Assembly (NCBI GenBank): GCA_002269645.1
Contig: NIVC01002641.1
Span: forward strand, 1 to 64,000
Source of the DNA: Macrostomum lignano
Taxonomy: Eukaryota
Length of the DNA: 64,000 bases
Reading direction: 5' to 3'
The stretch's first letter is position 1, and each line of letters starts with the position of its first letter. The notes beneath the pieces are model-generated. The model was not told where the DNA came from and searched no databases. It saw nothing but the letters and a program-made list of their open reading frames with translations. Below are positions 1 through 64,000 of this stretch, piece by piece. A program made the position numbers and the translations under genes.

Positions 1-67
1 CTGGTTGGGAAGCCCTGAGGTTTTTTATTTGATTAGCGATGGCTTTTAGCTTCAGTGATTGGAATGA

Positions 68-840
68 AGCTTCAGGTATTCAGGAGGAGCTTCAGGTATT
101 AAGGAGGAGCTTCAGGTATTAAGGAAGAAGCTTTAGGGATTTTGAGAAGCAGCTTCAGGGATCTGGAAAGCAGCTTCAGGGATTAGGGAAGCAGCTTTAG
201 GGATTAGGGAAGCAGCTTCAGGGATCTGGAAAGGAGCTTCATGGATCTTGGATGCAGGTTCAGGGATCTGGGATGCAACTTCAGGGATCTGGAAAGGAGC
301 TTCAGGGATCTGGGATGCAGCTTCAGGGATCTGGGATGCAGCTTCGGGGATTAGGGAAGCAGCTTCAGGGATTAGAAAAGCAGCTTCAGGGATTAGGGAA
401 GCAGCTTCAGGGATTAGAAAAGCAGCTTCAGGGATCTGGAAAGGAGCTTCATGGATCTTGGATGCAGCTTCAGGGATCTGGGAAGCAGCTTCAGGGATCT
501 GGGATGCAGCTTCAGGGATCTGGAATGCAGCTTCGGGATCTGGATGCAGCTTCGGGATCTGGGATGCAGCTTCGGGATCTGGAAGCAGCTTCGGGATCTG
601 GAAGCAGCTTCGGGATCTGGGATGCAGCTTCGGGGATCTGGAAGCAGCTTCGGGGATCTGGGATGCAGCTTCGGGGATCTGGGATGCAGCTTCGGGGATC
701 TGGGATGCAGCTTCAGGGATCTGGGAAGCAGCTTCAGGGATCTGGGATGCAGCTTCGGGGATCTGGGATGCAGCTTCGGGGATCTGGGATGCAGCTTCAA
801 GGATTTGGGTTGCAGCTTCAGGGATTAAGTATACAGCTTC
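68..840. repeat. 21-bp minisatellite (GCAGCTTCAGGGATCTGGGAT) filling a ZNFX1 intron
   Basis: Tandem units visible directly; ends about 20 nt from the donor site at 862. Confidence 0.95.
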
Positions 841-862
841 AGAATCAGCATTCATCACCAAC

Positions 863-2488
863 CTCATTAGCGTCCGTCACTTCCCGCCTAGGCGCCGGAG
901 TGGCATCCCGATGGCGCGGACAGACCAGCGCCAGGCGCGGGCCCAGACAGCCAACTTCAGTCATGGACTGGATGAGCCTGCGCCACAGCTGGTGCTCCTG
1001 GCAGCCGGCCAGACAGTCGGCATTGCCGAGGATGTACATCCCGCGGCGCGCGTGACTGAGCAACGCAACGACGGCTGAGGTCTTTGAGGAAGCCGAGGCG
1101 GCCCCGGTTCGAGCGGACCAGGGAGACTATGATGACGTCATTCTCGTCGCCTTGGTACAAATCCACCTGAGAGATGGGGTTTCGGTCTGGCAGATTAGTC
1201 CAATCTGCCTCTCCCAGTCCCAATCTACCCCACACTGCCCGTCCAATCTGCTCCATACTACCAGTCTAATCTACCACCACACTGCCAGTTCAATCTATCC
1301 CACACTGCCAGTCCAATCTATCCCACACTGCCAGTCCAATCTATCCCACACTGCCAGTCCAATCTATCCCACACTGCCAGTCCAATCTATCCACACTGCC
1401 AGTCCAATCTATCCCACACTGCCAGTCCAATCTATCCCACACTGCCAGTCCAATCTATCCCACACTGCCAGTCCAATCTATCCCACACTGCCAGTCCAAT
1501 CTATCCCACACTGTCAGTCCAATCTATCCCACACTGCCAGTCCAATCTATCCCACACTGCCAGTCCAATCTATCCCACACTGCCAGTCCAATCTATCCCA
1601 CACTGCCAGTCCAATCTATCCCACACTGCCAGTCCAATCTATCCCACACTGCCAGTCCAATCTATCCCACACTGCCAGTCCAATCTATCCCACACTGCCA
1701 GTTCAATCTATTCCACACTGCCAGTACAATCTATCCCACACTGCCAGTATCTACCCCACACTGCCAGTCCAATCTACCGCACACTCCCAGTAACAATCTG
1801 CCCCTCCCAGTCCCAATCTGCCCCGCACTGCCAGTCCCAATCTGCCCCGCACTGCCAGTCCAATCTGCCCCGCACTGCCAGTCCCAATCTGCCCCGCACT
1901 GCCAGTCCAATCTGCCCCGCACTGCCAGTCCCAATCTGCCCCGCACTGCCAGTCCAATCTGCCCCCACACTGCCAGTCCAATCTGCCCCACACTCCCAGT
2001 AACAATCTGCCCCTCCCAGTCCCAATCTGCCCCGCACTGCCAGTCCAATCTACCCCACCGTATGAACAGATATCGGCAGTTCAGGCCCGGCAGCGGAGGC
2101 GGCTGACGGTCCAGCTGGAGGCAGGATGCCCAGCAGCATCATGCGCTTCTTTAAGTACCGACGAATCAGAGCAGTCTGGCCCCTGTACATGGCAATGATG
2201 GTGATCTTGGCCGGCTCCACTCCTCCAACCGTGGCCAGGAAGCAGGCCAGCTGCACCGCTCGTTGAGCTTCTTCATCGTTTGTATAGCTGCGATCGCTGA
2301 TCTCTGGACAGCTGTGCGTCCAAAAGTACATTGACTTCTCTAGGCACAGGATCTGCTCGTGTTTGCTCACTACGGCTAAGTTGTCGCGCAGATTGGGATA
2401 GATATCCTTGAGTAGGCGGAGAACTCCGGTCGCATCCGGTTTTGCAACTCCAGCTGATCGTATGCGATGCCTGGAGTTTGATAGGGCA

Positions 2489-2531
<43 letters not shown>

Positions 2532-2540
2532 GTGATGATT

Positions 2541-2584
<44 letters not shown>

Positions 2585-2649
2585 AATAATGATGGTGATG
2601 ATGATGATGGTGATGATGATGATGATGATGATGATGATAATAATGATGG

Positions 2650-2683
<34 letters not shown>

Positions 2684-2690
2684 AATGATG

Positions 2691-2722
<32 letters not shown>

Positions 2723-5700
2723 GGTGATGATGATGATAATAATGATGGTGATGATGATGATGATAATGATGTGGATAATGATGGTGATGACGATAATGAT
2801 GTGGATGATGATGATAATGATGATGATAAAGATGATGATGATGATGATGATGATGGTGATTAGGTTGAGCAGATAATGGGTGATCTGGTATGATTAGGCA
2901 TGTTTTACTACGAGCTACAGTAAAACAAAGTTCGTCTCACTGACCATTGTTAATAAGTCTTTCAAACATGCTGACATCCAGATGATATTTAATCCGCAAC
3001 TCGTAGCTCTCAGTCTGCGGCCGAAGTTGCTTGTGATCACCGATGAGGATGAGATGCTGGGTGGAGTCGGTCAGGCAGGACAGTAGCTGGGGTTCGCCGA
3101 CTTCGGCGGCCTCTTCAACTAGAATGACGGCGGGTTTGACGGCGGTGAGCAGGTCTTTGTTGATGCTGGCACCCGTGATGGTCATGCCGACGATTCTTTT
3201 GGACTTGACGATCTCGGCGCAGTGGCGGCGTTGAAGTCGGCGACGGGTCTCGGACACCTGGAGAGAGTGAAGGGAAAGCGCTTTGACAAAATCGGTACTA
3301 TTCAATAGTTTCTAAGAAATTTTAGTCTTACAAATGGCAACTGCGTTCTTAGATATGTAAACCTACCTAATTCTGAGAAATGTCAACCCGATTTTTATAC
3401 ATGCTAACCTCATACTTACATGCAGAAGTGCCAACCTACATCATGAAAATGCAACTCTTTTCTTAGAAATATCAACTCTTGAGAAATGGTAACTCTTTTC
3501 TTAGAAATGCCAGCTCTTTTTGAGAAATTTCAACTCTTATTCTTAGAAATTTCCACCCTTATTCTTAGAAATGTCAACTCTTGTTTAAAATTTCAACTCT
3601 TGAGAAATGGCAAGTCTTTTCTTAGAAATGTCAACTCTTATTCTTAGAAATGTCTACCCTTATGCTTAGAAATGTCAACTCTTATTCTTAGAAATGTCTA
3701 CCCTTATGCTTAGAAATGTCAACTCTTATTCTTAGAAATGTCCACCCTTATTCTTAGAAATGTCAACTCTTATTCTTAGAAATGTCAACTCTTATTCTTA
3801 GAAATGTCCACCCTTATTCTTAGAAATTTCAACTATTTTTCTTAGAAATGTCCACCCTTATTCTTCGAAAAGTCAATTGTACTCTTAGAAATATCAACTT
3901 ATTTTTTAGAAACGTAAACTCCATTTTTCGAAATGCAACTCCATCCCTTAAAATGTCAATTCCATTCCTAGAAATGTCAATTCCATTCCTAGAAATGTCA
4001 ATTCCATTCCTAGAAATGTCAATTCCATTCCTAGAAATGTCAATTCCATTCCTAGAAATGTCAATTCCATTCCTAGAAATGTCAATTCCATTCCTAGAAA
4101 TGTGTACGCTAACGTTAGAAGTTGCAACTGATTTATTCGAAATGCAGCTGCTCAATTTTAAAACCTGGATTTTACTGCAAACAATTATTGACCTTACCTG
4201 CAGATAGTCGGCCAGCTGCGTCTCCACCTGAGCCATCGAGCCGGTGACCTTCTCCTGTAGCCAGTAGTGCAACAGGTCGCACCTCTCGCCGATGTCCAAA
4301 CGCCACAGATCGCTTCGCAGAGCGGCTAGTCGTCCAGTCTGAGATGAAGCCTCCAGCATCAGGCCGCCAGCTGTCAGGCCGTCTTGCTGACCAAATTTCA
4401 CTACAACGTCGGTGGTTCGCTTCTTGCCTAGCTGGAACATGAAAGCGCTCTGACGCTGTTGCATAGCGAACTCAGCTGCTTCAGTGTCTTCATCATCAAC
4501 TGGATCGTCTGTAGGCTGCTGCTGCTGCTGCTTCTGTTGTTGTTGTTTGTTGCTTTTAGCTTTGCCACTAAGAACCTGGCCGAAGCGTTGTTCAAAATTT
4601 GCCAGAACCCGAGCGATGTGAGATTCGACAGATTCAGCGCCTGCAGAGTTTGACGAGGCCGCCGCGGTGGCCGCGTGCTGCCGACGCTCCTCCTTGTTGG
4701 GGAGCCAGCAGGCCACGGCGGTGTGAACGGCCTGACGCACTAGCGGGATATCCAGCCAGGCGGCAAGAGCTTCGGGATCCTCGATTGGCTTGCGGAGGTT
4801 TTTCCATTCTGATGGGTGAGTTGGCGGGTGAGTGGGTGATTGAGTGAGTGAGTGAGTGGATGGATGAGTGGGTGAGTGAATGAGTGAGTGGATGGATGAG
4901 TGGGTGAGTGAATGAGTGAGTGGATGGATGAGTTGGTGAGTGAATGAGTGAGTGGATGGATGAGTTGGTGAGTGAATGAGGGAGTGGATGGATGAGTTGG
5001 TGAGTGAATGAGTGAGTGGATGGATGAGTTGGTGAGTGAATGAGTGAGTGGATGGATGAGTTGGTGAGTGAATGAGTGAGTGGATGGATGAGTTGGTGAG
5101 TGAATGAGTGAGTGGATGGATGAGTGGGTGAGTGAATGAGTGGATGGATGAGTGGGTGAGTAAGTGAGTGAGTGGATGGATGAGTGGGTGAGTAAGTGAG
5201 TGAATGAGTGAGTGAGTGAGTGAGTGAGTGAGTGGGTGAGTGAGTGGGTGAGTGAGTGAGTGAGTGAGTGAGTGAGTGAGTGAGTGGGTGAGTGGGTGTG
5301 AGTGTGGGGTGAGTGAGTGCGAGCGAGCAGGTTGGTTGGTTCGAACGTATGAATGTACTTATTACAGTTTTGTCGCCTTGGTAACTTTTCGGGTGTTAAA
5401 GCATCTGTCTCAATTCTAAGGGTATCTTGGCGTCCTATTAAAAAAGAATGAATAAAGGTATGAAAATGAATTAGCTAATTACACATAGCAAATAGCAGCC
5501 TCACCAGCAATAGCTTCTTGTCGCAGTTTTTGCTGATGCAGCACGCTGGGCCTCCAGTTAACCAACAGAGTCCGCAGCTGGGCGCGAGTGGCCGCCTCCT
5601 GCACCAGGACGCCAGGCTCAGACAGCAGTCTGCTGACGTGATTCAGCCGCGCCTTCAGCTGAGCCTGCCTCTGCCCGGCGTCTTCGTAGACGCTGTAAAA

Positions 5701-8700
5701 CTCGTGATTAAGCGCTTTAGATTTCGGATGTTTGACCTTGTCTTTGCGCAGTATGTTCAACGACACCTTCTCCAGCTCGGCGTTGCTGCACCGACCGCCA
5801 ACCCGCACAACTTTGTCTTCCATGCCGGGCAGGGCCATGAGGTCCATGAGAAACTCGTCCAGCGCGTGGTTCTTGTAGGACATGACTAGCACGGGACCGT
5901 GGGGCAGGGTTGGCAGCGCCAATATCTGGCGAATCAATAGTACACCTAGGAAACTTTTGCCGGTGCCTGGAGGGCCCTGGATTAAGGCCACTTTATGGTG
6001 CAAAGCGTTGGTTAGAGCTTCCTTCTGACACGGATCCAGGGTGATGGAGCCAGTGGATATCGTTGGCAGAGGCGGCTCGCCAAGTCTGGTGTAAACAAAA
6101 TTAGGTCTCGGGTTCGATTCCTACGTCCTATTTGATTTGCACTATTCATTTCATTCATCACAATCCGCCCCTCCATCACAATCCACCCCTCCATCACAAT
6201 ACACCCTCTCATCACAATCCGCCCCTCCATCACAATACACCCTCTCATCACAATCCGCCCCTCCATCACAATCCACCCCTCCATCACAATACACCCTCTC
6301 ATCACAATCCGCCCCTCCATCACAATCCACCCCTCCATCACAATACACCCTCTCATCACAATCCGCCCCTCCATCACAATCCACCCTCTCATCACAATCC
6401 GCCAACATCCGCCCCATCAGAATCCGCCAACATCCGCCCCCATCAGAATCCGTCAACATCCGCCCCCATCAGAATCCGCCAACATCCGCCCCCATCAGAA
6501 TCCGCCAACATCCGCCCCTATCAAAATCCGCCAACATCCGCCCCTATCAGAATCCGCCAACATCCGCCCCCATCAAAATCCGCCAACATCCGCCCCCATC
6601 AAAATCCGCCAACATCCGCCCCATCAGAATCCGCCAACATCCACCCCCATCAGAATCCACTAACATCCGCCCCCATCAGAATCCGCCAACATCCGCCCCC
6701 ATCAAAATCCGCCAACATCCGCCCCCATCAGAATTCGCCAACATCGGCCCCCATCAGAATCCGCCCCAGTCACAATCCGCCAACATCCGCCCCCATCAAA
6801 ATCCGCCAACATCCGCCCCCATCAGAATTCGCCAACATCGGCCCCCATCAGAATCCGCCAACATCCGCCCCATCAGAATCCGCCAACATCCGCCCCCATC
6901 CGCAACCCACGAACAGCACAGAAAGTGCTATGTCCAACAGGAAACCAACCCATAGTATTCCTGGATGTACTGCGGCCTCTCGCTCGCCTCGCTCATGTCG
7001 GCGTCGACCAACACGGAGCGAAACGGCGGCAGTTGTCGTCGCCTTGAAATTGTTGTAGCGCTCAAGCCGGCGCCGCACGCCTGCAAACTGCGCAGCACTG
7101 GTTCGAAAGCGCGAAACAGAGACGGCGACTCGGCCATCAGGGTGGTGCCGGCAGGGGTTGCGCCGACCAGGGCCTGCAGAGCCGAGGTGTCCGTCAGGTT
7201 GCCGCTGACACCTGCGTGATTGTTTTGTAACTAATCTGGTCACTGATTCTGACAATAGTCTTGTCACTGATTCTGACTAATGTTGTCACTAAATATGTCG
7301 ATGAATTTGACGCTAAATTTGTCGATTTTTTTGTCGCTAAATTTATCGATGTTTTTGTCGCTAAATATGTCAAAGAGGTTGTCGCTAAATATGTCGATAA
7401 AGTTGTCACTAAATATGTCGATGAGGTTGTCGCTAAACATGTCGATAAGGTTGTCGCTAAATATGTCGATAAGGTTGTCGCTAAATATGTCGATAAGGTT
7501 GTCGCTAAATATGTCGATAAGGTTGTCGCTAAATATATCTGCGGCAAATTTAACCGCAAATTGTCCTCACCAGCTCCACCGCAGCCCAGCTCCAGCCACA
7601 CCACCGAGTGCTTCTCCAATTCGTCGATATTTCTATCGCAAACTGTCGCCCAGATCAGCGGGCACCGACCGCCTTCAGGATCGAATCGACCGTTGGTTGA
7701 CAGACAAACCAGATTGCCCTGCATCAGCCGGCTAGACTTTCGCCAATTCGTCATCATACTTGACCGATTGCCGCCTCCAAGATTGTTGAGCTCGGTAAAT
7801 TGCACAGCCACTGACAGAGGGCAGCCGTGCATGCTCAAACGGACGGCCCAGACTCGAACCCGGCCGTACAGGGGCATGTCGCGGGGGTCGAGTTTACCAG
7901 CTCGATAGTCCGCTATGCCGGAGACAATCTTTTCGAAACAGTCGGCTCGGTAGAGTCTGGAGATAAGATTTTGAAATCTCACCCCTGAGACTGAGTGTGG
8001 ATTTTTAAATCACATCCCTGAGACTGATTGTGAATTTTGAAATCTCACCCCTAAGACTGAATATCGATTTTGAAATCTAATCTCTAAGACTGATTGTGGA
8101 TTTTAAAATCTCAGCCCAGAGACTGACTGTGGATTTTGAAATCTCACCCGAGACTGAGTGACAGTGAGTGTGGATTTCGAAATCTCACCCCTGAGACTGA
8201 CTGTCGATTTTGAAATCTCATCCCTAAGAATGATTATCGATTTTGAAATCTCATCTCTAAGACTGATTGTGGATTTTAAAATCTCACCCCAGAGACTGAC
8301 TGTGGATTTAGAAATCTCACCCGAGACTGAGTGTGGATTTTGAAATCTCACCCGAGACTGAGTGTGGATTTTGAAATCTCACCCCTAAGACTGATTATCG
8401 ATGTTGAAATCTCACCCCAGAGACTGACTGTGGATTTAGAAATCTCACCCGAGACTGAGTGTGGATTTTGAAATCTCACCCCTAAGACTGATTGTGAATT
8501 TTGAAATCTCACCCCTGAGACTGACTGTCGATTTTGAAATCTCACCCCTAAGACTGATTATCGATTTTGAAATCTCATCTCTAAGACTGATTGTGGATTT
8601 TAAAATCTCACCCCAGAGACTGACTGTGGATTTAGAAATCTCACCCGAGACTGAGTGTGGATTTTGAAATCTCACCCCTAAGACTGACTATCGATTTTGA

Positions 8701-11700
8701 AATCTCACCCCTAAGACTGATTGTGGATTTTGAAATCTCACCCCTGAGACTGACTGTCGATTTTGAAATCTCACCCCTAAGACTGATTGTGAATTTTGAA
8801 ATCTCACCCCTGAGACTGACTGTCGATTTTGAAATCTCACCCCTAAGACTGATTATCGATTTTGAAATCTCATCTCTAAGACTGATTGTTGAATTTAAAA
8901 TCTCACCCCTAAGACTAATTTATCGATTTTGAAATCTCATTTCTGAGACTGATTGTGAATTTTGAAATCTCAACCCTGAGACTCACTATATATTTTGAAA
9001 TTTCAACCCTGAGAATCACTATATATTTTGAAATCTCAACCCTGAGACTCACTATATATTTTGAAATCTCACCCATGAGAGGAAAACGAGTTGCACAAAA
9101 ATCTCATCCATGAGATTAGATCAAAAAGCAAAATCTCATTCGTGAGTTGATGAAGCACACAATCACTCACCTGAAATAAGTATCATAATAATGATCGGCA
9201 TTCCTATACGGCCCCTTAACAACCACGGGTTCCAGACCGCGCAGGTAGCCAGACTCTTTCAACAGTTCGTCGTCGCTCGGCACCGGCTGCAGTTCCAACC
9301 AGGCGCCTTCGCGGTCTCGCTGACCGCCTTGCTCGTCGTCCTCGTCTCGCAGATCCTCATCGTCGAGGCCAAGATCCGGCAGCCGGCTGCCCATCTGTCG
9401 GCGAAGCAGGCCCAGCAGTAGACTGGAAATTCCTTGCTCGTCCTTGTCGTTATTGTCGTCAGGGTCGTTCGACGCTTTCTTAGAATTCTTAGAAACAGGC
9501 TTCGACAGGGACGGGGCTGCGCTGGCGAAGGCCGCTGCGGCAACCACGTGAGCCAGCTGGGGCAAGTAGGCCGCCGTTCTGCGCTGGTCGCTGGTGCACA
9601 GGCCGACGAAAGCGCCGATGCTCTCAACGGCGTTGGGAAGTCGACGGTACTGGGCAATTTGGAACAATTGTACGAGAAAGGAAACTTCAGTCCATTAGCA
9701 ACTTTGGGGCAGAGCAGCCTTGCGGTGTGCACTTTTTAAGCGCCATCTGACAACCCCAAAGTCAAGCGCTTTTTAAGCGCCATCTGACAACACAATATTC
9801 GACGCTTTTAAGCGCCATCTGACAACACAAGATTCGACGCTTTTAAGCGCCATCTGACAACACAAGATTCGACGCTTTTAAGCGCCATCTGACAACACAA
9901 GATTCGACGCTTTTCAAGCGCCATCTGACAACTCCAAAGTCAAGCGCTTTTCAAGCGCCATCTGACAACCCCGGATTTAGCGCTTTTTAAGGCGCCATCT
10001 GACAACCCCAGTCAAACGCTATTTAAGCGCCACCCGACAATCCTTATTCGGCGCTTTTTAGGCGCCATCTGTCGAACCAGAATTTAGCGCTTTTAGGCGC
10101 CATCTGACAACTCGAATTCTCGAAGTTAAAACTACCTACTCAAAGTAGTTAAATTAAATCAAGCACTCAATTACTAAGGCAAGCTTAATTCTAAACTAAC
10201 CAATGCTTTTCGCAGAGCAGACAGAAAGTAATTCTTTCCAATAAATACTTCGCCACCGCGATGGCGCTCCTGCTGCTGGTGCTGGTATCGACTGGGATGA
10301 AACTGCCACAGCTGCATCTGCTGCTGCTGCTCAGATGGCAACTGAGGCAGCAGCTGGGTCAGGCAGGCTCCAATGCAGGCAGAGAACTGAGCCATGGCTC
10401 CGCTAGATAGCTCGGGCAGCAGGGAGCAGAGTCTCAATCCGACCTCTGGGCTCAGCTCGTGACAGCCAATCAGCGAGCGCCAGATTTGCTTGGCTCGCAG
10501 AGAGCCAATCAGCGCTTCGAAATCTTTGTCGGCTTCTTCGGCCGAGTTCGACGCGATTTCTGCATGGAGCATGGGGAGAATTCTTTGGGAGATCTAACCA
10601 AAGTGGGAGATTTGTATATCGGAAACCTCATTGGGGATTAATATATGGGAAATCTCATAGGGGAGATTTCTATGGGAAATCTTATGGGGAGATGTATATA
10701 TGATATCCTATTGGGGAGATTTCTATCGGAAATCTTACGGGGGAGATTTGCTTATAGGAAATCTCATGAGGGAGACTTCTATCGGAAATCTTACGGGGGA
10801 GATTTGCTTATAGGAAATCTCATGAGGGAGACTTCTATCGGAAATCTTACGGGGGAGATCTGCTTATAGGAAATCTCATAAGGGAGACTTCTATCGGAAA
10901 TCTTACGGGGGAGATCTGCTTATAGGAAATCTCATGAGGGAGACTTCTATCGGAAATCTTACGGGGGAGATCTGCTTATAGGAAATCTCATGAGGGAGAC
11001 TTCTATCGGAAATCTTACGGGGGAGATTTGCTTGTAGAAAATCTCATGAGGGAGATTTCTATCAGAAATCTTACGGGGGAGATTTGCTTATAAGTAATCT
11101 CATGAGGGAGATTTCTATATGAGAAATCATTGGGAGGGGGTTTAAATATGGAAAATCTCATGAGAGAACTACATATGGGAATCTCAAGAGGAAGATTTGT
11201 ATAGGAAATCTCTTGGAGACATTAAAACAGGCACAAACCTGCTTCTTCTCCTTCAAGCTGAGGCTTCACTCTTCTTCGCCACAAATTCAGCAGCCAGTCA
11301 ATGTGCTGCAGCCAATCAGAATTGCTTCTGGGAGCTAATTCTAACAAAGAAGGTCGCATTGCTCGATAAGTATTGTTGTCATGGGCGTCTTGCTCGTCCT
11401 CAACCAAACGAAAGCTGAGCAAGTCGCCCTCTTTAGCAGCTAGTCCTCCTAGTCCTCGAACTTCGGACCACAGGAAGTAGGCAGACTTTGGAGTGTCCTA
11501 AATTGTATATAAGGTTAATGAGTTTTGTTGCGATTAATTCGGCATAACTGACAATGCTTGATATGGTTGCTAAGATGTTTGAGATGGCTGCTAAGCTGCT
11601 TGAGATGTGTTGCTAAGGTGCTCGAGAATTGCTTGATATGGTTGCTAAGCTGCTTGAGACTGTTGCTAAGGTATTTGAGACTGTTTCTAAGCTGCTCGAT

Positions 11701-12467
11701 ATTGTTGCTAAGGTGTTTTACAGACTTTCTAAGGTGTTTTAAATTGTTGCTATGGTGCTCGAGATTTGCTTGAGATTGTTGCTAAGGTGTTTGAGATGGT
11801 TAATAAGCTGCTTGAGATTGTTGCTAAGCTGTTTGAAATAGTTGCAAAGCTGCTTGAGATTGTTACTATGGTGCTTGAGATTAGCTTGAGACTGTTGCTA
11901 AGGTGTTTGAGATGGTTGCTAAGGTGCTCGAGATGGTTGCTAAGGTGCTGACTGCTGCTAAGGTGAACTAAGTTAACAAGGGTGCTAAGGTTAACAACTG
12001 AAATTTTTGCTAAGGTGTTTAGGATAATTGCTAAGCTGCTTTTGGTTCTGGAGGATTAATCAAGTGCCATCGAAGAGAAGGTCATAAAAATAGAGCTAGT
12101 ATTTACTAACACCTACTTGTTCAGGAGCATTTCCAGCTATCAAAGGGTCTTCGGAATCGGAATCTTCAACAACAAGAGCTGCCTCCTCTGCAACTCCTGT
12201 TTCTGTTCCATCTGGAGATGCCAAGCCTGCAGTGCCTACAGCCTGTGAAACACTGGGCCGAACTGGGAAGCCTAGCAACTCCACTCGTCCACTGCGATTA
12301 TCAAAATCTGATTCCAAAACTCGGCCCTTAAATCGATGAAGACGCTGACTGTGGAGGCGTTCAGCTTCAGCTGCCGCAGCCTCTGCTGCAATCAACTCAT
12401 TCTCCACCTTAGCTTTGGCCTGGTCCTCAGCAGCTGCAGCTGCATGTACTCTTATAAGTCTTCTCAT
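863..12467 (-). CDS. ZNFX1: ZNFX1-like (NFX1-type zinc finger-containing protein 1) Upf1-family SF1 RNA helicase; multi-exon, 3' end continues beyond the window start; carries 2 frameshifts and 1 in-frame stop in this sequence
   Basis: Exons joined by GT-AG sites with matching phase: 12467-12117, 11497-11239, 10559-10201, 9718-9171, 7956-7571, 7211-6950, 6085-5505, 4808-4198, 3257-2945, 2470-2059, 1166-863. Motifs: YFR/LYRADCF, GPPGTGKS (I), MSYKNHALDEF (Ia), VEEAAEV (II), LIGDHKQLRP (III), SMFERL, QNRMRPEF, TVDLYQGDENDVIIVSLVRSN (V), RRCVAQSRARRGMYILGN (VI), then CPRH at the start of the Cys/His-rich region. The start ATG at 12467 is tentative. Confidence 0.85.
1185..2058. repeat. ~23-bp minisatellite (CCCACACTGCCAGTCCAATCTAT) filling intron 1167-2058
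   Basis: Tandem units; the first unit on the sense strand begins at the GT donor itself. Confidence 0.95.
2490..2860. repeat. (GAT)n microsatellite in intron 2471-2944
   Basis: Long GAT/AAT/GGT triplet run; source of the poly-D and poly-M ORFs. Confidence 0.97.
3440..4100. repeat. 21-22-bp minisatellite (TTCTTAGAAATGTCAACTCTTA grading into TTCCTAGAAATGTCAATTCCA)
   Basis: Two related unit variants in intron 3258-4197. Confidence 0.9.
4815..5330. repeat. (GAGT)n/(GGAT)n compound microsatellite
   Basis: Higher-order ~32-bp periodicity of tetramers in intron 4809-5504. Confidence 0.95.
6155..6905. repeat. C-rich minisatellite: 18-bp ATCACAATCCGCCCCTCC units then ~26-bp ATCAGAATCCGCCAACATCCGCCCCC units
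   Basis: Tandem units in intron 6086-6949. Confidence 0.93.
7275..7540. repeat. 24-bp minisatellite (GTTGTCGCTAAATATGTCGATAAG)
   Basis: Tandem units in intron 7212-7570. Confidence 0.93.
7965..9075. repeat. ~33-34-bp minisatellite (GATTTTGAAATCTCACCCCTAAGACTGATTGTG)
   Basis: About 30 degenerate units in intron 7957-9170. Confidence 0.93.
9735..10110. repeat. ~35-bp minisatellite (TTTTAAGCGCCATCTGACAACACAAGATTCGACGC)
   Basis: Tandem units in intron 9719-10200. Confidence 0.9.
10580..11215. repeat. 56-bp dimeric minisatellite (GGGAGACTTCTATCGGAAATCTTACG / GGGGAGATTTGCTTATAGGAAATCTCATGA)
   Basis: Period 56 measured between GATTTGCTTA copies at 10745 and 10801; intron 10560-11238. Confidence 0.9.
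11555..11975. repeat. ~21-bp degenerate minisatellite (TTGCTAAGGTGTTTGAGAT-type)
   Basis: Tandem units in intron 11498-12116. Confidence 0.85.
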
Positions 12468-14564
12468 GCAACGTGTTTAAAAAACAATTTGTTTAAACTT
12501 CAAAAGGCAAAACAAAAAGCTGAAATTTAGCAACTATGCTAGCTATACCTGCAGCCTGCATTAACTATTGGATAAAACAAATTTCTAATGCATAGATTAT
12601 GCAAAAGGATAAAGTTAAACAAGTGAAATTGATAGGTCAAATAGGTCAAGCAAATGATGCAAGGTCACAAAGTATTAACTTAAATGCTTCTAGACTAAAC
12701 TTACTATCTATATACTGGCTATATAAAGGAAAAATGCTAATTTCAGAGTTAGACTAAAAATAATATTTTTTCTATTGCTAACACTGATAACTGAATTAAA
12801 GTATTCAAATTTTATAGTGTATTGTTTTTATTATTAAGACATTATAAAAATATTAGACTTGAAAAGTTCTAACAAAATAAAATATAATAGCTTAGACTAA
12901 GCTTAATAATAACCTCTCAAAATAAAAGAATGAGGCCTAACACCTTTATTAATATTAATATATAAGGGATAAACATGATAAAATATTTTAACATTTTATA
13001 CATTAAGCAATAGTCAAACTAAGTATATTAGACACATATCTATCTACCTAAGTGAGAGCTAGAAAACTAGTATAATATAGTAAGCTAAAGTCTTGCTTTT
13101 GAATAGTTGACAGAATAGTTGACAGATGAAAAAGTTAATGAAAAAAATTTTTATGGAAAAGTTTATGGCCAAAGTTATATTTGCCATGAATTTAATGTAA
13201 TAGTTTATTAATGATATTGTATTGTATATATTTTTAAATCAGCTATAAATCAAACGTTTGGTTGATTGTGTTTGAAGATGGTTGATTAATCAAAACTTTG
13301 ATTTATCGCTGCGTCTTTATGCTTCAATCATTTGCTCTGAAACTTTTATCACTTATTGACACATTTCTCAGCTTTGCTATGACATCTTTTAGACACATGA
13401 TTGTCTTTTGTATTTCCCGAGATATTTGCTTCCAAAGTGTGTTTGTAAGGGGTGCCATTGAATTCGTCTTTTGACACACTTTACATTCATGCCATTGTTT
13501 TTTCTTTAGGACAGAAAATTTATGCAGATAAAATATTAAAGCTGAATGTGGCATCAAGGAGAGCATCCCAAAACATTAATTCATTTTTTGTTCAAATTAT
13601 CTACTCGAAGGAAAAAAATATGTCGAGTAACCCACACCTAGTATGAAACTAGAGCGTAATAGACAAGCATACAAACCTTAGAGATTTAGTATATTTAGAC
13701 TGTATGACTGAAGGGATGTAGTCGTAGTGTAAATCAAATCTATCAATCAATCATCAATTGTGCTCATTATTTTCTAAGAAAAACGTATTTTTAAAAATAT
13801 ACTTTTTTCGCTTTCAAGTTTGCAGTAGTCGATAATATACTTGTGTAGAAAGAAATTTTATATTTATCAACTATAAATTAACAATGAAAAATTTTAAATA
13901 CTTTTTAATTAGGCTTTTATACATTTATAAATATAATTTCTTATAACTGTTTGATATATTCTAGATTTACAATTTCATTCCGTGATTCTTAAAATTGAAT
14001 TATTTATGCGCATTACGCATACATACATAAATATATATTTTAGAATTTCGTATTCAAGTGACATTTCAATGCTGTAATACTATTTTTACTATGGAAAACG
14101 TACAGATCTTATAAAATTAACTATAGCTATAAATGTAGCATTTCGCTAGCATAAAAAGTTCAAAGATTTTTATGCCTCTACATGGTACAATAATTCCATT
14201 CCAAACAGTTTTGAACGTTATTATTAAATGATTATGAATAGCTTCCGAATTCTGTTCAAATACTTCGTTCAGATTTTAACAGAGCTTTATTGAAATTTAA
14301 AAAGAACAATTGACATAAAGAGTTGATCAGAAGTTACACACACGAAAAATACATATATAGTACGTAGATAATAACATTAGTGTACAATTTCGTAATAAGT
14401 TCAGCTGTACAAATAACTGTACATGCATTTACCAAGGACGACTTGAGTAGAAGGACGGGAAACCTCGTCTCTTTACGAGGTTTACGAGGAAGTTTTCATT
14501 TTTTCAGCACAAAAATTGTTATTGCTTTTAATAGGAGGCGGATCCAGTGTTCATCTTTTGATAT

Positions 14565-14934
14565 GTTGTGCCTTTCTTATTGCTCCATCGATATTCATAA
14601 AGCTTTTCGTTCAGAAAAGTATGATTCTATGTGAATTTTTAATTCTACGTGTACATTTGCACGTGTCTTGTGCGTAAAAACCATTGAAATGGCACAGCTA
14701 GCTCGGCTCTTTGGTTTTATGAGTCTATTTTATCATTCTTAGCTGACTGTGTAACAAAAAACTTGTAGCAGAGATGATAAAATAGATTCATAATACCAAA
14801 GATTCGAGCTGTGTCATGCATTTTTATGCTTTTAGGTACAGGAAATGTACGTATAATAAAAAATTAACATAGAATTCTAATTTTCTGAACGAAAAGCTCC
14901 ATGAATATCGATAGAGCAATAAGAAAGGCACAAC
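14565..14934. mobile_element. Imperfect foldback/MITE-like element with long inverted arms
   Basis: GTTGTGCCTTTCTTATTGCTCCATCGATATTCAT... at 14565 is the reverse complement of ...ATGAATATCGATAGAGCAATAAGAAAGGCACAAC ending at 14934; similarity extends about 160 bp inward. Confidence 0.65.
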
Positions 14935-15024
14935 AAATTGTGTTTTGGTGTAATTTTTACAACTATACTGCCTGGCATCTTTGATTAAACCCAAAGTCCA
15001 TTTACATGGACAGCATGATAAGGT

Positions 15025-17648
15025 TCAATAGTATCCCAATGGTGACGACGGGCTGAACACTTCCGGCGGAGTCGGCGATCGCCATTGCCGCTGTTCCAGC
15101 TGATCAAAATCGTCCTGATCGACAAAATTATTGGGCGTTGTCAGAAGAAATCTCGGCTGTGCAGCGCGCGAATGCAGCATCATCGGCCTGGCTGCCGACT
15201 GCGGCTGGTGCAAAATTGGCGGCAACGGTGCCGGGGACCCCGCCGCCTGCAGCTGCGACCGACCGCCCTCGCCTCCGCCTCCGACACGTCTGCCCGAAGT
15301 GGACACCGAGGCGATGCCAGAGATGGAATCGGATCGTTCCGGGCAGCCGGCCGCAGCAGCCGACACCAGACGGTCGTCGATCTCCTCTTCGCTGACGTAG
15401 CGAAGGTGCCAGGTGCAGGGCCAGAGCTTCATCAGCGGCCTGGCAATGGTTCTATCGAATGCCAGAACGCATAGCGGCTCAAATAGGGTCTTAGCAAAGC
15501 CCAGAACTGTGAACAGGTGGTAGAGCGCCACCGGAGCTTTGAAATGCGGGTCGGACAGCACTAGGAGGTACAGCGGGTACCAGCAGAGTACGCAGATGCC
15601 GCAGATGCCGCATAGAACTCGCTGCCGGTTGGTTCTCAGCGCGGCAAGATCTGCTAGACGGCTGGCCAGAGCGACATCGGAGGTGAGCATTGACTCCGCC
15701 ATGGTGGCAGCCGCGGCTGCGAAGCCATGAGCGCCGGGTTCTGCTGCTTTTTCCGACGCAGACCGCTGCCGCCGCTTTTGCAGGCAGCGAAGGGCGGCGT
15801 TGCGCAGTCGGCAGCGCATTGATTCGTCGATAGAGCGTCGAAACGATGCTAGATAGTAGGCGGTGACGCCGAGGGCCACCTGCGGGTTTGGGTGACGTCA
15901 TACATGGTTACTGTTGAATGCGGCGGATTCGAGCATATAAGATACTCAAGATCGATTCAAGGCATGCAGATTACGGCAGATTCCAACCAGACTAAAAGCA
16001 GATTCAAGGCAGATTCAAAGCAGATTCAAGGCAGATTCAAAGCAGATTCAAGGCAGATTCAGGGCAGATTCCAAGCAGATTCAAGGCAGATTCAAGGCAG
16101 ATTCAAGGCAGATTCAAAGCAGATTTAAAGCAGATTGAAGGCAGATTCAAAGCCGATTTAAATCAGATTCAAGGCAGATTCAAAGCAGATTTAAAGCAGA
16201 TTCAAGGCAGATTCAAAGCAGATTCAAGGCAGATTCAAGGCAGATTCCAAGCAGATTCAAGGCAGATTCAAGGCAGATTCAAGGCAGATTCAAAGCAGAT
16301 TTAAAGCAGATTCAAGGCAGATTCAAAGCCGATTTAAATCAGATTCAAGGCAGATTCAAAGCAGATTCAAGGCAGATTCAAGGCAGATTCAAAGCAGATT
16401 CAAAGCAGATTCAAGGCAGATTCAAGGCAGATTCAAAGCAGATTCAAGGCAGATTCAAGGCAGATTTAAGGCAGATTCAAGGCAGATTCAAAGCAGATTC
16501 AAAGCAGATTTAAGGCAGATTCAAGGCAGATTCAAGGCAGATTCAAAGCAGATTCAAGGCAGATTCAAGGCAAATTCAAGGCAGATTCAAGGCAAATTCA
16601 AGGCAAATTCAAGGCAGATTCAAGGCAGATTCAAGACAGACTTAAAGCAGATTCAAAGCAGATTAAAAGCAGATTCAAGGCAGATTCCAAGCAGATTCAA
16701 GGCAGATTCAAAGCAGATTCAAGGCAGATTCAAGGCAAATTCAAGGCAGATTCAAGGCAAATTCAAGGCAAATTCAAGGCAGATTCAAGGCAGATTCAAG
16801 ACAGACTTAAAGCAGATTCAAAGCAGATTAAAAGCAGATTCAAGGCAGATTCCAAGCAGATTCAAGGCAGATTCAAAGCAGATTCAAGGCAGATTCAAAG
16901 CAGATTCAAGGCAGATTCCAAGCAGATTCAAGGCAGATTCAAGGCAGATTCAAGGCAGATTCAAAGCAGATTCAAGGCAGATTCCAAGCAGACTCAAAGC
17001 AGATTCAAAGCAGCAATCCGATTACCACACGGCACTCACCGTCACAATGGTCATCCACATGAGGTACACAGTATAATTCTTCTTATGCCCGTGCAAGAAC
17101 ACGCAGCGGGCATCGGAGGCGCTCCAATCAAAGTTGGCGCCAATCAGCGTCGGTCCCAGGTGCAGGATGGCGCTGCAGGTGTACACCAGGGCTATGCCGA
17201 AGGCGACACAACAGGTTGACCCGCGCGGCCGGCCAGAACCGCCATCTAAATAATAGATCTCGCAGCAGGCCACCGGGATAAGGTTGAACACCCACACAGT
17301 CTGGAAGATGATGTAGCTGGTGGTGAGATTCCGGCACGAGTCGCTGGAGATTCCGCCAGGCCGAAGGCCGTTGCCGAAAGCGAAGGCCAGGCCGGAGAGA
17401 AGCAGATTGAGGAAGGCGGAGTGCAGCAGGAAGGCCAGACGAAGGCGCCGAGTCTGCCGCTGTATGAGCACCACGCCAATCAGGCAGACGTTGCTGATTA
17501 GACTCAGACTGGCCACGGCGTACACCGCTGACTGCTCAGCGCCTCCGTGAAGCTGCTGGGCGTCGAGAGCGTGATCGTGCGGCTGCTCCAGATCCATCGG
17601 TTGCTGTACTGCTGTGTGCACCTGGGTGACTGCGAGATTGCTCAATTT
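15025..17648 (-). CDS. Orphan class A (rhodopsin-like) GPCR, SREB (GPR27/85/173)-like; exons 17648-17040 and 15879-15025; probable start at MDLEQ (ATG 17597)
   Basis: Seven hydrophobic segments; TM3 Cys (SCRNL), ECL2 ...DARCVF, TM6 CWYPLYL, TM7 FEPLCVL; ACG|GTGAGT donor in phase 0 with CAG|GTG acceptor. The SREB assignment is from remembered resemblance of ECL2/TM5, not from a search. Confidence 0.8.
15975..17010. repeat. 11-bp minisatellite (CAGATTCAAGG/CAGATTCAAAG), about 1 kb
   Basis: Fills GPCR intron 15880-17039. Confidence 0.97.
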
Positions 17649-17714
17649 CTATCATGACTGGCAGGGACTTTTATGATTTTATCATGCTAAACTGCTCAAC
17701 TGGTTCGATTGTAT

Positions 17715-18155
17715 CACCCTCTCAATGCCTCCTTCTCCCCTCTCAATGTCTCTCTTCTCCCCTCTCAATGCCTCTCTTCTCCCCTCTCAATGCCTCCTTC
17801 TCCCCTCTCAATGTCTCTCTTCTCCCCTCTCAATGCCTCCTTCTCCCCTCTCAATGCCTCTCTTCTCCCCTCTCAATGCCTCCTTCTCCCCTCTCAATGC
17901 CTCTCTTCTCCCCTCTCAATGCCTCTCTTCTCCCCTCTCAATGCCTCTCTTCTCCCCTCTCAATACCTCCTTCTCCCCTCTCAATGCCTCTCTTCTCCCC
18001 TCTCAATGCCTCTCTTCTCCCCTCTCAATGCCTCTCTTCTCCCCTCTCAATGCCTCTCTTCTCCCCTCTCTCCATCCCTCTCTTCTCCCCCCTCTCTCCA
18101 TGCCTCTCTTCTCCCCCTCTCTCCATGCCTCTCTTCTCCCCCTCTCTCCATGCCT
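17715..18155. repeat. 19-21-bp pyrimidine-rich minisatellite (TCTCCCCTCTCAATGCCTC)
   Basis: Tandem units just upstream of the GPCR acceptor at 17649. Confidence 0.95.
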
Positions 18156-19139
18156 CTCTCATATTTTATAACAGAATGATTTATTCTCTAAGCCTCAATA
18201 TCCTTTCCAGTCTTCAATGTATATAGTGCATTACCCAAATTAAAAATCGCTAGCAAACTGCTTACCAGTCACATGAATAAGTCAATAATTAGCAGTAATA
18301 TACGAATATAGTAAATCTATATAAAAACAATTTGAACACAGCTTGGTCAGTTTTCTGATGAATGATGTAAACCTACACTACACACAAGTTCTGCTGCATG
18401 ACCAGTGCAATAATAAATAAGGTCCCTCTAGTCTCTCTTTCCTCTGTGTGTACAAGTCCAGACGCCTCTCTCCTCATTCGATATAGCTGTTCTCTCATCA
18501 AGTGTGCATCTGCAGCGCATGACATTTGCCAGGCCAACACAAAAGTTTCGGCCCGGAGGAAGGCAGGGGGGGGGTTTATAATCGCGCGTGCCTGCAAGCC
18601 CGCAATTCTACCACAGGTATGTCATCTTGCTGGTCTGGTTTGCATTCCTACAGCCCAGGGACCCCTCTGTATGCGAATCTAAAAGACAAACAACCTGCTG
18701 GAATCTCTACTCCGAGTTTTAGACAATTAAGAAATATAAAAAACCTCATTGCATAGAGGCCCCGCAGTTGACTTGGCCTAGTCTGAATTCTATATAAACA
18801 CTGAGAACTTGATAAGGCTAATTTTCATTTAATTGAAGCATTTTTTGCGTCTGAAAAGGTTTATATATCGTATATACTTAATGCTTTTCTCCTAATAAGC
18901 ATGGTTTGCCTGTGGGTGATCAAGATTTAAATAGTAGAGATATAGATGATCTATACAAAATCTGTATTGTCTGTAGATTGCATTTATATCTAGCTGATGA
19001 TCTACTAAAAGTTGTCTAGAACAGAGCATAAACTGATCTGCATGTATAGACACGAGCCTAGGGATCTATAGATTTATTATATTGTAACTTAAAATGATCT
19101 GTAGATCGATACTGGATCGCAAAACCACTGGTCTATAGA

Positions 19140-19780
19140 TCTATTAAATTACAAATCAGTTAATCTATAGATCTAATAAATATCAAACCAAGTGATCTAT
19201 AGATTCATTGGATCGCAAACCAAGAGATCTAAAGATCCATTGGGTGGCAAACCTAGTAATCTACAGATACATTGGATCGCAAACCAAGAGATCTAAAGAT
19301 CCATTGGGTGGCAAACCTAGTAATCTACAGATACATTGGATCGCAAACCAAGAGATCTAAAGATCCATTGGGTGGCAAACCTAGTAATCTACAGATACAT
19401 TGGATCGCAAACCAAGAGATCTAAAGATCCATTGGGTGGCAAACCTAGTAATCTACAGATACATTGGATCGCAAACCAAGAGATCTAAAGATCCATTGGG
19501 TGGCAAACCTAGTAATCTACAGATACATTGGATCGCAAACCAAGAGATCTAAAGATCCATTGGGTGGCAAACCTAGTAATCTACAGATACATTGGATCGC
19601 AAACCAAGAGATCTAAAGATCCATTGGGTGGCAAACCTAGTAATCTACAGATACATTGGATCGCAAACCAAGAGATCTAAAGATCCATTGGGTGGCAAAC
19701 CTAGTAATCTACAGATACATTGGATCGCAAACCAAGAGATCTAAAGATCCATTGGGTGGCAAAGCAAGTGATCTATGGAC
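19140..19780. repeat. 64-bp higher-order tandem repeat (two diverged 32-mers), about 8 identical copies flanked by degenerate monomers
   Basis: CTACAG recurs at 19261 and 19325; subunits AGATACATTGGATCGCAAACCAAGAGATCTAA and AGATCCATTGGGTGGCAAACCTAGTAATCTAC. Confidence 0.95.
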
Positions 19781-20651
19781 GAAAGTTTAGGGTTGTTGTG
19801 TGTTCACAATTTTTTAAATCACTTTAAGTCCCAAACAAATAAATAAATAGAACATCAGATAAATAAGTTTGTTGGATTCAATACTTATGGCAGTAAGGCT
19901 CTGCAGGTAATTAAACGCCTGTAAAGAAATAAAAACCAGCAAGGCGAATACTTAGGTTATATATTTATACTTACAATTTAAAATATAATTAGTAAACAAT
20001 AAAAAGGAAAAATATTTAAGCACCTTATCAGTGATAACTAATTACAAAATGAAAAATAATGCTTTCGAATAACATATTGGACATAAAAATAATGCAGACA
20101 TACGATGGTTGACAGAATAATAGTAGCAAATGCACCCACTAATGTTCGTTTAAGAACAATAGCACAATCTTCAGTTCTAACTTGTTTTATTTACTGAAGT
20201 CGTGATTAAAAATTGGTGTTACGCTACCCTGATCACGAGGATCAAGTTTCCAGACCAGACTAAGACAACAGTTAGTAATTTAAACAATATTTTCAATTGC
20301 TCCTACTGATAGTAAGTAAGAAGGAATTTTACAACCTTTATTTTCTAAGATCGTTGATCGCTAACTAGATAATTTTATTTTTGCTTGAATTGCAAAAATG
20401 CACATAGATTTGCTGATGATTCTAAATTTTACTTAACAGATTTTTGTAAAATATATTACATCAATTCGGTCTTGTCCTCCCCACACACACAGTTAAAAAA
20501 TCAAAGTCAATTAATCAACGTTTCACTAATTACTACCACCTTTTCACCTTATCAGCGAGGAGGCAAGCATTCATACCCACTCCGCTGACTACTGAGCACA
20601 TGAAAAGCGCGCCAATACTGTACGCAGGCCTGCACTCATGCACACGCTTAT

Positions 20652-20975
20652 ATAATAATAATAATAATAATTGATTACAATTGAGCCCCAATTGAGCAGA
20701 TGTGCAACCGACAGCTCAGCCGCAGCTATTGCGCGGCGCATCTGAAGGCTGCGTACGGCTGTTCAGTCCAAGGACTGGGGGGGGGGGGTCGCCACACACC
20801 CTCAATTACCCCAGCTAATGCTGGCACCCATTTTACAGCTGGGCGAACTGAAGCAATGCAGAGTTAAGTGTCTTGCTCAAGGACACAAATTGTTCCTGTG
20901 GGATTGGGATTCGAACCCCCGACCTTCAAGTCGTGAGTCCGACGCTCTCGCGGGTCGAGGGTCGCTGTACACCCT
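20652..20975 (-). mobile_element. tRNA-derived CORE-SINE (MIR-like core) with (TTA)n tail
   Basis: Minus strand: B-box GGTTCGAATCCC (20906-20917), then TGTGTCCTTGAGCAAGACACTTAAC...CTGTAAAATGGG resembling the CORE-SINE domain, ending in (TTA)n at 20652-20670. Confidence 0.75.
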
Positions 20976-21067
20976 GTGTGTGTGTGTAGGAGTGCTCAGG
21001 AGTCGTGAAATGAAAATGAAAACGTCTCCAAACCAAATCAAACGTCACTTAGCATCGCGACAAGCAG

Positions 21068-21799
21068 CTACAAATAAACCAGCGACTGGCGCAGTGCTGG
21101 CAGAAAGCTGCGCCAGTCGGGCCCACCGACGCTGTCGTCAGTGGAAGAGTTCAACCGCTGCATCAGGAGCGGCAGGCGTTCGGACACGAATTCCGGGAAA
21201 AAGTTGCTCGACTCAACGCTAAGCGGGCCGCCGCTGCCGTAGCCGCTCAGCACTAATCCGAATGTCAAATCTGTCAGATAAATGACAATCTGCAGTCGAT
21301 TATTGCGCAAAAATCTTATATCTAAGCCTAGCCGTTTAGTATAGGCGGCAACCAGTGCTTCCAGCCTCTTTAATTCGACATCCTCATCGGAGGTGTCGCT
21401 ATCAACTGCGGCAGCCAGTCGATCGCGCAGTTCGACAAGGTGCCGACAGTGCGAACTGAGCGCGTCAACTCGTTCAGATAGGCAGCGATTCTCTAAGCTG
21501 GCAGCTACCCGGCTTCAATGGTTGAGACCAGCTCAGCTGATAGACTATTCAGCTGGCTGACTGTGTCACAGCTAGCTGACGCCAGGGCGCTGTTGGCTCT
21601 GGCCTCTAACGAATCTGCACACTGAATAGCCGTTTCCACTGCGACGTGTCAGCGTTAAGAAGCTCTCGACGACTGTTTAGCACTGCTAGAAGTTGGCTAA
21701 TAGCGGCGGGTGTAGCTAATTCTAGCTCGGCAGCAGCATCTTCAGTGTTGGATGAATTTGGCGATGCAGCATTGTGGGCAACGATTTCTCTTGAGCCAT
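21068..21799 (-). pseudogene. SPC25: SPC25-like NDC80-complex kinetochore subunit, intronless, broken by at least 2 frameshifts (pseudogene or consensus error)
   Basis: Open frame 21068-21510 reads ...LKRLEALVAAYTKRLGLDIRFLRNNRLQIVIY...LPLLMQRLNSS...WRSFLPALRQSL, matching the Spc25 pattern Y..rLGLeI....e.LqfiF...ln.tn.f..Fl...R..F after a coiled coil; frameshifts near 21510 and 21645; candidate ATG at 21799. Confidence 0.65.
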
Positions 21800-22696
21800 T
21801 GCGCTTTGCCCGTGAGATTAATTAGCACGAAATGTAGATTACTCGAATGCAAACTGTAATACAAATTAATAAATAGGTCATATAGCTTAATATATTACAG
21901 GACTAATTGTCAAAAATTACTAAAGTTCCATAGTAGCTATGGATATTGAGACTTGACAGCTAGCATCAGTCAAAATGTTGATTAATAAATAATCACTAAT
22001 GTTGGGGAGTCAAGCTATTATAATTAGAGCTTATAATAATTAAAAATGAATGATACAATATGAACTTCAGGATAAATACGAGTAGATAACTATTTTCAAG
22101 TTTCATTCTGACCTTCTCATGACCTTGTTTATAATATAGCTAGGCCTATTCTAGGATTGCCACTATTATATCTATAAGAAAAAAGTTATAAATGGTAGAC
22201 AATTGTTTATGCACTTTCAAGGCAACCTAGTGGCATTTTTTATATAATAGCACTTGTGAAATATGGGGCATGGTACCTAGCCTTTGACAGAGAAATGTTT
22301 AGTATATGTCATCTATATAGGTATACTATAGTGGCGGCCACTATAGTATACCTATAGTCTTCCACTAGCTGCGGAATTCCGCAGTGAGGAAATTTTAAGT
22401 AGACCTGCGGAAAATCAAGGGGATTTTGTACTTACGGAAATTTTTCATTTCTGAATTTGCTCTCATGTTATACTCCAATTTTTAGTGCTGCATTATTATT
22501 CATATTTATATTGATAATAAAAATATAACAGGGATAACATAATGTGAAACTTTTGCCAATCAGTTGTTGGGCTTTAGCTTTACCTTTGCAAAATTCACCC
22601 TCCTAGCTCTCTTCTAGTCTCACTCCAGCAGACTGCAGTCCAGTAGACATGATGACAATTATTCTTTTATTTTTATTTCAGAAAACTAAAACTAAA

Positions 22697-25060
22697 ATGT
22701 CTCTAAGCAAGCCTTGTGCTACTGAATTTGACCCGAATGGCTGCTTAAGCACATTGATAGTAAACTTATTGGAGACTGGCTGGAACCAGATCCTAGCAAT
22801 CAACTGCGAGGCCACTGCACAATATGTGATAGTTTTTTCATCTCGGCACAAGTGGCTTTGGTGCTTCACAGCTCACGCCAAGGGAAAAACATTTTAACCG
22901 ATTGCCAGTTCCAAAGATGACAGGAATTGAGCAGTTTTTTTCTTCCAAAGCTGGCAATGGCATGTCATCATTTGCTGCAACGAAGACGGCAGATAAAGAG
23001 GTGCTACAGGTGGAGCTGCAACTAGGACTGCATTTTGTAGAGCACAATATTGCCTACAATGTAGCGGATCACTCGGGTGTATACCCTGCTATATTTACAG
23101 ATAGCAAGATTGCTAAAGACATGAAGCGCCATTGCACAAAGCTGTGCTATCTCGTTAATCACAGCCTTGCACTAGTAATGCGCCAGGAGTTAATTCAAGA
23201 CCTCAACTCTGGTTGCGGACTTTTTTCGCTTAGCATTGATGAGTTATCAGATGGCCCACGAAAAATCTGGCAGTGGCAATATCCTTGTCTCATCCAAGAA
23301 ACATAGCTATGCACCACAGCCTTAAAAACTGTCAAAGTTTCTGACTACTCAGCCGCTGCCTTGAAGGACAAAGTTTTGAAGGTCCTCAAAGAGTTCAACA
23401 TCCCCTTGAAGAACTGTGTGAGTATTAACTGATGGACCAGCAGTTATGGTTGGGAAGTACAATGGCTTCCAAAAAGTAATGTGTGACTCTGCTTTGCACC
23501 TTGTTTCCATAGGGCCATGCAGTCTGCACATTGTATCCAATGCAGTGCAACATGCATTGACACCCTTGGTGGAGATGTTGAGAATTTTGCAGATAATGTT
23601 TATTCCTATTTTCAAACAGCACAAAGGTGGACACGGTACAAGCATGTTCAAGAGCTACTTGAAGTAGCTCATCATCGCCTGCTACGGCGTGTTGAAACCA
23701 GATGGGTGCAGCTATTGCCAGTAGTTAACAGGCTTCTTGAGCTATATCCTGCTCTACAAGAATTCTTTCTGAAGAATCCATTGTTGATTGATAGCAAGAG
23801 TAAAAAACCAAGGATATTGCTGAGCATCTTAAAAAAAAGCAGACTTCTTGACCTGCAATTTTTGGCTGCTATCTTGCCTCTTCTGGAATCTGGATCAATT
23901 TGAGAAGAGCTTCCAGAGGGAAGAGATTTCCATTCATCTGCTGCACAAAGAAGTCCGCAATTTGTTTCGACAGACACTGTCATCTGAATCTTGAGCATAT
24001 TCAGGCCAATGCTAGACACCTGAAGAATTTGTCACTAGAAGTTTGATTCTTCCTTCCTGATAATTTAATTTTCATTGGCGAAGCTGCTAAAGCAACATTG
24101 CAGAGCTTCTCGGAAACTCAGAAGAAGCACTTCTTTTTGCATGTCCACTCATTCTATCGTGATCTTGGCTTGTATATGCAAGAACATTTGCTGCTAGCAA
24201 ATTCTGTTTTGTGTACATTGCAATTTATTGATCCTATGTATCCTTCGAATGTTGGTCTCTCAATAGCTATATCAGATGCTGCTGCCTGCAACTTAGCCAA
24301 ACTAATGGTGTACACTCCAGAAGCAGTGTCAAAAATAGAAGCGGAGTGGCGTTGTTTTCTTGTCAACCAACAAGTTGTAAGTTTTGCCAAGGACAATGAT
24401 ATAGCCACATTTTGGCTTCAAGTGGCAGAGCTAGAGCTTGGTAGCAAAAAAATATGCTATACTAAGCCAACTGGCTTTAGGCGCTTTAAGTATTCATCCT
24501 GGCAATGCAGCTGCTGAGCGCATCTTTAGTAAGCTATTAGACTTGCTCACAAAAAATGCAACAAACTTGGGGTTGTCAATTGACGCATGCCTCTTTGTTT
24601 GTCACTATATCGACAATCAGGACATAAAGGTACTGAGCCAACAACCTGCGAAAACTTTCCATTGATGGAAGTTTCTCTTCAGTTGGCTGCAAAGGCTCGT
24701 TCAGCCTACATGGAGTTTCTGCAGAAACAAAAAGCAGATGAAGCTGCTATAAAAGCATCACAGCTTGCCGCTAAGCAGATGGGGGTGCAGAATGCTGCTG
24801 AGCTGGAGCTGACAAAGAAACAACAAGACCTGAAGGCCGAAGAAGAAAAACGGGTCAAGAGCATGAAAAATTGATGCTAAAAAACGAGCAGCTTCAGCTA
24901 TGCTGCAAGAATATCAGAAAAAATGAGGGCATTGGAAGAGCGAGTCAAAGGCCATCAAGGACAATGCCAAGCTACTGAAGCGGAAGCTTAAAATACAAGA
25001 TGAACTTGCTGCTAAAGCATTGAAAAAAGCTGCAAAAATGATTTTGAGGGACAATGTATA
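22697..25060 (+). mobile_element. Decayed hAT-superfamily DNA transposase
   Basis: Frameshifted fragments: FTDSKIAKDMK...FSLSIDELSD (first catalytic Asp region), PCSLHIV (CxxH), VETRW (RW motif), FW...YAILSQLALGALSIHPGNAAAERIFS (hAT dimerisation domain), coiled-coil tail; TIRs not identified. Confidence 0.85.
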
Positions 25061-27112
25061 GTAAACACTAATTAATTTCAATTAACAAACTGATTAAATA
25101 AAAGTCATGTGATCATATAGAACCAACCAATCTTTATTTACAAATTATGTATTAATAAACACTACAATAAAAATAATAACATAACAATTTACACTTAAAA
25201 TACACTGCTACAAATAGTATACTGCTATAAAAAGTAACTAGACTATGGCAAGTGCCTGGTATGTCCTAATGTACTACTGTTCATTAGCACAATAGTAGTA
25301 TTGTAGAATATCCTTTGTTTAATTATTAAAGCAAGCTAAGCTTGTTACCCAAATTGTATTAAATAGAATTTAATAACAATTTAACAATTTAATGGCATGT
25401 ATTAAATGCAGAAATCAACTGGAGAAATCAAATGCCTTTGTAGGCGAACCATGAATTTTTTGTTAGCAACAGATATATTTTTTTGGCCTTTCGGCTCGGT
25501 GAGTGTTTTTTGTCAATAATGATTTCAAATAAGAAACTAATGCTCTCAAAATTAACTTCTAAATGTTTTTTGTTTTGCATTTATATATGTTTGTGTCTAT
25601 TTGGTTTATGCTATAATCCTATATCTACGCAATATATTAATTTGTGTAGGCTAGCATTATTTGGCATACAAACAAACAAATTATTTTTTTGTACAAACTG
25701 CAAAAAACCATCCTAACTGAAGTTAATCATCTACTACTATTGTTGCTAATGTATTACCCCCAGTGTTTTTTCTTAAAAGTGTTTTTATATTTCTAGGAGT
25801 TTTACTTGTAAATTAGTTCAAAATATAATACTTTATAATGCAAAATATACACAAACTTTGCTAATATAAATATGAGCCAATTTTAGGGAAAGAAGACCAA
25901 CTTTGAACCTTGTAACTTGCTAAATTGTTAACTTATATTAAAGTTTGCTAAATTCATTCTAAGACTTACAAGTGTTGCTTATTTGCAGTAAAGAATCTAA
26001 AAAGGAGTTAAAAGAAATTTGCTAAGAGAAGGATTGTGAGCTTATACAAAGCCATATTCTAATATTGATTTTCTAATCCAAGTAATGCCTAGATTCTGAA
26101 TAATACATGTATTAGTAAAACCATTCAGGCCTACAAGATTTATATTAAGATAATAAGATACTACCACAATTATCCTACAAAAGCTTGGTATTAGGCCCCT
26201 AGGCCCTACTATTAGCAAAAAGATCAAATTAAAAAAAGAAGCAAAATGCATGTTGCAACTTGATGGCTTTATAATAGGATAGAGGTATAGGCATTATAAC
26301 AACTTCGGTTTAAACTGTTAGATTAAAAAAGGCAGCTCTAGCTATGACAACTTTGGTGGCAGCTATGGAATAATTTTAAAGGCAGTTGTTATTATTACGG
26401 TGACCGTATTTATAAATAGCAAGACGGTTATTTTTATGGTTAACACCTTAAAACAAATACCATCTAAATGAAGTGACGAACTTGCTGTGCAAATACTATG
26501 ATGGTTAAATTTAAAAAAATAAGAAATGTTTTATTAATAAATACCATGGTAACTTCTAGTGGTTCTTGTCATAGTAGCTCACTTTAGGTAATTGTTAGGG
26601 CCTACTATTACCTTGTAATTTAACAGAAATTTCTTCCACATGACCATAAAAATAGCCATTTTGCTTCCTACCTACGGTAACCGTAAAAATAACAGTTTTT
26701 CTATTGTGACAGGGCTAATAGAAAGTTGTCGTTATTACGTGAAGTTATTAATTACGAATATTTATTACTAACAGTTCACTGACTCAAAGGGTGTTACTAA
26801 CGTGCGCTATTAATTCACTGAAAGCTCTTGCACATGCGAAAACGATTAGGTTAACGTATTTTGTGCCAGGAGGCCCACCAGTTGTTTTAATGCACTCATT
26901 CTGCAAGTATATAAATACCGTGCGCACCATTTCGAATCGGGCTCGTTTGTTTTTGCCGTTGGCCCTTTGCTCTGGCCTGAGTTGCAACTTAGCCCGGACT
27001 GTGTGCTCCCGATAGTTATTGACTTGTAAGATCGGCCCAGTTTGCCTGTTAATCTAATAGTTCATGGCTAGTTATTAGTAAATGTCAAGTCTTGGTTGAG
27101 CGCTGCTCCTAA

Positions 27113-27419
27113 CCCGCATAGCAAAATTACGTATCCAATAGAAAGTGGGACGTCTCCGATACGCAACTTTTTTGGTTGCAGGAACGTCCTTGATACGTAT
27201 CCAATTTTTATGATCCTCTAAAGAAGTTCGTTTCTACAAAAATGGTGAACAGATACTGCTTGTAATTTTATTGATTACTTATTCCACCATTTTGTAGCTT
27301 CTTGTAGCTTCTTTAGAGGATCATAAAAATTGGATACGTATCAAGGACGTTCCTGCAACCAAAAAAGTTGCGTATCGGAGACGTCACTTTCTATTGGATA
27401 CGTAATTTTGCTATGCGGG
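27113..27419. mobile_element. MITE with ~113-bp near-perfect TIRs and TAA target-site duplication (PIF/Harbinger/Tourist-like)
   Basis: Left arm 27113-27226 equals the reverse complement of the right arm 27308-27419 apart from one 2-nt indel; TAA flanks both ends. Confidence 0.85.
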
Positions 27420-28284
27420 TAAGTACTTATAGTTAGCTTAGCAAACTAAATCTTAGCTCTAACATACTGTGTTAGTAAGGACACAGGAGGCCGAGCTTAT
27501 ATTTGTGTTTTATTAATTATTATTGTTAAGTTTGATTATTATTGTTTGCTGTTGCGTTAGTTTCCAACTTGCTAACTTATCGTTTAATAATTATTATTAC
27601 AATTGCCAAGTTCATTAAGTTCTATTTATCCAGCTTGAGTGTTAGCTCTAATATTCAAATCTTCTTTGATAGCGGTTTTTGTCTCAGTCAATTTAATCAT
27701 AGCTTCGATTGGTGGCAGCGACCTACCTTTCGTGACAATAATAGTTTTGGGATTGAAACTGAATATCGATACATTGGGGAACGTAATTTATCAAGAAATT
27801 AGTGGCATTACTCTATCAGACCATCTCAGGGTACCGCTCTTCGGCTGATGCAAGATAAGCAGTATTGCCTTAGGCCACATATCTGAAAGCTACCATAAGT
27901 TAGGAGTATTCGAGAACTCTTGTCGCTCGGGAATAGAGGGAATAATCACTCTGCTCACTAAGAGTTCGATACCAAGAGACCCATCTGGACTAGGTCAGAC
28001 GCTGAGTCATAGTAGTCTTAAAGTGCCAGTGAGTCAGAGTCTACCGGAGAACAAAGACGCTAGTAACCAAGAGGCCCATAGGAGAAGTTCTATTTCCGCA
28101 ACCAAGAGGCCCATATGAAATTATAGGTCACTCGCGCCAAGAGGCCCGTCTGAGTTCCTCGCTAGGTTTTTATGTTCGCTGTAGACTACTAGCCAGCAGT
28201 AGCCAGTTTAGCGTCGATAGTCAGTTCGCAGCTAAATTCATAATTAACATCGTGAAGTCGCTAGAAGTTCGAATCTTTTACAAT

Positions 28285-30070
28285 TGGTGTTCCAACGTTG
28301 GGAGTAGTAAAGCACATTTACTAACGACGTCGTAAAACCGGCGATTTAGACACCTTTTACACTATTTATACGGTTACATTAAGTAAAGACCATAGGCCCG
28401 CATAGTGTCTTATGCGTTAACCGTAAAAATTGGGCCTAACAGTTTTGTTATTTATACGATCACTGTAACAATAACAACTGCCAATTTATTATTAAGCTGC
28501 AATCTAATGGACTCAAAAACATTCAAGGCCATCGGAGGCACGGCAGACGACCTTCGCGAGTCAAAGCAGTGGGTCTTCCCGTTCGGCTTCAGTGAACCTC
28601 TCACCACTCTTGGCAAAGCCACCCTCCGGACCGCCGTTCAGCCCCAGCTTTAGCTACATCATCGTCAAGAAGGAGACGGCCGCACGATGATCGTGCGCCG
28701 CGAAACCAGCGAGGAGCTAGGAATCCTACGCATCGGACCAAGCAACCCCAGCGTCTGTCATCTGAGAGAAAGACTCTGGTGAGCTCCAGGAGCCACTCAG
28801 CGCTGCATTGGCGGCCACAGCGACGGAGGCAGACGATCAGGCAATGCCGCAGCACAAGCACCTCAGCAAACATAATCAAGACCAGGGGACTACTTAAACT
28901 TAAAGTCGTAGTCCCCGATCAAGACCTTCAGGCAGCGATTTTGGTAATTTCGTGCGTCAATGACGCTGAAGTCGGCATCCACCTGCAAGACGGAGCCGTG
29001 CCGGTGTGCCATCGCTAAGTCGTATCCCCGTGTATCTGCGGGAGGCTGCGCAGCGTGAGCTCGACGATCAACTGCAAGCTGAAATAATCGAGAAAGTGAC
29101 CGGCCGGACCGTCCGAATGGGTGGCACGAATAGTTGTTGTCCCGAAGTCGCAGCCTGGCCAAGTGCGCATTACCCAAGATCTGCGAGATGTGAACAAGTT
29201 CGTAGTGCCCGAGAAACAGCCCATACCAACTTTTGAAGACGTCACTGACGAAATGGCCGGTGCGCGCTACATGTACTTCCCCGAGTTGGACATCAACAAG
29301 GCGTTCCACCGGATCCGAAGGGTATCATGAGACTGACGCGCCTGTGCATGGGCTTTACGTCAGCGTCTGAGATTCTACGAGTCATGACCAGCGTGCTCGG
29401 CGGGCTTCGAGGAGTCCGCTGGGTACATTACGACATTATCATCTATGCAAGCTCCATCATTGAGCACAACCAGCGGCTAGCGGCAACATTGCAAAGGCTA
29501 GAAGAGCACAACATCAGCTTAAATCCTACAAAGTGCAAGTTCGCCGTCAAGGAGGCCAAGTTTCTCGCTATGCGCCTGTCCGAGAAGGGCATCCAGCCGA
29601 CAGACGAGAAGGTGAGCGCTGTGAAAGCTTTCCGAGCACCGAAAACGCGTCCGAAGTGAGGTCCTTTCTCGGCCTTGTGGCTTTTGTCAGTCGCTTTATC
29701 TCAGCTCTTTCAGACATGGCCAAGCCTCTGCGAGACCTGACCAGAAAGGATGCGCCGTGGTCCTGGGGAGCGGCTGAGGAGACTGCTTTCAGCGCCATCA
29801 AGAACTCGATGTCCGCGAGCAGCTCACTTGCATTCTTTGACAAGCGCAGACGCACAGAAGTGATCGTGGATGCCAGCCCAACGGGACTCGGAGCGATCCT
29901 GAGCCAACAGCAGCCAGAGACCGATCGCCTACGCAAGCCGCGCACTGTGAGCGGTGGAGACGCGCTATTCTCAGACGGAAAGAGAAGCCCTCGCCGTCAA
30001 ATTCGGCTGCTGCGCTTCCGCCACTACCTCAGTGGTTCGTCTGGTTTCCGGGTCGTCACTGACCACTAGC
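28285..30070 (+). mobile_element. Degraded Ty3/gypsy LTR retrotransposon (PBS-like start, protease remnant, RT, RNase H), truncated before integrase
   Basis: CA-AT-TGGTG at 28281-28289; ARIVVVPK...VRITQDLRDVNK, YDIIIY (decayed YxDD), KCKFAVKE, EVRSFLGLVAF, VIVDASPTGLGAILSQ, YSQTEREALAV, FRVVTDH. Confidence 0.85.
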
Positions 30071-30074
30071 CTTT

Positions 30075-30890
30075 TCAGGACGACGCCCGGTCGAGTGGTG
30101 CCGACGGCTCGCCATCCGGGTATTCGTAGACCACCTTGCACGAATTTCGGGAGAAAGCTTAGCTGGTGCAAACATTAAATGTGACTACAAAGGCTTGGAC
30201 TCTGATTTTAGGGTTTGACTCAGACTTTACGCTTTTGTAAGGTTTACGCTATGGCGTAAGTACATGTACAAGCTAGATATTGCAGTTCAGCCTTTTCAAT
30301 CAATCTTCCATTGCTCCATGGTAGAGTCAATGATAATATCATAAGCGGCACAACCCTGTGGTGAGCCAGCGGCATCAATGGAATGGGCAGAATAACCTCA
30401 GCTCTGGTTGTGGAATATCGCAGAAGGCGCTGCGCCAGCTAGGGTGGCGCCCCACATCGTCTGGAGTTCATTATAGTTTGCAGGGAACCCTCACGTGCCT
30501 GCCACAAATCAAGGCGACAGTCGACCCGCAGCCAGCTAAGAGTCTACAGCAGCTGTAACTACATGTATCACGTCGTCAAGCAGTGTACACGCTTTGTGAC
30601 GTAAAGGTCGGCCCGCATTAGGCTTGTATCCCAAGGATCACAAATACGTCTGCATGTCCTTTAGTGCCAAAGTTGAATGCGCGTTACCACTGAGATACCA
30701 AAGCGGTATCCGGGGCCTGTGCTGATATTCTGAGGTGGGAACACGGCGAGATCAAACCTGCGCTGAGCCTCCACCCAGCTCCAGCACCGGCACGGTCTCA
30801 AAGTTCGTGTTGGCCTCGTCCAGTTTGCCCAGCATGTAGTTCACCAACAGCCAGGCGAATTTGGCCTCCTCCAGTCCGAAGAAGCTCCGT
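30075..30890 (-). pseudogene. Third, fragmentary copy of the NTPDase gene (end of exon 1, part of intron, start of exon 2) with unrelated DNA inside
   Basis: 30078-30165 matches 33146-33235; about 30190-30280 matches the intron; 30750-30885 matches 33490-33615 (AKFAWL..NYMLGKLDEANTNFETVPVLEL). Confidence 0.85.
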
Positions 30891-32432
30891 AGACTGCGGC
30901 CTGCGGCTGCTCTCCTCCGAGTTGCACCAGATGAAGATGCAGCTAGCCGTCAGTCTTTGCTGATCTGACCACGCTCACGGGGCGGCCTGCAAAGAGCTGG
31001 TCAATAAGTGCGGCGTTGATGGTGCGCCAGGCACTGTCGAGCTCATCGGCAGTGAGGTCTTGCTCCTCCCCGAAGACGATGACCGCCGGTTGGAGCTTGG
31101 CTTTTGAGGCACGGCCGCGCTGATGGCAGGTTTGCTGGGTGGCAAACCAGCGGGGGTTGTTTCCTGAGGGGCAGGGGTCGCTGTGGTTCCTTTCGGCCCG
31201 ACAGCAGCCTCGCCCTCCCGAGGTCCCACTTCCGCAGGTGGCCGGCCCGCAGCCTGTCTGTCGCGTTGTCGCTGTTGCCTCACGTTGCGAGGACGTCAGG
31301 CCTTCGTCGTCGAGCTCAACTGCCCCAACTGCCAGAGTTTCCGGGGTCCCGGATTATTTGCGGCGGTAGAAGCCACGGCTGAAAGCGGGAAAAGATGAGC
31401 AGAGTCACAGAAGAAAAATTAAAAAAATGAAACCACTAGCGGCCGGTTCAGCTACACGACCTTCAAGCCACCTTAGACATTTCAGAGCAGCAATTATCAG
31501 TGCCAGGTCCCGCAGTCTAGCTGCGTACCCTGTTACGGTCTAAGGATAACATCTTTGCCTCAGCGCCCTAGCCAGAGACATCTGATAACGCACAGGTACG
31601 CGCACCGGGATAGCCTTAGCAACTAAGGCCAAAGCTCCGGAAAGGTGACCGGCGCCGTTATTCAGTCCGTCCATGTGGCCCTAGGGTCCATGCACTTTGA
31701 ACACTCGCGGGACGTGTATACCCCTGGGGCGGCTATTAGAGCAGCATCCAGCCATAAATGCTTTAAAAGAGGTGGAGCATTTTTGAAATATCGCAGACTG
31801 TAGGCTTAGTCCGTCTCATATATATTTCACAGGCATTGTTCTGGAGCTGTCTATGCTTGTAATTTTGTGTATGGGGTTTGCAATAGCCACATGTACGTTA
31901 AATTAGCTAGCATATTTATTTTGCTCCTACGTACATTCACCAATTATTAATCGGACCAATTTCACTCTTTACTGATCGCCCACCCCATATTACACTCACT
32001 CGTGTATTGTACGCTTTCATCTTGTAGCTACTATATTGACTGTATGGGTGATGCACTTTTTCTGACACCCATAAGCAGCGCCAGCCGTCGGGAACATCCG
32101 TCGACATCACTGACGTCGGTTGTTGCACGGGTTACAGCTACCTGTACTACCATCTACTATATGCTCAATCATGCAACTAGGCAACTTTGCATACGGCGCT
32201 GTTTACGATGACAGTGCAGTGCAGCTTTCTGCTGCTGCAACATGTTGAAAATCGTTTATTTCTTGGACTCGAGAAAGCAAGGTAGAGTAAAAAAAGCGCA
32301 TGCATCGGAACTAATTTAATTTAGGGGGCAAATAGCCACGACCAGAAAATAAATTGGTAAGCAGTGAAACTTCCTTATCTACTCGCCAGCATCCGCAACA
32401 GCACCTCAAGCCACAGTTTCTGCTGTTGCAGT

Positions 32433-34169
32433 CTACGAGATCGACTTGGCCGCCGACGCTGCAGCCGACTGCAGCAGAGCGTCCAGACTGAAGCCGAGCG
32501 TCCAGCCCAGGTTGTCGCTGCCGCCAAGAGCTGTCACGGTGCCGCTGTCCGGCAGACCCATCTGCTCCAGCATGGCGCTCAGCACAGACAGGTTAATGCA
32601 GTAGTAAGGCGTGTAGGGTCCTTGGTCAGGAGGGTTGCGACAGACGGCAGCCGCGTTGTCGGCAATGTCGCCAGCGCTAATTGAGTAGGCCTTGCAGTCG
32701 CCTCTTGGCTCGCTTGGACAAACGGAGTCGCTGTAGGTCACTCTCGTACCCGGCACTGGGCTCGACTTTTTCAAGTACTTCACCAGGTAGTAAATGGACG
32801 ATATGGCGTAGACGGTTTTCTCACCTTTGGCGATTCCTGGTTCCGTTCTGACCTTCACCTGTTGGACCAAATCCTTTGCTTGGGCGAAGCATTTCTTCAC
32901 AGTTGCGGCTGTCGAACCGCTGGAGTTGTCGCGCTGGTTACCTTCGAGTTGAAGCGTCACGGAGCCGAAGCTGAAATTCAGCGACGCATTGGCAGCAATG
33001 CAGCTGCTGTTGTAGGCTTTCTTAGAAACTCCAGTCCCGGCCGACTTCCCGTTTCTGTAGCCAACAAAGCGTAAGACGGATTCACGAACTCCCAATCCTA
33101 AGTAGCTCCGAGCTCGGATTCGACGACCAGTCAGCGTCGCTTTTAAGGACGACGCCCGGTCGAGTGGTGCCGACAGCTCGCCATCCGGGTATTCGTAGGC
33201 CACCTGTGCACGAATTTCGGGAGAAAGCTTAGCTGCATGGTGAAACACTTAACGTTGATTGAATTTGACTAAAAAGGCTTGGATTTTTAGTCATTTAAAT
33301 AAAAATGAAAGTTAGCTTGACTCTGATATCAGGGTTTGACTCAGAATTTACGCTTTTGTAAGGTTGACGATATAGCGTAAGTACATGTAGATATTGATCA
33401 GCAATTTCCATCTATCTTCCACTGCTGTGTTGCCATGGTAGTATTGGTTACAAAAAACTTCGAGTCAGCGATAGCATCATCACAGGCGAGAACAAACCTG
33501 CGCTGAGCCTCCGCCCAGCTCCAGCACCGGCACGGTCTCAAAGTTCGTGTTGGCCTCGTCCAGCTTGCCCAGCATGTAGTTCACCGACAGCCAGGCGAAT
33601 TTGGCCTCCTCCGGTCCGCTCAGCAACTTCGCCGAGTCGATGTCGGGCGCGAGAAAGGCCGCGCTGGTGGCGAGGGTGTCCCTGACTACTCTGAGAATTC
33701 GACGCCTCGACCCGGAGTCCAACAGGCGCAGTCCGGCTGTGGCGCGCAGCGCTACGCAGGTGACGGCGCGTTGCGGCTTCGGCACATCAGCCGCCGCAGC
33801 AGCCAGCAGGGCGTTCACCTGATCGCGGCTTCTGTCTGGAAAGTGTTGAAACGCTGACAGGCCGGGCTTGCGGCTGTACCGGCGAAGTCTGAGGTGCCGC
33901 AGCTTCAGCGGTCCGTTGGGCGACTTTGGCGTTCGCTCGACAAAGAACTCGTGCAGTGCAGCTCGAGTTTCCGTGGATCCGGCGTCCAGCACAAGAAATC
34001 TGAGCGTGTCGTTCTTGTCGACCGCTCGATGGCAGCCGGAATTGGTCAAATCCGTCGATTTCTTCCCGGTTTTAGCGTTTTGAGACTGGCTGCTGCCCAC
34101 GTGCAGACATTGAAGCAGAGGCAGCAGCCACAATATCTGTACCAACGAGTGCAGCCGATGCAGGTTCAT
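32433..34169 (-). CDS. GDA1/CD39 family NTPDase (apyrase, ENTPD5/6-like), copy A; signal peptide, no C-terminal anchor; exons 34169-33498 and 33203-32433
   Basis: ACR1 LDAGSTETR, ACR2 ATAGLRLL, ACR3 SGPEEAKFAW, ACR4 ELGGGSAQ|VAY across a phase-0 GT-AG intron, ACR5 LGWTLG; hydrophobic N-terminus LVQILWLLPLLQCL. Confidence 0.9.
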
Positions 34170-37100
34170 TTGTTCGAAGTTCTTTGGCGTGTAGCTCCTC
34201 TGATTTGTCAGCTCTCAGCTCGGTATATTGATTGTTAACCTACAGATATGACGGTTCACACTAAATTCCTAGGCTCCTTCTTTTCCAGTGGAACGATAGT
34301 CTATGGCCAAACCTCACTAAAAAACGAAGCCTGAGAACTCAAAACGAGGCCTGTTAACCGGTTAACAGGCCTAAGAACAAGGCCGGAGAACATTTTAGAA
34401 CGACTATAATCCTCGGACTGCTATGCAAGCTTTAAAAGCTTTATTTTTTCTTATTTGAATGGTGTATAGTGAATTCGTCTGTTGACACTTTAGGTTGGTG
34501 CTGAAAGGATTGACTTGGGTTGGGGAAGAATTGTTGAGATGTCAATGCTTTCGAAGGGAAGTGCTGAGATGTCAAGGCCCCCCGTAGCCTCAGAATTTCT
34601 GAGATTGCAAGGTTTGGGGGGAATAAGATGTAAAGGCTGAGTTCAGAAGCTAAATGTCGTTTATTTAAAAAAAATTTTTATTACATTCTTTGTTTGGCTC
34701 CCCAACGGGGGTTGTAGATTGCTAGTAAACTTCATACGAGTCTAATTTTAAAAAAGCAATGCAAAAAACAAAACATTTCAAATCTTTTCAGCGATCAGGG
34801 ACTAATTTTATGAAGCACTAATTGACTATCAGATATCTGGGTTGTTAGCGATAGAGGCTTTTTGTGTGATTGATGTGAGTTCCAATTTTACGAAGCTTCT
34901 CTCATTGATTATAGTTAAGCATTGCTAAAAGCTAGCAACTTTAAGACCACCCTCGATCGACTGGATAAAAACAATTGAAAAAGTCATGGACCTTCTGCAA
35001 TTATGGAGCGTCAACGAAGAACCTGTTAACCCTGAAGAGAGAATCTTATAGTGTTTAGTTCTTATGCGGTTTAGGTCGTTGAATAAAGTACCTTTCCGCT
35101 CGCTTCTAAGCCCGAAGATTAGAGTATAATGCAAGAATGATTTTTCGGTCGTAGGACCAGTGATAATTTAAAGGAGATATGACGAACTTTTTGAGTTATT
35201 AATGAAAAAATACACAAAATTCACGTGAGTCTTCATATCAGATTAGATAAAGAGAAGTTGATTATAGCACTCTCTCTATAGCTGGTGGCTCACCTCAAAT
35301 GTGGACTGACTCAGGCTGACTCGAACAAGCTTATCAGATTCAGGTGCTCTCTTTGACATGCATGCATGCTATTTTTGTCAACTCTTTCCAGAGGCCTTTT
35401 TCGACCCTTTAAACACACAGCTATCGCGCGACCACAGCCAACAAGGTTTCAGCTGCAGAGGATTCGCATTGCAGAGTAAAAACAGTACAAAAATAAACAT
35501 GCGAAATAAGCTGAAGTGCGCATCAAAGTATACCGACTATAAAATGCGTAGAATTACTTAGAGATCTTTTATTTACACGTATATAAATGACTCCGTCAAA
35601 TATAGGCTCAACCACAGAGTATAATGCTCTAGTGACTTGATAATTGACCGATAAAGTCATATTTCTACAAAACTCTGTGGTTTGACACGGCACTTTTGGC
35701 AAGTTCAGCGACAACTGAAAGCAGATAAACAAACTGCAGATGACGCCAAAGGCTGCTCCGAAGTCGTCTTGCTCCTATAGAGTACAGCGGCCGCATCAGC
35801 CGCACTCGCTGCTACTCCTGCTGCTGCTGATGCCGCTGCTACCGCGTCTGCGGGCGCAAAACGCAGCCATTTCTGATGGTCTGGAAAGTGTTCGAGACCT
35901 CGAAGCCATCGAGAACCCGATAGATCTGTACCATTCCGGCTGCCATCGAGCGGTCGACAAGAACGACACGCTCAGATTTCTTGTGCTGGACGCCGGATCC
36001 ACGGGAACTCGAGCTGCACTGCACGAGTTCTTTGTCGAGCGAACGCCAAAGTCGCCCAACGGACCGCTGAAGCTGCGGCACCTCAGACTTCGCCGGTACA
36101 GCCGCAAGCCCGGCCTGTCAGCGTTTCAACACTTTCCAGACAGAAGCCGCGATCAGGTGAACGCCCTGCTGGCTGCTGCGGCGGCTGATGTGCCGAAGCC
36201 GCAACGCGCCGTCACCTGCGTAGCGCTGCGCGCCACAGCCGGTCTGCGCCTGTTGGACTCCGGGTCGAGGCGTCGAATCTCAGAGTAGTCAGGGACACCC
36301 TCGCCACCAGTGCGGCCTTTCTCGCGCCCGACATCGACTCGGCGAAGTTGTTGAGCGGACCGGAGGAGGCCAAATTCGCCTGGCTGTCGGTGAACTACAT
36401 GCTGGGCAAGCTGGACGAGGCCAACACGAACTTTGAGACCGTGCCGGTGCTGGAGCTGGGCGGAGGCTCAGCGCAGGTTTGTTCTCGCCTGTGATGATGC
36501 TATCGCTGACTCGAAGTTTTTTGTAACAAATACTACCATGGCAACACAGCAGTGGAAGATAGATGGAAATTGCTGATCAATATCTACATGTACTCGTAAA
36601 CCTTAAAAAAGGGTAAAATCTAAGTCAAACCCTGATATCAGAGTCAAGCTAACTTTCATTTTTATTTAAATGACTAAAAATCCAAGCCTTTTTAGTCAAA
36701 TTCAATCAACGTTAAGTGTTTCACCATGCAGCTAAGCTTTCTCCCGAAATTCGTGCACAGGTGGCCTACGAATACCCGGATGGCGAGCTGTCGGCACCAC
36801 TCGACCGGGCGTCGTCCTCAAAAGCGACGCTGACTGGTCGTCGAATCCGAGCTCGGAGCTACTTGGGATTGGGAGTTCGTGAATCCGTCTTACGCTTTGT
36901 TGGCTACAGAAACGGGAAGTCGGCCGGGACTGGAGTTTCTAAGAAAGCCTACAACAGCAGCTGCATTGCCGCCAATGCGTCGCTGAATTTCAGCTTCGGC
37001 TCCGTGACGCTTCAACTCGAAGGTAACCAGCGCGACAACTCCAGCGGTTCGACAGCCGCAACTGTGAAGAAATGCTTCGCCCAAGCAAAGGATTTGGTCC

Positions 37101-37517
37101 AACAGGTGAAGGTCAGAACGGAGCCAGGAATCGCCAAAGGTGAGAAAACCGTCTACGCCATATCGTCCATTTACTACCTGGTGAAGTACTTGAAAAAGTC
37201 GAGCCCAGTGCCGGGTACGAGAGTGACCTACAGCGACTCCGTTTGTCCAAGCGAGCCAAGAGGCGACTGCAAGGCCTACTCAATTAGCGCTGGCGACATT
37301 GCCGACAACGCGGCTGCCGTCTGTCGCAACCCTCCTGACCAAGGACCCTACACGCCTTACTACTGCATTAACCTGTCTGTGCTGAGCGCCATGCTGGAGC
37401 AGATGGGTCTGCCGGACAGCGGCACCGTGACAGCTCTTGGCGGCAGCGACAACCTGGGCTGGACGCTCGGCTTCAGTCTGGACGCTCTGCTGCAGTCGGC
37501 TGCGGCGTCGGCGGCCA
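32447..37517. repeat. Large inverted duplication: arms 32447-34042 and 35933-37517 around a ~1.9-kb unique spacer
   Basis: Arms nearly identical by eye, including the intron (294 vs 284 nt). Confidence 0.93.
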
Positions 37518-37603
37518 CATTGACGGCAACAGCGACTGCCGCTGCTGTCTCTATGGCAACGGTGCTCTCGATGTTGGTGCCCGCACGGATTGCGCAGCTG
37601 TAG
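35740..37603 (+). CDS. GDA1/CD39 family NTPDase, copy B; signal peptide and hydrophobic C-terminal tail; 1-nt deletion near 36278; exons 35740-36476 and 36761-37603
   Basis: Same ACR motifs with canonical LDAGSTGTR; CGAATCTCAGAG versus CGAATTCTCAGAG in copy A shifts the frame and gives TAG. Confidence 0.85.
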
Positions 37604-38964
37604 GATTGTTGTTGGGTCAAAAATTGCGATTTCCACTAAGTAGGAAATGGACAAAAGTATTTGTCTATGGCCGAAACTTATAGAATCAAGCCTGGTTTGA
37701 CCCTGTCAAACGATTTTAACGGTTGTTGATTGATGTGGATTTGATTTTTGCTAAAAATCGAGCCCCAGCTGGGCACGGGCTTAATTTACAAAAAAATTAG
37801 TGGAAATCGTAATTTTTGGCATGTAACCTAGAATAGACATTCAACTGTTTTCTGATGCGTTAAAGGATACTCTTTTCAGCTGACTAGTAATTTGAATATG
37901 TCTAGTGATGCCAGTATATGAGCAAGATGTAGGGACTAAATGATCACTACCCAACTAGCAGCTATGCCGATACTGACTGCCGACCTTAGGAGGCGACGGA
38001 ATTGGCAGTGTAATGTCTCTCTCCGGTTGTGTGACTATATCGTCTAAAGTGCGTCAGGGTGCACGCAGCTCCTGACTCTAATTGAGAACCAAAACCTAAA
38101 CCCTCATCCTAACCTAAACCTTAGTGGGGGCATTTCCGTCCCTTAATTTCTAGTCGGGCGCCCCGAAAAGGGGGGCACTAGATTGCTAGTCCTAACCTAA
38201 CTGAATATTGCTAATATTAACGAAAACGAATTGCTTCAATTCTTACATACACTCGATTGTCGTATCAGCTTGCCAAGTACAAGCAAAGTTAGACGAATTA
38301 AAAAAAAACAGTGCGAGTCTGTAGAGCGGAGTTTTTGTACAGTAAAGTCAATCTTACTGTAGTGGCTGTCTCATTCATAGTTTTCATAATCGATTCCGTA
38401 AATATTAATCCTGAATACTCGTAAGTAAATTTTCAAGAAATTGTTATTGTGCAATCATTATATAATACTTCAAGTAGATACTTCAGCAATTCTATGAGTA
38501 AAAGTAAGCACCTTTTTGGCATCGAAATGTATAATTATTCATTTAATTATAGCATAAATTAGTCAGGTTTCAGCTGTGATCCTTATGTTTGATTGTAACT
38601 ACCAATTAGCTACATGTAAACGTATGTGCTCTAGCAGAAGAAATGCTTCATTTTGTCCTTCCTTCCTTTTTCTTCCTCTGTTAACCCGAAATTCATTATA
38701 GGAATCACATTGAAGTACTCGATTGTCACAAAAAACGATTTGATTGATTTACGAAGAGTACAATGCAAAGTGCTAACTGTGGAGTAGGTCCGTATAACCA
38801 CTGCATCTGGACCGGAACGCAAGGTCATTTCTAATGCTAGTGCTACTGTCTGATGCCTACCTTATAAGATTTTATTTCATGGCTATTTCATTTTATTCAT
38901 TCATTCATTTTTCTTTATTCATTCATTTTATTCATTCATTTTATTTCGTGTCTGCAGTCTGCAG

Positions 38965-39445
38965 CGCCAAAATGAGTGATAGTGGCCCAAAATGAGTGAT
39001 AGTGGTGCCAAAATGAGTGATAGTGGTGCCAAAATGAGTGATAGTGGCCCAAAATGAGTGATAGTGGCCCAAAATGAGTGATAGTGGCCCAAAATGAGTG
39101 ATAGTGGCCCAAAATGAGTGATAGTGGTGCCAAAATGAGTGATAGTGGTGCCAAAATGAGTGATAGTGGTGCCAAAATGAGTGATAGTGGTGCCAAAATG
39201 AGTGATAGTGGTGCCAAAATGAGTGATAGTGGCCCAAAATGAGTGATAGTGGCCCAAAATGAGTGATAGTGGCCCAAAATGAGTGATAGTGGCCCAAAAT
39301 GAGTGATAGTGGTGCCAAAATGAGTGATAGTGGTGCCAAAATGAGTGATAGTGGTGCCAAAATGAGTGATAGTGGTGCCAAAATGAGTGATAGTGGTGCC
39401 AAAATGAGTGATAGTGGCCCAAAATGAGTGATAGTGGTGCCAAAA
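38965..39445. repeat. 20-21-bp minisatellite (CCAAAATGAGTGATAGTGGTG / ...GGC)
   Basis: Tandem units of two variants. Confidence 0.96.
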
Positions 39446-40079
39446 AGAGTTAAAACGGCGCCAAAATGAAGATCTGGTCTGAATTGGCAAAATCAATACA
39501 ATACCATGCAGTAGCACTTATTGGCAAAATAGAATATACAATTTTTTTTGCTCTATTTTCACGCATTGTCTTCCCCCAAGATGAGACCCACAGCAACGCC
39601 TCAGCCTCCAGCCCAGACATTTGTTAGCTGCATCGGATAAAATTCAGACAATCGCGAAAAAAACGGACGACAAAATGCGAAAGCTGGCTTGACCTTTGTG
39701 AGCCTAGAGCTTTTGACAACAGTAATGTTAATCACATGCTCTCTCGTTTGCTCAGGTTGGAAGAGCTGAGAGCAGTAAGACCTCATATGGGAGTTGTTGT
39801 ACATGTACTCACCAATGTACGGGCAGTCCACAGCTGAGTTGGGTTAAGAAAGGAAAGGATTCAGATTATATGCCAGACTATAGCGCACATTCAAGCAAGA
39901 GAATGAGGGGAGAAGAGAGGAAACTACACAGGGGGAGATAGGGGAGGAGAGAGGCTGTATATACTTTACTTAACGACTGACTGACGTGTTTCATTTATTA
40001 CAAGCGCTCAGAACCGCCAGATCAGGTGTTAGTGACAGAGTTAGATTCGTAAAGCAGAAATTAATACTTCCTGCAGACA

Positions 40080-41279
40080 ATGCCAGTTATGCCCAGAATG
40101 AAGCGTCTAACACCGCTAGCTATCCTGGCTATCATATTCATGGCAATCTACTTACTACTGTCACCGACAACGCCCAGCGTTATACTCAGATACATTCAAG
40201 ACAGAGAGTTGAACATCAGGCTTCCATTGCTGCCAGATGTTGACAATCTTGAAGAATGCGCCGCACTCAACGAGCTTCGCAACGTGAACTTCGCAGATTC
40301 CAGACTGCAGCACCGGCTGTGCGAAGACTCGACAGCCTACAAGCTTGTTAATGGTAGATACCCATTGTGCCAGCTGAATAGGAACCTGCCAACTCAGTTC
40401 TACAGAATAGTCAGAAAGGGCTCCAGATTGGCCAGCATGATGCGCGTGACTGGCGCCGGTTTCATACCAATTTACACCTTCGACAATGACGATTTGATTT
40501 CCAAAGTGTTGCTAAACCAACAGGCCTGGGAGCCGGCGCAGATCTGGACGATGCTGAAGCTGTTGAAGAAATTCGATCCGGGCTCGGTGACATTCCTTGA
40601 CATCGGCAGCAGCCTGGGCGCGTACAGTCTACAAGTCAGAGCCGAAGGCATCCCAGTAGTGGCTGTCGACGCAAATATTCGCGCTTTAATCCGGCTGCAG
40701 TTATCGGCTAAGGAGCTCGGAGTCCTTGACGACAATTTGAAACTGTTCTGGTGCTTCATCAACGACAAAGTCGCTCTGAAACGGATCAGCTGGAGCGCAG
40801 ACAACATCAGTTGCAACGCTGGCAGCGCATCGAGCGGATTATCTGGCTGGAGACAGCAGGTGAGCAAGATCATCCACGACACAATTCCCGTAATGACAGT
40901 TCGAGCTGACGAGCTCCGAGAGCACATCCATACTAAAAAAGTTATCGTGAAGATGGACATCGAGTCCGGGGAATACGTGTTCATGAAGACCGGGCGGACA
41001 CTGTTTGAACAATTCGACATCCTGGCGCTGCAGATGGAGTTCTGGCGCGGCTCGGGCGAGCCGCCGCACTCTTCACTCTACTACAAATCGGTGACGAGTT
41101 TCATGACGGCAAGGAACTACTCGCTGATATCCGCTATAGACTATCGAGTCCAGGATTTATCCACTTTTACCGAATGGGACGGCATCTGGGTTAAAAATGA
41201 CTTTTTGCACGAGGTTGTTGCACTGAACCGCGGAGAAATGGATAATATCAATGTTGCTAAACCAGCCGACAGCCTGTAA
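40080..41279 (+). CDS. Type II membrane FkbM-family (Methyltransf_21-like) SAM-dependent methyltransferase, intronless, 399 aa
   Basis: N-terminal TM LAILAIIFMAIYLLL; motif I VTFLDIGSSLGAYSL; VVAVDAN; VIVKMDIESGE and ILALQMEF typical of FkbM C-terminal strands. Confidence 0.8.
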   Translation: MPVMPRMKRLTPLAILAIIFMAIYLLLSPTTPSVILRYIQDRELNIRLPLLPDVDNLEECAALNELRNVNFADSRLQHRLCEDSTAYKLVNGRYPLCQLNRNLPTQFYRIVRKGSRLASMMRVTGAGFIPIYTFDNDDLISKVLLNQQAWEPAQIWTMLKLLKKFDPGSVTFLDIGSSLGAYSLQVRAEGIPVVAVDANIRALIRLQLSAKELGVLDDNLKLFWCFINDKVALKRISWSADNISCNAGSASSGLSGWRQQVSKIIHDTIPVMTVRADELREHIHTKKVIVKMDIESGEYVFMKTGRTLFEQFDILALQMEFWRGSGEPPHSSLYYKSVTSFMTARNYSLISAIDYRVQDLSTFTEWDGIWVKNDFLHEVVALNRGEMDNINVAKPADSL

Positions 41280-41664
41280 CTGTAAGACCCGTAGCTGTCT
41301 GAGAAAGCATTCAAACCTCAAAAGCCTTCAAAAAATTCCGAGAAAGTGTCCTTAATTTTAAGTACACTGGTCCTTGGCACACGCATGCACTTATCAAGAC
41401 ATTCTTTTTGCTTCATTGATGGACATCTACTTGCACGAGTATCACGTAACACATACATGCAACAGTAACTGTATATCAAGTTAAAATCAAATTTAATGTT
41501 CAAATATACGACATGGAAACCTAATCTAAATGCTGACAAACGAGAGTTGTTGCATAATTGCATAAGTTGTTGCCTTTTTTACAAATCAATGTAAACGTAT
41601 CTCCCTTTAAGAAGACAAATAACTAGCTACCGTGCACTGTTGTTAAATCGAGGGTCCTACAGCA

Positions 41665-43102
41665 TTGGGTGCTGTTCAATCTATGGCTCTAAAGTGTAGG
41701 GTGTTGTTTAATCCAAGGTCCAACAGCATGGGGTGCTGTTCAATCCAGGGTCCAACAGCATGGGGGCATGGGGTACTGTTCAATCCTGGGTCCAACAGCA
41801 TGGGGGCATGGGGTGCTGTTCAATCCAGGTTCTAAAGTGTAGGTTGCTGTTCAATCCGGGGTCCAACAGCATGGGGTGCTGTTCAATCCCGGGTTCGACA
41901 GCATGGGGTGCTGTTCAATCTAGGGTCCAACAGCAGGCTGCTGTTCAATCCAGGGTCCAACAGCATGGCTGCTGTTCAATCCAGGGTCCAACAGCATGGC
42001 TGCTGTTCAATCCAGGGTCTTACAGCATGGCTGCTGTTCAATCCAGGGTCCAACAGCATGGCTGCTGTTCAATCCAGGGTCCTACAGCATGGCTGCTGTT
42101 CAATCCAGGGTCCTTCAGCATGGGGTGCTGTTCAATCCATAGTCCTACAGTGTGGGGTGCTGTTCAATCCAGGGTCCAACAGCATGGGGTGCTGTTCAAT
42201 CCATAGTCCTACAGTGTGGGGTGCTGTTCAATCCAGGGTCCAACAGCATGGGGTGCTGTTCAATCCATAGTCCTACAGTGTAGGTTGCTGTTCAATCCGG
42301 GGTCCAACAGCATGGGGTGCTGTTCAATCCCGGGTCCAGCAGCATGGGGTGCTGTTCAATCTAGGGTCCAACAGCAGGCTGCTGTTCAATCCAGGGTCCA
42401 ACAGCATGGCTGCTGTTCAATCCAGGGTCCAACAGCATGGCTGCTGTTCAATCCAGGGTCTTACAGCATGGCTGCTGTTCAATCCAGGGTCCAACAGCAT
42501 GGCTGCTGTTCAATCCAGGGTCCTACAGCATGGCTGCTGTTCAATCCAGGGTCCTTCAGCATGGGGTGCTGTTCAATCCATAGTCCTACAGTGTGGGGTG
42601 CTGTTCAATCCAGGGTCCTTCAGCATGGGGTGCTGTTCAATCCATAGTCCTACAGTGTGGGTGCTGTTCAATCCCGGATCTTAAAGTATGGGGTGCTGTT
42701 CAATCCCGAATCTTACAGTGTGGGGTGCTGTTCAATCCCGGATCTTACAGTGTGGGGTGCTGTTCAATCCCGGATCTTACAGTGTGGGGTGCTGTTCAAT
42801 CCCGGATCTTACAGTGTGGGGTGCTGTTCAATCCCGGATCTTACAGTGTGGGGTGCTGTTCAATCCCGGATCTTACAGTGTGGGGTGCTGTTCAATCCCG
42901 GATCTTAAAGTATGGGGTGCTGTTCAATCCCGGATCTTACAGTGTGGGGTGCTGTTCAATCCCGGATCTTACAGTGTGGGGTGCTGTTCAATCCCGGATC
43001 TTACAGTGTGGGGTGCTGTTCAATCCCGGATCTTAAAGTATGGGGTGCTGTTCAATCCCGGATCTTACAGTGTGGGGTGCTGTTCAATCCCGGATCTTAC
43101 AG
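41665..43102. repeat. 31-33-bp minisatellite (GCTGTTCAATCCAGGGTCCAACAGCATG grading into GTGCTGTTCAATCCCGGATCTTACAGTGTGGG)
   Basis: About 45 units; the left half contains a larger duplicated block and the right half is homogenised. Confidence 0.96.
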
Positions 43103-43844
43103 CGTACGTGATTGTGGGTTCCTGCTTAAACTTAAGGATCGAAGTTTATGAAAAAAAACTAGAGCCAAAAAGGCAATAAATTTTATCCAGAAATCACAAG
43201 ATAGGCACAAAGCACTCAAATCTTTGACAGTTTGCCAAAAGAAAACGAAAAAATGTATTTAACCCGGTTAACATAATCATCCACAGTAGGCAAAATGATT
43301 TTCAGTGGCGTAACGCATATTTTGTTGCTTTTAACAATGAATCATAATCAGGATTAGACATAATAACTATATTCAATACACCATAACAGATGAAAATTCA
43401 CTACGGGCACTCGGCATTACTATGTATTACCATCATTATTCAAACAGCCAAAATGCGTAGAAGCGACGAGGAACAGAAGCAAAAAAATGCATTTGGGTGT
43501 TTTGGTTGCCCCGGTTATATATGATTCTAAATTTGGAGAATTCCATTGAAAGGAATAAAAAATTAATATCCGCTGGAGAATAGCAGAGTGTAGAAGGAAA
43601 TCCTCTGCGGTGAATTAGATGAGATAAAGGGCGATTCTCTGCAGGGAATTAGACGGGGTAGAAGGCGATTCTCTGCAGGATATTAGACTTGTTACGCGAA
43701 TTTTGGCGTGGAATTAAAAGAAGCAGATTTTTCTGATTTATTAAAGAATAACTGATCCCTTTTTGATTCTCAGCACAAAAGAAATTCTGACGACATAAAG
43801 AGATAATCTGAGACTCACACGGATCAATCAGTAATACCCGGTAG

Positions 43845-44243
43845 TTAAGCAGCCTCATTATCATTAATCAGCATATTCGGTATGCCCTTAGCAATGGGAA
43901 ACTCTCGGCCAGTCTCCGGACAGACCAAGCATCCCTCGATCACATCCAGCTGCATCAGGGCGATGTGAGCTTTGCGCAGAAAGTCTTCATTGTTGGCGTA
44001 ATCGTCTGGAACAGTGGGTGGCAGTTCAGGCAGCGGATCCTGCAGCAGATCCGGCTGATTCAAGCACTGCACGGCCGCTGTAACCCCAGACCAGTCAAGC
44101 CTTGGCAGCATGTGAACTACAAATCCGGCATCAAATTCTACAGGTTGCAGTTCAACTTTGGTTGCCCGTAGCAACAAGGGATAGCCTTTTTTAACACCTT
44201 TAATCATTGCTGAGGTGAGCATGTTGTGCAGGATAAGTTTCAT
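43845..44243 (-). CDS. TRMT112: Multifunctional methyltransferase subunit TRM112, single exon, 132 aa
   Basis: MKLILHNML...GYPL...FLRKAHIALMQLDVIEGCLVCPETGREFPIAKGIPNML is the Trm112 signature. Confidence 0.97.
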   Translation of the reverse strand: MKLILHNMLTSAMIKGVKKGYPLLLRATKVELQPVEFDAGFVVHMLPRLDWSGVTAAVQCLNQPDLLQDPLPELPPTVPDDYANNEDFLRKAHIALMQLDVIEGCLVCPETGREFPIAKGIPNMLINDNEAA

Positions 44244-44631
44244 GTTTGATATTTTGAAGATTTATTTGGCATGAATTTGAATTTTTAGGTAGCTTAAAAG
44301 TTGCACTAGTTTCAGTATAGTTAACTAAAAACAATTTTATAATCTGTAAATTTAATTATAGCTATTGGTCAATTTTGAAGTCCTATAAAAATTGTGTTAT
44401 GCAACAAATTCATGAAAATCCACGAAAATCCAATTTTTTAGATAGCACCAAACAATAGATAGGATAAAATCCCTATTTTAATATCCTAGGGTATTAGAAA
44501 TCTACACATTTCCAAAAAAGATACCATAATTTAGAAATCCTAGCAAAAATTAGAATCCCAATCCTAAAAATGTAAATTCCATCCAGTCTCTATCAAATAG
44601 GCCTTAAAAAGCAAATAAGTATTAAGCATAT

Positions 44632-44958
44632 ATATATATATACATATGCATACACGCGCAACAGTCGGCCGAGTCGGTCGATCCGGCCGACCGATTTGGC
44701 GGCCAACCAAGGAAGTCGCAAAAATGCCCACCCGAAAAAATACCAAAGTAGTAGTACTAAGTAACTGACGAGGCATTTTTACTTGATAAGCCAGTTATAG
44801 TTACTCCTGCAGTTTACCCAAAGTTGCGTTAATTTTGCGTTAGGGTTTTTTTACATTCGCATTTTTGGCCAAAAACTACGTCGCATTTTTTTTAAAACTA
44901 AGTCGCATGGCCGACCGAATTTTGGAGGTTGCGCATGTATGTACATATGCATATATAT
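44632..44958. mobile_element. Possible MITE with imperfect ~28-bp TIRs embedded in (TA)n
   Basis: TATATACATATGCATACACGCGCAAC on the left versus GTTGCGCATGTATGTACATATGCATATATA on the right; internal GGCCGACCGA repeats. Confidence 0.4.
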
Positions 44959-44984
44959 ACACACACTATATATACACACACTAT

Positions 44985-45742
44985 TGTAGTGAGCCGCTAG
45001 TTTATGGTTAGGCGTCGCCCTTGTCAGCTGTTCCCTCGCCTCCGCCCTGGGTTGCTGTCTGCCGCTGGTCAGCTTCCCGCCCCTCCCTTTCGTTTGTCTG
45101 CTGCTGCCCTTGGCCTGTTCTGGCCTTCTGCATCTCTGTTTCGCTCCCGTCCCGTTTTCCCTGTCTTGTGAGCAAGTCACATGACAGTTCTTGCGTTCTT
45201 TGAGTCTTAAAGTGCAGTAAACATGTTTACTGCACTCGTTGGCCCTGTTTACCGGGTGAGTCACGTGCTTTCGGACCCCTCCCTTCTCTAAGGAGAGGAG
45301 TGACTCATGTTGCTAAAAAATGCTAAGAGTATGGCCGGGGACCTCAAGTGACGTCAGTTCTAAAAATAGAACAAGTCACGAGGTCTTCCGCACGCTTGTA
45401 CCCTGCCCAAGACTCTCGAGTGACGTCAGTTCTAAAAATAGAACGAGTCACGAGGTCTTCTGCGTGGGTGTTTCCCGGCTATAAATAGGAGCTCTCTCCC
45501 CCTTGCTTCCGTCAAGGAGTCTTGTTCCGTGCTAGTCTAGTTCTGTGCTAGTCTTGTTCTTCCCGAGATCACGTCCTGAGTGTCTGAGCCTCTGCATACA
45601 TTGAGTCTGTTCGTATTGGTCTGACTGAGACCCGACTAAAGCGCCACAAGCCTACGAGAGGCTAACTCAGCCCTCCCTCCGCCATCCAAGCCCGGCAGGT
45701 ACTGCTGACGAGACGCCTAGTACGTTGAACTGCAATTCTGCA
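44985..45742 (+). mobile_element. Probable 5' LTR of a Ty3/gypsy element
   Basis: Starts TGTA, ends CA, followed 2 nt later by PBS-like TGGTGCTGTG (45745); contains a duplicated ~47-bp block with TGACGTCA and a TATAAAT box at 45480; no partner LTR in the window. Confidence 0.65.
45301..45486 (+). promoter_or_regulatory. LTR U3 enhancer/promoter: AP-1-like TGACTCA (45301), two CRE palindromes TGACGTCA (45349, 45421), TATA box (45480)
   Basis: Motifs read directly; function inferred. Confidence 0.5.
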
Positions 45743-45961
45743 CTTGGTGCTGTGTTCGTTGACTTCGTTATTTCGTTCCGACGGGAAGCTCACCTCACCG
45801 AAGGCCGAGACCTGAAGGAACTGGTGGCAGCATTACCTACGCTACTGAGAGTTGAGAGAACTTCCCTCTGAAGAGGCTCGAGACTTAAGGTAATCTTAAG
45901 TGCCTAAACCGGGAAGAAACCCCATTGTACTTCACTATATATACATGTAGCAACTGACAAA

Positions 45962-46310
45962 CATACATGCGCAACCTTGGGAATCACTTGGCCATTTCTA
46001 TTGGCAGCATACACATGTAAGTTGCTATTGGCTGAGAGCAGTCACGTGACAACTATTCCATCCAATAGCGACTTACATGTGTGTGTTGCCAATAGAAAGC
46101 TACATCTTGTTCAGCCGAATGTCTAAAACACCATACAGATCATGCTTGGGCGCAACCTAGGGATTCACCCGGCTGTTTCTATTGGCAACGCACATGTAAG
46201 TCACCATTGGATGGAATAGTAGTCATGTGACTGCTCTCAGCCAATAGCAACTTACATGTATGTGTTGCCAATAGAAACAACCAAGTGATTCCCAAGGTTG
46301 CACATGTATG
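45962..46310. mobile_element. Foldback element with ~135-bp inverted arms, each arm itself quasi-palindromic
   Basis: 45962-46098 is close to the reverse complement of 46176-46310. Confidence 0.8.
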
Positions 46311-46315
46311 ATACA

Positions 46316-52440
<6,125 letters not shown>

Positions 52441-53441
52441 TTGGAAAGTGAGATGAATTTAGAATGGTGAACTTTTAATAGCATAGATTCAGGAAGCTGA
52501 CTTCTATCCAAGCCTGCAGAAAGTCAGCCCAACTATTTTATATACAAATAGAATATATTTTGCAGAGCAGAAAAAAGTGAAGCATGGAATGGGGATACAA
52601 AGAACCTTATAATAGGCCAGCACAATATGAGTCTTTGTCCCCCTAGGCCTTAGGCCCCAGACATACAGATCTCATAGAGGTTAAGCCAACCAATTGGGGC
52701 TTGGCCTATGCCATATAGAGATAGATGACGCATCCCTGCTAAGACAGTGCATCAGATGCTGGGAGACTGTCTGGGGGCAAAGTGCACTCTCTGCCACATA
52801 TATATTATATACTATTATAGGCCCCCTATACTATGTAAAAAAACTATAACTATAAAAGGCTAAAAGGCTAAAAGGCAAACAATAGGCCTACTGCAAAAGA
52901 GAAGAGAAAAACTGAAAAACTAATAATATGAAAATATGAAGCTCGGCAAAAATAAAGAAAACATAGGGCCTAATCTATAAAAATTAGGCCTAGGCCCTAT
53001 TTATAAAAAAACTTTCTGGGCAAAATTCAAAAATGATCACAGTATGGCTAATTGTATGCAAAATGTATGACAAATGGTAAAAATGAAGGATACTAAATAA
53101 AAATTATAACTTTTAAGTTATTTTGATTAAAAAATGATTATTCTTTGAAAGTAAGGTGTCTTTTTATTTTACTTAGGCCCTAGCCTAGGCCCTACTTAGG
53201 CAAGTTAGATTAGGCCTATGCCACCTATCTAATAGGCCTAAAATATTAAAAATTACTAAAAACTAATTAACTTAAATATTACTGGAGGGATATCGGACAT
53301 GGAATGGAATAGAGTCCCTAATTTAATTACTGAAACAGGGTCTAGACTCTAGAGGTAGAGCAAAAAATCAAGACAAAATAAAAACGTCCTTTACAGCTTT
53401 ACTGCTTCATTCATTTATTTAGGAACACTAATAGGCCTAGC

Positions 53442-53593
53442 CAGGCGCGTAGCCAGGATTCACATCAGGGGGAGGGGGACAGAGACATAAATCCATCTCT
53501 GATGGAAGCGATCGAAGCAAAATACAAAGGCAGTAAACCCCCGATTCAGGGCATGTCCCCCGGTGCCGTGTCCCCCCCTTCGCTACGCCCCTG
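53442..53593. mobile_element. hAT-type MITE remnant (CAGGcGCGTAGC...GCTACGCCCCTG)
   Basis: 12-bp TIR with 1 mismatch and G-rich/C-rich subterminal arms; no matching TSD. Confidence 0.5.
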
Positions 53594-54871
53594 CTAATAA
53601 TAGCATAGTGGTGCATTGCCTAGGCATGATTGATGAGTACGCCAGTTACTAAAAATAGGCTAGCCCTAGGCCTACGCCGCCTGCGGCCTGCTTGCTTGGG
53701 CATGACTGACTTTGTTAATGATGAGATCGATGGCTGGCGCAGGCGCAGGCATGTTGATTGACACGACACGTTCTAACTGACTCAAAAGTTCGTGACTTCT
53801 AGAAATATCATTAAATTTCACTATTTTAAATCACTAAAATACAGTAGTAAAATATTAAAATAAGGTTTAATCAATAATCTGTCTGTAAAATAGGTTCTTT
53901 TTGCTAGATTTTTTATTTTTTTGTTTGATGTAATGAGTTGCAACGAGATAATTAAATGCACAAACTTAAAAACACATTTTCTTCGAAAACCGGAAGAAAA
54001 ACATAAATAAATAAACATGATCTAAAAATGTTACATTTAGTAAATTTTATTTTTAGGGAACTTTGCCCTTCTATTTGTAATGTTTATTTTAAATGGGTCA
54101 TGGATTGTAAGGCAAGGCAGGCGGAAGCGTATTTAAAGTGCTCCAAGACCTGCTATTAAGACTTACGACTTAGGATTAGGAATTAGGATCTACAAGCGAA
54201 TTTACTAACAAAATGACAGAAGGGTGCTACTAAGCTGTCGTAGCGTAAGTCTGATCATGCGTCGAAACTTTTGCACTGCAGAGATAGGAGCTAAGAATAA
54301 TCTTATCTTACGATGGCTTTATAGAATGGGCCCATTGAGAGTAACTGTCAACCTAAATAATTTTTGCTTGACCCCTCAGTTATTAAAATGACCTTTCCTG
54401 AGGATGTTCCATCATTGGACAAAATTAATGTTGATAGTTAATTTTATTTTTTTACCTTTATTAAGCAAGTAGCATTGCCAAACTCTTAGATAAACTATAA
54501 GTTGGCATTTTCCTAAAATTTCTTAAAATTAATTTTTTGTCATTCATAATTTTCTCTTAATTTTCTAATTTTCATAATTTTCATATTATATATATCTTAT
54601 TCTAAATTTTAATCAGTAAAATTATTTATGTAAATTTGTTATTTAGGAATAATCACACATGTGTCAATCATTGATAGAAGAAATAGACCTTTGGCTTTTG
54701 GTATAGAGAAATGTGCATATATGCCTAAAATATATATATATATATTATTTATTTATATATATTTATAAGTTAATTTATATATGATAATATTATTTTAGGA
54801 TCTTGCAGGCTTACATAAATATAAATATTTTTATTTCAAGCTCCACATTGCTATTTTTAACTTATTTTTGG

Positions 54872-55065
54872 CAGTAGCGCAACCAGAAATTTTTCAAGGG
54901 GGGGGGCGGATTCTGAGGGTAAAGTCCCGGGAGGGGGGGGGCGGCGGAGGGGTGGCTCTGTTTTTGGCGAAAATTCGCTTGGTCCCCCCTTTGATTTTTT
55001 TTCGGTCCCCCGCCTAAGGGGGGGGCGACCGCCCCCCCCCCGCCCCCCCCTTGGTTGCGCCACTG
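54872..55065. mobile_element. hAT-type MITE with 13-bp TIR and 8-bp TSD
   Basis: CAGTAGCGCAACC...GGTTGCGCCACTG flanked on both sides by ATTTTTGG (54864-54871 and 55066-55073). Confidence 0.88.
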
Positions 55066-56667
55066 ATTTTTGGTAAAGTTCTATAATGAAATAGATTATT
55101 TATATATTATACTTATAACTATATCTATACAAGGCCAACTCCTCTATTGGAGGAGAAAGGGGAAGAACTCCCATCACTGGAATTCCATTCCCTGAAATCC
55201 ATCAGCTGAATCCTATGACCAGAATCCCATCATCCAAATCCTCTCCAAAATCCATCAAAATCCTTTTCATAAAGTAGAAATCCTTAAAAATCCCTTCTAT
55301 GAAACAGATATTTATCAAAAGTCTTTCTGTGAAACAAAACTCTATCAACATCATCTCTTTCAAGTTGTAATCCATCAATTTAATCAATAGACTATTGAAT
55401 TGAAGTGTATAAAAAGGTGCTTTCTAATTGTCTAGCCTAAATGTATTTGAAAAACAGTATTCAGTGGTTTGGGTTAGGGTTAGAGCTGCACAGAGCTACC
55501 TGTTGAAAGGCACTGATAATAAAAAAACTGAACCAATTGAACCAATTGACTGTGCAATCGATTTCAGTAAGTATCAGTCCCAGTTAAAGTTACCAAAATG
55601 ATTGTGAAATCTAAAGCAACCCTCCAATACACAGTGGCATTTAGAAGTTGAAGCCTCCAAATTTATCCATTGTGTCTCACAAAAATAATTCTAATCTCTG
55701 CAGAAAGTTAAAAGTATGGAAATCGTTTTTTGGAAGCTGTGCTTTTAGTTTTCATAGGGCCTACTTAAAGCAAACAACTTATATCCCCAAACTTAGCATT
55801 GAAAGATCTTTCCAGCAATATAAGTCTCTTCTCTCAAAGTTAAAAACTAGAAGAACAGTTTGTGTTTGAAACTGCCCAGTTTAAAACATTGAATTTTTTG
55901 TGTACATTCACTGCCTGCTACAGTGAGAGGCTTGCAAGTTTATGCATTGAATTTCACTGTCTGCCAGTTGGCAAGGGTCCAAGTGTACACACGCAGCCAC
56001 TTAGAATGCTCCATCCCCCCACTAGAAAGAAAATACACTGCCGAGATAGGAAAAATTATGAAACAATCACTCAAAATTGATGCAAATTTTCAGTTCAGAG
56101 CAGAAAAAGTGGCCAAATAAGGTTAAGAAAACAGTTTTCTGCTCTTTTAACTGACTTAATTTTTTAAATTTCAACATCAAAATAGCCTATTTGTTGCATA
56201 GGAAAATTCTGCATTGATATATATATAAGTCCCGACATTTGAGTTGGCAGCCATCTAAGAGGAGATGCACATTAAACCTAGCCAGTCAATCGATCAATCC
56301 ACTCAGCTTTAGATATAAGAGATAACTAAAAATCTAAAAAGTTTCTATCTATGCAATACTTTTATAGGATAATGCAACTTTGCATAAAGCATTTTAACAA
56401 TATCATAATTAGCATAACATACTTCACAAACAAAAAAATTAATGACAATATTTTTGTTTGAAAAAAATCTTTATGTATATTATTTTATCAAACATTCCTT
56501 TCTATGATATTTTTGTTAGTCTATATCTCATCTAAGTTAAATACAAATATTTTACAGGAACTATATTCTAATGGTGCAGTCAATATTGCTGAAATTCTAA
56601 AGAAGCAATCTTTGTTAGCATGAAATAAGAGTTTTAATTGTATTGTCTTTCAATTAGAGTGCTAAGC

Positions 56668-57766
56668 ATGGCTGCTGCATTAGAAGATTTGACACTTGGA
56701 GGATTTTTATCCAACCTCCGCCTGCGTCACTTAGAAACTGTTGTGCTCAAGCTGGACTCAGCTACAAACGGCATGATCAACAGGTCCAATTATGACTATC
56801 AGGTCTATTTTGAGCTGAACCAATCCGAGGCTACAGCAAAAGTCAAGACTGGGACTGACCGGCCAATTCTCTGGTAGGAACATTAGTCATTGAAATTCAT
56901 CGAACATCAAACTGTAGTTTCTCTTTCATTATTTCATTAATTTTCCTCCTTTTTTCTCTATTTTACTCAGCTCCGAGCTGCTCAACGTAAACTCCGACTC
57001 CAGCGATGGCACAGTTCGATGGGATCTTACTCCCTCTCTAGTCAACAACCTTTTTGGCTCCCCAATAGCAGCATCTGCTCGTCGCCTAACGCAATTTTCG
57101 ATCACCTTCTATCGCGTCCCTAGTAACCAGCCTAGCAACCAGAGAATGGAAAAATGGTCCGGTGAAATTCAAAAGCGCCCCCTGCTTCACATCGGCGATC
57201 TGCAGTTCGGCCGCGACCTGCGGCGTCCTCCAACTTTGCCTTCGCTTCTTCTTGTTGGCGGTGATTCTGACAGGCATAGCAGCTACAAAGACTTGCATCG
57301 TCGTAGTGCCAATAGTCTTTGTCGCTACGATTGCGTTGCCACGGACGACTCGCTGCCAGCTCAAATGTCTGCTGCCGGCTGTCGGCTGGCTCTCCGGCTA
57401 AAGGGCATCTACTTTCTCGTAAATGTTTCCAAATGTCCAGCTAAAGAGAGTCGTTGCTATCTGGGCGTCGAACTCGCAACCTCGCGTATTGGTCGAGTAT
57501 CGTCGTATAATATGCTAACGCTGCGACACATGCTTGCTTTGGATATGAAATCTATTGATGTCGAGGTGAAGCTGGCCAGGTTGAAAGGTCGGTTGGAGTC
57601 CAGACTGGCGGCCCAGTCAGGGTCGCTGTCCGACCAGTCGACTGAGTCTTTGCTCACTCGCCGAGTCCTCGAGAATCGGCTGAAATGCCTGGCGACTGGC
57701 AGGCAGCGTCTGGCTGAACTGCGCCAGGCCAATGCTGAGCTGGTGGACTGCCTGGCTTCTGGTGGG

Positions 57767-57805
<39 letters not shown>

Positions 57806-57806
57806 G

Positions 57807-57853
<47 letters not shown>

Positions 57854-57899
57854 GTGTCTGTCTGTCTGTGTGTCTGTCTGTCTGTCTGTCTGTCTGTCA

Positions 57900-57938
<39 letters not shown>

Positions 57939-57962
57939 AGAGTGTCTGTCTGTCTGTCTTAG

Positions 57963-58006
<44 letters not shown>

Positions 58007-58104
58007 AGAGTGTCTGTCTGTCTGTCTGTCAGAGTGTCTGTCTGTCTGTCTGTCTGCCTGTCTGTCTGTCAGTCTGTCAGAGTGTCTGTCTGTCTGTCTG
58101 TCTA

Positions 58105-58150
<46 letters not shown>

Positions 58151-58226
58151 AGAGTGTCTGTCTGTCTGTCAGAGTGTCTGTCTGTCTGTCTGTCTGTCAG
58201 TCTGTCTGTCTGTCTGTGTGTGTGTG

Positions 58227-58295
<69 letters not shown>

Positions 58296-59406
58296 GATAG
58301 CACAGTTGTTTTACAATATCAGCCAGCAGTTAGCATTTCGTCCTCCACCCGTCCAGTGCGCCAGGCCATGCAGGCGGTGCAGGACAGTGTACACAGGACC
58401 AGAGCCAGTCTAGTGAAGTGTCGCTCCCAGCTTCAGTCCACTCGATTGCAGCTGACAGGTCAGAGGAGCCTGTGGCTGAAGGAGCTCGCCAGTCTATTCT
58501 CTCTGGGCAGCTGGGGAGACAGCATTGCCGGGGTCAGCTTGAAACCGCCGCGCAGCGGCCACTGGAGCCGGCTGACAAAACACGAACAGAAATTCTGCGC
58601 CGCGGCGTTTGGTCTGACGGCTCAGCTGGTGGCGTTGACTGGCGCTGTGATGGACTGTCCACTGGTGAGGGGTTTTGAGGTTTTTTGAGGGGAAGAGGAG
58701 GGGAAGAGGAGGGGAAGAGGAGGGGAAGAGGAGGGAAGGAGGGGAAGAGGAGGGTAAGAAGAGGGGAAGAGGAGGAGAAGAGGAGGAAGGGAAGAGAAGG
58801 AGGGGAAGAGGAGGAGAAGAGGAGGAAGGGAAGGAAGGGGAAGAGGAGGGAAGGAGGGGGAAGAGGAGGGAAGCAGGGGGAAGAGGAGGAGATTGATAAG
58901 AAGGCTGATTGGAGCTCGGCCAATCCATCTGTAATGTTGCCATGATTCCCCCCGATCTTGCACAGCGTTACTCCATAACCCTGCGCGGCTCAAAGTCTCG
59001 CATCCGGGACGATCTGATTTGCAAATTTCCCGACCCGCCGGAGTTCCCGCTGTACCACCGGGGGAGCCAGGACGGCGGCTACTTCAATCGCGCCGTCCTG
59101 CTGCTCAACTTCAACGTCTATGGCCTGTCTTGCAACAGCGGCGTCTCCACGCCAGTTGATCTGCGCGCCACGGCGCTGAAAAATCTGTGCCAACTGTTCG
59201 ACTTTCTGCTGGACCCGGCCCGCGCCCCGGCGCCGACTCCGCCGGAACGTATCCCGAGTTCGAATCTGCTGGCGCCTCCGCCGCGGCCGGTTCCTTTTGA
59301 ACCGGTGTGCCGGTCGGTTGAGGCTGACATGCTGAATGATGCTGCTGAGCGGGATGAAGATGAGCAAATCAGTGAGCAGCCCGGTGGCCTGGCTCAGTCT
59401 GCCTGA
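56668..59406 (+). CDS. UVRAG: UV radiation resistance-associated gene protein (Vps38) ortholog; exons 56668-56873, 56971-57761, 58306-58664, 58966-59406
   Basis: LRLRHL N-terminal motif, C2-like region, SYNMLTLRH coiled-coil start, SIAGVSL...[10 protein letters not shown]...CPL|[15 protein letters not shown]...EFPLY...[12 protein letters not shown] (Atg14/Vps38 domain); all junctions GT-AG and phase-consistent. Confidence 0.9.
57768..58296. repeat. (TCTG)n microsatellite in UVRAG intron 2
   Basis: Source of the VCLS-repeat ORFs. Confidence 0.97.
58688..58892. repeat. Polypurine GA-rich repeat in UVRAG intron 3
   Basis: GAGGAGGGGAA-type units. Confidence 0.9.
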
Positions 59407-59439
59407 GTGAGTCGTGACCCAACCCCTGTCAGTACCTTA

Positions 59440-59965
59440 TCTCTCACCCTCCTGTCTTGTCTCACCCTTCTCTGTCTTATCTCACCCTCCTCTGTCTTAT
59501 TTCACCCTCCTCTGTCTTATCTCACTCTCCTCTGTCTTATCTCACCCTCCTCTGTCTTATCTCACCCTCCTCTGTCTTATCTCACCCTCCTCTGTCTTAT
59601 CTCACCCTCCTCTGTCTTATCTCACCCTCCTCTGTCTTATCTCACCCTTCTCTGTCTTATCTCACCCTCCTCTGTCTTGTCTCACCCTCCTTTGTCTTAT
59701 CTGACCCTCCTCTGTCTTATCTCACCCTCCTCTATCTTATCTCACCCTCCTCTGTCTTATCTCACCCTCCTCTGTCTTATCTCACCCTTCTCTGTCTTAT
59801 CTCATCCTCCTGTCTTATCTCACCCTTCTCTGCCTTATCTCATCATCCTGTCTTATCTCACCCTCCTCTGTCTTATCTCACCCTTCTCTGTCTTATCTCA
59901 TCCTCCTGTCTTATCTCACCCTTCTCTGTCTTATCTCACCCTTCGGGGTCTTATCTCACCCTCCT
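59440..59965. repeat. 20-bp minisatellite (TCTTATCTCACCCTCCTCTG)
   Basis: Tandem units starting about 35 nt after the UVRAG stop codon. Confidence 0.95.
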
Positions 59966-60639
59966 CAAACAGAGAATTTAGTGCCAAGCAAGAAGACGGT
60001 TGTTGTTTAAAAATTGCCATTTTTATCTCCTAAAGATTGCATTCTGTCAATTTCCAATTTCAAACAGTCTACATATACAAGCGTGTTTGACGATGTAAAA
60101 CATGTTTTTATTGCTTCCAATGCGCAAACTAGAATACTTGTATTTTGTGTAAGTAGTATTGCAGGCTAGTTTCGTTATTTATACTCAATTTGTGCATTTC
60201 AATATTATTAAATAATTTTTTTATTAATAGAAGTGATCATTATGAATTCTTAGTTTGTGTATCATCAATATATATATATGTATTATTGTGTGCTCGATGT
60301 ACGAGCATACATTACCTAAAAGAAGACAAAACAGTATTAATAAAATGTGCATAATTCAATACAATGATTTGTTGTATGCTATATCCGGCTTTAGTTGTTA
60401 AAGGTCTTAACTTTTCTTCGGTCATTTTATTTTAATAAAATTCCTTTTAACTGGGGGTGGATGGTTCGGGTTATCGAAAACTATGATATGAAAATGCATT
60501 TGAGCTGCATTGATAATAGACAATAATTAATACGGAATTAGCCTTTAATTTATGAATACTGAGTCTTCAAACAAAAAATGGTGGTACGAGCTACTTAAAA
60601 GGACGCGGTAAATATCTAAAGGCTCACAGTATTTTGAAT

Positions 60640-60895
60640 TTTGAAGGCTCATTACTTTGAATTTTGAAGGCTCATTACTCATTCTGAAGGCTCATTACTC
60701 ATTGTGAAGGCCCATTACTCAATTTGAAGGCTCATTACTCATTTTGAAGGCTCATTACTCATTTTGAAGGCTCATTACTCATTCTAAAGGCTCATCACTC
60801 ATTTTGAAGGCTCATTACTCACTTTGAAGGGTCATTACTCACTGTGAAGGCTCATTACTCATTCTAAAGGCTCATCACTCATTTTGAAGGGTTAT
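60640..60895. repeat. 21-bp minisatellite (TGAAGGCTCATTACTCATTTT)
   Basis: About 12 units downstream of the PanK stop. Confidence 0.93.
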
Positions 60896-61051
60896 CACTT
60901 ATGTTGAAAGCTCATTGCTCATTTCAAAGGCTCGTTTTAGTTCTAATGAAATCAACCATACACACAAACAACTCATTTTTAGTATATTGGATTTTTAGGA
61001 GGCGGGAGAGTATAATTTTTATATTGTCACGTCTTGAATTAGTTGGTTTGC

Positions 61052-63608
61052 TCAGGCGAACTTCAGGTAAGCGCCAGCATCCGCGTTGGTGGCCACCAGA
61101 GCCCCAACGGCGCCCAAGTGTCCGGCGTTTCTAAGAAACCGATGCTGAAACCCGGCGCCCATCTGCATCAGCAAACATTTGGCGTTCTCGAACTCTCGAC
61201 GAGCCAACGGGTTTAAAAAGAAATTACCGCCAAAGTAGACTTTGGGCACCTTGGTCAGGGTGCTGATGGATATCAGACTGCCGAGGAGGTTCGCGCAGAA
61301 CAGCGACACCAGACTGCGAGCCACATCCTCTTTTCGGGCGCCGTCCCGTGACAGGCGGTCCTCAGCCGCCTTGCCGAAGTGCATCATCGGAATGTCGCCG
61401 TTGAACTGGCCGTAGGGACTGGCCGGGTCGCTGGCGATGACCTTCAGGTGTTATTCGATTGGTTCGGGGCTGTTGTTTTGCTTGGGGATTGCTGCTTTGA
61501 GAGTCAAGGGCTTGGGACTCTGCAGTGGGATCGGGACTCTTATTGTGGGATCGGGACTCTTATTGTGGGATCAGGACTCTTATTGTGGAATCAGGATTCT
61601 TATTGTGGGACCAGGACTCTCACTGTGGGATCGGGACTCTTATTGTGGGATCGGGACTCTTATTGTGGGATCAGGACTCTTATTGTGGGATCAGGACTCT
61701 TATTGTGGGATCAGGACTCTTATTGTGGGATCAGGACTCTTATTGTGGGATCAGGACTCTTATTGTGGGATCAGGACTCTTATTGTGGGATCAGGACTCT
61801 TATTGTGGGATCAGAAAATCTTAAAACCCGGCAACAACCTCGCGAACAAGCAGGTCCACATTGGCCCTGTCTCCCTTCTCAGCCAGCGCCATCAGCTCAT
61901 CATAGCTGGAGGTGCCAATCATCAGGCGGGCCATGCCTTGCAGAGTTTTGCCGCCGAATAAGCAGAAATGAAAGCTGGACATTTTGCCCTCGGCGTCCAG
62001 GACGCTGATCATGCTGCCGGAGCCCAGGCAGACCAGGATCGCTGGGAACTGCGCCGCAGTGTCAGCGCCTGTGGTGGAGTCAAAAGCGATACTAAGCATA
62101 AATAGGTATTTTATTTCATTCATTCGACATTCCATTTAGCACCTGTGATCCTTTTGGGAGATCCCATTTAGCACCTGTGATCCTTTTGGGAGATCCCATT
62201 TAGCACATGTGCTTCATTTAAGATCCCATTTAGCACCTGTGATCCTTTGAGATCCCATTTAGCACATGTGCATGTGAGCTAACTGAAATCCCAGTTAGCT
62301 CGTGTGATCATTTGAGATCCCATTTAGCTCCTGTGAGTCCTTTCGGAATCCCATTTAGCTTCTGTGATCCTTTGAGATCCCATTTAGCTCTTGTGAGTCC
62401 TTTGAGATCCCATTTAGCACAAGTGCATCATTTGAGATCCCATTTAGCACCTGTGAGTCCTTTGAGATCCTATTAAGCACCTGTGCATACTTTGAGATTA
62501 TTCGTGCCTCAATGTCACTAACCGTCGATCTTGAACTTTTCCATGATGTTGGCCATCAGCGGGTTGTCCAGTTTCAGCTGGAACAGGGGATCCGGCTCCA
62601 TCGCAGGCAGGAACGCCTGCTCATCCGGCAGGTTCGTCACCATCCAGTGACAGCCGCGCACCTGCGTGAGCAGTTCAATCACGTGCTCGCAGTTGGCATT
62701 GAAAGTCTCCTTCATCAGGTCCTGATAGGCGAAGTTGACTCCGGTCATCTTCACCAGGCTGTCGCCCAGGTGCTGCCGCTCCCGCTGCTGACAGTCCGGC
62801 TGCTTGGCGATCCACCTTGATAGTAGAGCATATTTTTTCTTATTATCTAAACTTTTTACTTCAAGTAATAGAATGAAGAAATTTTCTTGGAATCAGGATT
62901 GCCTAACATATAAATAAGTAAAATAAATTTGAACCATTAGGCGCGCATTGATGGAACCAGTTCCTGGCAATAAGTGCGCATTGATGGAACCAGTTCCTAG
63001 CATTAAGCGCGCATTGATGGAACCAGTTCCTGGCAATAAGTGCGCATTGATGGAATCAGTTCCTAGCATTATGCTCGCATTGATGGAACCAGTTCCTGAC
63101 ATTAAGCGCGCATTGATGGAACCAGTTCTTGGCATTAAGCGCGCATTGATGGAACCAGTTCTTGGCATTAAGCGCGCATTGATGGAACCAGTTCCTAGCA
63201 TTAAGCGCGCATTGATGGAACCAGTTCCTGGCATTAAGCGCGCATTGATGGAACCAGTTCCTGGCATTAAGCGCGCATTGATGGAACCAGTTCCTGGCAA
63301 TAAGTGCGCATTGATTGAACCAGTTCCTGGCATTAGGTGCGCATTGATGGAGCCAGTGGGTACTTAAAAGCCTATTAAAGGTTTTTTTCAGACCTCATAG
63401 CGGCCTGGAAGTCGCTCTTGGCCACCGTGACAAAATTCAGCACCGCCGCGGAGTTCGACGAGTCTGTCGAGTCCGACGTGACGTACAAAATCTTTGACAA
63501 CGTGGCGCCATTATCGAAGCTCAGCCGGCAAGGCAGGCCTTCCAGCAAGCTTTTAGGAACTTTGACGCTGTCTTTGAACACGAATTTAGGAGCCGACGAC
63601 ATTTCCAT
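61052..63608 (-). CDS. Divergent type II (fumble-like) pantothenate kinase family protein, about 376 aa; exons 63608-63394, 62815-62523, 62068-61839, 61441-61052
   Basis: SFDNGATLSKILY, IELLTQVRG, FPAILVCLGSGSM, LFGGKT, SYDELMALAEKGDRANVDLLVRE|VIA, HFGK, KEDVARSLVSLF..N, VYFGGNF, FLRNAGHLGAVGAL align with the PanK-II motif order. Confidence 0.85.
61525..61812. repeat. 20-bp minisatellite (GGGATCAGGACTCTTATTGT) in PanK intron 3
   Basis: Tandem units. Confidence 0.95.
62130..62490. repeat. ~30-bp minisatellite (GAGATCCCATTTAGCACCTGTGATCCTTT) in PanK intron 2
   Basis: Degenerate tandem units. Confidence 0.9.
62940..63355. repeat. 33-bp minisatellite (GCGCATTGATGGAACCAGTTCCTGGCATTAAGC) in PanK intron 1
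   Basis: About 12 units. Confidence 0.95.
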
Positions 63609-64000
63609 TGGCGATCAATAAAGTTCAAGAAAGGTCTTAGGTACTATTATATACGCTCATGTGACGCACCCTGCAGGGCTCTTGAACAAGAGAAAAAAAT
63701 TGTGTTAGACAACTCCTATATACTGCTGCGAGGTTTGGAGAGAGAGGCAGCAAGAGGAGAGAGGTACGAGCGTACGCTGTGTTCTGCATTCTCTTACCGC
63801 ACGGGCGAGGCTAAAATCAGTGTACAGATATGTCAGAGGGGCAGAGGTGTGTCCCTTGAACTCAGAATCGAGGAGCATCAAATAGAATACAGATACATTG
63901 CTGTCATACGCTTTTATAAACACGACAGCTGACAAAACAACTAAAGGGCAAGGGGGTTTATGTGAAGCAACAGTAGTGAAGTAATACGTGGACAAATTTA

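What the first reader, a model, noticed from the sequence alone, without database searches (positions are those of the whole stretch)
32433..37603. Inverted NTPDase pair: identical catalytic core, different ends (secreted versus anchored)
Seen: identity spans only 32447-34042 and 35933-37517 and begins and ends inside the coding sequence, including the intron. Outside it the two genes have unrelated-looking signal peptides; copy B ends in a small-residue and hydrophobic tail (AASAATLTATATAAAVSMATVLSMLVPARIAQL) while copy A stops early (AASAAKSIS*). Faint similarity just outside the arm (DLTNSGCH versus DLYHSGCH) suggests older paralogs. Inference: ongoing intrachromosomal gene conversion between palindrome arms homogenises the enzyme while preserving two localisations, soluble and possibly GPI-anchored, forming a paired extracellular nucleotide-hydrolysis system.
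Basis: partly seen in the sequence, partly recalled or inferred. Interest (0 to 1): 0.7.

Follow-up and report, generated by a model that had tools for sequence, protein, structure and literature searches.

The report
Inverted flatworm NTPDase pair, gene-converted core
Two head-to-head nucleotide-hydrolysing enzyme genes of the flatworm Macrostomum lignano keep their 1.6-kb catalytic core almost identical by copying between the two copies, while their different ends stay distinct: a clear but ordinary case of concerted evolution.

Summary
Window 32447-34042 and 35933-37517 are inverted arms, 99.05% identical (15 SNPs, 2 indels), intron included. Each lies inside a GDA1/CD39 NTPDase gene of Macrostomum lignano (contig NIVC01002641.1; annotated Mlig014487.g1 and Mlig003413.g1).

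Gene conversion is supported by comparison with two sister loci.
- Against homeolog L001, the core has 13 sites that group by locus and 0 that group by gene type. The flanks have 0 and 264.
- Near-identical contig L004 carries a 0.9-1.5 kb tract of copy-A alleles in the B position.

- Copy B has a 1-nt frameshift in this assembly. It is probably an assembly error, because an intact identical protein exists from another assembly.
- Copy A carries G67E at a phosphate-loop glycine kept in 121 of 123 relatives.
- A third relic fragment lies at 30071-30878.
- In L004 the palindrome centre is deleted.

The 3' boundary is simply where homology ends. B's hydrophobic tail is shared with distant paralogs, so A is probably the derived tail-less form. 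GPI attachment, secretion and an extracellular role are untested, and the nearest relatives are ER/Golgi-type ENTPD5/6. Verdict: a new member of a known kind, of modest interest.

The parts
32433..34169 (-). Copy A gene (annotated Mlig014487.g1, 480 aa, tail-less; ends ...AASAAKSIS*). Exon 1 is 34169-33498, the intron 33497-33204 (GT..AG) and exon 2 33203-32433.
   Evidence: The conceptual translation equals P0123 exactly. Pfam GDA1_CD39 E=5e-37 over aa 59-475. AF2 model pLDDT 82, with top PDB fold hits all NTPDases.
35740..37603 (+). Copy B gene (annotated Mlig003413.g1, deposited only as a 258-aa 'partial' product). Exon 1 is 35740-36476, the intron 36477-36760 and exon 2 36761-37603. It ends in the hydrophobic tail ...TLTATATAAAVSMATVLSMLVPARIAQL*.
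   Evidence: Three reading-frame pieces (150+66+280 aa) match P0124, a 496-aa protein from another assembly, exactly and contiguously.
32447..34042 (-). Arm A of the homogenised core: codons 43-476 plus the intron.
   Evidence: There are 0 'by gene type' informative sites inside it and 264 outside.
35933..37517 (+). Arm B of the homogenised core.
34043..35932 (.). Unique centre of the palindrome. It holds the two diverged 5' coding ends (A 34043-34169, B 35740-35932) and a 1570-nt intergenic spacer that presumably carries divergent promoters.
   Evidence: The spacer has no internal repeat and is partly conserved in homeolog L001. The 5' coding ends keep residual similarity, z=7.7.
36278..36279 (+). 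Site of the 1-nt deletion (TT to T) private to copy B of this contig. It shifts the frame and gives a stop at 36286-36288.
   Evidence: A, A', B' and the L004 core all have the T.
33969..33971 (-). Codon 67 of copy A: GAA (Glu) where the other three copies have GGA (Gly). It lies in ACR1, reading DAGSTETR.
   Evidence: Gly occurs in 121 of 123 homologs that carry the motif; Glu occurs only in P0123 and P0125, which are this copy in two assemblies.
37518..37603 (+). B-specific 3' coding end: a 28-aa Thr/Ala-rich then hydrophobic tail.
   Evidence: KD(9) maximum 2.2. It is conserved in B' with one change, T to K. Similar hydrophobic C-termini occur in paralogs P0002, P0003 and P0127.
32433..32446 (-). 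A-specific 3' coding end (KSIS plus stop). Homology to B stops here.
   Evidence: The 3' flank is not similar to B's (z=1.1). No tail remnant lies within 6.4 kb downstream.
33342..33379 (-). Intron block (a 10-nt indel plus 4 SNPs) with the crossed pattern A=B' and B=A'. Its counterpart in B is 36594-36622.
   Evidence: Relic C carries the 10-nt form.
30071..30878 (-). Relic C, a third and partial NTPDase copy. It covers the last ~120 nt of exon 1, the intron (with a ~330-nt insert and a 37-nt deletion) and the first ~65 nt of exon 2. It is 92-96% identical to A and abuts a truncated LTR-retroelement pol fragment.
   Evidence: It is present in L004 but not in the compared part of L001.

Best explanation
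What it is. This is an old head-to-head pair of paralogous GDA1/CD39 (NTPDase5/6-like) genes in Macrostomum lignano. The 1.6-kb segment that encodes the whole folded catalytic domain, intron included, is kept nearly identical by repeated, non-reciprocal gene conversion between the two inverted arms on the same chromosome.

Where conversion stops. At the 3' end it stops because homology ends: copy A lacks any counterpart of B's tail. At the 5' end it stops because the signal-peptide region has already diverged by about 42%, too far to take part in the pairing.

What results. Two proteins share one enzyme body. The B type carries a C-terminal hydrophobic tail, also present in distant paralogs and therefore probably ancestral, that should tether it to a membrane. 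The A type is a derived, tail-less and presumably soluble form.

Wider context. The pair predates the recent genome multiplication of this species and is present at three sister loci. Their fates differ. In L001 both genes are intact. In this window copy A has G67E and copy B has a possible frameshift. In L004 the palindrome centre is deleted.

Shown versus inferred. Shown: the anatomy, family membership, concerted evolution, the recent conversion tract and the conservation of the distinct ends between loci. Inferred: localisation (secretory entry, soluble versus anchored), substrate, and whether selection or merely the limits of homology sets the boundaries.
For: Family and organism.
- Pfam GDA1_CD39 E=5e-37 over aa 59-475.
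- ACR1-4 align to plant apyrase structures, and the GWxLG of ACR5 is invariant.
- The AF2 model has pLDDT 82, with top fold hits 5u7p, 3cj9 and 3zx3 at probability 1.0.
- The best hit is a Macrostomum lignano protein at 96% identity. The window is NIVC01002641.1 with the same coordinates.

Concerted evolution against homeolog L001, which has the same head-to-head arrangement and is collinear.
- Inside the core: 13 sites with A=B differing from A'=B', 0 sites with A=A' differing from B=B', and 6 crossed sites.
- Outside the core: 0 and 264. Fisher p=1.5e-22. About 0.05 such sites are expected from parallel mutation.
- Core divergence is 0.95% for A-B, 1.96% for A'-B' and 1.9-2.5% between loci. 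The between-locus figure matches the published subgenome divergence of 1.9-2.4% (PMC10733133).

Recent tract.
- Contig L004 is almost identical to the window in its flanks.
- Its B-position core has copy A's state at 15 consecutive diagnostic sites, including 5 A-derived alleles, and B's state at the two outermost sites. It differs from A at 2 positions and from B at 24.
- 13 of the 14 window-versus-L004 SNPs on that side lie in 36243-37123 (P=5.6e-7 for at least 13 of 14 falling in the core).
- The remnant of the A arm in L004 still has the A allele at 32841, so the transfer was non-reciprocal.

Old paralogy at the 5' end: z=7.7.

Core equals folded domain: helix 3-25, disordered 29-44, fold 55-479.

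Distinct ends are kept at both intact loci (P0001/P0122 versus P0123/P0124).

Gene models are RNA-seq based (PMC5730564).
Against: - No sequencing reads could be examined. Polishing a consensus with reads cross-mapped between 99%-identical arms could create or erase arm differences, which matters most for L004's A-like core.
- In the 3' half of the core there are no locus-grouping sites, so post-split conversion is shown only for exon 1 and the intron (L001 comparison) and for the L004 tract.
- The arms of L001 differ by about 2%, as much as the loci differ from each other, so conversion is episodic rather than frequent.
- The crossed-pattern sites are not explained by simple one-way conversion.
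- Localisation is unsupported by any predictor or experiment.
- Private changes are 7 nonsynonymous to 10 synonymous in A-type copies against 0 to 7 in B-type copies (Fisher p=0.065). With G67E, this hints that the tail-less copy may be decaying rather than serving as a maintained partner.
Confidence: 0.8

Rival explanations
1. Decay rather than partnership. After the genome multiplication the pair is redundant, and at this locus it is degenerating. Copy A carries a damaging phosphate-loop change and copy B a frameshift. Gene conversion is a neutral by-product of inverted homology and 'preserves' nothing. This rival concerns function. It is compatible with the conversion mechanism.
For: G67E sits at a position that is Gly in 121 of 123 relatives. 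Copy B has a private 1-nt deletion. In L004 both genes are truncated by central deletions. A-type copies have 7 nonsynonymous to 10 synonymous private changes, against 0 to 7 in B-type copies.
Against: Both genes are intact at L001. An intact protein identical to this window's copy B exists from another assembly (P0124), so the frameshift may be an assembly error. The position equivalent to G67 is, from my own knowledge, His or Arg in NTPDase1-3, so Glu need not abolish activity. The N:S contrast is not significant (p=0.065).
Confidence: 0.3
2. Same pair, different cell biology. Both are ER/Golgi-lumenal UDP/GDP-hydrolysing enzymes of the ENTPD5/6 type, serving glycosylation rather than extracellular purine signalling. 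On this reading B's tail is a single-pass membrane helix with a short cytosolic PARIAQL end, not a GPI signal.
For: The best non-Macrostomum hits are ENTPD5/6 at 27-30% identity. A roughly 18-residue Thr/Ala/Val/Leu stretch followed by P-A-R-I-A-Q-L fits a borderline type I anchor with a positive residue on the cytosolic side (sequence; hydropathy maximum 2.2).
Against: The strongly hydrophobic run is only about 13-14 residues. The small-residue stretch (SAAASAA), the ~8-residue spacer and the tail running almost to the C-terminus also fit a GPI signal. No substrate or localisation data exist.
Confidence: 0.4
3. A single recent partial inverted duplication of the 1.6-kb core, with no later conversion. 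On this reading the high identity only reflects the young age of the duplicate.
For: The boundaries are sharp and shared by both intact loci. The 3' flank shows no homology at all.
Against: The 5' coding DNA beyond the core is still recognisably homologous but 42% diverged, so the duplication is old. Thirteen locus-grouping sites against an expected 0.05 require exchange after the loci split. The L004 tract points the same way.
Confidence: 0.07
4. Assembly artefact: a chimeric palindrome, or arms made alike by consensus polishing in a highly redundant PacBio assembly.
For: The Mlig_3_7 assembly is known to be redundant, with many chimeric scaffolds and misrepresented paralog copies (PMC10733133). 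The frameshift in B is of a kind typical of long-read errors.
Against: Three separate contigs carry the structure. An independent assembly yields both A-type and B-type proteins with the same private variants (P0124, P0125). The arms have unique, different ends and a unique spacer. The L004 junctions show microhomology and a 14-nt templated-looking filler, which are repair signatures.
Confidence: 0.05

Closest known systems
Vertebrate ENTPD5 / ENTPD6 (NTPDase5/6)
   Same: These are the closest relatives outside Macrostomum by sequence, at 27-30% identity over 80-90% of the protein. They share the GDA1/CD39 fold, the DAGSTGTR form of ACR1 and a single N-terminal hydrophobic segment. Copy A likewise has no C-terminal anchor.
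   Different: They have no C-terminal hydrophobic tail like copy B's. They are not arranged as inverted pairs and are not homogenised. Their roles as ER/Golgi UDP/GDPases (my own knowledge) have not been shown for the flatworm proteins.
Arm-to-arm gene conversion in palindromes and inverted gene pairs (human Y-chromosome palindromes; the Drosophila Hsp70Aa/Ab inverted pair). Cited from my own knowledge, not tested here.
   Same: Inverted repeats around a unique spacer are kept about 99% identical by intrachromosomal, non-reciprocal exchange. The boundaries are sharp, and the centre is prone to deletion.
   Different: The scale differs: 1.6-kb arms against tens of kb to Mb. Here the arms cover only the catalytic-domain part of each gene, so two different proteins share one converted body. 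The evidence comes from homeologous copies in a neopolyploid rather than from species comparisons.
NTPDase pairs with different locations in parasites: Leishmania major Golgi NTPDase1 and secreted NTPDase2 (PMC4270689, seen); Schistosoma mansoni tegumental SmATPDase1 (PMC3873443) and secreted SmATPDase2 (my own knowledge)
   Same: One organism deploys a membrane-bound and a soluble or secreted NTPDase.
   Different: Those pairs are distant paralogs with their own catalytic domains. They are not adjacent, not inverted and not homogenised. Their anchors are transmembrane segments.
Toxoplasma gondii NTPase I / II (NTPDase1/3), near-identical duplicated genes (my own knowledge; the structure 4a5a appears among the fold hits)
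   Same: Two almost identical NTPDase genes in which a handful of residues may alter function.
   Different: By my recollection they are tandem, not inverted. Both are soluble dense-granule proteins, with no divergent targeting ends. They are very distant in sequence (12-13% identity in the fold alignment).

Membership tests
GDA1/CD39 nucleoside phosphatase (NTPDase) family | Match to the Pfam PF01150 profile above its curated cut-off, over most of the domain | tested here: met
   128 bits against a cut-off of 24.9, E=5.1e-37, residues 59-475 on profile positions 12-411 of 423.
GDA1/CD39 nucleoside phosphatase (NTPDase) family | Five apyrase conserved regions (ACR1-5) with their key residues | tested here: met
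   ACR1 is DAGST(E/G)TR, ACR2 ATAGLRLL, ACR3 GPEEAKFAWLSVNY, ACR4 LELGGGSAQV and ACR5 LGWTLG. There are two deviations. Copy A has Glu for the near-invariant Gly67. ACR4 has Glu where most relatives have Asp (D217 is 'nearly invariant').
GDA1/CD39 nucleoside phosphatase (NTPDase) family | Two-lobed NTPDase fold | tested here: met
   AF2 pLDDT 82.2, pTM 0.83. All top Foldseek PDB hits are NTPDases (5u7p E=3.8e-27, rat NTPDase2, CD39, Legionella NTPDase1) at probability 1.0.
GDA1/CD39 nucleoside phosphatase (NTPDase) family | Divalent-cation-dependent hydrolysis of nucleoside tri- or diphosphates | not testable with these tools
   This needs a biochemical assay.
NTPDase5/6 subfamily | Groups with ENTPD5/6 rather than with the cell-surface NTPDase1/2/3/8 or with NTPDase4/7 | tested here: inconclusive
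   The best outside hits are all named ENTPD5/6, and the ACR1 form DAGSTGTR is shared. Identity is only 27-30%, and no phylogeny was built.
GPI-anchored protein (copy B) | Cleavable N-terminal signal peptide | tested here: inconclusive
   Hydropathy only. B has SLLLLLLLMPLLP (KD9 maximum 3.1) after a 22-residue basic N-region. A has LVQILWLLPLLQCL (KD9 maximum 2.1), which is a helix in the model. No signal-peptide predictor was available.
GPI-anchored protein (copy B) | C-terminal signal: a small-residue attachment site, a short polar spacer and a hydrophobic end | tested here: inconclusive
   The layout SAAASAA / TLTATATA / AAVSMATVLSMLV-PARIAQL fits by eye, with KD9 maximum 2.2. It fits a weak single-pass membrane helix equally well. 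No GPI predictor was available.
GPI-anchored protein (copy B) | Release from the membrane by PI-specific phospholipase C, or a lipid-anchor mass | not testable with these tools
   This needs an experiment.
Concerted evolution by gene conversion between inverted repeats | Inverted arms of high identity around a unique spacer | tested here: met
   The arms are 99.05% identical over 1.6 kb, separated by 1.9 kb of unique sequence.
Concerted evolution by gene conversion between inverted repeats | Within the tract, copies group by locus; in the flanks, they group by gene type | tested here: met
   13 L to 0 P sites inside, against 0 L to 264 P outside, Fisher p=1.5e-22.
Concerted evolution by gene conversion between inverted repeats | Non-reciprocal transfer of derived alleles in a contiguous tract | tested here: met
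   The B-position core of L004 carries 15 consecutive A-type states, including 5 A-derived alleles. The A remnant keeps its A allele at 32841. Caveat: consensus sequences only, no reads.
Concerted evolution by gene conversion between inverted repeats | The structure is real in the genome and not an assembly product | tested here: inconclusive
   Three contigs and an independent assembly's proteins agree. Reads were not available.

The most novel reading that the evidence does not exclude
The pair is a selected 'one enzyme, two addresses' module. Domain-limited gene conversion lets a membrane-tethered and a soluble NTPDase co-evolve as a single catalytic unit. The tethered form would possibly be GPI-anchored, which would be unusual for this family. 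The tail-less copy, freed from constraint (7 nonsynonymous private changes against 0, plus G67E in the phosphate loop), may be moving towards a new or non-catalytic nucleotide-binding role. The palindrome's own instability, seen as the central deletion in L004, would then set the turnover of the module among the three subgenomes.
Probability: 0.15. Interest if true: 0.5.

Novelty: new member of a known kind. Interest (0 to 1): 0.33.

Why it matters
It is a compact, well-bounded example of concerted evolution limited to a protein domain. The converted tract coincides with the folded catalytic domain, and the targeting ends stay distinct. Three sister loci in a neopolyploid animal capture three stages: intact, mutated and centre-deleted. 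This could serve as a small test case for how inverted repeats behave after genome doubling in Macrostomum lignano, an organism in which transgenesis is possible. For NTPDase biology, a C-terminally tethered NTPDase5/6-like enzyme would be unusual, but that remains unproven. Nothing here challenges current understanding.

Tried and rejected
- Search for a remnant of B's tail or 3' DNA downstream of copy A, by sensitive blastn and by tblastn with the tail peptide: nothing above noise. The idea that A's short end is a diverged tail was dropped. The 12-nt match GACTGCAACAGC/GACGGCAACAGC is not significant (z=1.1).
- Relic C as further evidence of conversion. The two window-versus-L004 SNPs in C (30773, 30873) are interleaved with C-specific states kept in both contigs (30824, 30846). 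This is not a simple tract and may be two point mutations, so the claim was dropped. It also weakens C as an outgroup for polarising the locus-grouping sites.
- Reciprocal crossover or inversion as the origin of L004's A-like core. Rejected because the A remnant in L004 keeps the A allele at 32841.
- Whether the inverted-pair layout is general in the family. The 36-40%-identical paralog P0002 is a single intronless gene with no partner within 10 kb.
- Cross-species orthologs. An exhaustive search of 1.84 billion representatives found nothing closer than 40% identity outside M. lignano.
- Contigs for P0124 and P0126, from the other assembly: not on record.
- Literature. No paper mentions Mlig014487 or Mlig003413, and none links Macrostomum with NTPDases or with gene conversion at this locus.
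- Repetitive origin of the flanks. The flanks and the spacer are single-copy in the sequences held.

Full report
**1. What is there**

The window is the first 64 kb of contig NIVC01002641.1 of the Macrostomum lignano Mlig_3_7 assembly, with identical coordinates. Two genes lie head to head.

- Copy A is on the minus strand at 34169-32433: exon 1 34169-33498, intron 33497-33204, exon 2 33203-32433. Its translation equals the deposited 480-aa protein P0123, Mlig014487.g1.
- Copy B is on the plus strand at 35740-37603: exon 1 35740-36476, intron 36477-36760, exon 2 36761-37603. It is deposited only as a 258-aa 'partial' product, Mlig003413.g1.

Both are GDA1/CD39 NTPDases.
- Pfam PF01150 matches with E=5e-37 over residues 59-475.
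- ACR1-4 align to plant apyrase structures, and ACR5 is present.
- An AlphaFold model (pLDDT 82, pTM 0.83) has NTPDase structures as all of its top PDB matches.
- Outside Macrostomum the best hits are vertebrate ENTPD5/6 at 27-30% identity.
- An exhaustive search found nothing closer than 40%.

**2. The observation**

Near-identity runs from A 34042 to 32447 and from B 35933 to 37517.

- Inside that stretch there are 15 substitutions in 1585 bases (0.95%) and two indels.
- Just outside, divergence jumps to 42% in the 5' coding DNA and 60% in the 3' DNA.
- The tract covers codons 43-476 and the whole intron.
- In the model, residues 3-25 form a helix (the presumed signal peptide), 29-44 are disordered, and the fold spans 55-479. 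The homogenised tract is therefore essentially the folded domain.

The quoted end peptides are correct.

**3.

1. Copy B lacks one T after 36278, which ends its frame at 36286-36288. All other copies have that T. P0124, a 496-aa protein derived from a different assembly, matches this window's copy B exactly and contiguously on both sides of the gap. The frameshift is therefore probably an assembly error, or else a very recent mutation.
2. Copy A has Glu instead of Gly at residue 67 in the ACR1 phosphate loop (DAGSTETR). Gly occurs in 121 of 123 relatives with the motif. Glu occurs only in this copy, seen in two assemblies.
3. A third, partial copy (relic C, 30071-30878, minus orientation) covers the exon 1 end, the intron and the exon 2 start. 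It is 92-96% identical to A and abuts a truncated LTR-retroelement pol fragment.

**4. Test of gene conversion, first line of evidence**

A second locus, L001 (NIVC01000551.1), is collinear with the window. It carries the same head-to-head pair with both genes intact: A' is P0001 (491 aa) and B' is P0122 (523 aa). I aligned A, B, A' and B' and classified each variable site.

| Region | Sites grouping by gene type (A=A', B=B') | Sites grouping by locus (A=B, A'=B') | Crossed sites (A=B', B=A') |
|---|---|---|---|
| Outside the core | 264 | 0 | 0 |
| Inside the core | 0 | 13 | 6 |

- Fisher p=1.5e-22.
- Parallel mutation would give about 0.05 locus-grouping sites.
- Five of the 13 change the protein in both arms of a locus: S/R99, K/E131, N/I209 and F/S210.
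- The 13 sites lie in exon 1 and the intron. The 3' half shows none.
- Core divergence between loci (1.9-2.5%) matches the published divergence of the three subgenomes of this neopolyploid, 1.9-2.4% (PMC10733133). The pair therefore predates the genome multiplication, and exchange between the arms has happened since.

**5. Second line of evidence**

A third contig, L004 (NIVC01004925.1), is almost identical to the window in its flanks but has lost the palindrome centre.

- Window 34826-35960 and 32875-34521 are absent, leaving an island at 34522-34825.
- One junction has 1-2 nt of microhomology. The other has a 14-nt filler that repeats adjacent sequence. Both are repair signatures.
- What remains is the B core without its 5' end, B's tail, and the last 428 nt of A's core.
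- That B-position core has A's state at 15 consecutive diagnostic sites (A coordinates 33732 to 32841), including five alleles derived in A. It has B's state only at the two outermost sites. It differs from A at 2 positions and from B at 24.
- Thirteen of the 14 SNPs between the window and L004 on that side fall in 36243-37123, and one falls in the other ~4.5 kb. P=5.6e-7 for at least 13 of 14 falling in the core.
- The A remnant in L004 still has the A allele at 32841, so the transfer was one-way.

This looks like a very recent conversion tract of 0.9-1.5 kb, perhaps part of the same repair episode as the deletions. That last link is an inference. The caveat throughout is that I had consensus sequences only. 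Cross-mapped reads during polishing could mimic such a tract.

**6. The boundaries**

The 5' unique coding DNA keeps significant residual similarity (z=7.7, 0 of 500 shuffles). The upstream DNA and the 3' flank do not (z=0.1 and 1.1). No trace of B's tail DNA lies within 6.4 kb downstream of A.

So the 5' boundary lies within old, diverged homology, while the 3' boundary is simply the end of homology. Hydrophobic C-termini also occur in the distant paralogs P0002 and P0003 and in P0127. B's tail is therefore probably the ancestral state and A a derived, tail-less copy.

**7. Function**

Both N-termini have a hydrophobic stretch, and A's is helical in the model. B's tail fits a GPI signal: a small-residue stretch, a spacer of about 8 residues and a hydrophobic end. 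It fits a borderline single-pass helix followed by PARIAQL about equally well. No predictor was available, so 'membrane-tethered versus soluble' is an inference and 'GPI' is open.

An extracellular role is not supported by anything here. From my own knowledge, the nearest relatives are ER/Golgi lumenal enzymes.

Private changes in the core are 7 nonsynonymous to 10 synonymous in the A-type copies and 0 to 7 in the B-type copies (p=0.065). Together with G67E, this hints that the tail-less copy is less constrained.

The gene models are RNA-seq based (PMC5730564). Reads multi-map among the sister loci, so expression from this particular locus is unknown.

**8. Unexplained**

Six SNPs and a 10-nt intron indel show A=B' and B=A'. 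One-way conversion does not produce this pattern. It needs a reciprocal swap between arms or an exchange between sister loci in opposite register.

**9. Verdict**

The gene-conversion inference is supported by two independent comparisons. The functional story (soluble plus GPI, extracellular pair) remains conjecture. At this locus the 'identical core' carries a suspicious active-site change in one copy and a frameshift, possibly artefactual, in the other. Conversion between inverted duplicates is well known. No paper mentions these genes. This is a new member of a known kind, of modest interest.

Noticed in passing
L004 (NIVC01004925.1) 9424-9742; corresponds to window 32875-35960: In a sister contig the centre of the palindrome is deleted in two pieces, leaving a 304-nt island. 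One junction carries a 14-nt filler that repeats adjacent sequence. Both genes are truncated there, and only a 60-aa fragment is annotated.
   Followed up: yes
window 33342-33379 and 36594-36622 (also 33663/36311 and 33099/36865): A crossed pattern between loci: a 10-nt indel plus 6 SNPs where A matches B' of the other locus and B matches A'. This implies a reciprocal swap between arms, or an exchange between sister loci. It is not explained by one-way conversion.
   Followed up: partly
window 28900-30070: A frameshifted, truncated LTR-retroelement pol fragment (RVT_1 and RT_RNaseH_2 hits). It ends exactly where NTPDase relic C begins. The stretch 26197-31468 is about 2.4 kb longer than its counterpart in homeolog L001.
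   Followed up: partly
window 48652-52224 (+): An uninterrupted 1190-aa ORF of a non-LTR retrotransposon (endonuclease, reverse transcriptase and RNase H domains). It may be an active element.
   Followed up: no
window 40080-41279 (+): A 399-aa ORF with a weak FkbM-type methyltransferase (Methyltransf_21) match, 24.6 bits against a cut-off of 22.7. No gene is called at the corresponding position in the tables for L001 or L002. This is an unusual domain for an animal genome.
   Followed up: no
whole window, e.g. 38966-39469, 41641-43103, 15966-17013, 7967-9080: The window is dense with minisatellites: 42 tandem-repeat rows, with periods of 11-64 nt and up to 95 copies. The 21-nt array at 38966-39469 and the 32/64-nt array at 41641-43103 are shared with the sister loci but differ in copy number.
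   Followed up: no
window 30773 and 30873 (relic C): These are the only two SNPs between the window and L004 within about 8 kb on the A side, and both lie in relic C. Both are G in L004 (as in A and B) and A in the window. C-specific states between them are unchanged, so this is not a simple conversion tract.
   Followed up: yes
L001 537-953, L004 1033-1449; window about 44.6-46 kb: A Trm112p-family gene is the conserved neighbour on the B side at all three loci, which confirms that the loci correspond to one another.
   Followed up: partly
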